Below, piece by piece: positions 1-64,000 of a DNA stretch of 64,000 nucleotides. Within the stretch, counting starts at the first letter, position 1, and the number at the start of each line of letters is the position of its first letter. Origin of the DNA: Cyanophora paradoxa CCMP329 (lineage: Eukaryota > Plantae > Glaucophyta); assembly GCA_004431415.1 (NCBI GenBank), contig QPMI01000174.1:62001-126000 (forward strand), written 5' to 3'. The notes under the pieces were generated by a model. That model saw only the letters and a program-made list of their open reading frames with translations, made no database searches and was not told where the DNA came from. The position numbers and the translations under genes were made by a program.

Positions 1-464
1 TCATTCATACCTGGGCAATATGTCCTAATTCGTGTGTTTTCATCATCGGGGTTTGGTTGGTCATTTACAATTATAGGCGCTCCAACGATTCCACCAACTC
101 TCAAACCATCACCAATGTAAGCGCCTCCCGATCTACATTTAATCGCTCCGTTTCTCGATTCATAAGCAAAGTTTGTAACCTTGTTATCATCATTGTAACT
201 ATCGGGATTTCCATAAAAAGCGTTAAAGTTTGCATTTGTTACAAGGAGTTTTGTAGTTTTCACAACTCCATTATTTTTGTCACATCTTAACTCTTTCAGT
301 CGCAATTTATGCGTATCACCAAAAGTATTAAGAGTAGGTGCAAGTTCGGTAGATTCGAGACCATCGACATTATCGATAACGGCGTGTTGTAATACGTGAT
401 TTGCCGGCGCCGCTAATGAAAGTTGCGCTGTTAAGATGCGTTCAGGTGGAGCAGGTGCCGCCAT
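1..464 (-). CDS. B homologue of A 33532-34377 (putative fibre-associated protein); runs off the window, 1-bp frameshift near 215
   Basis: Translates MAAPAPPERILTAQLSLAAPANHVLQHAVIDNVDGLESTELAPTLNTFGDTH, near-identical to the A protein. Absent from the ORF track. Confidence 0.8.
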   Translation of the reverse strand, partial: MAAPAPPERILTAQLSLAAPANHVLQHAVIDNVDGLESTELAPTLNTFGDTHKLRLKELRCDKNNGVVKTTKLLVTNANFNAFYGNPDSYNDDNKVTNFAYESRNGAIKCRSGGAYIGDGLRVGGIVGAPIIVNDQPNPDDENTRIRTYCPGMN

Positions 465-483
465 TTAATATATTAAAACATAA

Positions 484-1326
484 TTATGGTGTGGGATCAC
501 CTGGGAACGGATCATCGTAGAAGTTATTTAAATTGTTATCGGGATTGAGACCACGTGTAGCCGCCACAGCGGCTGGATCTGTTCGCATTCCGAAAATGAG
601 AATATCGTAACCTCCTACTTCTGTCGTCCAAACATTAAACGTTGCGGGGTTCTGGTTGTCAAATTCCACCCAACCTCTACCACGTCCGATTCCTTGAACA
701 AAGAACGTATAAGCGGGTCCGATAATACCATTTTGTGAACGACATATAGACTCAATAGATTTAGGAATAGCAATATTTGGTAGTAACCAATTTCCCATAA
801 TTCCATCGGGTTGTGTTGCATTTACGTTATCTACCGCAACTCTAACCATTCCAAACACGTAAGGATAGTCTCCACATGGAGTGTACATACGGATACGTTG
901 CGGATTGCCCGCATGCTCAGGTAGAGTATCGGGAATATCGGTAACAGCAACGGAGGATGCAAGCATACCCGACACACGACAACCACCGCCAATAACAGCG
1001 CCTCCCGATCGGACAACAGCGGCGGCTCGTTCTCCGTCAAAATCTAACGTTCTAATATCCACACCCCATGCATCAGGTTGCCCGATACCCGCGTTAAAAT
1101 TCGCATTTGTTACAAGAAGTTGAGTCGTTTTAACCACTCCCGAATTCTTGTCGGCGCGTAGTTCTTTAACACGTATCATACTGTTTTTATCAAATGCATT
1201 CGCGGAATTAGCCCGCTCCGTAGATTCAACACCGCGGATTTCGTCGGCTACTTCGTGTTGTCGAAAGTGAACCGCGGGCGCACCCAATGCGTAAACGGGC
1301 AATTGCACACGATTGTATTCACCCAT
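484..1326 (-). CDS. Putative fibre-associated structural protein (B), homologue of A 32667-33512
   Basis: Shares the MGEYNRVQLPVYALGAPA...KELRADKNSGVVKTTQLLVTNANF N-terminus with A; C-terminus divergent. Confidence 0.8.
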   Translation of the reverse strand: MGEYNRVQLPVYALGAPAVHFRQHEVADEIRGVESTERANSANAFDKNSMIRVKELRADKNSGVVKTTQLLVTNANFNAGIGQPDAWGVDIRTLDFDGERAAAVVRSGGAVIGGGCRVSGMLASSVAVTDIPDTLPEHAGNPQRIRMYTPCGDYPYVFGMVRVAVDNVNATQPDGIMGNWLLPNIAIPKSIESICRSQNGIIGPAYTFFVQGIGRGRGWVEFDNQNPATFNVWTTEVGGYDILIFGMRTDPAAVAATRGLNPDNNLNNFYDDPFPGDPTP

Positions 1327-1362
1327 TGCTTCTTTTACTAAGAAGGAAAGAAAAATAAACCA

Positions 1363-1671
1363 TTAAGCCAATGTGATAAGATTAGATCCAAGAGATTGGT
1401 AAGCGGTCGTTAGACATTGGATATTTGATGTCATCGCTTTAAGGTTTGAATCACATTCGCCATAACGTGTTACGGGATCACCATAAGCCGATTGCGCAAG
1501 GACATTAACCAAGAGGTTTTTATATTCATGAACAACTGGGGACAGTTTGTTAGTTTGTTGTATCGTTTTTTCGACAGTTTGTAGTGCGGCTACAAGTTTG
1601 ATAGTATCAAAAGCGAGAGCGACAGGCTCAGAAGTAGTAGAAGGAGATCCACCAAGTGGATAGGTCGCCAT
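1363..1671 (-). CDS. Hypothetical 102-aa protein, B-specific
   Basis: Tightly packed, co-oriented ORF between the fibre gene and 484-1326. Confidence 0.6.
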   Translation of the reverse strand: MATYPLGGSPSTTSEPVALAFDTIKLVAALQTVEKTIQQTNKLSPVVHEYKNLLVNVLAQSAYGDPVTRYGECDSNLKAMTSNIQCLTTAYQSLGSNLITLA

Positions 1672-1674
1672 TTA

Positions 1675-2894
1675 TTATACTGTGACATTTTTAATTTGGT
1701 CTATTTGATCTTGTAGACCCTTGCATTTCTTAGATAATTCTTTAACGGCTTCTATGAGAACAGGAATTAAACCCGTGTATTCGAGAGAAAGGTAGCCATC
1801 ATCTTTTTTAACATTAACTACCTCTGGTATTACCTTTTGAACATCTTGTGCAATTAAACCTAATCTCGTTCCATCTTTTTCGCTTCCAATTCGTTTAAAA
1901 CTCACTCCTTCTAATTTCCCAATCGCTGAAAGAGCGCCGGTTATCTTTTTAATATCGGTTTTGTATCTTATGTCACTTCCTTGTGTTAAATAACCTCCAA
2001 TCCACATCCATCCTCCATGATACATGTAACAAATATCAGTATCTTGTTCGTTTCGGAATACAAGAGGAATATCTCCCCCTCCTTTCAAATATGTAGAAGT
2101 TTGGTTACCGAAATGGATACGATTATATCCATCACTTGAACTAAACCAAGTCCCCACAGATCCTGTTAAGATATTTGGTTTACTATAAACGTTATTCCAA
2201 TGAATATAGCCGGTGTGACCACCATAACTATTTCCTACCCAAATTTTCATGTAACTAATACCCATAATATGAACTCTTCCAATCTTTGGTCTAATCCGAA
2301 TAGTGAGGAATCTATTTCCAAGATGTATTGGAACATTATTTAAACCACTGTGGTTACCATCAGGCGATGTGGCGTATGGTTGATAACTATTCACTGATGT
2401 AATAAAAACTTCATTCCCTTGTCTATTAACTCCCCAAATTTCAAAAAGTCGTGAGTTAGTCCAAGGTAAATAGGTTAAAAATGCTGTTCCTGTGTGGTAT
2501 CCATCGGGTATATCGAAGTCAATCCAAGCGGTAGAAGTTTCGTCATCAGATTGATTATTATGGACATATGAACCATAATTATAATATGGATCCCATGCTG
2601 TACTCCATGCCCATGTCCAACCCTCAGAACATCTATTAAATGCAATACCTCCTACTGTTTTATCTGCTGTGTGAAACTTTGGGACATCATTACCGTTTAT
2701 TTGGAGTTTGGTAGTAGCATTAATAGTGGGTGCTGTAATAGTGTTATTCACCCAAAAGTTACCATTACCATATGATTTTAAAATTGCTGCATTCGCTGAG
2801 TTTCTAAATTCGACAGATACACCATCGCCATTTTCATAGCCTCGAATATATGTAGTTTGACCATTTCCAAACCAAATTCGCTCGACTGCATCTA
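1675..2894 (-). pseudogene. 3' part of B fibre gene, with C-terminal peptidase S74 intramolecular chaperone domain; separated from its 5' part by element A
   Basis: SDIRYKTDIK...GLIAQDVQKVIPEVV...LEYTGLIPVLIEAVKEL is the S74 pattern. The frame is open up to the TSD. Confidence 0.85.
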
Positions 2895-2900
2895 CTGATT
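2895..2900 (+). repeat. Left target-site duplication CTGATT of element A
   Basis: Same hexamer at 34563-34568, directly outside the right terminus. Confidence 0.92.
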
Positions 2901-3052
2901 ACACATAGGGATACCCCTGTTCCAAGCCCTCCGGCCTTCGGCCTACAGGCTTGGAACAGGGGTATCCCTATGTGTGCGCGTTTTAGGCACTAAGGTAGTA
3001 AGCATTTCTTTTAGGTCTTAGGGTATTAATTACGTCTTTTGGGTACCAGCAG
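2901..3052 (+). repeat. Left TIR; 2901-2975 is a hairpin (28-bp perfect stem, 19-nt loop)
   Basis: acacatagggatacccctgttccaagcc / ggcttggaacaggggtatccctatgtgt. The inner TIR matches the reverse complement of 34409-34487 imperfectly. Confidence 0.92.
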
Positions 3053-3067
3053 GGAGTGGGTAGACAT

Positions 3068-3163
3068 GGTAGAGGGTTGTTTGTAAACTTTCTAAGGGAA
3101 ATCTCTTCTCGCGGGAATTTTTACATATAACCCTCTACCCTCTCTACCCTCTCTACCCTCTCT
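3068..3163. repeat. Subterminal CTACCCTCT x3 repeats with an inverted copy (ggtagagggtt)
   Basis: Read directly from the sequence. Confidence 0.6.
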
Positions 3164-3564
3164 CATCCATGTTCAAACCTCCTCTTCTCATGGTGTAATC
3201 TCTTTTTGATCACTGCCCCAAATCCAACAGCATATTTGTTTATCTCCTCCTCCAGCTCAAAAGCAATTAAACTTGTATTCCTTTCTGCCTGTTTTCCACA
3301 GCTGAATATATCTATTGCTAACATGCCTTGATCACTGTAGCAATGAGCAGAGCAATGGCTTTCATCTAATAATAATACTTGGGCAAATCCAGGGGGTGAT
3401 TTGGTGCCATCAAAAATCTCAGCATGTTTGTGGACAACCTGTATTCCATATTTCTTGATGATGTCTTCACTGACAGTCATGAGCCATTTAGAGAGCCCCA
3501 CATGGTCGCTAATTGGTTGGCTGAATTGGAAATCAAGCATCACATGGTAACCTTTGGCAAGCAT
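3163..3564 (-). CDS. speD: Prokaryotic-type pyruvoyl-dependent S-adenosylmethionine decarboxylase-like proenzyme
   Basis: GxH start motif, PPGFAQVLLLDESHCSAHCY (ESH autocleavage site) and AIDIFSCG; ~130 aa. Confidence 0.8.
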   Translation of the reverse strand: MLAKGYHVMLDFQFSQPISDHVGLSKWLMTVSEDIIKKYGIQVVHKHAEIFDGTKSPPGFAQVLLLDESHCSAHCYSDQGMLAIDIFSCGKQAERNTSLIAFELEEEINKYAVGFGAVIKKRLHHEKRRFEHG

Positions 3565-3611
3565 TTTGAATACCAATAGCTAAGAAAAAACAATAATGTG
3601 GAACAGATGTG

Positions 3612-4982
3612 TCATCCTGCCCTCCTCCTTGATCTCGTGGAAATTGCTGGAGCTTCATAGGTCTCCTTTGAATTTGAGAAATCTCTATACCACCTTACTG
3701 CCTCTGCTCCCCCTGCTAATCTCTCTGTCCCTGCCACCCTCAATCTTTCCAACTCTCTCCCTTGTTTCTTCTTCTTCCCTGCTCTGTCCTCCAATAAAGG
3801 TTTATCCGGCACATTTGGAGCCCTCTCAATCCCCTCTCTGGCCAACAGTCGCTCTGTTCTGGCCTCTTTCTTTGCCTCTTCAATGACATTTATTGATGGG
3901 GCTTCCAGAAACTCCACGGTTTCCACTTTCTGTAATTCGTAGTGGGCATAAAGTCGATCTATTAGTTTGCCAGAAATGTCCCTTAGTTTAAATTTGAACC
4001 CCTCCACTCCTTCTATTGTGAATATTTCGCGGCTCCAATTATTCCCTTGTTTGGCAAATGGGCTCTTCTCTATTTTAGTTCTCACGTGGCTCCCTGCTGG
4101 ATAGTCTTTTAGATATTCAATTGACTTCATGAATTTCTCGTTTTCTTTTCCGAGTATTAGAGGAACATGTACCTCTGTGGTCTCTGCTGGTTTCATCCCC
4201 GTTGCTGAGTGGATGGTATTATTGTAGTTGTAGGCAAAATCTTGGAGCTTGTCGAAAAACTTTACAGTATTATTCGCTATACAATACGAGTTAATTAGCT
4301 TCTTTATTGTGCGATTAAAGGCTTCTATTCGGCCTTGGCTATTGTGATCTCCAACCTGCGAAACTTGGTGCTCAATCATCTGGGTTTCTAAATGGTCTTT
4401 AAATACCTTGTTCAGGAATTCGCTCCCAGCATCACTTTGTATCTTCACAATTGGACGAGGGACTTGTTGCTCAAGCTCCTTAAATGCGTTCAATGTGCTT
4501 TCTGCTGTCTTTCCCCTCATGGGAATTATAAAGCCCAGTCTGGTGGTATTTTCTACAGCTGTGAGGAACGTGTTGTAGCCTTGATTCTGTTTGCTGTACG
4601 AAGGATAAAAGATTAGGTCTATGGCATAGCAGTCGAGTGGCTGTCTTATTGGGATATAGGCAGTCTTCTTGGCAGATGGGAGGGGTTTATTTATCTGGTT
4701 GATTTCTTGGGCATCATAGAATCTACGGATTGTCTTTCTTGGCACATCTGGAAGCTCTTTGGCCAATGAAGCAAGGCCTTTAAATCCTACCTTGGTGTCA
4801 TAGAATGTCCTTGCTAAGGGATCCAAGTGAGGCACAGCAATGGCAGTTGGGATATCCGCAGGAACTAAAGCTTTGAGGTCACTCTTTTTCTGAATGCGAC
4901 CCCCTCTCTCCTCTTGAGGGATTGGGATTGGCAATATACTCACATCGTACTCTGTTTGTCTGCGTGTGATCTTTGATGACAT
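3612..4982 (-). CDS. Retroviral-like (rve) DDE integrase, Polinton type
   Basis: AIDLIF, IQSDAGSEF, GRIEAFNRTIK, YNNTIHSATGMKP, WSREIFTI. Confidence 0.92.
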   Translation of the reverse strand: MSSKITRRQTEYDVSILPIPIPQEERGGRIQKKSDLKALVPADIPTAIAVPHLDPLARTFYDTKVGFKGLASLAKELPDVPRKTIRRFYDAQEINQINKPLPSAKKTAYIPIRQPLDCYAIDLIFYPSYSKQNQGYNTFLTAVENTTRLGFIIPMRGKTAESTLNAFKELEQQVPRPIVKIQSDAGSEFLNKVFKDHLETQMIEHQVSQVGDHNSQGRIEAFNRTIKKLINSYCIANNTVKFFDKLQDFAYNYNNTIHSATGMKPAETTEVHVPLILGKENEKFMKSIEYLKDYPAGSHVRTKIEKSPFAKQGNNWSREIFTIEGVEGFKFKLRDISGKLIDRLYAHYELQKVETVEFLEAPSINVIEEAKKEARTERLLAREGIERAPNVPDKPLLEDRAGKKKKQGRELERLRVAGTERLAGGAEAVRWYRDFSNSKETYEAPAISTRSRRRAG

Positions 4983-4993
4983 CTATATTGGGA

Positions 4994-7900
4994 TTAGAAA
5001 GCAATCTTGGACATCTTCACATTAAACGTCTCATTATCAAGCTTCTTTTGAACAGTCATCTCGATTTGCTTGGGTTTTTGGTGGAGCACATGGTCTTTAT
5101 AATCTTGGAAAGACAGATCTGCTTGAATGGTCTCCTTACAAACACCTGCCAGCTTTTTTATTTCCTCATCATCTGTTTTAATGCTGTAGCATTTCGGCCT
5201 TACCCCAGCATATTCAATAATGGTTCTGCCCTCAAACTCATTTTTGAACTTTCCAAGCTCTGTGGGGTGTGTGTCAATGTCTTGTAGGTCTTTTGCTATA
5301 GTTTTCGAATTTATTTGAAGGCAAAGCGAATCTGTATCAGTAAAAAGCAGTTTACAGTCTGGCCATTTCCGCTTGATGGTGTTATAATAATAATCAAATA
5401 GGCGCAGCTTGGCAAGATCTAAAACAACTGCCCCAATTGCTATGGGCTTATCTAACTTGACATCTTTTTGTAGCATTTCGAAGGCTACTGCTGAATCGCT
5501 TAGTCTTGTTTCTGCTTTGAGTAGGGGCGATCTGGCGTATTTCATAAATTGCTTTTCGTTGGTGGCAATCTTGACATTAGACCTTCCTCTCACTTTCTCA
5601 ATGGTTTTGCCAAAAAGGCTATTGTTCATGATCTTAAAGAAGTCCTTTTCGGGTTTGGAAGGGGCTGCTTTGCGGTTTTGGGCATTGGATTCGACGTAAG
5701 GCTTCATAAAGGCAGCCTGAGTAAATGTTAGCACCCTGTGGATTTTGGTGACCTTTAAGCCTTGCGCTACCATGAATTGGAGCAAAGGTTTCGACACCAC
5801 ATAATTACAAATGTCTTCGCAGGCTGCTTGAAGTCCATCCTCTGCTCTCTTGATGACAAGAGGTAGCTCTTTGTGGAGTTGATGGAGGTGCTGGGGATAA
5901 TGGATGTCAACTTCTAAGATGGCCCCTCTGCTGATGACAGGTCGTAATTTGAGGGTTCTGGGTGCCATTGGAAATTCGAGAGGGGTAGCGTTTGGGACAG
6001 GGCATATCCATATAGGTTATTGGCATCCAAATATATAATGTGTCTGTCCCTTTCCTTTTTGGCATATTTATGATTCATAATCGAAAGGCCTCCCTGATCA
6101 TGCCTTCAACCATGTTGTACATATCAAGGTTGGAAAGAAGCTCGATTTTAGGCTTGGTAATAGATAGCATGCTGTCCCACGAAAGCCCCGGACTTGAGAC
6201 ATAGTGGGCAGCATCCATCCCAAAAGTTTTGTGTGATTTCTGGCGGAAAAGCTGGAACTTTTCCATTAATCCTTCCACGTTCTGGACGCCATAATCAATA
6301 AAGTTTTTGATGTCAATGAATTTGAAACAGCCCCAGGTGATCGACATGTAGCTGTCAAACGATTTTGCGAGGACTTCCACCCTTTTTTCGGGATTTAAGG
6401 CGACTGCCTTGAATATCTGCGTTCCAGATAGGGACAGATCATTGGTCACTATGGGAATCTTGGTGAGATTGCTGGTGCGTCTGTGGAGATTACATTTGCG
6501 ACATGCTGTGCCTACAAAATCGCCAGTTTGGTGGTCGTGATCCCTCACTTTATAGTTGTCTTGGGAAAACGTACCCTCACAGATGTAGCAGGTTTTAGCA
6601 AGGTAATGGGTACGTTTCTGCTCTTTGGTCAGTGACATTGGGATGTTGGTAAATAGGGCTTTGAATAGCTCTGGGGCTGTGCTGTCGAGGGTACTCAGGA
6701 GCTCAAAGATGTTGGAGTGGGTTTTAGTGAGTACTACTCTATTATTATGAAGAGCTGTCAGTGAGATTGATTTGATCTTGAACATACCAGAAATATCTGT
6801 TTCATAATCGAAATAGCAATAGGCAATCACGGGGAGGAATACAGTCTTTGAGAGATGTTTAAGACCAAATTCAATGAATGTGGGTTGTTTTGGGGTCTCT
6901 CCAGCACTTGTCTTCCAATCCACACAACGTTTGCTTTGAATGTGGGATTGAAGCTTCTCCTCAGTCTTGAAGTGGTTGGAACAGGTTTTACAGAAATGGA
7001 GTCGCTGCTTATCATTTTTAGCTAAGACTCTGGACATGCTGAATATTGTGGTATAATGACTGTTACCATTTTCGTCTGTAATTAGCAGCAGATCCACTTG
7101 GTGTTTCCTGTTCCTTGAGGAGCTGTTGTGGAGTAGATTAATTTCTTCTGTAGAGTTAGAGGGGTCGTAAATATTAACAGAGATTGCTGGATTGAGATTT
7201 TCAAAGAGATCAATAGTATCAGCATCTGCCTTTACAGGAAACTCAATGCCCTCGAAATTTAGTTCTTTTTTGAACCACCTCCTGTATTGGGAAGTCTCAT
7301 TGCGCTTGTGGCTATTTACTTCGTCCTTGTGAATATAAGAAAGGATAGCATACTCAAAGCATCTATTGTCCTTGTTATTAACATTGACAATGGCTCGTTT
7401 ATTTTTGAGCCACTCTGGGAGTGGGATAAAAGCACCTCCTGAGATGGGTTTAAAGGACAGAACAATCACTCTCAAAGCCTCAATGCTTTGGAGTTTATAG
7501 CTGTCTGTGACATTAATTTGCGACTGGCATTCCTTAGCCAATTTCGCAGTTTCTTTAGTGAGGGTTCGAGATCTTGTCATGATAGCATAGGTGCTGTAAA
7601 TGTGCTTGGTAATAAAGTCTCTCGAATTGTTTGCTTTTGAAAAGCGACAGACAAACGTAAAGCGAGTTTTAATCGACATCTGTGAATTGATGGCATCTTG
7701 GAGCCTTGTGTGGAGTTCCTCAGAGTAGGTGTCTATAAACTCTTGAGTGGTCAGGATCTGGTGGTGAGCCCTGATGGTAAAATCAATGTATTTATTATTA
7801 AGAGCACGATGTTCATTTATTAAGGTAGTGTATTCATCTCCTCTGACTTGAGTTGTGGTAGTTTGTTCGACTTGGATTTGGCCAAGGCGATCAGTCTCAT

Positions 7901-8087
7901 CAAGGGTCTCGATTTTCCCTAATAGCTCTCGATTGAGAGCTTGAAGCCCCTTGAGCTTCTTGTTGGTCTGTTTAATATAAGATTCATATTCACTTTCACT
8001 GATGGAGTGATTGGCCAGTAAGAACGCCAGATTCCCGAGAATCTTGTCCTGGAGCTCCTTAATTTGGTAGTGGCTGGGGCGGGGCAT
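4994..8087 (-). pseudogene. Protein-primed family B DNA polymerase (A), split by frameshifts near 5970-6090
   Basis: YLDANNLYGYA read at ~6001-6040; KIMNNSLFGK, FTDTDSL, RPKCYS; endonuclease VII-like CYIC...RDHDH.TG...ACRKCN; vOTU-like DNRCF/SHY. Collinear with B 42448-45729. Confidence 0.88.
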
Positions 8088-8192
8088 GGTTGTGGGGGCT
8101 GTATTCTATATAGGGAACATTTTATTTCTTTAAGTGCTGGTATAGTTACTACTTAAAGATTATTTTCTCTACTATATTCAAAGGAGATCAAG

Positions 8193-8549
8193 ATGATTGT
8201 CACAATGGATGCTCGAATTCTCACGATTGACACCACTGAAGTGGCTGCTGTCCAATCCAAGAATGAGGAGGCTATTAAACAAGCTGTCTCACGATGTATC
8301 ATGGAGGGCACTGACCAGTCAATAGCTGAAGTTGCCCGTCTGGCTCTTAGTCACAAGGTGCTTTACAGAATCCCTGAAGGTAAAAACAAGGACTATGGTA
8401 TTTTCGGGTTGGTAACTCCTCTACATGGCAGTATGGTGAAGGGTCAAATCCAATTATCAAACTCTTGTGGAGTGATGTCAAGAATATCTTTGTTCAAAAG
8501 AGCAAAGAGCTCAGAAACTCATTATTTAAACATGCTTCTGGGGACATAA
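8193..8549 (+). CDS. Hypothetical protein, possibly a remnant
   Basis: Preceded by the element's AT-rich upstream motif; no family recognised. Confidence 0.35.
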   Translation: MIVTMDARILTIDTTEVAAVQSKNEEAIKQAVSRCIMEGTDQSIAEVARLALSHKVLYRIPEGKNKDYGIFGLVTPLHGSMVKGQIQLSNSCGVMSRISLFKRAKSSETHYLNMLLGT

Positions 8550-8743
8550 ATTTCTGTGATTTGGGGAGGTTCATTGGATTAATCAGATGATTACTCAATG
8601 TGGCAAGATTGAGAAGAGGCTGAGTAACTGGGTGCCCACCAAAAAATAGTACGCGCATGTAAGCTATCCCTCCAACGTTTTGAAGAGTGAAATCTACTTA
8701 AAAAGAAATCTCAACTATACTATAAGAGGAAACGCATCAAGCA

Positions 8744-8935
8744 ATGGCATACACAAAGCAAATGAGATACATCCAACGCAGGATTCAAAATGACCCAGAG
8801 TTTCGAGAGCTTCACAAGAAATATGTAAGGGTTAGTACGTACAGAGCAGGCGCTTTATTGTGTATCAGGTATTTGTTTGAAGAGGCTGTTCCTGACCGGA
8901 GGGGGCGGCCAAGGAAGCGAAATCCCTATGTATGA
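8744..8935 (+). CDS. Small basic protein with C-terminal AT-hook-like RRGRPRK
   Basis: DPEFRE...RGRPRK resembles 48463-48699 and 13442-13671. Confidence 0.65.
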   Translation: MAYTKQMRYIQRRIQNDPEFRELHKKYVRVSTYRAGALLCIRYLFEEAVPDRRGRPRKRNPYV

Positions 8936-9033
8936 GGGTGGGGGGTCCGAAAAAATTGATTGGAGTTACTCCTTTTTCTGAAAAGTACTTAAGGGTATAG
9001 TTCACTGAAATAATTATCTCACCCTATTATAGA

Positions 9034-11307
9034 ATGGCTCCCTCATTCAGCTCAATCAACCCCAATGGCAACACCTTCATTCTCACTGAGCGCATCCACA
9101 GAGGTAACCTCAAATGGGTGGTGGAGAACTTTGATAATCTCCAGTTTCGCCCTGAAACTGACAAGACCCAAATGAGAGCCATCATCCAGAAATTACTTTC
9201 TATCGTCGATCATGAGGGCTACCACACCTGTAAATATAAGCAGGTGAAGCACAACACTGGTAGGTACTTTGTGGATGGAAAAACCCCCAGCCTTCAAAGC
9301 ATCTGTAGGGAAATTCGCCACACCATTTCCAAGGACTACTACTATGACATTGACATTGTGAACTGCCACCCTGTCCTGCTTGTTCAGTATTGTGAGAAAC
9401 ATTCAATTGCCACTCCTCAGCTGAACAAATATGTTCAGAGCAGGGATGAAATTCTTGATGATCTCTGTGAGGTCACCCAGAAATCCAAGGCTGATGTCAA
9501 GCGCAGCATTCTGGCAGTCATCAATGGTGGGCAAGGGGCTGACCTCTCTAGCCTACTTATCAATCACAAGTACTTCAGTGATCTCAAAGAGGAAATGGCC
9601 AAAGTCCATCAATTCATTGGTGGGATTGAGAAGCAGCGCTTCTATGCTATTGCTAAGCGCAAGAAAGAAAGCAATGTACTTGGTTCCACCATGAATATGG
9701 TACTATGTGACCTTGAGAATCAGGTGTTAATGGCTGCTTGTGAGTACTTCAGTGCTCTTAAGCTCCATGTGGATGTCTTGGTCTTTGATGGATGTATGAT
9801 CAGGAAAGACCCCAAAGTATTGAGTGCTTTGGAAGAGGTTAGTGATTATGTGGAGGGAAAAACTGGCTACAGGGTGACTTTTGTGGAAAAACCTATGGCC
9901 AGTGGGTTTGATGTACCTGAATGTCAAGCTTCCCTTTCCAACATTGATTACAAGACTGCTCCAATTCCTACCAACTGTGATTACATGGAGATCAAGCCCT
10001 ACATGGATGCCAGACTTGCTCACATTATGAAGCCTGGGTTTGTCTTGTCTTGGAATGATCATACCAAGAAGTATGACACAACCAGCTTCAAAAGCTTGGC
10101 TGAGGATGTATACCCTCACATTCAGTACACAGAGTTTGACCTAATGTCTATGAAGATGGAGCCTCATAACTTCATCAAAAAGTGGGCGAAAGATGAGACT
10201 GCCACAAGGTATGATTACTTGGACTTCCTCCCACCTCCTGTAAAATCTGCTTCCACCACTGCCAAGGTGTTTAATGCCTATGCTGGTATGAAAGGTGAGC
10301 TTATGGATGTGAGTGAAATGGATATTCCTCCTGATGTAACTGAGGAAGATGTTAGCCCATTCCTTGACCACATGATGATTCTCAGTGGTGAAGATGCTTC
10401 TACATTCAATTACATAATGAAGTACTTTGCCCACATTATTCAGAGACCTGGGGAGTTGAATGGGATTTCAATCATCTTCAAGGGAAAGCAAGGAGTGGGG
10501 AAGAACATCATATTGGATTGGTTTCAAAATGAAATACTGGGTGGGGACTTGGCTTTCAGCACAGCCAACCCACTGAAGGACTTATTTGGAAACTTTGCCC
10601 ACCAGCGAAAGCACAAACTACTTATCACTGTGAATGAGGCAAGTGGCAAAGACACCTTCACAAACAGTGATGCCCTCAAGGACATGATCACTGCTGAGAA
10701 AATTGTAATTGAGGCTAAGTATGTCAATTCTCATGAGGTGAGGAATTTTGCCAGGATCATATTTACTACCAACAACACCCTACCAATCAAAGTGGAGGCT
10801 GGAGATAGAAGGTTTGTGATTGTGGAGGTGAGTGACAAGAAAAAGGGTGACATGAAATATTTCAAGGCACTGGGTAATTGGCTGAAGGAGCCAAGAAACC
10901 AGCACATGGTATTCCTTTACTTGAAAAACAAGGTGGATGTCACAGACGTGAACTGGTATGCTGACAGGCCAATGACCAACAGCTACTACCTTGCCCAACA
11001 AGCAAGTGTTCCTGTCACTGCCTTGTTCACCAAGGATTTGGTAGACACCCAAAAGATTACCAAGGATACACCAAGGACTGAGAACAGGCAACAGGTGTGG
11101 GAGTGGTTCCAGCAGTTCATTACAATTAATAAATTCAAGAATGAATTCAGCTCAAGGAAGTTCTACATTGAGATGGCTGGACTGGAATATGTGAGGCCTA
11201 CCAAGTATTGTGGAAGGGAGTGTTATGTCTTCAAGTGGGATGAGATGATGGCTTACTTCAAGAGCTGTGGGCTGTTGGTGGAATTTTTGGAAGAGGAGGA
11301 GGATTAG
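9034..11307 (+). CDS. TVpol (PolA-like primase/polymerase) fused to an SF3 helicase (DUF5906-like)
   Basis: TGRY...SLQ...REIRH...DIDIVNCHP...INGG...LENQVL...LVFDGCM; Walker A GKQGVGKN, Walker B ITVNEA, motif C FTTNN, GDRRF. Confidence 0.82.
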   Translation: MAPSFSSINPNGNTFILTERIHRGNLKWVVENFDNLQFRPETDKTQMRAIIQKLLSIVDHEGYHTCKYKQVKHNTGRYFVDGKTPSLQSICREIRHTISKDYYYDIDIVNCHPVLLVQYCEKHSIATPQLNKYVQSRDEILDDLCEVTQKSKADVKRSILAVINGGQGADLSSLLINHKYFSDLKEEMAKVHQFIGGIEKQRFYAIAKRKKESNVLGSTMNMVLCDLENQVLMAACEYFSALKLHVDVLVFDGCMIRKDPKVLSALEEVSDYVEGKTGYRVTFVEKPMASGFDVPECQASLSNIDYKTAPIPTNCDYMEIKPYMDARLAHIMKPGFVLSWNDHTKKYDTTSFKSLAEDVYPHIQYTEFDLMSMKMEPHNFIKKWAKDETATRYDYLDFLPPPVKSASTTAKVFNAYAGMKGELMDVSEMDIPPDVTEEDVSPFLDHMMILSGEDASTFNYIMKYFAHIIQRPGELNGISIIFKGKQGVGKNIILDWFQNEILGGDLAFSTANPLKDLFGNFAHQRKHKLLITVNEASGKDTFTNSDALKDMITAEKIVIEAKYVNSHEVRNFARIIFTTNNTLPIKVEAGDRRFVIVEVSDKKKGDMKYFKALGNWLKEPRNQHMVFLYLKNKVDVTDVNWYADRPMTNSYYLAQQASVPVTALFTKDLVDTQKITKDTPRTENRQQVWEWFQQFITINKFKNEFSSRKFYIEMAGLEYVRPTKYCGRECYVFKWDEMMAYFKSCGLLVEFLEEEED

Positions 11308-11790
11308 GGGGGCTCATGATAGGTTTTTGGGGGGGGTTCAAGACGTCTGGGGGACCTTCTGGGGGACCTTCATTTTTTACTTTCTGGTTGTTTTATGACC
11401 AGAAATGGTAATAATGTATAGACATAGGGGGGTTAGGGGACCTAGGGGGGGATATATAACTCCTATAGCCTCCAACTCTTTTTCATTTTTAAGCAACAAG
11501 CCAGAAATATATAGAGTTGTGAGTGAATACCCCCCTACCCACTCAACAACCCCCTAATCCCCCCTAAACCCCACCTTCCAGACTGAGAATGGTAACCTAA
11601 ACAACAAGACGTCAGTTGGCAGAAACCCCCCCTAACTTCACCATGAGTCCCCTAACCCCCCCAAAACCCACCCCACCTGTTTGTAGACCACCAGCACTTA
11701 AGGACATCTTCATATAGCATGGTGAAGAGCCTAAGCCCCCCAAGTGCCCACCAAAAATTGATTTTTGACACCCCCAACCCCCCAAACAGT
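11308..11790. repeat. G-tract block followed by a C-tract block (degenerate TTAGGGG/CCCCTAA inverted repeats)
   Basis: For example ggggggttagggggacctaggggggg versus cccctaatcccccctaaacccc. Confidence 0.6.
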
Positions 11791-11815
11791 CTTACATAAG
11801 CCCACCAGTACCACC

Positions 11816-12052
11816 ATGGACTCAGACAGCAGCTATGATGACATCCCCCTTGAGGACATGGTTGAACTATGGGAGGCAGTCAGGCAGCAGTACTATGATG
11901 AATATAGAAAGGCTCCCCAAGACATCAACCCCCAGAAATGTAAGGAATTGCGCAGATTGATGAAGGCATATGAGAACATCATATGTGATAACTATGGCAT
12001 GGAGGGGTATGCCCTACTCTACAAAGCGAATTTTAGCTGGAGAAAGTCATGA
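11816..12052 (+). CDS. Small hypothetical protein (MDSDSSYDD...)
   Basis: ATG in good context ~55 bp downstream of an AAAATTGA motif. Confidence 0.5.
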   Translation: MDSDSSYDDIPLEDMVELWEAVRQQYYDEYRKAPQDINPQKCKELRRLMKAYENIICDNYGMEGYALLYKANFSWRKS

Positions 12053-12371
12053 AAATTGGAAGTATCCCATCTCCAAATCTCCGATTCATCCCGTGATACT
12101 ATCACCGTTGGATGCCTCGTAAAAAGTAGATATTTATAGACCCCAACATCATAGCCTTACGATGATCTGGTGACGAGCTACGAATATTTTCAGGTTCGCA
12201 TATACCATATATATATACCATAATGATATATGTATATGATATATCATAATGTCACATGACATATATATATAACATAGCTTTCCGGACTCGCCGCGTCATG
12301 GCGATCACGGCGCTGTAGTAGGTGCGAAAACGTGTTTTTTTTTCATATATATCATATACATATATATGAGC

Positions 12372-12585
12372 CAGCCTACCGGTCAGCAGTAGGCACTGTA
12401 TGGCAGCCTACCGGTCAGCAGTAGGCACTGTATGGCAGCCTACCGGTTAGCAGTAGGCACTGTATGGCAGCCTACAGGTCAGCAGTAGGCACTGTATGGC
12501 GGCCTACAGGTCAGCAGTAGGCACTGTATGGCGGCCTACAGGTCAGCAGTAGGCAAGCCCGCCTGCCTACCGTACAGCAGTAGGC
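12372..12585. repeat. 32-bp tandem array, ~6.5 units, each with a GCCTAC-N9-GTAGGC palindrome
   Basis: Unit cagcctaccggtcagcagtaggcactgtatgg starts at 12372, 12404, 12436, 12468, 12500 and 12532, plus a degenerate seventh. Confidence 0.9.
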
Positions 12586-12779
12586 GGTTTTTTCCTTATA
12601 GAGCTCTATAAGAACTTTTCTAAAACTTTCAATTAGAGCCACTTAAGGAACTTCAAACGCGAATATCTCGGCACCAGATTGGCCGTTTTGAGCGCTCTTT
12701 TTTTTCCTGTGAAGCTCTCATCAAGCTCTACGCAGAGCCGCCCCTTTCGCATTTTTATGCTGCCTAAAAGTAGATTATT

Positions 12780-13016
12780 ATGACAACTCCCATCCATACT
12801 CGCCTTGTAGAGGTGTCCTTTGAACTCTCATATTTGGCGCTGACGTCTCCAAGCTCAGAACTGAGTAACTCCATACATCGCCTCTCTATAGAACTGTACA
12901 ACCTTGGACACCGCATAGCTCCTTTGTCTCCACACATTAAAGCAGCCTTACAAAAAATATCAAACGACCTTCTCATGCTTGGAAACGAGATTAATACCTT
13001 CCCTGATGGCCAGTGA
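12780..13016 (+). CDS. Hypothetical 78-aa helical protein
   Basis: ATG after an AT-rich leader; converges on the next gene. Confidence 0.35.
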   Translation: MTTPIHTRLVEVSFELSYLALTSPSSELSNSIHRLSIELYNLGHRIAPLSPHIKAALQKISNDLLMLGNEINTFPDGQ

Positions 13017-13416
13017 TGTGTTCAACCTGCTCCCTTAAATGGTATGCCCTGATCACCGCGTCGCTGAAAGCGTCTTGAGCCTCCCTATAGTGATCCCCAT
13101 ATGCGTAAACGTTCCCCCTTTCAGGTGTTGAAGGCCTAACCTGAACATGTAGCTGCCCTTGGTACTCATCCAATGCGTTATTTACAGCCTCAACCAATTC
13201 CGCGCCATTCACCTCTCCAATAGGCTCCAAACTTTCCCTTTGCCCCTCATGCGAGCCAGCCCTGCCCATCACCACATCCAAAGAGTTCCTCCTGGATCCA
13301 CTTGGGGAGGAAGATCCAATGCTGACGTCAATAGTAGTATCGCAACAGCTACATTTATAATTGCTGGTCACATGTATATGAAACATATCCAGCAATTGTT
13401 GGAGCCATTGCCACAT
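12991..13416 (-). CDS. Conserved hypothetical protein (CCDTT motif), homologue of B 48913-49191
   Basis: MFHIHVTSNYKCSCCDTTIDV...SRRNS versus MFNLHVVSNCHSGCCDTTVEV...SRRNS. Confidence 0.75.
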   Translation of the reverse strand: MWQWLQQLLDMFHIHVTSNYKCSCCDTTIDVSIGSSSPSGSRRNSLDVVMGRAGSHEGQRESLEPIGEVNGAELVEAVNNALDEYQGQLHVQVRPSTPERGNVYAYGDHYREAQDAFSDAVIRAYHLREQVEHITGHQGRY

Positions 13417-13441
13417 CTTACTATTAACGAGACAAAATAAC

Positions 13442-13671
13442 TCAGTTGCTGCTCTCAGTAGTCTGATAATATTTAATTGGCCTCCCTATGGGCCTCACTG
13501 CTTCTTTTTGTGCCTTTCGGCGATAATATGATGCCAAGGCTTGCTGTTTCTTAAACTCTCTATATTTTGGGTCTTCCCTGTATCTTTTTGGTTTGCTAAA
13601 GCGTTTTTAATATAACTCTCAGTCACAGGGCTATCGACAGTGAACTCCACCAGACTAATGGTGTCCTCCAT
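13442..13671 (-). pseudogene. Small basic protein, orthologue of B 48463-48699, with a 1-bp frameshift
   Basis: MEDTISLVEF..., then after the shift REDPKYREFKKQQALASYYRRK...IGRPIKY. Not in the ORF track. Confidence 0.75.
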
Positions 13672-13696
13672 TTATAATATCTATAGAAAAACGCTT

Positions 13697-14314
13697 TCAA
13701 AGCCAAACCCGTCGTTTATACACTGTGGGAGCTACACCTTTGTCCACCTCAGCCTTTGTAGCGCCAGGCTCAATAGTCCCCTTTTGAGTCTTTGTTTTCA
13801 TTTCATCAACAGCTTGCTCATCGATTTGGGTCTCTTTCTTGGCAATAAACTGTTTATCTGGAATCCCAGTGATCCCCATTTTGAACACCTCCTTTCTAAG
13901 CATTTCCTTGAGTTTGGATCTCTCTCTCTTCTCAGTTACATACTGCTCTAAGGCACTTGACTTGGCTTCCAGATCTTTAAGCTTGGCAGTCATCTTGCGA
14001 GTGAGTGATAGATCTTGGAGCCCAAGACCTTTATCATCAGCAGCACCTATAATTCGCCTGGCACCCTCACCTACAGCCTTCATTTTAGAAGCTTCAGGGG
14101 AGATGTTGAGCTGATCACTGGTGGACGTCTGTGGGGCTTTGTCATCAAAGGATTCCTCATAGGCGGCATTAAGGGGATCCTCTTGCTGTTGTGAGGGCTT
14201 TATCTCATTCATTCCATTGAATTTAAGCGGGTCTGTGTTAATGGAGCCATTGTTACCACCACCTGAATAACCAACAGCCCCAGCAGGGATGCCTATTTTG
14301 CGTTTGGGGGGCAT
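13697..14314 (-). CDS. Conserved Lys/Glu-rich protein (candidate virion core protein)
   Basis: Highly similar to B 49215-49946 but ~39 aa shorter internally; lies next to the ATPase. Function inferred only. Confidence 0.75.
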   Translation of the reverse strand: MPPKRKIGIPAGAVGYSGGGNNGSINTDPLKFNGMNEIKPSQQQEDPLNAAYEESFDDKAPQTSTSDQLNISPEASKMKAVGEGARRIIGAADDKGLGLQDLSLTRKMTAKLKDLEAKSSALEQYVTEKRERSKLKEMLRKEVFKMGITGIPDKQFIAKKETQIDEQAVDEMKTKTQKGTIEPGATKAEVDKGVAPTVYKRRVWL

Positions 14315-14342
14315 TGTGTCTTTATTAAAGTGAGAGATATTT

Positions 14343-15124
14343 TTATAGACCGCGTTTATATCGCATTAACTTATTACTATGAACTTGGCTTTTCACTTCT
14401 TTGCGCCCCTCTTCTTTCTCTGGTGGTTTAAGCTCATCTTCTTTCTTTTTTGGCTTCCTGTGGAACCGTGGAAATGGGAAATCTTTGACCAAATCCGCTT
14501 TATCTACGAAATATTTCACAGAATAATCGGCAGATGACCAAATTAGGAACTGGTAGGAATGAACGTACTCTTCAAACATTTTATAGAAAACATCTTTGTC
14601 CCGCATTATATTATATTCTTCCTCAATGGCTTCAAGCTCCTTTCTATTGGCAGCGCTTAGGAACATAGCATAATCTGAGTTGACGCGAATGGTCGATGAG
14701 ACTTTCCTTAGCTTTTGTGTGATACAGATAATAGATATTTTCAAATGTCTGCCCATAGAGTACAATTTGTTGATTATTTTATCGCGAGTGAGATCGACCA
14801 AGTCATTATCAATTAGATCGTCCAGTACAACTAAGAGTTGATTAATCGGCTCTCCTTTTTCTATTTTCTGTTGTCGATCTTCCAGAACCTTTTCAATGTA
14901 AGGAGCATCCCATTTGCCAAGCTGAACACTTGCTACATTGTTCCAAAAGTTGTTAAAAGCCGTTCCACTGATTACAAGGACGACATCAATCTTTTTGGCA
15001 TCATGAAGCTGCTTGAGCCAATACTTTACAGCCTCTGATTTACCAGTAGCAGATTTGCCAATTGCCAAAACGCGGAAAGGGGATTTATCATCTCACCAGC
15101 ATTAAATTCGTCCAAGTCGCCCAT
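14343..15124 (-). CDS. A32-like (FtsK/HerA) packaging ATPase, copy 1; 1-bp deletion near 15080
   Basis: GKSATGKS, LLVVLDD, GRHLKISIICITQ. The start MGDLDEFNAGEMI matches B's MVELEEFNAAEMI. Confidence 0.88.
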
Positions 15125-15177
15125 GCTTCCTTCTATAAAGAACCAGATAAAAATAATACGATGTGACTGAATATGGT

Positions 15178-16548
15178 TTATAGATTGATCCGCCGCAGCC
15201 CGTCCTTGTCCACTATGATAAAGCTGTGCATGAGAGCGCGAACATTGACATCAATTGCCTTGTCAGTGGGCATGTAGAGAGTGAGGAATGAAGATGAAGA
15301 ATTGGTCAGGTCAACATAGCCAGACTGGGCAATATTGCGAATAGCCTTTTCACCATCAAGACAGAATGGCAGCCCTGAAAGAACATAGCGATCAGCAACC
15401 TTATCCATATTAGAGCATTTGAAGACATCAGCAATCAGCTCAGCACCCTTGAGCAGTGGAATAGGCTCAGTGGCATAAAGTCGCTGGCCGTTTATTTCAA
15501 TTGTGAATGTGATCTCTTTGGAGTTGGAGTAGGTCTTAAGTACACTGTGGGAACCATTTGCTTTGTCAACATTAGCGTTATCACGAACTGAAACAAGCAG
15601 AGCATAAACGAGACCTGAGATTTGGGAGAGGTTAACTCGATTGGGTTGGGCACCACCCTTGGCTTTCATATCACTGACATCCACAAATCCAATATCCAGA
15701 GCAGGGATAGCCATGCCAGTTGTCTTTACCTTCTCAATAACAGTAGCAAAAAGCTCATCAGACACATTAACAGCATACATGTAAAGGCGAGGAGAAGTAA
15801 TTGTAATTTCAGTGCTCGGCGCACCAAGATTGAAAGTGGTGATGTTTTGGCCAACATGTGCCAGCACAGATTCAGCAGGTGCGACGCCAAGCCCATCGTC
15901 CTTGTCCCCATCAATGGCTGTGTCCCCAGCCTTAGGAAGAGTACGACCACCATAAGAAGTCTCAACATAACCCTTCCCTACATCCTTGAACCAAACAGTT
16001 ACTACCATTTCACCAGACAGAGCACCAAGAGGCAGGTAGTGGTTTAGCCAAGGCACAGGAATTTCGACGAAGAAAGAACCACCAAGTCGGTTGGTTCCAT
16101 GGGCGGGGATGCCGTGAAGCATACCCATTGACCGCTTCTTTTTGGCAAGTTGATCCTCACTATAATAGACAAGAGGGAAATGAGCAAGGAAATCAGAAGG
16201 GATATGGTAGGTGTATGACCCATAGGTAATTTCAAGTCGCTGAACCAAAGCACCCACTGGGCGAGTGTACCCATTCCGAACAAGATCCGCATCACCAAAA
16301 GTGATAGCTGGAAGGTCAAAGGCAAGTTCGAGTTTGCCACAGAAATTGTAGCGAGGGAGTTTGAATGAAATGCGATTTCCAACATTATTTTCAAAAGTAT
16401 TGCTCGGGTTCACAACAACAAGAACGGGCTTAGACTTGGATTCAAGACCAAGCATAAGGGAGTTATCCAGAAAGAAGGCCTTGGCCTCCTCTGGGGTTGT
16501 TAGGGCTTCTTTCAACGAAAGGCGCTGGAGGGTCGACGTAATATCCAT
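15178..16548 (-). CDS. Probable double jelly-roll major capsid protein, copy 1
   Basis: 456 aa, beta-rich, ISFKLPRY...KLELAFDLP pattern, between ATPase and penton, strongly conserved with B. Fold inferred. Confidence 0.72.
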   Translation of the reverse strand: MDITSTLQRLSLKEALTTPEEAKAFFLDNSLMLGLESKSKPVLVVVNPSNTFENNVGNRISFKLPRYNFCGKLELAFDLPAITFGDADLVRNGYTRPVGALVQRLEITYGSYTYHIPSDFLAHFPLVYYSEDQLAKKKRSMGMLHGIPAHGTNRLGGSFFVEIPVPWLNHYLPLGALSGEMVVTVWFKDVGKGYVETSYGGRTLPKAGDTAIDGDKDDGLGVAPAESVLAHVGQNITTFNLGAPSTEITITSPRLYMYAVNVSDELFATVIEKVKTTGMAIPALDIGFVDVSDMKAKGGAQPNRVNLSQISGLVYALLVSVRDNANVDKANGSHSVLKTYSNSKEITFTIEINGQRLYATEPIPLLKGAELIADVFKCSNMDKVADRYVLSGLPFCLDGEKAIRNIAQSGYVDLTNSSSSFLTLYMPTDKAIDVNVRALMHSFIIVDKDGLRRINL

Positions 16549-16602
16549 GATTTTCGCTTTTATTATACTGTAACATAAAAAAATTACGAATGATCCTTGT
16601 GT

Positions 16603-17634
16603 TTACCCGAAACTCGCAATGACCGGATATGTTGGATGACTTTGCGACATCCGCATCTTAAAGTATTCATAGAGAGGGTCACCTGCTGGCTCGTCCCCAT
16701 AGCGAATTTCAAATGTGAGGTGGACAGGTTGACCCTCAAAATCAATTGGTTCGTTTATAGCATTTACTATATCCACAGAGAATGTAGACAAACTCATTTT
16801 TTTGTTATAGTATTTGTAAAGTGGGTGGGATTCTGTCGAATTGTAAACCACATGCTCACCATAGTCCTTGTCAGGAACCACGATTTTGTGGAAGTAACCA
16901 GTCAGGAGACCATCCCCACACTGAACCAGATCACCCAACTCTTTTACTCTGACAAATAAAACACTGTCCCTTGTCTTTTCAGGCTCAAACGAAGATATAA
17001 TACCATTCACCCGTTCACCAGTAAAGATGCCATCAGTAAGAGCATTATAAACCTGTGATTGAATTGGGGAATTTCCATATCTTCCGGGATCAAGACCAAG
17101 CAATCGGGCAGCACTCAGTAACTTTTGGATCGTTTTCTGGTTTGGATTTCCAGCGTTAGAGAAGGCTAAATAGAAAGGTTTCTCTGAGTGGAATATAATC
17201 CGTTTTAGTGACTCATCCCATTTACAGCGAATAGATGGTTCCGGCTCTCTATCATCGAATTTCGCATTAATTACATTTACCAATTGCTGGTGGCTTTGAA
17301 TGGGTTTTTTGCGACTTATGATTAATTGCTTCCAAGGTTCAAAGCCGGCCGCTGGTCGAGTAGTTGGAATGCCATCAATGCCAGCACCATCGAATTCTTC
17401 ACTCCAAAAAATGCTGAATGAATTATCAATTGTAATATCCCCTGGTTGCGTTTCACCACTCACCATAGGGATACTATTATAAAATTCGGCTGAGACCAGC
17501 CTGACAGCCCTAACATTCTCATATATGTTTGGAAGTCGAGCTACAAAGCTTGAAGTAGGACCGTCACCAGAGATTGTATTAAAAGAGCTCACCTCAATGT
17601 AGTCCACGGGCATTCTCCTTTTATCTATATTCAT
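16603..17634 (-). CDS. Probable penton/minor capsid protein 1, copy 1 (likely start MPV at 17613)
   Basis: FVARLP..YENVRAVRLVSAEFYNS and C-terminal VDIVN...PIDFEG.PVHLTFEI resemble single jelly-roll pentons. Confidence 0.65.
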   Translation of the reverse strand: MNIDKRRMPVDYIEVSSFNTISGDGPTSSFVARLPNIYENVRAVRLVSAEFYNSIPMVSGETQPGDITIDNSFSIFWSEEFDGAGIDGIPTTRPAAGFEPWKQLIISRKKPIQSHQQLVNVINAKFDDREPEPSIRCKWDESLKRIIFHSEKPFYLAFSNAGNPNQKTIQKLLSAARLLGLDPGRYGNSPIQSQVYNALTDGIFTGERVNGIISSFEPEKTRDSVLFVRVKELGDLVQCGDGLLTGYFHKIVVPDKDYGEHVVYNSTESHPLYKYYNKKMSLSTFSVDIVNAINEPIDFEGQPVHLTFEIRYGDEPAGDPLYEYFKMRMSQSHPTYPVIASFG

Positions 17635-17682
17635 ATATTAAAATGAACCGGCTTGTCAATGTTGATAGCAGGGATCGCAGCC

Positions 17683-17898
17683 CGCCGCCGCGCCGGCGTT
17701 GGCCGGCGTCGGCGCGGGCGGACCCGGGAGGCTAGGCGCAGCGGCAGACCTTCCCCCCGCGGCCGCGGCAGAGCTCGAGGGAGCGACGAGCACAGCTGTG
17801 CAGCATGCGCACCGATGGAACAGATGCGAGTTTGATGCCCAGCTGCAGCTGCGACGTTCGCTGCTGCGTCTCGCGGCCGCGGTCGCGTGAAGTGAGAG
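17683..17898. other. 216-bp GC-rich foreign (host-like) filler at the duplication junction
   Basis: Abrupt composition change; no match noticed elsewhere in the window. Confidence 0.8.
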
Positions 17899-18100
17899 GA
17901 TCACTGGTGGACGTCTGTGGGGCTTTGTCATCAAAGGATTCCTCATAGGCGGCATTAAGGGGATCCTCTTGCTGTTGTGAGGGCTTTATCTCATTCATTC
18001 CATTGAATTTAAGCGGGTCTGTGTTAATGGAGCCATTGTTACCACCACCTGAATAACCAACAGCCCCAGCAGGGATGCCTATTTTGCGTTTGGGGGGCAT
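17899..18100 (-). pseudogene. Truncated duplicate of 13697-14314 (5' part only, fused to the filler)
   Basis: Identical first ~67 aa. Confidence 0.85.
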
Positions 18101-18128
18101 TGTGTCTTTATTAAAGTGAGAGATATTT

Positions 18129-18910
18129 TTATAGACCGCGTTTATATCGCATTAACTTATTACTATGAACTTGGCTTTTCACTTCTTTGCGCCCCTCTTC
18201 TTTCTCTGGTGGTTTAAGCTCATCTTCTTTCTTTTTTGGCTTCCTGTGGAACCGTGGAAATGGGAAATCTTTGACCAAATCCGCTTTATCTACGAAATAT
18301 TTCACAGAATAATCGGCAGATGACCAAATTAGGAACTGGTAGGAATGAACGTACTCTTCAAACATTTTATAGAAAACATCTTTGTCCCGCATTATATTAT
18401 ATTCTTCCTCAATGGCTTCAAGCTCCTTTCTATTGGCAGCGCTTAGGAACATAGCATAATCTGAGTTGACGCGAATGGTCGATGAGACTTTCCTTAGCTT
18501 TTGTGTGATACAGATAATAGATATTTTCAAATGTCTGCCCATAGAGTACAATTTGTTGATTATTTTATCGCGAGTGAGATCGACCAAGTCATTATCAATT
18601 AGATCGTCCAGTACAACTAAGAGTTGATTAATCGGCTCTCCTTTTTCTATTTTCTGTTGTCGATCTTCCAGAACCTTTTCAATGTAAGGAGCATCCCATT
18701 TGCCAAGCTGAACACTTGCTACATTGTTCCAAAAGTTGTTAAAAGCCGTTCCACTGATTACAAGGACGACATCAATCTTTTTGGCATCATGAAGCTGCTT
18801 GAGCCAATACTTTACAGCCTCTGATTTACCAGTAGCAGATTTGCCAATTGCCAAAACGCGGAAAGGGGATTTATCATCTCACCAGCATTAAATTCGTCCA
18901 AGTCGCCCAT
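18129..18910 (-). CDS. Packaging ATPase, copy 2 (same frameshift as copy 1)
   Basis: Same translation as copy 1. Confidence 0.85.
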
Positions 18911-18963
18911 GCTTCCTTCTATAAAGAACCAGATAAAAATAATACGATGTGACTGAATATGGT

Positions 18964-29900: not shown

Positions 29901-32626
29901 GAAGATATCCCATTAACAGCAGGTTTACCTCCACTTCCATTAGATCCAGTGAGTTATGATGATAAAGACGCCATCTTACAAGTAAACGTTACAGATGTAA
30001 GCGCAACCGATGGATCAAGACCGAAAATAATATTTAGTCGCTCGAAATTCAATTACGCACCACTTGTGGGACAACCAAAAGATGATTTCGGGAAATGTGA
30101 GATGGCGTGGATCAAAACATTAGCAGGTGGCGCCTTAGAAGTCAATCAGAGAATGGCGGCAAAAAATTTACACAATGAGACCCTTTCAGGTGTTGTCACA
30201 GATGATTACCTTGAAAGCAAAAATTATGTAGACGATACAGAACTTGCAGCAATTCTTGAAGAATATGTGACTGAACAGGAACTTAATGTAGCATTATCTA
30301 ATTATCTACCACTCAATGGTGGAACCATTACCAGCAACTTGGTGGTGACAAGCAACCTAACAGTTGGAGGGAAAATTCAAATGGGAACCGGAAGCTATTT
30401 AGAATCTTATAGTGAAAATTTTTATCGAATCACTTCCAATTTTGATCCAGCTTCTAACATTCCAATTGTATTTTTGCTTGGAAGGCATCAGGGGTTCACG
30501 GTCAAAATGCAGCATCAACAATTCTTTACAATAGGGTCTCCTCAATCGTTCCATCTATAACTGTCAGTTCCACAGGAAGTCCCTACTACTCATCCAATAT
30601 TGCTATAAATAATCAGATGACTTTAACAAGCGATTCAGGGAACTTCTCAGCAAACTCAACGATGACAAGAACAATTGATTGGTCACAAGGTTTGACATTC
30701 TTCTATATTGGAAGATATCATTTAACACAAACAGGTGCTTCTCATACACATTTGAGAGTGCTAAAAACAACATCACCAACGCGATTTGCCTACTATGGAG
30801 CAAATAATTCAACAACATTAGGGACAACTACTTTCGCTATAAATGGTGTAACACAACCTCCAATTGCTGTCACAGTTCCCTCTTTGGTAAATAAATGGTA
30901 TTACTCAGACCAAACAATAACTTCTACAAGCTACACAGTTGGGCTAAATGGTGTCGATGTGGGAACTCTCACAGGAATTAATAATTATTTACCTGATTCC
31001 ACTATAAACGATTTTGGATTTGGATCAATATTTGCGGGAAGCATTGCTGAGATTATTGTATTCAACAGAGCATTAACCACAGCAGAAAAACAACAAGTAA
31101 GGTATTACATTCAACAAATGTATGGTTTCCCCAATACTCAACCAATCTTAACTCGGGAAATTCTGAATATTATCGGCAAAGACAGATTAACACTTAGCAA
31201 TTTGGAGATACCCACACACACTCACACAAAATCACAAATAACAGATTTTGCCCACACACATTCCCGATTAGAGATTCCAGATTTTGCTCATGTTCACACA
31301 AAAGATGAGATTTCAGATTTTGACCACACACACACATGGAACAGTATCACAGATAAGCCTTTAACATTCACACCTTCACCACATCCACATTTATGGAGCC
31401 ATATTACGGATAGACCCACCTTAGCAACAGTTGCAACAAGCGGAAATTATGATGATTTAATTAATAAACCAACATATACAACACCCACAAATTTCGATGC
31501 TACAAGTGGTATTTCCACAGACTACACAGGAGATTGGAGAGGTTACTTCGGGTCACCATTGACAAATACAGACACTTGGGCGAACACATGGGTTGATGGT
31601 GATTTTGATTGTAGTAGCTGTAAGATGTATTGGACTGTCCCAGCAGGAATGAAATCATGTTATATCTATTATACCTGTCTGTATAACAGTAGATACTTTG
31701 ATGTAGTGGGAATTGATTCATCGACAAATACTTATGTTTATTCAAGAGTAAATGCCTATGCTCCTTCTATTCAGCCTTCTCAATATAAACAGTTTGTTGG
31801 AATAAATTGTGAAGGACTTGTTAAAGTTGGTGTTCATGGACAAATAGGAAGAATTTGTCTTCCAGGTCCGATTACTGTTGGTTGGAGTAAAAATCCTGCT
31901 GTATCATCACACAGTGGCTTCTTGCATTGGGATAACATTTACGGGAAACCAACAGCTTCCACAACTGTCGGACCTCACTCTCACACTAAATCAGATATCA
32001 CCGATTTTGCACATACTCACACAAAGGCAAATATAACAGATTTCGCCCATACTCACACGAAATCGGAAATCACAGATTTCCCAACCTTAGACCCATTTGT
32101 AGCAAATACGATCACAGCAAATAATACCATGTATGTGGGATCCGGTCAAATTTACCAACCAGACTCTCCTTTATTCTACGAACAGTGGTTCTTCCACAAT
32201 TCCGCGAACATATACGATAAAACACTATTATGTCGTGGCAATGCTTACGCAAGAGCATACTATGCGATGGATGAAAAAGACAATGGTAAGATTGCGAAAC
32301 TTGTCTCAGAACAACGGGTCAATAAAGACCAGTATATACAGACAGGGAGTTTTTCAAAATCCTTAGCAATCACAGGTCCGGGTCATTGGGGATTTCCACA
32401 AGTTGTCACATTCCCAAAAGCGTTTGCAGAAGCCCCAGCAGTCGTTCTCAATTTAAGAGATGGGTATAATGGTGGTTCATATGTATTGGTATATGGTGTC
32501 ACAAGTTCCACAACAACAACATTTACTATTCATGCCACAATTTCGGCAAATAGAGAATACAATGAAAGCATTGGACTTTTCCACTATCAAATGACTTATA
32601 TAGCAACAGGGAAGATGGTAGCATAG
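23953..32626 (+). CDS. Giant modular fibre/spike protein of A (~2890 aa if ~5 frameshifts are repaired)
   Basis: Six consecutive ORFs, largely homologous to the single B fibre. HxH/WxxIxxKP tail-repeat motifs, YLPLTGGTITG motifs, LamG-like domains and a phage-fibre-type C-terminus (VTFPKAF...P.VVL...YIATG). Confidence 0.75.
28251..28484 (+). repeat. 6 x 39-bp coding repeat (PLTASNVVxEWIA)
   Basis: Seen in translation and in the DNA. Confidence 0.85.
28701..31143 (+). repeat. ~660-bp intragenic duplication of a LamG-like domain (28701-29359 and 30485-31143)
   Basis: Near-identical DNA at offset 1784; about six substitutions noticed. Confidence 0.9.
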
Positions 32627-32666
32627 ATATTCGTTTATTTTTCTATCCTTCTTAGTAAAAGAAGCA

Positions 32667-33512
32667 ATGGGTGAATACAACCGAGTCCAATTACCGGTTT
32701 ACGCATTGGGTGCGCCCGCAATTCATTTCAGACAACATGAAGTATCCGATGAGATTCGTGGTATGGAATCAACAGAACGCGCAAACTCAGGAAATGCGTT
32801 CGATAAAAACAGTGTGATTCGCGTAAAAGAACTACGAGCCGATAAGAATTCGGGTGTGGTAAAAACAACTCAATTATTGGTTACAAATGCGAATTTTCAA
32901 TCAGCAAACGGAGAACCCGATGCGTATGGTGTAGATATCAAAGCATTCCAATTCGACAATACGCGAGCCGCCGCCGTTATCCGATCAGGAGGCGCTGTTA
33001 TTGGTGGTGGATGCCGAGTATCCGGAATGCTTGGCTCTTCTGCTGCGTTTAACGATATTCCGGACACCTTACCTGAACATGCAGATAATCCCCAACGAAT
33101 GCGTATGTTTCTTCCATGTGGAGATTCCCCATATGCTTTTGCTATCATACGAGCAAATGTAAATATAAATGATGCTACCCAACCCCAAGGTATTGACGGA
33201 CCTTGGAAAATGGCTGATCAACTTTTACCGAAAGCGATTTACTCCATGTGTCGCTCTCAGAATGGAGGTGTAGAAGGATATACATTCATTGTTCAAGCGG
33301 TAGGTCATGGAGGGCGTGGATGGGTTATAAGAAATCCTGCAACACAACCCAACACTTTTGATTTTTGGGCATCTGAGGTTGGAGGTTATGATATTTTAAT
33401 TTTTGGATATCGTAATGATGAAGCAGCATGGGCTGTTGCCAACTGTATAAATCCTGATTCGCAGGTCTCGAATTTCTACAATGAACCATTTCCGAATGAT
33501 CCCATTCCGTAA
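32667..33512 (+). CDS. Putative fibre-associated protein 1 (A)
   Basis: Homologous to 484-1326 and paralogous to the next gene. Confidence 0.8.
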   Translation: MGEYNRVQLPVYALGAPAIHFRQHEVSDEIRGMESTERANSGNAFDKNSVIRVKELRADKNSGVVKTTQLLVTNANFQSANGEPDAYGVDIKAFQFDNTRAAAVIRSGGAVIGGGCRVSGMLGSSAAFNDIPDTLPEHADNPQRMRMFLPCGDSPYAFAIIRANVNINDATQPQGIDGPWKMADQLLPKAIYSMCRSQNGGVEGYTFIVQAVGHGGRGWVIRNPATQPNTFDFWASEVGGYDILIFGYRNDEAAWAVANCINPDSQVSNFYNEPFPNDPIP

Positions 33513-33531
33513 TTATGTTTCAGTATATTAA

Positions 33532-34377
33532 ATGGCAGCACCAGCACCACCAGAGCGCATTTTAACAGCGCAACTATCATTAGCTGCTCCAGCTAACCAC
33601 GTCTTACAGCATGCTATTATTGATAATATTGATGGTCTCGAATCCACAGAGATAGCCCCAACTCTGAATACTTTTGGTGACACTCACATGCTAAGACTAA
33701 AAGAGTTAAGATGTGACAAAAATAATGGGGTCGTTAAAACTACTAAACTTCTTGTAACAAATGCGAATTTCAACGCATTTCATGGGGATCCTGACAGCTA
33801 CAATGATGATAACAAGGTAACCAATTTTGCCTACGAAGCAAGAAGGGGAGCAATTAAATGTAGGTCAGGAGGTGCCTATATTGGAGATGGTTTAAGGGTT
33901 GGTGGAATTATTGGAGCGCCTTTATTAGTAAATGATCAACCCAATCCAGATGATCTGAATACAAGAATCAGGACATATGTCCCGGGAATGAATGAGCCTT
34001 ACATTATCAAAATCAACACAATCATTATCAACCTTCAGACTGCTGTTCTTGATGTTTTAGAGCCTTTGGGAAATCATTATAGATATACTGAGACGTTGCC
34101 TGCTGATATTTACGCATTATGTAGAAGAACAGATGGAGCAAGACCCCGTATTACTGTCCAAGTAGTCCCAGTAGATAATTTCGGACTTGCTTTCCATTCA
34201 CTGCCACTTCTTGACACACAAGATGACCAATATATTATAAGAGCTACCCAGCAAGGGACTTACACAGTGATAATGTATGCTGAAAGAAATGATGAAATAG
34301 CCAGAGGAAATAGATATGGTCAATATCTAACCACAAATTTATACAATCCCATTGGAGGAAGTGACCCTTTGCCATAA
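33532..34377 (+). CDS. Putative fibre-associated protein 2 (A)
   Basis: Shares KELR.DKN.GVVKTT.LLVTNANF with protein 1. Confidence 0.8.
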   Translation: MAAPAPPERILTAQLSLAAPANHVLQHAIIDNIDGLESTEIAPTLNTFGDTHMLRLKELRCDKNNGVVKTTKLLVTNANFNAFHGDPDSYNDDNKVTNFAYEARRGAIKCRSGGAYIGDGLRVGGIIGAPLLVNDQPNPDDLNTRIRTYVPGMNEPYIIKINTIIINLQTAVLDVLEPLGNHYRYTETLPADIYALCRRTDGARPRITVQVVPVDNFGLAFHSLPLLDTQDDQYIIRATQQGTYTVIMYAERNDEIARGNRYGQYLTTNLYNPIGGSDPLP

Positions 34378-34408
34378 ATGTTGAGGGCGTTGGAAATTCT
34401 TTCTAAAC

Positions 34409-34562
34409 CCCTACTGGTGCCAAAAAGACATGAATAATACCCTAAGACCTGAAATAAATGCTTACTACCCTAGTACCTGAAACGCGCACACATAGGGATA
34501 CCCCTGATCCAAGCCTGTAGGCCGAAGGCCGGAGGGCTTGGATCAGGGGTATCCCTATGTGT
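34409..34562 (-). repeat. Right TIR; 34488-34562 is a hairpin with a 28-bp stem
   Basis: acacatagggatacccctgatccaagcc-tgtaggccgaaggccggag-ggcttggatcaggggtatccctatgtgt. Confidence 0.92.
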
Positions 34563-34568
34563 CTGATT
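34563..34568 (+). repeat. Right TSD CTGATT
   Basis: Matches 2895-2900. Confidence 0.92.
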
Positions 34569-35851
34569 TTAACCATGCATTTGTTGCCCATGTTGCGGTT
34601 TGTGGAAGGTCTGCGGCTGAGTAAAATGATGGTTTACTAAATATATTATCCCAAGAGATCATCCCAACCTCATTATCTGTCGCTCTCTGTCTACTCCACC
34701 CAAAAACACCTGTAAGATGGATTCTACCTTTTCGACCTTGAACATATATTTTTGTGTAAAACTCACAATTAATAGAGATGAAAAGTATACTGGATTGTGT
34801 TCCATCATGCACTGATGCTTGAATACCTTGATAAACATTTAAACGCCGAAGGAAATGTTGATTACCATTGGCTGTTTGACCATAGATGTCGAAATATCTA
34901 CAATTAGACCAACACATGGTTTGAATATAAAACGTTTTCATTCCTGTGGGGACATTCCACCTCATCCAACAAGCGCTACAATCTTCATCATTTTGTGGTG
35001 TTGTGTAACATCCTATTTGCCCTGTTCTTGCTGTCCAATTGACAGTCCAATTATTTGCGCTTCTATCTGTCGAAACCACATCTAATTGGTCAAAATCGAA
35101 ACCTTTCGGTATTGTGGTTCCACCAATTTGTAAAGTGGTAGCATTCACAGTTCCTGTTACTGTTCCACCTGTTAGAGGTAGATAATTAGCAAGCGCTGAT
35201 GTTAATTCGGTATCTGTAACAAAATCTGTAACAGCTAACTGTAATTCTGTATTTGTAACATAATCTTTGTTTTTCTAAATAATCATCTGTAACCACTCCT
35301 GAAAGGGTTGTATTGTGTAAGTTTTTCGCCGCCATTCTCTGATTGACTTCTAAGGCGCCTCCTGATGTTGTTTTAATCCACGCCATCTCACATTTACCGT
35401 GATCATCTGTGGGTTGTCCCGCAACAGGAAGATAGTTTACAACTTTCTCCCTTGTGAATACTATTTTAGGTCTTGCTCCATCATATGCGCTTTGATCTGT
35501 TACGTTAATTTGAACCGCTGCTGAAAAATCCGCTACTTGTCCTGTTTCACCCGGGTGATAATTCGTGACATAGATACTGGGGAAAGTATCGTTTACTCCT
35601 ACATTGAAATCGCCACTATACACTCCATTTACGATTGGATCCCTGGGTAATCTTACTGCAAGAGTTCCCACCATCGGTGTGCCTTCTTGACCTGTAAACG
35701 ACCCATTGAGACTAACATAATGATCATTCAAAAATAGCCTTTCAGGTGTGTTAATCGATTGGTAAAGTGTGACTCCATTAAAAACGTTTCCGATTGCATT
35801 CAATTGTGCAAAAACTGGCTGTTGATCTATTTCGTCCCAATTGTGCCTATG

Positions 35852-36319
35852 TGCAAAATCTGTGATTTGCGCTTTTGTGTGAGTATGGTCAAAATCTGTG
35901 ATTTGCGCTTTTGTGTGAGTATGGTCAAAATCTGTGATTTGCGCTTTTGTGTGAGTATGGTCAAAATCTGTTATTTGCGCTTTTGTGTGAGTATGGTCAA
36001 AATCTGTTATTTGCGCTTTTGTGTGAGTATGGTCAAAATCTGTTATTTGCGCTTTTGTGTGAGTATGGTCAAAATCTGTGATTTGCGCTTTTGTGTGAGT
36101 ATGGTCAAAATCTGTGATTTGCGCTTTTGTGTGAGTATGGTCAAAATCTGTTATTTGCGCTTTTGTGTGAGTATGGTCAAAATCTGTTATTTGCGCTTTT
36201 GTGTGAGTATGGTCAAAATCTGTGATTTGCGCTTTTGTGTGAGTATGGTCAAAATCTGTGATTTGCGCTTTTGTGTGAGTATGGGCAAAATCTGTGATCT
36301 GATCTTTGGTGTGTGTGTG
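35852..36319 (-). repeat. 13 x 36-bp coding repeat HTHTKAQITDF(D/A)
   Basis: 468 bp = 13 units. Confidence 0.92.
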
Positions 36320-39300
36320 GTTTTGTATCCAACCTTGAACCACATTAGAGGTTGGATGATGTGGTAAATTTGCATTGCTTATAACTGTAAGGTAATCTAT
36401 TACAGTATCAGGTGAGGTTATTTTTAATCCTCTGTAAATATTCAGAGTCTGGGTATGAGTGAATCCATATTTTTGTTGAATGTAATACCTCACAGCATTC
36501 TTTTCAGAAGTTGTCAAAGCCCTATTGAAAACAATCAACTCGGAAATACCACCATTCACAATATTACCAAATCCGAAATGATTGACAGTATTATCTGGTA
36601 GATAATTCGTTCCTACAAGTGTTTGAATATCTACTCCATTTAACCCGACTGTGTAGCTGTTTGGAGTAATTGTTTGGTCAGTGTAATACCATGTATTTAT
36701 TAAAGAAGGAACCGTAATAGCTGGGCGGGTTTGGGATACTCCATTAATAGTAAACTGGTTCATTCCAATAGCAGTAGAAGATGTTGCCCCATAATAACAA
36801 TATCGTGATGGAGAGGCGCTTCTGTAAAGTCTCAAATGAACTTGCATAGAAGAGGTAGTTGGATGATATTTTCCCACAAAGAAAAATGTAAGCCCATTTG
36901 AGAAATCAATAGTCCTTGTAGCAGAGGTATATGCATAAAAAGTGCCTGTTGGGTTTGAAACACTAACTTGGTTGTTGATTTCGGGATTGGTGTAATAGGA
37001 ACTGACTCCGGAGATAAACAAGTCTGGAACAACTGAATTTGGGACTCTACTTATTATAGTTGTATACGTTGCTGATTGACCTGGTTCTCCTGATGCCTTC
37101 CAAGCAAAAATGCAGTTCGAGATATTTAATGCTGGATCAAAGCTTGCTGGAACATCATACCATTCTCTGTAAACTTGATTCATGGTATTAAAATTGCCTG
37201 AACCAACTGTAAGAATTCCATTCACTTTTAGGTTGCTGGTCTCTATGTTGCTACTGTAAATATTACTATTAACCGTAAGATCTCCTGTGATCGTCCCACC
37301 AACAAGCGGAAGATATTTAGATAATTCCGCGGCAAATTCAGGTTTTGTTACATAATTTCCAAGCATAGCAAGAGTAACGAAATTAACGAGAATTACAGCC
37401 GTTAGGTAATCTTCTGTTACCACTCTCGAAATATCTTCATTGTGTATATTTTTGGCGCTTGCTCTTTGATTGATTTCTAATAAACCTTCACCAACTCCGC
37501 CATTATAATTTGTTTTTATCCATGCTACCTCGCATTGTTTATAATCATCGCGATCTCCTAAAAGTGTTTCTGCTGCGAGTTGCTCACGGCTAAATATTAA
37601 TTTTGGTCTTGATCCGTCTAAATCGCTTACATTAGTCACATTAATTTGGATTGCTGCGTTTTTATCATCGTAGTTTGCTGGATCAGATGGTAGAGATAAT
37701 AAACCTCCTGTCATTGGGACATCATCGGCGTAGTAATTGGTAAGATAGATTCCCGGTTTTGTGTCTTTTATTTCAATACCACCACCAAGTGGTAATATTA
37801 CATTTCTTGTGGGTGGTCGAATGTATAATTCGCCTTCCATTGTGGTGCCTGCATCTATTCCCCTGCGATTTACGTAATAATCGTTTAATTGTAATCTTTC
37901 TGGTGTGTCTATGTTTTGGTAGAGACTCACACCATTGTTAATATCTCCTAATAATACATTACCTGCTGATGCAAAAGTGGGCTGTTGTCTTACTTCACTC
38001 CAAATATGTAAATGGTCTTCCGGCGGAAACTCTCCTGGTATTCCATCAATTTCGTCCCAATGGTGGCGATGCTGTGTCGGTGGGAATCTTTCCGGTTTGT
38101 TTAGAATGTCATCCCATTCGTGTTCGTGGGGATCAGGTGGGAATGTTTCGGGTTTGTTAATAATATCCCTCCAATCTACGGTAAAATCGAAAAAACCCGG
38201 TTGTAATCCGTCTGGTAATAACTCTTCATCTGGTATATGTGGTTGTTCGTAATCTATGTTAGGTGGATTTAATCCATGTGGTAAAAGTTGTTCGTCGTAA
38301 GGTTCGTAACGATCGTATAACATATGGTTAGGATCAAATCCATCCGGCAATTCTTCCACGTCTTCACATTCTTTATGTTCGAGAGGTATAACATTAATAT
38401 CTGGTGCTAAGAGTTCCTCAGCGGGCGGTTTGTAATCTTTAAAAACTGGTTTATTATAAACTTTTTCCCAACTCACTAAATGCTGCCCAAACGCTACCGT
38501 TTCATCTGCTGTGTATTCTCTTCCGGGTTGTTTCTTTGGTGTAAGATCTGGTGGATCCCATGGAAGTGGAAATGGAACGGGAACAGGTCCATAATGTTCA
38601 AATATTTCTCTTATTGTTTTCTCACTAACAAGTTTCTCGCCATTTGCATAAACATTACTACCATGAATATTTCGCCATTGTCGGGTTCTAATACCAAGGT
38701 CTTTGGTGTTTGTGACCAAAGGTAGTAAATGCCGATCCATTTCGACAAGATCGGGATGTAAATGTATAGCAACAGGTTGGGAAGTACTACTATTAATGGT
38801 TATTGATGGTTTTTTTTCGTGTACATCTTTCGGAATAAAGAACCCAAAAGGTTCATTTCTCGCAAAATCATAAGTTATGTCTTTTGGGTAAACATCATAT
38901 GAGTTACATACTTGATTTGTAGTGGGAAAACTACCAACTTGCAAGATTTGTGATGACTCGACAATTGGTGTGCTACCTTCATTATAAATTCTTAGACCTG
39001 TATTTTGTTTACCTTTCTCATCTTGTACATTAAAAATTAATCGCCCGCTATCGAAACGTGTGGGAATATCGGGATGGGTTTGACTTGTTTTAAGTTTTCG
39101 TTGCCTTCTTGTTGCTTTGATTTCCGCAACCGCGTTTTTTTTAACATTGCCCAAACTGAAAGCAATGCTAACATCTTCTTTGTCTGGATCTGTTTGATTC
39201 AGCGATAAAGCATGTTCTCTGGCTTGTGTCTTACTGGGTTTATCGGCGCTCTGATCGATAGAAGCCGACCCTTTGATGGTAATATTATCGAAATTCACAT

Positions 39301-39410
39301 GTTTCGGGTTTGTTTTACCACCACTTATTGTTTGTAAATTTGCTGGATAATTGAAACTCATCCCTGCATGCTCTACATATAGAGATTTATTAAATTTCAA
39401 TAAAGTAAAG

Positions 39411-40967
39411 ATGCCTCAAAAGATCGTTTTAGCGTTGTCTGGCGGGGTGCGCGTGGTATCATCATAACAAGGTTACTAACAGAAATTGAAAATAGAACTG
39501 GTAGACGTATAATAAATCTTGTCGATCTTGTAAGCGGAACATCCACAGGTGGTATAATTGCTATTGGGTTAAACATCAGACATCCTGAGATGCCCTATGA
39601 ACCGAAACTAACCGCTAACGATTTGCATAATATATATCTAACACAACTACCGTTAATTTTTGCGAATCCGCGAAATATCATTGAAAATGCCCTTTTTAAT
39701 ACGAAATATGATGTTGCACCATTGGAAAGTGCGATTTACTCAGTTACTGGTGAATCGCTTATAAGAGATTCTCTAAAAGACATTGTGATTACATCTTTTG
39801 ATACTCAATATATGAAACCAATATTTATAACAAACGATAACAAGTACAATTTTTTGCCGAATAAAATAGTAGCGCGTGCAACATCTGCTGCTCCCACATA
39901 TTTTTCACCTGTAAGTATTGTAGATTTCAATAATGGCGTAATTGCTTCTCTGATTGATGGCGCAATTTCAGGAAACAATAACCCAAGTTTATGCGGTTAT
40001 AGTCATGCAAAAAAGATTTATAATGATGATGATGAAATTATAGTTATAAGTATCTCTTGTGGTGAAGTGGATGCTAATTTAGAATCTGAATATTTCGGAT
40101 ATGCTTATGAGACTGTGAATAGCTGGGGTATTCTTTCATGGATTGCTTCAACAGAAGGAAGCCCATTAATTAATATGCTAATGGCTGCAAGCGAACTATC
40201 GGCTCTTGATAAGATGGAAGAATTACTACCTTACAACTACGATCAGGATTATGGGAGGTACTATAGGCTATCTGTTCCTCTTCCAAATCACATAGTCAAG
40301 TCCCTTGATGATACCTCTAAAATCCCGACATGCTTGCGTTCACTGAGACGCTATTGCTGCAAATGACGCTATGATAAATAGACTCTGTGAGTTACTTGTA
40401 ACAAACTACGAGATTAAGAACCCTGTCAGATCGTATGTATCATCCACTCTAAATAACATACCTCCCATCGATGCTAATTGGTATTTTCTGTCAGATAATG
40501 CGTTTACCGCTTCTTCTGCAAAATTCGGAAAAGAAGCATTTAAAGCCCGCCCATCATTAACTGGATGGGAAGCGAATGCATCCGCCATTAACGGAGTATG
40601 GGAAACGCCAACTGAATATTTGCAAATTGCTTTTCCATATACATTTGAGGTCGCTTCTATAATTGCGTATGGTTCAGGTATAACAACTGCCTTTATTAAG
40701 ACGTTCAATGTTGCGACATCGCAAGATGGTTTAACATGGTCATTCATTAAATCTGATGGTGTAAATAGAATCTTTGTGTGTGAAAATATAAATAATGCTA
40801 ATAACTCTGGGGATGTATCATATGCTACAGGTTTCCCGCTTATAATTAACGATGTATTTAATATACGTTATTCTTTGAGAATTAAATATATTCGTATTTA
40901 TCCATTAGTATATGTAAATGCTCCAACTATGAGAGTTGATGTGACGGGTTCATTTATTAGAAATTAG
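39411..40967 (+). pseudogene. Patatin-discoidin fusion (B), frameshifts near 39445 and 40325-40350
   Basis: MPQKIVLALSG..., GTSTG; highly similar to the A protein. Confidence 0.85.
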
Positions 40968-42262
40968 AGTTTTTCAGTTCCATTAATTGTAAGTTTCTTT
41001 AATTCTCTTGTTACTTTGTTTTTTTTCTTTAATCTGGATTGTAAAAGCGGTTCTTCTGGGGCATCATCCGCTTTTTCGATGCCTTCTTTACGAATCGCTG
41101 AATCTACCCGCGCTTCTTCTTTTGCTTGTTCAAGTACATCTACTGTTGGCGCTTCGTTGTATTCAACACCTTTAATGGGTAACAGTTCGTGAAAAGCAAA
41201 CCTTCCATCAACCATTTCGCCATTTGGATTTCGTAACCGAAACTTAAAACCTTCACGACCTTCAACAGTATAGACAATCCGCGACCAATTGACACCCTGT
41301 TTAGCGAATGGGTTCTTTTCTATTCTCACTCTCACAAACATTCCTGGTTTGATACCGTCTAAGTAAGTCATCGACTTCTTAAACTTCTCATCTTCTAAAC
41401 CTATGATTTCTCTATAATGTTCATCTGTGGTTTCCGCTGGTTTCCTCTTAGTCGCTGAATGGACAGTGTGATTATAATTATACTCAATGTCACCCAATAC
41501 ATCAAAGAATCGCGCGGTGTTGTTTGCTATACAATAGTTCGTGATAAGCCGTTTGATCTGCTTGTTAAACGCTTCTATTCTACCTTGGCTTCGATGATCT
41601 GCGACATCGCTAATCTGATGATCGATGAATTTTTTAGCGAGGTATGAGGTGAACATTGTATTTGTAAATTCGCTACCGCTATCGCTTTGAACGCGTACAA
41701 TTGGTCGCGGAACTCTTTGTTGTAGTTGCTGAAACGCTGAAAGAGCCGTTATTGCGCTTTTATCTCTCATTGGGATGATAAAACCCGTTCTAAGCGTTGA
41801 TTCCATCGCGGACATAAATGTATCGTAACCGTCGTTTTGGTTCTTATATGCCGGGAAAAAGAGAAGATCGATTACGTAGGTATCGAGAGGTTGCCTAATT
41901 GGTATCATTGGGTCTCTCTTTCTTGAAAGGGTTGGTGCGTTTATCTGAACAACTTCCTGTTTATCATACCATTCTTTCATCTTCTTGTAGTTTTCCTCAG
42001 GAAGTTCTTTTCTCATTGCACCAAAACCTTTATAACCAGTGCGCGGATCATAAAACTTCTTCGCAATCTTTGATTCTTTCGTTACAGTCTCAGTAGGTAA
42101 TGTCTTCGGGATCAGTCCTTTAACCATCTCAGACTTCTTTAAGATTCGTGTGTTCTTTTCTTCGACGGGAATGGTTATAGGTAGTGTGTAACCTTGATCA
42201 TCTTTTAAACTTTTCTTTACGATTTTTGGAGTTGCTCTTAAACCAATCTGTGCTGAGGGCAT
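40964..42262 (-). CDS. rve DDE integrase (B)
   Basis: VIDLLF, VQSDSGSEF, GRIEAFNKQIK, YNHTVHSAT. Confidence 0.92.
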   Translation of the reverse strand: MPSAQIGLRATPKIVKKSLKDDQGYTLPITIPVEEKNTRILKKSEMVKGLIPKTLPTETVTKESKIAKKFYDPRTGYKGFGAMRKELPEENYKKMKEWYDKQEVVQINAPTLSRKRDPMIPIRQPLDTYVIDLLFFPAYKNQNDGYDTFMSAMESTLRTGFIIPMRDKSAITALSAFQQLQQRVPRPIVRVQSDSGSEFTNTMFTSYLAKKFIDHQISDVADHRSQGRIEAFNKQIKRLITNYCIANNTARFFDVLGDIEYNYNHTVHSATKRKPAETTDEHYREIIGLEDEKFKKSMTYLDGIKPGMFVRVRIEKNPFAKQGVNWSRIVYTVEGREGFKFRLRNPNGEMVDGRFAFHELLPIKGVEYNEAPTVDVLEQAKEEARVDSAIRKEGIEKADDAPEEPLLQSRLKKKNKVTRELKKLTINGTEKL

Positions 42263-42289
42263 CTTTACTTTATTTTCAATATATTAATA

Positions 42290-42472
42290 ATGGACGAGCC
42301 GGTTTGGACAGAACACCCGATACCAAACTACTTTGAAATTGCACCGACAGACCCGGGGTTAAAGTGCATATGGTTGTTACATCTGATCCGAGGTATATTA
42401 TTGCTTGGGGATCGCAAAAATAAAAAGAGAAGTATTGAACAAGTATATCAGACACCAAATGGGAAACTGTGA
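42290..42472 (+). CDS. Possible 60-aa protein
   Basis: Fills the gap between integrase and PolB and has an AT-rich leader; no A homologue. Confidence 0.3.
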   Translation: MDEPVWTEHPIPNYFEIAPTDPGLKCIWLLHLIRGILLLGDRKNKKRSIEQVYQTPNGKL

Positions 42473-45400
42473 ATGCCGTCGTCAAATATTTTCCGTTTGC
42501 TATCGAGTTGGTTTAGAGCCACCCTTCTGCTCTCCAAGTCATATAAGTTGTGGTCTTGTCGTTGCTTGTTTCTTACTGTTACTGTTTTTGTGATGCCTTC
42601 AAATAGACATTTCTTAAAATCGTCAAAGTGAACTTCTTTCGAAGAAGTCCCCGACATCTTTACTTTTTCGTTGGTCTCAGTTCTGAAAGCGTAAAGTTTC
42701 GATCTCAGACCTACATACTCTACGATCTTCGCATTTGGAAACTCATTTTTATATTTACCAGGTACCATGCGATTCTCAATATTCATTAGAGGATGTGATT
42801 TATCATAGTTACTTCTATCGAGATGTTCACCTATTGCTTTCATATCTTCATTGAGATTCTTGGTTTTTAGGAACAAACAAAACGAATCGGTATCATGAAA
42901 TAGTAGTTTAGCTGAATCCCATTTCTTCCTGATCACATCATAGAAGAATTGATAATTATGTAGTTTCGCGAAATCCAAAACGAAAGCGCCAATTGCTACG
43001 GGTTTATCTAAGTTTACATGCTTCGAATACATCTCAAAGGCAACCGCATTTTCGTTTATTACATTTGTTGCCTTGATAAGCGGACTTGCTGCGTATTTCT
43101 TACACAATTTCTCGCTGTTAGCGATCTTGACAGTTGAGCGACCCCTACAAGATTCCAAACATTTCCCATAAATTGCATTGTTCATTAGTTTGAAAAAGTC
43201 ACTTTCGAAATTGTTAGTTGATTCGTGGCGTAGTAGAGTATTAAGACCAATATAAGATTTCATGAATGGTGAGGTTGCAAATGAGAGAACTTTATGTATC
43301 TTAGTAATTATTACACCTTTTTCGACGATGTAGTTAAGAAGAGGTCGAGCAATCACGTACTTATATTTAGGTGTAAAAGACGCTGTGAGTTTGGGGTCTT
43401 TGCTAATCTTTTCGCCCGTCAAATCTAATAGTTTTCGTTGATAATCTCCGAGCATATCTTTGGTAATCAATTCTTTATTCACAATGAGTGGGAAATCATA
43501 ATGATCTTCAAGGAATGTCGGGTATTCAAGATCAACTTCAATAAATGCGCTTCGCCCTTCAACCTCTTTAAGTGCCTCTGTGATCTCTTCCCATCGATAA
43601 TCTCCAATCGGTAGTGGTTGGCTAAGTGCATAACCGTAAAGATTATTCGCGTCCAACAATACTATGTGATCATCGGGTTCTTCTACCTTTGCATATCGTG
43701 TGGGCATGGTTGCAAATCCACCGCGAATGGCTTTCTCAATAAATTCGTATTTCTCTACATCATCGATAAGTTCAATCTTTACTTTTGTGTGTCTAAGCAT
43801 TGCGTCCCAGGATAAACCAGGTGCGCTAACGTAATGTGCGGGATCTAATCCATATTGAGAATATGCAAGTTTACGGAAATTCTCGAATTTAGACATAAGA
43901 TCATCGACATTCTCACTTTGGAAATCCATAAAATGTGATGCATCTATGAATTTCCACATACCCCATTGAAGGGATAGGTATTGATTAAAGTTCTTGCTTA
44001 AAATTTCCACACGTAGTTTATCGTCTTGTTGTGCGATCTTGCGGAATATCCCGTGTCCACATTCATCCATTTTATCAACCACGATAGCTACTTTGCTTTG
44101 TTTTGAGATTCGGCGGTGAAGGTTACAGTTTCGGCATGCTTTGCCGATAAAATCACCGGATTGGTGACAATGATCGCGAACCGGGAAGTTTTCGTGGGTG
44201 AATCTCTGAGAACAAATATAACAGTGTTTTGTTATCTTGTATTCCGCCTTTTGATCTTCTGTGAGTGGATGCATTGGGATATTTCTAAAAAGCGTTTCAA
44301 TTACTTCGGGTCTGATCTCTTGTAGAGTTGCAAATAAAGAACTGAGTGGATCATTTCCTTCAAAATGGTATAGTTTCATTTCTTCACCCATAATCACTCT
44401 CAGTGAGACTGCTTTAATCTCTCTTTTACTTCTCAGTGTATCTATTGCTACCGAATGATCTTCAATTTTAACATAACAGATCACAGGAAGCCAAACCGTT
44501 TTACGTAGATGTTGTAGACCGAATTCTATTGTACTTCCCGGCTTCGGACATTTGCCTTTGCTCTCCCTCCAATCGATACATCGGTTTGCTTCTGTATGTA
44601 GGTCTAATTTCTCCTGAGTTCTGAAACGTGATAGACAGGTTTCACAATAGTAAATGCGCCCATCACATGCTTTATCAAAAGTGGTTTTTAAGAGACGACT
44701 AAATGACATGATTGTTATGTAGTGTCCCCTATCATCTTCGGAGTTTTCAATGAGTAAAAGGTTAATCTTGGTCTTTCGTCTTGGGTTACTTGATCGATGA
44801 AGAGGATAAAAACACTGTTTCTCATTATCAGCACCGTAAATATTAATAGAGAGGTCCGGGTTCAATTCTTCAAAACGATCGATCACCTCAGCATCACATG
44901 CTACCGGAAACTGAATACCGTCAAAATTGAGTTCATTTAACCATCTGCGATATTGGTAAGGTTCGTTACTCTTGTGTTTGTTAATGTCCTTTCGATGAAG
45001 GTAAGCCAAAATAGCATATTTAAAACAATCTTGCCCATCGATATTTTTTACGTTTATTGTAGCTTTCTTGGATGCGATCCATTCGGGAGTTGCGAAATAA
45101 CAACCGCCAACCGGCGCATATGACATAATGACACCTCTTAGTATTTCAATGCGTTGCAAACGGTAACTATCTACTTGGATCATTTCTTCTTGCATTTTCT
45201 GTAATGCTTTACGAACTTCGGTGTTAATGTTACGGGATTTAGTGATTACAAAATAATCGCTGTGTATGAATTTCGTTATAAAGATTCGAGGATTTGCAAC
45301 TTTGGTAAATCTACAAACGAAAGTAAGACGAACCTTAACCGCTCTTAGTTGATCTAAGCGGGTTTTAATGCGTTGCGGTAGACTTGGTGCGATTCTTTCA

Positions 45401-45729
45401 AGAAAATCGATAGCATCTACAACTACTTCGTTTCGGGCGCGATAAGTTAACCATGAATACGCTTGATTCATTGCTTGTCCATCTTCAATGTCCGGGTCAA
45501 TTGCTCCTAATCTTTGTCCTTCACCCATAAATTCCTCCATTCTCTGCATGCGATCATAAAGATCATTTGCTATTTCTGTGAGTTGACCTAATCGAGGTCG
45601 TCTATCTAAGATGGTGGCTTCTCTATCGTATTCCGCTTCGGTAATCTCACCGGTTACTAAGAGAGTTCCTAACAATCCAATAATTTCATTTTTCTTTTCT
45701 TTGATGAGTCGATTAGTTTGGCGGGGCAT
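42448..45729 (-). CDS. Protein-primed family B DNA polymerase (B), intact 1093 aa
   Basis: LLDANNLYG, KLMNNAIYGK, HDTDS, LRSKLY; endonuclease VII-like insert; vOTU-like QDCF/GHY. Confidence 0.92.
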   Translation of the reverse strand: MPRQTNRLIKEKKNEIIGLLGTLLVTGEITEAEYDREATILDRRPRLGQLTEIANDLYDRMQRMEEFMGEGQRLGAIDPDIEDGQAMNQAYSWLTYRARNEVVVDAIDFLERIAPSLPQRIKTRLDQLRAVKVRLTFVCRFTKVANPRIFITKFIHSDYFVITKSRNINTEVRKALQKMQEEMIQVDSYRLQRIEILRGVIMSYAPVGGCYFATPEWIASKKATINVKNIDGQDCFKYAILAYLHRKDINKHKSNEPYQYRRWLNELNFDGIQFPVACDAEVIDRFEELNPDLSINIYGADNEKQCFYPLHRSSNPRRKTKINLLLIENSEDDRGHYITIMSFSRLLKTTFDKACDGRIYYCETCLSRFRTQEKLDLHTEANRCIDWRESKGKCPKPGSTIEFGLQHLRKTVWLPVICYVKIEDHSVAIDTLRSKREIKAVSLRVIMGEEMKLYHFEGNDPLSSLFATLQEIRPEVIETLFRNIPMHPLTEDQKAEYKITKHCYICSQRFTHENFPVRDHCHQSGDFIGKACRNCNLHRRISKQSKVAIVVDKMDECGHGIFRKIAQQDDKLRVEILSKNFNQYLSLQWGMWKFIDASHFMDFQSENVDDLMSKFENFRKLAYSQYGLDPAHYVSAPGLSWDAMLRHTKVKIELIDDVEKYEFIEKAIRGGFATMPTRYAKVEEPDDHIVLLDANNLYGYALSQPLPIGDYRWEEITEALKEVEGRSAFIEVDLEYPTFLEDHYDFPLIVNKELITKDMLGDYQRKLLDLTGEKISKDPKLTASFTPKYKYVIARPLLNYIVEKGVIITKIHKVLSFATSPFMKSYIGLNTLLRHESTNNFESDFFKLMNNAIYGKCLESCRGRSTVKIANSEKLCKKYAASPLIKATNVINENAVAFEMYSKHVNLDKPVAIGAFVLDFAKLHNYQFFYDVIRKKWDSAKLLFHDTDSFCLFLKTKNLNEDMKAIGEHLDRSNYDKSHPLMNIENRMVPGKYKNEFPNAKIVEYVGLRSKLYAFRTETNEKVKMSGTSSKEVHFDDFKKCLFEGITKTVTVRNKQRQDHNLYDLESRRVALNQLDSKRKIFDDGIHSFPFGV

Positions 45730-45867
45730 CTTTATTATAAAGGAACATTTTTATTTTGGATATTCAACGCGTTCCCAATGGGACTTTCTAAAACAAGTAC
45801 CTACTATACCATTTACAGTAAGGTTATAAAAAAGAGTACACATTTATTATAATTGTTCTTATGAAAT

Positions 45868-48273
45868 TTAATATCCGACATCATCGTCTTCTTCAAAAGC
45901 AAACCCGACTTTTTCAGACACGATTTTCACACCTTTGTAACCGCGATCGTAACCGTTTCCGTATCTCTTTCGAACAGCGTTTTTATCGTATTTGGCTCCC
46001 AGTAACTCCATAACGGTCTTAATACGATTTGCTGACATATTGAGTTTCAGGTCTTCAATCTCCTCATCAACATCTTTGCTTGATATGCGATCGGCAGCAT
46101 TGCGTGTGAATTCGAACTTACTTCTAATGAGTGAGAGTTCGTCTCCGGCGTCTTCTTTGAATTCGGCAATATCTTCGGCTACTTTTCCAGAGAGAACCAA
46201 CTTCTTAGGTTTGAAAGCTTCGAAAACCATCCACTGAAAAGCATGAATGATATTAGGACGTTTGAGTAAATCGCTCTTGATATTCTCGGAAGCCAAGCGG
46301 AAACTTGATGAATTCATTTCATCCACTGTTTCCTGATCCACGAACTTGTGAGGATGTTTGAACAACACAGCAGTTTGGAGAGTATCAGTAGGAGAGATTG
46401 GGGGCATATCATTCATGATCATCCAGAGGCGACTTTGAAGTCGGATGTTTTTTTCATTACCATACAAGACACGCATACATTGCATATCGCCACCGGATTC
46501 TTTCTTTTTGATATCAGAGCCATTCACTTTGATATTTGGGTTTGAAACGTCGAACTTCATCTCTTGTGTGAATGTCAAACGGCGAAATTCACAAGGTTCC
46601 ATCCATTTCAGTCTCGATGTATCATTATTATCTGTTTTTCCTGTCATCAGGAATACATCACCACTGATGGTATGAACGTAGCCACTTCCCCATGTATTCT
46701 CATTCAGATTCACATAAACTCCCTTACCACAATTGCGCTCACCAATTGAAAGACCCCATTGTTTGTCTTCGTATTGTCCCGCCATTGCGCGCGCTGTGAA
46801 TGCGAGGGCAGTTTCAACCGATTCAGCACCGAAGATTGGTTCGAGGATTTCATCGTAGAGAATCTTAATATCAGCATCGGAAGGTTTGAGAACGAAACCA
46901 TTTTCATCAACCGGAAGGTCACGCTCAATTCGAGTCATTGAGAAAATGTTCTTAGATTCATTCCACGGGGTTAGTTTTTTTGTGAAGAAATCATAGACAC
47001 CATTTCGATAGCATATTTTCCCAAGTGTGGAGGGCCACAGAATCTCATCGTAGAATGTGCGGTTTTCGGGAAAGAATGCTTTGGCTATTTTGATGATACG
47101 AGTAGCACCACTATCGTTGGACGAATATGGTTTCAAGTTACCTTTATCATCTTCCTTATACATTTCGCACATCATGCACAGCCTCACCAAGATATTATGA
47201 ACTTGTGTAGCATCATCCGTCCATAGAAAATCTTCTGATTGAGCGAAAAGACGACCTTTTGACTGAATCACACGCTTTTCAACTTTTTTCACAAATTTGA
47301 GTGCAGCTTCACGATCGTCACGAACCACTTCAAACTGAGTGAGCATCTCGTTTTCATCAGGTTTCGGGACAACGAAACCCTGATCCATCGGCTTAACCAA
47401 CAGTTCAATGGAATAACCGGTCATGTCATTGATGTATTTCGAAGCGTCACCGAGAATTTCGTTGATTTTCTCTTCGGAAAATTTCGGGTCTTTCTCAATA
47501 ATACAGCCATCGAAAACGAGAACTCCGACAGTGAGACCAAGTGTTGTTAGATATTCGCAAAGAGTTATGAGACACTGATTCTCAATATTGCAGAGAACCA
47601 TATTCATCACAGAGCCGAGAACGTTAAACTCTTTCTTGCGCTTGCAGATCAGAAGAAACTTCTTATTTTCCTCTATGCTTGCAATTTGAGCGTGAATACC
47701 AGTGATTTCGTTCTTGACCGCTAAGAACTTGGGGTGTGTCATTAGAACTTGATTCTCAACAGAACCACCGCCACCATTAATCAAAGAGAGAAACGCTTGT
47801 TTGATATCTTCACAAGAGAGACCGCTCTTCTCCGTAATATCGGCAATGATAGAATCGCGATTTTGGACGTAATCATTCACACCTTCACAAGAGATATCAT
47901 TTTTTTTACAATATTGGAGGAGAATCGTTGGGTGCGCATTCTTCATATCAATATCGATATATTTTTCGCGAGCAATCGTGTGACGGAATTCACGGGGCAT
48001 CTCTTGCATCGACACCTGTTTCTTTTTGATTTGTTTGATGTTAGAGTAGTAACGCCCGGTGTTGTGCTTGCACTGATTGTACTTAACTTCAACACGTCCA
48101 TTGCGATCGATATTAGTAATATACCGATTGAGCATTGAAAGAGTATTTGAAGCATCAACGTGTGGGCGATACTTCAAATCATCGAAGTTATCGATAAGAT
48201 GACGGACAACGTAACGGTCGGCTTTCTCATAAAGAGTCACTTGGAGTCCGTTGGTTTGCTGAGACTTGAACAT
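45868..48273 (-). CDS. TVpol fused to a D5-like SF3 helicase (B)
   Basis: DIDMKNAHP, LVFDGC; Walker A GERNCGKG, FTQEM, MIMND; D5_N-like YRNGVYDF. Confidence 0.82.
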   Translation of the reverse strand: MFKSQQTNGLQVTLYEKADRYVVRHLIDNFDDLKYRPHVDASNTLSMLNRYITNIDRNGRVEVKYNQCKHNTGRYYSNIKQIKKKQVSMQEMPREFRHTIAREKYIDIDMKNAHPTILLQYCKKNDISCEGVNDYVQNRDSIIADITEKSGLSCEDIKQAFLSLINGGGGSVENQVLMTHPKFLAVKNEITGIHAQIASIEENKKFLLICKRKKEFNVLGSVMNMVLCNIENQCLITLCEYLTTLGLTVGVLVFDGCIIEKDPKFSEEKINEILGDASKYINDMTGYSIELLVKPMDQGFVVPKPDENEMLTQFEVVRDDREAALKFVKKVEKRVIQSKGRLFAQSEDFLWTDDATQVHNILVRLCMMCEMYKEDDKGNLKPYSSNDSGATRIIKIAKAFFPENRTFYDEILWPSTLGKICYRNGVYDFFTKKLTPWNESKNIFSMTRIERDLPVDENGFVLKPSDADIKILYDEILEPIFGAESVETALAFTARAMAGQYEDKQWGLSIGERNCGKGVYVNLNENTWGSGYVHTISGDVFLMTGKTDNNDTSRLKWMEPCEFRRLTFTQEMKFDVSNPNIKVNGSDIKKKESGGDMQCMRVLYGNEKNIRLQSRLWMIMNDMPPISPTDTLQTAVLFKHPHKFVDQETVDEMNSSSFRLASENIKSDLLKRPNIIHAFQWMVFEAFKPKKLVLSGKVAEDIAEFKEDAGDELSLIRSKFEFTRNAADRISSKDVDEEIEDLKLNMSANRIKTVMELLGAKYDKNAVRKRYGNGYDRGYKGVKIVSEKVGFAFEEDDDVGY

Positions 48274-48462
48274 TGTCTTTTACTAAGGTTGGAGAAAAAA
48301 ATTTTATCCTTGTCATTTTTTGGCGGCTAACCTTTAAGTGCTTGAAATCTCCTCAATTACCAAAAAACGGTAATCGGGAGAAGGTAAGGGATCTATCGGA
48401 AGCTATCGATAGACCGCACGAAAAATGATTAATTGGGTTCAGCGGTCAAATGGGATTTTCCC

Positions 48463-48699
48463 TTAATACTTTCGAGGACGTCCCCGCATCTTGTTTTCGA
48501 TTCCTTCGCGTTCCTTGCGACGGTAATATGAAGCGAGCGATTGCGATTTCTTATACTCCCGGTAGACGGGGTCTTCGTTGTAGAGCGTCCGTTTCCTCAG
48601 CGCGTCTTTCATTTTATAATTGACGTGTGCTACATCTTCTTCTTCACCGAATTCGATTACACTAACCATATCGTCGCTTATGTTAATAACAGTCGTCAT
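48463..48699 (-). CDS. Small basic protein ending in AT-hook-like RGRPRKY
   Basis: Homologues in A at 13442-13671 and 8744-8935. Confidence 0.72.
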   Translation of the reverse strand: MTTVINISDDMVSVIEFGEEEDVAHVNYKMKDALRKRTLYNEDPVYREYKKSQSLASYYRRKEREGIENKMRGRPRKY

Positions 48700-48912
48700 G
48701 TTCCCCTTTATATGTAGTTGAGAAAATCTTTTACCAGATGGTATTATGTGTTGTGTCTTTAAGTATTTTTTGGGGCGTCATTTTTTGGTGACCGGACGAT
48801 CTCTTGTCTACGTTCTTCAATTGCAGATTTAACAGCGTAAATCTGTCTTTTTGCTAAGATGATATTATAGACTTCTTCAAGCATTTTCCGATACTATAAA
48901 TGAAGAAATAAA

Positions 48913-49191
48913 TTATTGCCTGTTCAACGTTGGTGAATGCGAAAACGATTTACGCCTAAACTCTCTACTATCAGATCTTCGAAATCGAGGAAGTGGTGGG
49001 GTATCGGGTGCGGGATCCGGTTCCGGGGTTGTTGGTCGAGAATTTACCGAACCGGTGGAATTTCTTCGACTACTTATACTTCCTTCCCCATCGGTAATCT
49101 CTACTTCAACGGTTGTATCACAACATCCACTGTGACAATTACTTACCACATGCAAATTAAACATTTCGATCATCTTTCGTATAATGTCCAT
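48913..49191 (-). CDS. Conserved hypothetical protein (CCDTT motif)
   Basis: Homologue of 12991-13416. Confidence 0.7.
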   Translation of the reverse strand: MDIIRKMIEMFNLHVVSNCHSGCCDTTVEVEITDGEGSISSRRNSTGSVNSRPTTPEPDPAPDTPPLPRFRRSDSREFRRKSFSHSPTLNRQ

Positions 49192-49214
49192 GTCTCTATA
49201 AAGAGATAGATAAT

Positions 49215-49946
49215 TTATAGCCAAACTCTCCGCTTGTATACTGTTGGTGCTACGGCTTTCTCTACTTCGGCTTTGGTTGCGCCAGGTTCAATGGTTCCCT
49301 TTTGTGTCTTTGTCTTCATTTCATCTACCGCTTGCTCATCTATTTGTGTCTCTTTCTTACCAATAAATTGTTTATCGGGAACACCAGTAATTCCCATTCG
49401 GAAAACTTCTTTACGCAGCATTTCCTTAATTTTAGCGCGTTCTTTCTTCTCTGTTACATACTGTTCAAGCGCGCTTGACTTTGCTTCAAGGTCTTTTAGT
49501 TTAGCGGTCATCTCGTCCCATTGAGCCTTCGGGATTCGGTGGATGTTTTGAGTAGGTGCAACCTTGTAAGTAACTTCACCCGCCATCGATTGAATAACCT
49601 TGTCCGATTCTTTTGAAACACCTTGACCTTTGCGGGCAAGTGCAAGATCTTGTAGACCAAGTTCACGATCATCAGCAGCGCCGATAATCCGACGCGCACC
49701 TTCACCGACCGCCTTCATCTTCGAGACTTCCGGGGAAATGTTTAACTGATCACTTTGTGATGTTTGAGGCGCTTTATCCGCCGGCGATTCTTCATAAGCG
49801 GCATTTAAAGGGTCTTCTTCTTGTTGAGTTGCTTTTACTTGATTGACTCCGTCAAATTTCATTGGTGTAGTATTGAGAGATCCATAACTATCACCGCCTG
49901 AATATGAAATAGCACCAGCGGGAACTCCTCTACGTTTCGGCGGCAT
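49215..49946 (-). CDS. Conserved Lys/Glu-rich protein (B), likely start MPPKRR
   Basis: Homologue of 13697-14314. Confidence 0.78.
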   Translation of the reverse strand: MPPKRRGVPAGAISYSGGDSYGSLNTTPMKFDGVNQVKATQQEEDPLNAAYEESPADKAPQTSQSDQLNISPEVSKMKAVGEGARRIIGAADDRELGLQDLALARKGQGVSKESDKVIQSMAGEVTYKVAPTQNIHRIPKAQWDEMTAKLKDLEAKSSALEQYVTEKKERAKIKEMLRKEVFRMGITGVPDKQFIGKKETQIDEQAVDEMKTKTQKGTIEPGATKAEVEKAVAPTVYKRRVWL

Positions 49947-50590
49947 TGTATCTTTAATAATAATGAAGGATTCCTGTACCCCAAGAAATTGGACAAAGGG
50001 CGCCCCGCTGCCGAGCCTCGCGGGCTGGGCGACCAGCACGACCACAGGAGAAGGACGGTTAGGGTGAGAGCAACTGCTGGACAGAGTTTGGGCCCGGCGA
50101 TCATGGTGCACAGTTAGCTCCCCATCCCGCCGTTCCTCCATCACGATAGCTTCCGGGGCTCCATGAGGGTCCCTCCCGTCCCCTTCCCTCACGTCCTGAC
50201 TGCCCGCCGGGCTTCCCGTCCGAATCCCTTCCCGTCCTACCTGCGAGAGCCCCAGAGCTCCTCGCTTCCCGACGAACCTGCCTCCCGTCCTATCTCATCC
50301 TGTCCTGCTTGCCTCGAACGCTTTAAATGCCGCACACTAGAACCCGCGTTCGAGTACAGTCTGCCTTGCGCTCCCTGCGCCCGCCGACTGCCCAACATGC
50401 CCATTCGTTTCCTTAACCAACGCGTATGTCTATCGTCAACCACAGCACTCGAATTGCTCATGAGTCCAGTCCGCGCACTCTTGCGCCACGCGTTGACCCG
50501 GCGTACTGTTGGCCGCCATTGCCCCGAGCGCAGACTGCCGCGGAGCCCTGTCGACTCGGTCGTCCTTTCGCAGTGGACTTCAGCGCTAGT

Positions 50591-53500
50591 ATGGCCCCTC
50601 CGCGCCGGGGCGCAGTGTCGGCGGCTGATGCCGCCCCTGTAACTAGTGACCCCGGCGCTGACGTAAACGCAGCCGCGCCCCCGCCCGTAGACACAGCTGC
50701 CGCACCTCCACCCAACCTGATAACGTTTGGCACGCTCTTCCCGCCCGCGCACTTTGCCGAGGGGAGCCCGCTCATAGGCCCGGCGCCCGCCCTCTCCCGT
50801 CACAAACCTGAAGGCGCCCTCCGCGTGATGACTCTTAACACAAGGGGCACGTCGGCGGGCCGGCTGCAGCAGGCGGAGGACTTTGCGCAGAAATGGGCCT
50901 TGGATTTGATGGCCCTGCAGGAACTTTCGGTCTCGAACGCCGAGATGCAGGCGGCCCTCTTCACCCCGGCCGCCGCCCCCGGCGAGGCCCCGCTCAGCTC
51001 GATCACGCGCGGGAGGCTGATCCACTCGATTAAGAAATCGAAAACCAAAGGGAACGGGACTGCTCTCTGGGTCGCCGAGCCGTGGGCGCGCCACATCGCG
51101 CGGCACTACCGCTGCCCGGGCAGACTCGCCGGGTGTGAAATCCGCCTCAAGGCGAACCGCCAGCTGTTCGTCGCGAGCGTCTACATGCCTCCCACCGAGA
51201 GTAAACCTGAGCACATCGCGGATCAAAAGGCGCTGATGGAGTGCCTCGAGCGCATCAACGCGGACTTTCGCTCTCGCGCGAAAGCTCACCTGATTCTCCT
51301 GGGTGACTGGAACTCTGTTGCGATCCCGGCCATCTCCCGCATTCGTCAAGGCAGCTTCGTCCAGTCCCAGATACCGGAACGCGCGTGGTGGGGGACGCTG
51401 CGAGGCACTTGGGGACTGTTGGATGCGGCAGAAGAGAAAAGAAAAGGAGCGGAGGTCACCTTTATTGCCCGCCACGGCCCGCCAGCGGAGACATCGGGGG
51501 CCCCGCCAGTGGACGACGACGAAAACGGGACTCGGCGGCCGAGGCGCCGGAACTCGTGCTGGACGACCGCCTGCTGGATCCTGCGCCCGACGACGTTATC
51601 ATCTCGGCGGGGCGCATCGATGCGGTGCTTCACTCGGCGAGCCTGAAAAAGGCGCTGCGATCGGTACATGCACTGCCCCGAGCCGTGGCCATGCCGCACC
51701 CCTCCGATCACCTTCCCGTCATGGCCGACTATGACCTGAAAACGGCGGGGCTCAGCCAGCCAGCCAAGGACGAGGCGCGCCCGGCGAAGCCCCCGCCCCT
51801 CTTCGCGCTGCACCTCATAGACAAAGAAAAGCTCCCGGCGTTCCGAAAGGCGGTGGAGGAGCGCTTGAAAGGACTGGAGACAGAACTGGACAAGGCCCTG
51901 AACGGCGTCGGCGGCGGCACCGACGAGGAGCGGCGGGAGCGAATCGGTACCCTCTACCGGCGGGCCACCGAGGACGTGCTGGCGCTAGCTAAAGAACACA
52001 AGTGCCTGAAAGCGCGCGGCTCCCGCCCCGCGAACCGGCGGCCGGTCGCATGGCAGCTGGTGATGGACAGGAAGGTCGGTCGCCTACTCGCTGGATGGGC
52101 TGCAGAATCCGCTGGAGGCTTACCATCATCCCGATTGATCACCCGGATCGAGAAACTTGAGGGCCTCGTCAAAAGCCTCGTCCCGGGACCCGAACCCATG
52201 CCGCGCCGCCCCGTCCGTGACCCGGACGACGCAGCGCCCTTCCCGGCCCGCTACGGGTCGTGGCGACTCTACTTCAAGCTCCTGAACAACTGGCGGAACC
52301 GCGTTCGCAGACGCCACCAGAAAGAGACGAGCGCAGAACGTAACCGGCAGATCCAGGAGTTCGTCACGGCGCGCCAGGCACGCTTTGCGGACCCGCGCCA
52401 GCTGCGCAGCTATCTAAACTCTGTACTTGAACGCTCGCGCGGGGAGCCGATCATGCACGTCACGCGACTAGCGCGCGACGGAAACTTTTACGAAATTTAC
52501 ACGTCTCCCGATGAGGTCAAAGCCGTCATGGCCGAGCACTGGAAGCAATGGTGTGCCAAACGCAACCCCCAGCTTGGCGGCACAGTCGACCTGGTGCCCG
52601 ACTCCGCGCTAGACTACCTGCCCCCCGACTTCTGGCGTGCAGCCTACCGGCCCCTGGTTCTGCAAGCTGGTGCAGCAGATGCATTCGCCGGGACAATGAT
52701 CGAGCCTACGTACGAGGAGCTAGGGGCGTACGTGCGCTCGCTGACAGACGGGGCGGGCGGGCCCTCGAACTGTACAAACGCAATCTTGAAGACGCTCTGG
52801 AACCCGGAGCTGCCCGACGCGATGGATCCGGAGGCGTACCCACCCCGCGGGCGCCGGCTCCTGATGGCGATCGTCTGCGAGGTGCTCCGCCTCCGCGACC
52901 TGCCCAGCGAGATGTGTGAGAGCAACATCTTCGGGATCCCGAAGAAGGGGGTCTGGGACGGGGACATCGAAGGCAATCTCCGCCCCATCACGCTCCAAGA
53001 GGTCGGCCTGAAGCTAGCAACGGGCCTGCTCACGAAGCGACTAGCGGATGCTATAGAGAAGCACGGGGTGCTGAAGGGGGTGAACTACGGCTTCAGGAAA
53101 GCCAAGTCAACGGACGACGCCTTGCACCTCACGGTGGCCATCCTAGAGGACGCTAAAGAGCACCAAAAGCCCATCTATATCTTGCTCCAGGACATCCGGC
53201 GGGCGTACGACTCAGTGTCGTGGGTCAGCATGGAGCTCTCCCTCCGCCGGATCGGGGCCCCGGAGGGGTACATTGACCTGCATCGCAATATCTTTGAGCG
53301 CCGGCGCGCGCGCGCGATCACGGGGCACGGACTCTCTGACGCCTTCGAGCTTGAATGCGGCCTTCCGCAGGGCGGCATCGAGTCACCGCTCCACTGGCTC
53401 ATCTTCTACGATGCCCTCCTCTGCGCTCAGCAAGAGTTGGACAGAATCGACTGCGATCAAGGCGGGGAGGGGGTCGCGTACGTTCTGGGCGATGCGGTCG

Positions 53501-56500
53501 CGGACGCCGGGCAGCCCCGCGCGCGCGTCACGGGGTGCGCGTACGCGGACGACACCCAGTGGTGGAGCGGCACAGCGGCCGGGATTCAGAGACTGGCCGA
53601 CGTGGCCTCCGAGTTCTTCCGCATGCACGACATTACGGTCAACGCTTCGAAAACCGAGTTCACGTACAACAACGTCTCACCCGAGCCAAAAGCTCCACTG
53701 CTGGGCCATCCGCGCGTGCCGGTCGGCAAGAAGCTGGCGCCGGGCGCGCACTTTAAGCTGCTCGGCGTCTACTTGACCGCGAACCTGTCGTGGACCGAGC
53801 AAATCAGACAGATGGAAGCGCAAGCCCGCGAGACCGTTGCGGTCATTGCACGCAAGCAACTGACCGCGCAAGAGGCCTGCTACATCGTCGAGGCCGTCGT
53901 GCAGGCCCGGATCGCGTACGGGCTCAAGGTGGTGCCGATGTCGGAAGCCCAGTGCGACCGTCTGGACGCCATCTGGCTGCGAGTAGTTAAGCACCACGGT
54001 GGACTAGCGGCGTCGACATCGAACTATGCGCTCTGGAGCCACGGCACGTATCGCCTCCCGCGCACGGCGCACCTGATGGCCAAGAACCAGATCACGGATC
54101 TGCTCGCGCGGCTCTGCGGCGAGCCTGACGATCTGCTCTCCCAGGTGATGGCCCACCGCGTTCGCGCCCTCCAGCGAAAACTAGGCGTGCCGTTGCTGCC
54201 GACAGAGTTCCTGAACGCGCGCGTCACGCCCCAACTCGCGAAGGCCAACACGATCGCCGCTGTGATGCCGCTGCTACAGCGCCGTCAGTACAGGATCCAA
54301 TCGAACCACGCACGCTACGTGAGCGCCCCGTACCCCCCTGGGAGTGGGGTACACTGGCCGAAGCCGGCAGAGCTCATGCGCGAGTACGTTTTGGCGACTC
54401 ATATCCCCAAAGATATCTTCAACGACGCCGCTCCTGCCCTCTATGCTGCCGGCATGTACTGGATGTCCTCTGTCACAGCACGCGACGGCGAGCGCCTCTG
54501 CACCTGGCGGGACCTGCACCTCCGCGCCCCCCGCGACACACTGCCTTGGGCCGCCCCCCCCTGGTGGAAACCCCTGGCCCAGGCCCTGACGCTAGACTCC
54601 ATCGGCAAGGGCGCCCTGCGGTACCCGATGCGGCAGCCCCCCGGCACCCCCCCCTCGGCCATGGCGCAGCTGCCAGGCGGAGCTAAGAAATACATTCACC
54701 GCCCGGACGACTTCATCTGCTACTTCGACCTAGCGACCATTCACGATGCCACGATACCGCCCCACGTAGGACGCCTCCGTACGGCGGAGTCCGAGCCGGG
54801 CCGCCTCGTTGCGACGGAATGCCGGCTCGAACACTGGATCCCTGTCCCGGAAGAAGCGGACCCGGTCGCCGACGGCGCCTACTGCCGCTGCGATGGGCAC
54901 TGTCAGCACGAAATCCGGGAGCCGCCCCTTGCGCAGCGCCGCTACAATATCATACCCGGGGAGGGCCGACGGCACTGGCACGACGATCACACCTGCCCGC
55001 GGGCCGCCGGCGCGGCCTGCCGCGCGACGAGCACCTGCGACGATGCAGGGGAGCACGGCACTTCTATCGGGGCTGGGTCGAACACGCCGCCGCGCTGGGA
55101 ACCGTACCTGGCTCCATGTCAACCGCTGCGCTCAGCAACGTGCCCGTGGACGAATGCGAGGGCCAGGTCGCTACCCGTTCAGGTCGCGCCAGCCGCAAGG
55201 TCCTGCGCCAAGGCTTACTCGAATACTTTCACCCCGGGCGAACCGCGGCAGAGGCGATGGACGCGCACCGGTGGCGGATGCTGCTGCAAGCCAGGCAGGA
55301 AGGGGACGAGCGCGTTCAATGGCACCTCCTCTCACCCGAGGATGCCGCCCGCCTCGCCGAGCTGGAAGCGGACCCGCCGGATCCGTTGCACCTGCCGCAA
55401 GACGAGGCGGCCCCGATTACCGATAGGCAGGCACGGAAATACTACTGCGCACTGAGGGACGAGGACTCCTGGGCGACCTTTCTGCAGGCATGGGATGGGC
55501 TGGAGGGGGACCTCCGCCGCGAGCTGTGGGCAGCTGAAGCCGCCTCCGACGGGACCTACGAGGCGGCCGCGCCAGCCCAAGCCTGGACGGACGGGAGCCT
55601 GCTGGACGGTCAGACGAGCCTAGCGCGCGGGGCCTATGCGGTCCACTGGCCCGCGCGTCACCTACGCACGGGCGCGAACCTCCACCCGCCGGAAGTCTTT
55701 CCCAGCTTTCGCGCCCGCCTGAGTGGGACGCAGGAGATCAACAAAGCGGAATTACAGGCAGTGCTTATGGCGGACATGCTATCCCCGTTCGGAGCCGTCG
55801 TCCACATCGACAACCAGAACGCGATCCGCTGGTGTAAGGAATTCGTTCTCGACGCTGCCCAGCGTAGCTCGCGGGAGTACACCCGGCACGTCTGCTCTGC
55901 CGAACTGTATGCGTGGCGTAAGCTCAGGACCCAACTAGATATGCGGGGGCGGCCGCTCACGCTGGTGAAAGTGAAGGCGCACGCGCAAGGCGAAGCGCGC
56001 GACCTGCACAATGACGTTGCCGACGCTCTTGCGAATCGCACAGCCGACGAACAACTCCCTGCAGAGAGTCTTCACGAGCCCGTTTTCCTGCCACCGGAGT
56101 TCAGCATGCCAGCCGTCCTCACAGTCGGTAACGGGGACGGCACCGTGCGACGGGTGGAAGGCGACCCGAAGGAACACATGGACACCTTACATGAGCATCA
56201 CACACACTTCGCTTGGGCTCAACAACCACTGGCTGGTGCGTTTCTACGCCGCGGAGACGCCGGGGCAGACATCGGCGGGCTGTACGCGGAGACAGCCGTA
56301 GGACCCCGGTTCCGCGGCGCGAGCGGAGCTCGCAACGCGCTTTTCAAGTTCAGGACCCAATTGATCTGCAGCTCGCTTCCAGCGAACGAAGTCCGGGTAC
56401 GGGATAGGCCTGACCTCTACGCAGCCTATAACCCGGGCGGCCGCTGCGCGGCCTGCGCCACGAGGACACCGAGTACCCGGCGAGACCGTGCAAGCCCAGC

Positions 56501-57260
56501 TGAAGCGAACGAGCAGCCAGTGCAGGCCGGCCCCAGCAGACGGCGCGAGGTACCGATAGCTCTCACGGCGGGCCCGGCGGAGACATTCACACACGTCTTC
56601 CTCTGCCCGGGGCCCCATGCAGTGGCGCACCGCGCGGAGACCGCCCGTGAACTGAATCGCTTCCTGCGGCGCGCCCACCGCGAGACTCACGGACCCCAAC
56701 TCAAGAACATTGATCCCACGATAGCGCTCACCTCCGGCCTTGTGCCCACCTATCTGCGCGTAGCCGACGATGACGCCGAAGCGCGCAGCTCCGACGACCG
56801 CCCAACCACGTACTCGCGGCTCTGGGTCCTCCAAGGTGTTGCCCCGCAGTCGCTCGAGCGGGACTTGATCCGCGCCCTCGACCTCGACCCGCACCGCGCG
56901 CCCCGCACGGCCAAGCGCGTACGCCAGATGCTGATCGAACGCGCGCGTCGGCTCTGGGCCAGCCGGTGCGAGATCAACGCAGCATGGGAACGAGACTGTC
57001 GCATCTCTCAAACCTCTAAGCGTCGCCCGCGCCCGCCCCGCACAGGAGCTAGAGCTAAAGAACGCGCCCGCGGACCCCGGGTCCCGATAGAGCTCTGTCC
57101 TGCCTGCGACGGGCCCATACACCTTCATAACGACCTTCGCGCAGCTCAGAACGCGGACTGCCCGCCGGAATACCGAGGATGGAAGGCAGCGCTTCAAGCC
57201 CAAGAGCTCTACGACAGCACCAAGGTCCGCCCCTGGAGCCTGCCCCCCCCGGACGATTAA
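50591..57260 (+). CDS. Retrotransposon polyprotein: APE endonuclease, reverse transcriptase, RNase H, Cys/His knuckle (frameshifts near 51540 and 55000)
   Basis: TLNTRG, LQE, GDWN, RID, SDH; RPITL, QDIRRAYDSV, PQG, YADD, LGV; TDGS, AELQA, DNQ, KVKAH, NDVAD; CAAC...ETFTHVFLC. Confidence 0.88.
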
Positions 57261-57272
57261 CCTACCCTCGTA

Positions 57273-57297
57273 GGGGGGGGGGGGGGGGGGGGGGGGG
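57273..57297 (+). repeat. G25 tract at the start of the retrotransposon 3' UTR
   Basis: Read directly from the sequence. Confidence 0.85.
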
Positions 57298-58380
57298 CTA
57301 CAACTGGAGGAGACGTGGAGACACGGAGACTCCACCACTACGCCCACTGACGACCTCACTCTCAACCTATCACCTACGGCCGCCCGCCGGGCCCTCGCGC
57401 CCGCCGCCGACCTGCCGCCGCCTGCGCGACTTGCGCCTCCACACCTCCCTCGCTACCGCCGACACGCTCGCCTCCCGCCGCCACCGCTGCTCTTGCCCCC
57501 TCTGCCCTCTCTCGCCCGTTGCCCCAGTCGCCCTCTCCCACGGCCCCACCTTTCACCCCTTCTGCCCCCGCCGTTCTGCTGATCTCCCGCTACCCCAGGG
57601 AGGGGACGGTGGTGCGGGCTGCCAGGTGGAAGGTCGTCGGTCGGCCGCTGAACCCACCGGCGCCTGCCCCGGCCACGCGCCAGGCCGGGGCGGTCGGACC
57701 GCCGCGGGGGGGGCTCGTCATTGCCCGCGGCGGGGGGGAGGCGGTCGGCAGGCGGCTGGAAGCCCGGCGGAACGCGCCACTGGAACCTCCCTCCTCCCGA
57801 CCGCGGCCGCCCGACCCGGTCCTCCCCCGTCCTTTCCCGCCGCCCAATGCTGCCCCATGCCGTGCCCCCCTCCTCGCCCCCATCCCCCCTTCCCCCGACC
57901 AATCTTTCCCGATGCTCTGAGCCCGGCGGCTCCACCAGGCCTGCTCTCGCACGAGCGAGCCCCCGACCCGACCCGCCGTGCCGACGACACGGCGGGCCGT
58001 ACTCTAGCGTGTACAGAGTGGTTAGATTATAGTGCGCCTTCTCGGAGGCCCTAGCCTACTAGGCATAGAGCTAGCTACAGCTGCAGCTCACTTCGCTGCC
58101 CGCCTCTGATTTCTACTCTCGTCCCCGGGTAGCCACTCCCTCTCCCGCGTAGGATCTTTCCTGTGCTGCAGCTCTACTACTAGGCTAGACTTAGTTCCCG
58201 GGGTAGCGTCTTCAGTTACTTTCATATCCGAGCTCCACCCGGTCCGATGTCCGAAAGGCTTAGTCCCGTAGGCTCATCTCTCGACTTGACACAGATGGAC
58301 ACCTCAGCTATATCCCTAGCCATTTGTCTCGGTGTGTGCGAATTCATTTGCCAAGAGCTTTAATAATAATGAAGATAATT

Positions 58381-59163
58381 TTAAAGTCCTCTCTTATATC
58401 GCATCAACTTATTAGTATGAACAGCGCTTTTAATCTCTTTCGGCGCTTCTTCTTTCTGTGGCGGTTGTAATTCATCTTCTTTCTTTTTGGGCTTCCGATG
58501 AAACCGTGGGAAATCAAAGTCACCGACCAATTCCGCTTTATCAACATAATACCCTACGTTATATTTGAATGATGTGTAAACGATGAATTGGTAAGAATGC
58601 ACGTACTCTTCGAACATCTTATAGAAATCTTCTTTACGGGGAAACGTAGAAAACTCTTCGGCGAACGCTTCTAACTCTTTCTGATTACTTGCACAAACCA
58701 TAATAACGATATCACTATTACAGCGAATCACACTTGCAACCTTGCGGAGTTTTTGCGAAATTGTAATGACGGAACACGAAATATGACGGGACCTCGTGTA
58801 CAGCATACCACATATTTTATCACGTGTTAAGTCTAATTGGTCGTTTTCTATCATATCCTCTAAAATCACCAGCATATGGTTTAGTTTCTCTCCTCTTTCC
58901 CTCTTCTCTTCACGATCTTTAATAACCTTTTGTATGTATTGTGGATCCCAGGCACCCAATTGAACAGTAGCCGCTTTATCCCAGTAATGCGTGAAACTTG
59001 TAGCGGAGATAATAAGCGTTGTATCAATCTTTTTTGCATCATGAAGCTGTTTCATATAATATTTTACCGCCTCAGTTTTCCCGCACGCCGACTTCCCAAG
59101 TATCAATAATCGGAACGGTGGCTCAATCATTTCAGCAGCGTTAAACTCTTCTAATTCCACCAT
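58381..59163 (-). CDS. A32-like packaging ATPase (B)
   Basis: GKSACGKT, LVILED, SRHISCSVITISQ. Confidence 0.88.
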   Translation of the reverse strand: MVELEEFNAAEMIEPPFRLLILGKSACGKTEAVKYYMKQLHDAKKIDTTLIISATSFTHYWDKAATVQLGAWDPQYIQKVIKDREEKRERGEKLNHMLVILEDMIENDQLDLTRDKICGMLYTRSRHISCSVITISQKLRKVASVIRCNSDIVIMVCASNQKELEAFAEEFSTFPRKEDFYKMFEEYVHSYQFIVYTSFKYNVGYYVDKAELVGDFDFPRFHRKPKKKEDELQPPQKEEAPKEIKSAVHTNKLMRYKRGL

Positions 59164-59223
59164 GGTGTTGTAGATCTTCTTAATAAAGATAGATAAAAAT
59201 AACGAATTCTTACTAATAATGGT

Positions 59224-60624
59224 TTACATATTAATTCTACGGATTCCATCGCGGTCACAAATTATGAAACTATGCATCAGAGCGCGAACGTTAACAGTAA
59301 TTGTGCGATCGGCAGGGAGATACAGAGTTAGGAACGATGACGACGAGTTCGTAAGGTCAACATATCCACTCTGTGCGATATTGCGAATCGCCTTCTCACC
59401 GTCAGCGCAGAAAGGCAGCCCTGTAAGAACGTAACGGTTTGCTTCTTTGTCCATGTTCGAGCATTTGAAAGCATCAGCGATGAGTTCCGCACCTTTGAGA
59501 AGTGGGATTGGCTCCGTCGAATATAGACGCTGTCCGTTGATCTCACAAGTCATCGTGATATCCTTCTCATTCGCAAGCGTTTTAAGGACGCTGTGAGAAC
59601 CGTTAGAAGAATCGATACCCGCATCATCACGGACAGAGACAAGAAGAGCATAAACCAGACCGGAGATTTGGCTAAGGTTAATTCGGTTGGGTTGAGTGTT
59701 ACCTTTCGCAGCGAAACCGGTGACATCGACGAAACCAATGTCGAGTGATGGAATCGCCATACCGGTTGTCTTGACCTTCTCAATAACCGTAGCGAACAGT
59801 TCATCGGAAACATTGATAGCGTGCATGTAAAGGCGAGGAGACTTAATGGAGATGAAATGGGTTTGTGGTGGAACTGTGCCGGCAACTTCGAACCCAGTAA
59901 TAGTACCAGTGGTGATGTTTTGACCAACATTAGCAAGAGTTACACTTACAGCGTTTCCGAGACCGTCATTTACGGTTTGATCCGCAGCAGTCACACCAAC
60001 AACCGGTAGAGAGCGACCACCGTAAGAAGTTTCAAGGTATCCCTTGTTGGCTTCTTTGAACCAAACAGTAACAACCATCTCACCCGAGAGCGCACCAAGT
60101 GGTAGGTAACTGTTTAACCATGGTACCGGGATCTCAACGAAGAAAGCGCCACCTTTACGGTTGGTTCCGTGAGCGGGAATTCCATGGAGCATCCCCATAG
60201 AACGCTTCTTTTTCGCCAGCTGATCTTCTGAATAGTAGACCAGCGGGAAAATCGCCAGGAAATCTGACGGGACGTGGAATGTGTAAGAACCGTATGAGAT
60301 TTCAAGGCGTTGCACAAGCGAACCAACAGGGCGAGTGTAACCGTTTCGCACAAGGTCGGCATCACCGTCAAAAGCGGTTAGTTCGGGAAGATCAAAAGCG
60401 AGTTCGATTTTACCGATGAAATTGTAGCGGGGAAGTTTGAAACTTACGCGCTGTCCTACGTTGTTGTCATAGGTTGTTGATGGACTAACAGTTACGAGAA
60501 CGGGTTTCGTCTTCGCTTCCAGACCGAGCATAAGCGAGTTATCGAGGAAAAACGCCTTTGCCTCTTCGGGCGTGGTTAGCGCCTCTTTGAGGGAAAGACG
60601 TTGAAGAGTTGTGGTGACATCCAT
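59224..60624 (-). CDS. Probable major capsid protein (B)
   Basis: Highly similar to 15178-16548. Confidence 0.72.
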   Translation of the reverse strand: MDVTTTLQRLSLKEALTTPEEAKAFFLDNSLMLGLEAKTKPVLVTVSPSTTYDNNVGQRVSFKLPRYNFIGKIELAFDLPELTAFDGDADLVRNGYTRPVGSLVQRLEISYGSYTFHVPSDFLAIFPLVYYSEDQLAKKKRSMGMLHGIPAHGTNRKGGAFFVEIPVPWLNSYLPLGALSGEMVVTVWFKEANKGYLETSYGGRSLPVVGVTAADQTVNDGLGNAVSVTLANVGQNITTGTITGFEVAGTVPPQTHFISIKSPRLYMHAINVSDELFATVIEKVKTTGMAIPSLDIGFVDVTGFAAKGNTQPNRINLSQISGLVYALLVSVRDDAGIDSSNGSHSVLKTLANEKDITMTCEINGQRLYSTEPIPLLKGAELIADAFKCSNMDKEANRYVLTGLPFCADGEKAIRNIAQSGYVDLTNSSSSFLTLYLPADRTITVNVRALMHSFIICDRDGIRRINM

Positions 60625-60676
60625 GATTTCTCTTTTACAATAGAGAAATATAAAAATTCTGTGAATGATCCTTAAT

Positions 60677-61687
60677 TTACGCGAATCCGGCAATATTTGG
60701 ATAGAAGGGGTGGGTTTCTCTCATTCTCATTTTGAAATATTCATAAACGGGATCACCGGCGGGTTCATCGCCATAGCGGATCTCGAATGTTAGATGCACA
60801 GGTTGCCCTTCGAAATCTATTAATTGATTCTGAACGTTTACAATGTCTACCGACAGTTGTGATAGTGACATTTTATTATTGAAGTATTTATACAGCGGGT
60901 TTGCTTCTGTTGAATTATAAATTATGTGTTCAGCAAAATTTTTATCTTGAACGGACAACTTATGAAAATATCCAGTGAGAAGACCATCGGCGCATTGGAC
61001 GAGGTCACCGAGTTCTTTTACTCTCACAAATATTACATTATCTTTGCACCCTTCAGTTGGGAAAGTTGAAATGATCCCATGTACATTTGCACCAGTAAAT
61101 ACGGGATCTGTTTGAGCATTGTAAATACTCGATTTGATAAATCGATTTCCTCTACGTCCGGCATCGAGACCTAAAACGCGAGCGCGACGGTTACCAGCTT
61201 CGGCACCGGAAACCTTTGGGTCTCTATCTATCACGAATGCAATATAGAATTCATGCGGAGCGTAGAATACAAACCGCTTATTTACAGGGTCCCATTTACA
61301 AATAATTCCGGGATTTGGTACCTGTCTCGTAAAAAGGTAGGTTATCCGATCCGCCAGTTCTTGGTGAGTATTGATGACATTCAAACCAAGACCTACTCCA
61401 GGTCGAATACTTAACCACTCGTCAAACCCAGGAGCGGGTGCCTTTGTAGAATTAACATTTGCGTTTGCTATACTGTAATTGATTGTGAAGGCATCTTCTA
61501 CCGTTGCATCGCCAGCGACCGATTCACCGCTTATGATTGGAATGGAATTATAAAACTCAGCCGAAACGAGGCGAACCGCTCTTACACTCTCAAACGTTTT
61601 TGGGAGATCGGCAATGAATCGCGAAGTTGGAGCGTCAAGGTTATCAACCTGTTTAAAAGATGACACTTCAACATATTCCACGGGCAT
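60677..61687 (-). CDS. Penton-like protein 1 (B)
   Basis: Homologue of 16603-17634. Confidence 0.65.
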   Translation of the reverse strand: MPVEYVEVSSFKQVDNLDAPTSRFIADLPKTFESVRAVRLVSAEFYNSIPIISGESVAGDATVEDAFTINYSIANANVNSTKAPAPGFDEWLSIRPGVGLGLNVINTHQELADRITYLFTRQVPNPGIICKWDPVNKRFVFYAPHEFYIAFVIDRDPKVSGAEAGNRRARVLGLDAGRRGNRFIKSSIYNAQTDPVFTGANVHGIISTFPTEGCKDNVIFVRVKELGDLVQCADGLLTGYFHKLSVQDKNFAEHIIYNSTEANPLYKYFNNKMSLSQLSVDIVNVQNQLIDFEGQPVHLTFEIRYGDEPAGDPVYEYFKMRMRETHPFYPNIAGFA

Positions 61688-61715
61688 TTTCTTTAATCTA
61701 TATTCATATAATAAA

Positions 61716-62627
61716 ATGATTCGGCTTGTCAATGTCGATAGTAGAGATCGACAGTTTGGACAAAAAGAAAACTCTTACAAGGTTGCACTTACCACACCAA
61801 TAACAAGACCGCGAGAATGTCGCGTTATATATGCAGAGATTCCCAACAGCATTTATAATTCGATTGGAACCGATTATATTGTCATAAGTTATAATGTCAA
61901 TGGCGTTTATTTAAATCAGCAACTTTTCCCATTACCGAGTGGTTATATCAATCAAGGGCATTTCGGAGTAACTCAACCATACAATTACGGTTTGAGTTTT
62001 GCCGTTACTGATGGTGTAATGTTTAAGATATATTACAACCCTACAACATACAAATTGGAATTTTATTGTAATTACTCTTTTGAACTCATCGCAGCAAACA
62101 ATAGAATCGCAAAATTACTTGGTCTAAGTACGACCCAACTATTAGTTAGCGGGCAACAAATATTGGAAGGTAACAGGTCTTTATATGCTCCGGAAAACAT
62201 CTTATTTTATGCAGGAACGCCAATAACACCCGATCATCCACAATGGGGAATTACATTTGAAGGAGCAGAATTAGTAGCAGCACCGATGGCGTTTAAAGCG
62301 GTTAGTCCAAAGATGGCGGATATGAACGCTGAACAGTATTTATACATGCATATCAAAGAACTCGCACCATTTGCTTCCAATCATAATATTGTCCCACAAT
62401 CACAACCGCAGAATCAAGGCGCGATTTTGCGATTACAATTAAGTCAGGATATCGGGAAATACATCTATCACACAGGAGAAGTGAGCGAGTATGTAAAAAT
62501 AAACGATCATAATTTAGTGCTTAAAGAGTTAACGGTTGAGTTTCGTGATTATTACGGTGATCTTGTTGATATGAATGGTATAGATAATTCGTTTCAGTTG
62601 GAGATTGTCGCTATTGGAAACGATTAG
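61716..62627 (+). CDS. Penton-like protein 2 (B)
   Basis: Homologue of 21428-22363. Confidence 0.65.
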   Translation: MIRLVNVDSRDRQFGQKENSYKVALTTPITRPRECRVIYAEIPNSIYNSIGTDYIVISYNVNGVYLNQQLFPLPSGYINQGHFGVTQPYNYGLSFAVTDGVMFKIYYNPTTYKLEFYCNYSFELIAANNRIAKLLGLSTTQLLVSGQQILEGNRSLYAPENILFYAGTPITPDHPQWGITFEGAELVAAPMAFKAVSPKMADMNAEQYLYMHIKELAPFASNHNIVPQSQPQNQGAILRLQLSQDIGKYIYHTGEVSEYVKINDHNLVLKELTVEFRDYYGDLVDMNGIDNSFQLEIVAIGND

Positions 62628-63259
62628 AAGCATTCAGGACAGAAGATAAGAGCTACTGGATTTTGATTATTAAAGTTCTTATCAGTGAGATACCAACGGC
62701 GTCCTTTATACCATTCAGCGCCGTTTGCTTTCAAGAATTTCCGGAGAGTTGCACGCGTGGTTATCTTCAATCCATGCTCTTCAAACTTCGGGTAGTATTG
62801 CGAGAGGTCTTTTTCGACAGAAAAGAAGTATTGTCTCTCAGGAACACCATAGATATCATATTCTGTTTGCACAGCGTAAATGACATTATTAATGGTTAAG
62901 TTAGAGAAAAGAACAAGAGATCTAAAATCAATAACTTTGATAAACTTAATATCTTGTTCATAGACTTCACGTTCGACAACAACATAACCATAATATGGGT
63001 CGTATTCTTCTGAAATATGATAGAAATGGTCATATTTGCATCGAACCACCATTACTTCTGGTTTATCCTCAAAGTAGCCAACTGCTTTGAATTTGAGTCG
63101 ATCGTAATTGTAATCGTATTCTGTATTCATTCTGCTAAGGACACGATCATAGTAACGTCCGATCTCATTGAAATTATCGTGGATCTTTCCAATATCGAAC
63201 TTAATGGAATGAATAGGAACACAGAAGATCTGCTTGCCGTTGATCGTGAAATCACCCAT
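62624..63259 (-). CDS. Hypothetical 211-aa protein, B-specific; C-terminal KANGAEW...WY weakly DUF5710-like
   Basis: Long ORF preceded by the typical upstream motif. Confidence 0.6.
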   Translation of the reverse strand: MGDFTINGKQIFCVPIHSIKFDIGKIHDNFNEIGRYYDRVLSRMNTEYDYNYDRLKFKAVGYFEDKPEVMVVRCKYDHFYHISEEYDPYYGYVVVEREVYEQDIKFIKVIDFRSLVLFSNLTINNVIYAVQTEYDIYGVPERQYFFSVEKDLSQYYPKFEEHGLKITTRATLRKFLKANGAEWYKGRRWYLTDKNFNNQNPVALIFCPECF

Positions 63260-63489
63260 GTTACTTAATAACGTCTGAGAAAATATTTTCCTTGTTACCC
63301 ATACCTATCGCGTTCTCCTTAAATCATTTTCGGTTGCTCACGGGGCTTTTTTGAATTTCGCACGATTAACGGTAAGACAACGGAAGCGGAGCGTAAGACA
63401 TCAGTAATAAAGGAGATGATAGAAGAGAGGGTAACGTGTATGTTTAGCGGTTTGGAGAGAGCGGAGAGGCATAGAGTAGCGCGATTTCC

Positions 63490-63925
63490 GAGTTAATCTT
63501 ACTGAGAATGGTTTGGTAGGCACTTTACATTTCTCAGAAAATGAAAGTGAATATTTGGAATCAAACGTATCTCTATGATTCATAGTAATCTTACTGAATA
63601 TCGTTTGGTAGGCACTTTATTTTTCTCAGATTATGAAAGTGAGTATATGATATATATGATGTATCCATCGTATATTTATGTTTTCATAAAAATGTCTTAC
63701 TGAAAATGGTTTAGTAGGCACTTCATAATATAGATTAGGCACTTTTATGGTGTAGTTAGGCAGATTAGGCAGGTTAGGCACCTTTTTTAAAAACTCCCCA
63801 TAGAATTTTTTTTTACGTCATTCAAAACTTAAAAATGTATTTTCAAAAAAGTTTTCCAAAATAGGCATCCAAAGTGCCTAACCGCCTAAGCCGCCTACCG
63901 CGATAAAAAAAAAGTGCCTAACTCG
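63490..63925. repeat. TAGGCAC direct and inverted repeats with AT-rich spacers (B non-coding control region)
   Basis: tcttactga...ggtaggcacttt x3, further ttaggca copies, then inverted gtgcctaa copies. Confidence 0.75.
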
Positions 63926-64000
63926 GAAAATCCGCTCCATTTCAGTAATAACAAATTGTACATGATGAAATCGCGATTGCTTGAATCGATCACGTAAAAA

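What the first reader, a model, noticed from the sequence alone, without database searches (positions are those of the whole stretch)
2901..2975. Hairpin termini on an integrated Polinton-like virus, with a compensatory base-pair change between the ends
Seen: both ends of A (2901-2975 and 34488-34562) are 75-nt palindromes with a perfect 28-bp stem and an asymmetric 19-nt loop. The loop contains GGCC-GAA-GGCC, a GNA-triloop mini-hairpin. The left stem has tgTtcc/ggaAca and the right has tgAtcc/ggaTca, so each hairpin pairs perfectly with itself while differing from the other end. The inner TIR has drifted noticeably. Known: Polinton TIRs are generally described as simple inverted repeats used for protein priming, whereas self-complementary ends typify parvoviruses and hairpin-telomere replicons. 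Inference: one arm is copied from the other (fold-back priming or hairpin resolution), or a cruciform is selected for excision/integration. The ends read 5'-AC...GT-3' rather than the usual Polinton AG...CT.
Basis: partly seen in the sequence, partly recalled or inferred. Interest (0 to 1): 0.9.

Follow-up and report, generated by a model that had tools for sequence, protein, structure and literature searches.

The report
Hairpin telomeres of an algal virus
A virus integrated in what is probably an algal genome ends, on both sides, in a 75-base palindrome whose two arms change together, which suggests that the free virus likely has fold-back hairpin ends rather than the protein-capped ends usual for its relatives, an end type so far only proposed for such viruses in one 2026 preprint.

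Summary
A 31.7-kb integrase-bearing Polinton-like virus, flanked by a 6-bp target duplication, ends on both sides in a 75-nt palindrome (perfect 28-bp stem, GAA mini-hairpin in the loop). The two ends differ only at paired positions 20/56, while the inner repeat has 11 differences in 79 nt. Contigs from 3 of 4 runs show another hairpin version with a second paired change in the mini-stem. Best reading (0.5): the arms are the two strands of a fold-back end of the free genome. The phenomenon is not new: a 2026 preprint reports terminal palindromes and the hairpin-priming model for Halocafeteria virophages/PLVs, mostly in non-pPolB elements; this scan noted such ends in five findings on other genomes; AC-type Maverick ends are published. 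Added here: covariation, the GNA cap and the half-replaced replicase. The left-end allele appears to be a minority version and is not shown directly in the displayed contig rows. No free DNA was examined.

The parts
2895..2900 (+). Target-site duplication, left copy (6 bp)
   Evidence: empty-site contigs in 3 of 4 runs
2901..2975 (.). Left terminal palindrome: 28-bp arm, 19-nt loop with 4-bp mini-stem and 3-nt cap (GAA on the strand whose 3' end is terminal), 28-bp arm; T20/A56 version
   Evidence: DNA fold -37.5 / -38.2 kcal/mol for the two strands
2976..3054 (.). Left inner TIR (79 nt; 11 differences from the right)
3163..3564 (-). AdoMet decarboxylase-like gene
   Evidence: Pfam PF02675 E 2.6e-11
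3612..4982 (-). RVE (retroviral-type) integrase, open frame of 456 aa
   Evidence: Pfam PF00665 E 1.3e-5 (below the curated cut-off); 6-bp TSD fits
4994..8087 (-). pPolB: terminal-protein (LF/PAD-like) fold, vOTU with C243/H344, eroded exonuclease with ~100-aa deletion, EndoVII-like insert, palm motifs A-C present; two frame changes in this copy (near 6050-6100 and 5920-5960)
9034..11307 (+). TVpol (PolA-fold primase-polymerase) fused to an SF3/D5-type helicase, open frame of 757 aa
   Evidence: AF2 model pLDDT 88; PDB PolA hits; best viral hit Zamilon replication protein TM 0.81; Pfam PF19263, PHROG primase-helicase hits
11308..12990 (.). Mostly non-coding stretch with C/G runs, AT-rich tracts and six 32-bp direct repeats (12340-12587); candidate internal origin, untested
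   Evidence: function inferred
14343..14756 (-). A32-type packaging ATPase fragment (the gene is not one open frame here)
   Evidence: Pfam PF04665 E 0.003
15178..16548 (-). [quoted passage not shown]
   Evidence: its 58% relative P0001 has Atlas neighbours at 0.98 with capsid families on 12-18% of members; no direct Pfam/PHROG hit
17893..21467 (.). Second copy (99.9%) of 14107-17682, the ATPase-capsid block; real or assembly duplication not decided
22353..34377 (.). Patatin-discoidin gene and fibre/lectin-like genes
34409..34487 (.). Right inner TIR
34488..34562 (.). Right terminal palindrome, A20/T56 version, same loop orientation relative to its end as the left
34563..34568 (+). Target-site duplication, right copy

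Best explanation
The two palindromes are the true ends of an integrated Polinton-like virus, and they likely record a fold-back (hairpin) telomere of the free genome, in which the two 28-nt arms would be paired with each other. Shown: the palindromes start at the first base after the target duplication; paired positions change together; the 3'-terminal strand of both ends carries the GAA cap; the element has an intact TVpol-SF3 replicase and an exonuclease-eroded pPolB. Inferred: after excision the 3'-terminal strand folds back and primes synthesis, giving a hairpin-closed duplex that TVpol-helicase (with or without the pPolB palm) copies; a nick at the base of the stem, by the integrase or the EndoVII-like domain, frees the 3' end that is joined to the target, and host repair unfolds the hairpin into the arm-loop-arm seen in the chromosome. 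A substitution in the stem is then one ordinary duplex mutation and appears in both arms at once, while the inner repeats, needing no panhandle, drift apart.
For: Exact abutment of palindrome and TSD at both ends. One paired change between ends, chance about 0.003, against 11 unpaired inner differences. The left allele looks like a minority version in the family (table 8), and a rare allele present in both arms fits a single copying or repair event better than two selected mutations. A further hairpin version, identical in 3 of 4 runs, has the mini-stem changed on both sides (GGCC/GGCC to GGGC/GCCC), keeps the C-GAA-G cap, and its loose part is 45 nt = 28 + 17, as expected if it also begins at the stem base (table 7). 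GNA caps are the only triloops forming nuclease-resistant mini-hairpins (PMC13037366, passages). Intact TVpol-S3H. pPolB lacks ExoII (present in 120 of 120 homologs) and the ExoIII pattern (104 of 120), has 95 aa where 109 measured homologs have a median of 199, and has Asp where 106 of 114 aligned homologs have the Ser of G-S-G-W. In Halocafeteria such palindromes go mainly with non-pPolB replicases and particular RVE integrases.
Against: No free viral DNA was seen. The terminal-protein fold and the vOTU catalytic pair are kept in A and in the surrounding element B, and both keep a Ser one residue further along the linking loop, so protein priming may persist; the ACAC start suits jumping-back priming. 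Hairpin resolution often gives flip/flop loops, but both ends have one orientation, the variant probably too, and no strand-switch joint was listed in 4 runs (weak, contigs only). No HUH nickase or tyrosine recombinase was found among the 43 ORFs scanned. The T20/A56 allele is not shown in the displayed rows (30 letter rows and 55 loose-end rows were hidden), and whether the stem change in the variant is matched on its other arm is not visible.
Confidence: 0.5

Rival explanations
1. Streptomyces-like end patching: TVpol-helicase replicates from an internal origin and leaves 3' overhangs; the overhang folds into the GAA-capped hairpin, and the reduced pPolB survives only as a terminal-protein-primed patching enzyme.
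For: Streptomyces telomeres use GCA loops with sheared G:A pairs on 3' overhangs patched by TP priming (PMC4513846, passages).
Against: The linking loop lacks the Gly/Pro that Krupovic et al. found beside every predicted linking residue and is about 4 residues short; similar palindromes occur in elements without pPolB; paired changes would need repair in the folded overhang or selection; B's ends are outside the window, so the link between this pPolB type and hairpins rests on one element.
Confidence: 0.2
2. The palindrome works in integration, excision or as a primase signal rather than as a telomere: two head-to-head integrase sites or an extruded cruciform, or an ssi-like hairpin read by TVpol on a displaced strand, with pairing kept by selection.
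For: Each arm reads like a genome end; palindromes go with particular RVE integrases in Halocafeteria; the cap contains CCGAAGG, which also lies in the primase-recognised ssiA hairpin of RSF1010; EndoVII-like domain with D-H...N motif.
Against: A perfect 28-bp stem with a rare allele in both arms is more than a binding site needs; the EndoVII-like insert is in 105 of 120 pPolB homologs, whose ends I did not examine, so it is not specific.
Confidence: 0.15
3. The hairpins are real but the paired T/A difference is an assembly or polishing artefact, so there is no left-right covariation.
For: In 3 of 4 runs the left-type contig does not carry the window's letter at 2956; the assembly shows frame changes and a 99.9% duplication; a context-specific error would be mirrored in a palindrome.
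Against: The same context at the right end is unchanged; in the fourth run the left-type contig breaks exactly at 2957, as two alleles at 2956 would cause; the independent mini-stem covariation comes from run contigs, not from the window.
Confidence: 0.08
4. The palindromes are accidental fold-back repair products of broken ends with no function.
For: Offered as an alternative in the Halocafeteria preprint.
Against: Same structure at both ends, more conserved than the inner TIR, kept with a paired change in another version, GNA cap retained.
Confidence: 0.07

Closest known systems
Terminal palindromes of Halocafeteria seosinensis endogenous virophages (subtypes 1, 2, 5, 6) and PLV subtype 4 (bioRxiv 10.64898/2026.07.28.741278; passages and section 7 read, supplements closed)
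   Same: Palindrome at the TIR tip next to the TSD, RVE integrase, non-pPolB replicase present, hairpin-priming model.
   Different: Here a 28-bp stem with an asymmetric 19-nt loop and GNA mini-hairpin, paired substitutions, and TVpol-S3H beside an eroded pPolB. The words compensat-, covari-, flip and loop do not occur in that main text; its supplements could hold more.
Polintons/Mavericks (Polintoviricetes; TP-vOTU-pPolB, Krupovic et al., bioRxiv 10.1101/2024.03.18.585575, parts 1-2 of 5 read; end motifs in PMC8097293, passages)
   Same: pPolB with TP and vOTU domains, RVE integrase, 6-bp TSD, TIRs, short dinucleotide repeat at the tip, an AC-type end motif known from Monopterus.
   Different: Self-complementary ends, exonuclease eroded (as reported for mavirus), changed linking loop, extra TVpol-S3H, no maturation protease detected, divergent capsid.
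Sputnik/Zamilon-type TVpol-S3H replicases (PMC3671162, passages; bioRxiv 10.64898/2026.10.13.758929, section 11 and passages)
   Same: PolA-fold domain fused to an SF3 helicase (TM 0.81 to the Zamilon protein).
   Different: Those replicases go mostly with tyrosine recombinases; here it sits with an RVE integrase and a second replicase.
Parvovirus rolling-hairpin ends and poxvirus hairpin telomeres (recalled; cited as analogues in the Halocafeteria preprint)
   Same: Fold-back ends with small internal hairpins.
   Different: No HUH Rep found, no flip/flop seen, dsDNA capsid and integrase of another lineage.
Streptomyces telomeres (PMC4513846, abstract and passages)
   Same: GNA-capped hairpins on the 3'-terminal strand, a terminal protein encoded, possible internal origin.
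   Different: One long hairpin instead of several short ones; unrelated proteins; analogy only.

Membership tests
Polinton-like virus / Polisuviricotina integrated element | Double-jelly-roll major capsid gene and A32-type ATPase | tested here: met
   ATPase Pfam hits in A (fragment) and B; capsid assigned through relative P0001, Atlas 0.98 to capsid clusters, so indirect
Polinton-like virus / Polisuviricotina integrated element | TIRs and integrase-made 5-6 bp TSD | tested here: met
Polintons/Mavericks sensu stricto | pPolB plus RVE integrase | tested here: met
   pPolB has two frame changes in this copy
Polintons/Mavericks sensu stricto | Conserved exonuclease motifs I-III in pPolB | tested here: not met
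   ExoII 120 of 120 homologs but not A or B; ExoIII pattern 104 of 120 but not A or B; ~100-aa deletion
Polintons/Mavericks sensu stricto | TP domain with Ser/Tyr linking residue near Gly/Pro between alpha2 and beta4 | tested here: inconclusive
   fold present (LF/PAD hits Z 8-9); loop 192-196 has Thr and Ser but no Gly/Pro, and Asp at the conserved Ser column
Polintons/Mavericks sensu stricto | Ulp1-like maturation protease and Polinton-clade capsid | tested here: inconclusive
   no protease hit among 43 ORFs; capsid has only 2 relatives by phmmer; no tree made
Palindrome-ended virophages/PLVs (Halocafeteria type) | Palindrome within the TIR adjacent to the TSD | tested here: met
Palindrome-ended virophages/PLVs (Halocafeteria type) | Non-pPolB replicase with RVE integrase | tested here: met
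   TVpol-S3H; a pPolB is present as well
Palindrome-ended virophages/PLVs (Halocafeteria type) | Integrase of the same RVE clade | not tested
Rolling-hairpin replicons (parvovirus type) | HUH Rep nickase | tested here: inconclusive
   no such Pfam hit among 43 ORFs; several ORFs are unassigned
Rolling-hairpin replicons (parvovirus type) | Fold-back or closed ends on free DNA; flip/flop loops | not testable with these tools
   only integrated copies and run contigs seen; no strand-switch joint listed

The most novel reading that the evidence does not exclude
This lineage is caught between two ways of replicating its ends: a TVpol-helicase copies the genome from inside, and the old Polinton polymerase, stripped of its exonuclease, survives only to patch GAA-capped fold-back 3' overhangs with its terminal protein, a eukaryotic-virus counterpart of Streptomyces telomeres.
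Probability: 0.2. Interest if true: 0.8.

Novelty: new variant of a known kind. Interest (0 to 1): 0.52.

Why it matters
How integrase-bearing Polinton-like viruses without working protein priming replicate linear ends is open; the hairpin model rests on palindromes alone in one preprint. Paired substitutions are the first kind of sequence evidence I found that the arms really pair or copy each other (not in print in the main texts reached by searches; supplements of the preprints unseen). The element also holds both an intact TVpol-helicase and an eroded pPolB, so it could show how a protein-primed genome turns into a hairpin-ended one. The family is multi-copy in an organism with many public runs, which makes the tests cheap.

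Tried and rejected
No whole genome is held for this window, so other copies could be seen only through run contigs. A 16-base piece of the arm matched 2 viral and 119 metagenome loci (29 of 64 parts scanned); none of the 121 had both arms and the longest extension was 19 bases, so all were rejected as chance. Integrase, capsid, pPolB-alignment and whole TVpol-helicase queries found no related viral contigs. The TVpol alignment found 14 distant loci (21-34%); none showed a hairpin of this kind at a locus end, several loci do not reach their contig ends, and internal hairpins there were not used as evidence. Pfam and PDB sequence searches did not name the TVpol domain; the fold search did. No HUH nickase, tyrosine recombinase or protease was detected, which does not exclude them. 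Absence of strand-switch joints is weak because 28-bp arms are close to the assembly word length. Contig depth was not used as copy number. 'Post-insertion drift' of the inner TIR and 'fixed left-versus-right allele' were rejected. 'AC ends are unprecedented' was rejected. Earlier-finding look-ups by place, sequence and covariation words returned nothing.

Full report
Observation. Both termini are as described. Each is 75 nt with a perfect 28-bp stem and a 19-nt loop containing a 4-bp mini-stem with a 3-nt cap. Read from their own ends, the two differ only at positions 20 and 56, which pair with each other; the loops are identical. The 154-bp TIR has 11 further differences, all in the inner 79 nt (Fisher p 0.018; 0.005 counting the pair once). 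Six shuffles of 20 kb gave stems of at most 10 bp. On both ends it is the strand with the terminal 3' end that carries the C-GAA-G cap.

Boundaries. The same hexamer flanks both palindromes. Contigs from 3 of 4 public runs join the two flanks through a single copy of it, and the reading frames on the two sides are in register, so it is a true target duplication and the palindromes are the first and last bases of the element. The target is a fibre-like gene of a second, related element (B). The nearest named capsid relative is a Cyanophora paradoxa protein at 58%, and patatin-discoidin genes are reported from glaucophyte PLVs (PMC12220804, passages and a supplement search), so the host is probably a glaucophyte alga (inferred).

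Other copies. No genome was available; laid contigs of 4 of the 20 holding runs on 2700-3300. Left-type and right-type inner TIRs both occur as separate contigs in all 4 runs, so their differences are inherited. In 3 runs the left-type contig ends with one unaligned letter at 2956, so most left ends probably carry the right end's allele; in the fourth it breaks exactly at 2957, as two alleles would cause. The window's T20/A56 is thus probably a minority version. It is not shown directly: 30 letter rows and 55 loose-end rows were hidden, and I have no read view of the right end. A loose end identical in 3 runs shows another hairpin version with a 17-nt loop whose mini-stem is changed on both sides (GGGC/GCCC for GGCC/GGCC), the cap kept, and one more change in the long arm whose partner is not visible. 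Its length, 45 = 28 + 17, suggests it also begins at the stem base in the same orientation (inference). No strand-switch joint was listed, weak evidence against flip/flop.

Replication genes. A encodes an RVE integrase and two replicases. The 757-aa ORF at 9034 has a PolA-fold N-terminal domain (model pLDDT 88 from a 13-row alignment; PDB PolA hits; Zamilon replication protein TM 0.81) and an SF3/D5 helicase: a TVpol-S3H. The pPolB keeps palm motifs A-C across two frame changes, the TP fold (LF/PAD hits, Z 8-9, the signature used by Krupovic et al.; model from 61 of the 120 listed homologs plus B) and the vOTU Cys/His (120 of 120 homologs). Its exonuclease is eroded: ExoII absent (120 of 120 homologs have it), ExoIII pattern absent (104 of 120), about 100 residues deleted. 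In the predicted linking loop 106 of 114 aligned homologs (6 gapped) have Ser two residues before the conserved Trp, mostly in G-S-G-W; A and B have Asp there, a Ser one place later, no Gly or Pro, and a loop about four residues shorter. That this Ser is the linking residue is my inference from its position. The result is equivocal: priming may be lost or shifted.

Mechanism. I favour (0.5) a fold-back telomere: arms paired in the free genome, 3' fold-back priming, a nick at the stem base to give the integrating 3' end, and unfolding by host repair. It explains the exact abutment, the automatic pairing of substitutions, the GNA cap (nuclease-resistant mini-hairpins, PMC13037366) and the free drift of the inner repeats. 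All steps on free DNA are inferred. Rivals: TP-primed end patching as in Streptomyces (0.2; PMC4513846), which best explains the retained TP, vOTU and ACAC tip and the single loop orientation; a role in integration or as a primase signal (0.15); artefact of the paired change (0.08); accident (0.07).

Comparison. Terminal palindromes beside the TSD and the hairpin-priming model are in a July 2026 preprint on Halocafeteria virophages and PLVs, where they go mainly with non-pPolB replicases and where some elements carry two replicases; its main text has no mention of covariation, loops or flip/flop (supplements closed). AC-type ends are known in eel Mavericks and read as jumping-back repeats (PMC8097293). 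Exonuclease loss with an SF3 helicase is reported for mavirus. Passages of the cryptophyte PLV and EMALE papers had no hairpin or palindrome hits. This scan noted palindromic viral ends in five findings on other genomes (unchecked).

Verdict. Real feature, correct coordinates, plausible reading, but a variant of a kind already described. What is added is covariation at two positions, a conserved GNA cap and a replicase set that looks half replaced. Interest 0.52; the end-patching case would deserve 0.8 at probability 0.2.

Noticed in passing
window 2901-34562 and flanks: Strong avoidance of short palindromic words: CTAG 4 seen versus 60 expected and TGCA 18 versus 109 in element A; CTAG 3 versus 30 and GGCC 2 versus 18 in element B; none in the LINE. 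Looks like escape from restriction enzymes, perhaps of a helper giant virus (inferred).
   Followed up: partly
window 42448-45729 and 45868-48273: Element B has an open pPolB with the same eroded exonuclease and altered TP loop, and a TVpol domain (42% to A's) fused to a different, unassigned C-terminal part. Its ends lie outside the window.
   Followed up: partly
window 1-2900 and 34563-64000: A is nested in a fibre-like gene (ending in a Peptidase S74 domain) of a related Polinton-like element B with a rearranged gene order.
   Followed up: partly
window ~50100-58100: A 66% GC LINE-type retroelement (APE endonuclease, RT, RNase H) is inserted in element B.
   Followed up: no
window 14107-17682 and 17893-21467: 99.9% identical tandem copy of the ATPase-capsid block; real duplication or assembly artefact.
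   Followed up: no
window 3054-3153: A weak 100-nt imperfect palindrome directly inside the left TIR (70%).
   Followed up: no
L134 7003-7144 and 18099-18226; L123 1242-1359; L122 8179-8461: Long internal hairpins, one a perfect 56-bp stem, upstream of TVpol-helicase genes in distant viral contigs; possible origins or end junctions.
   Followed up: no
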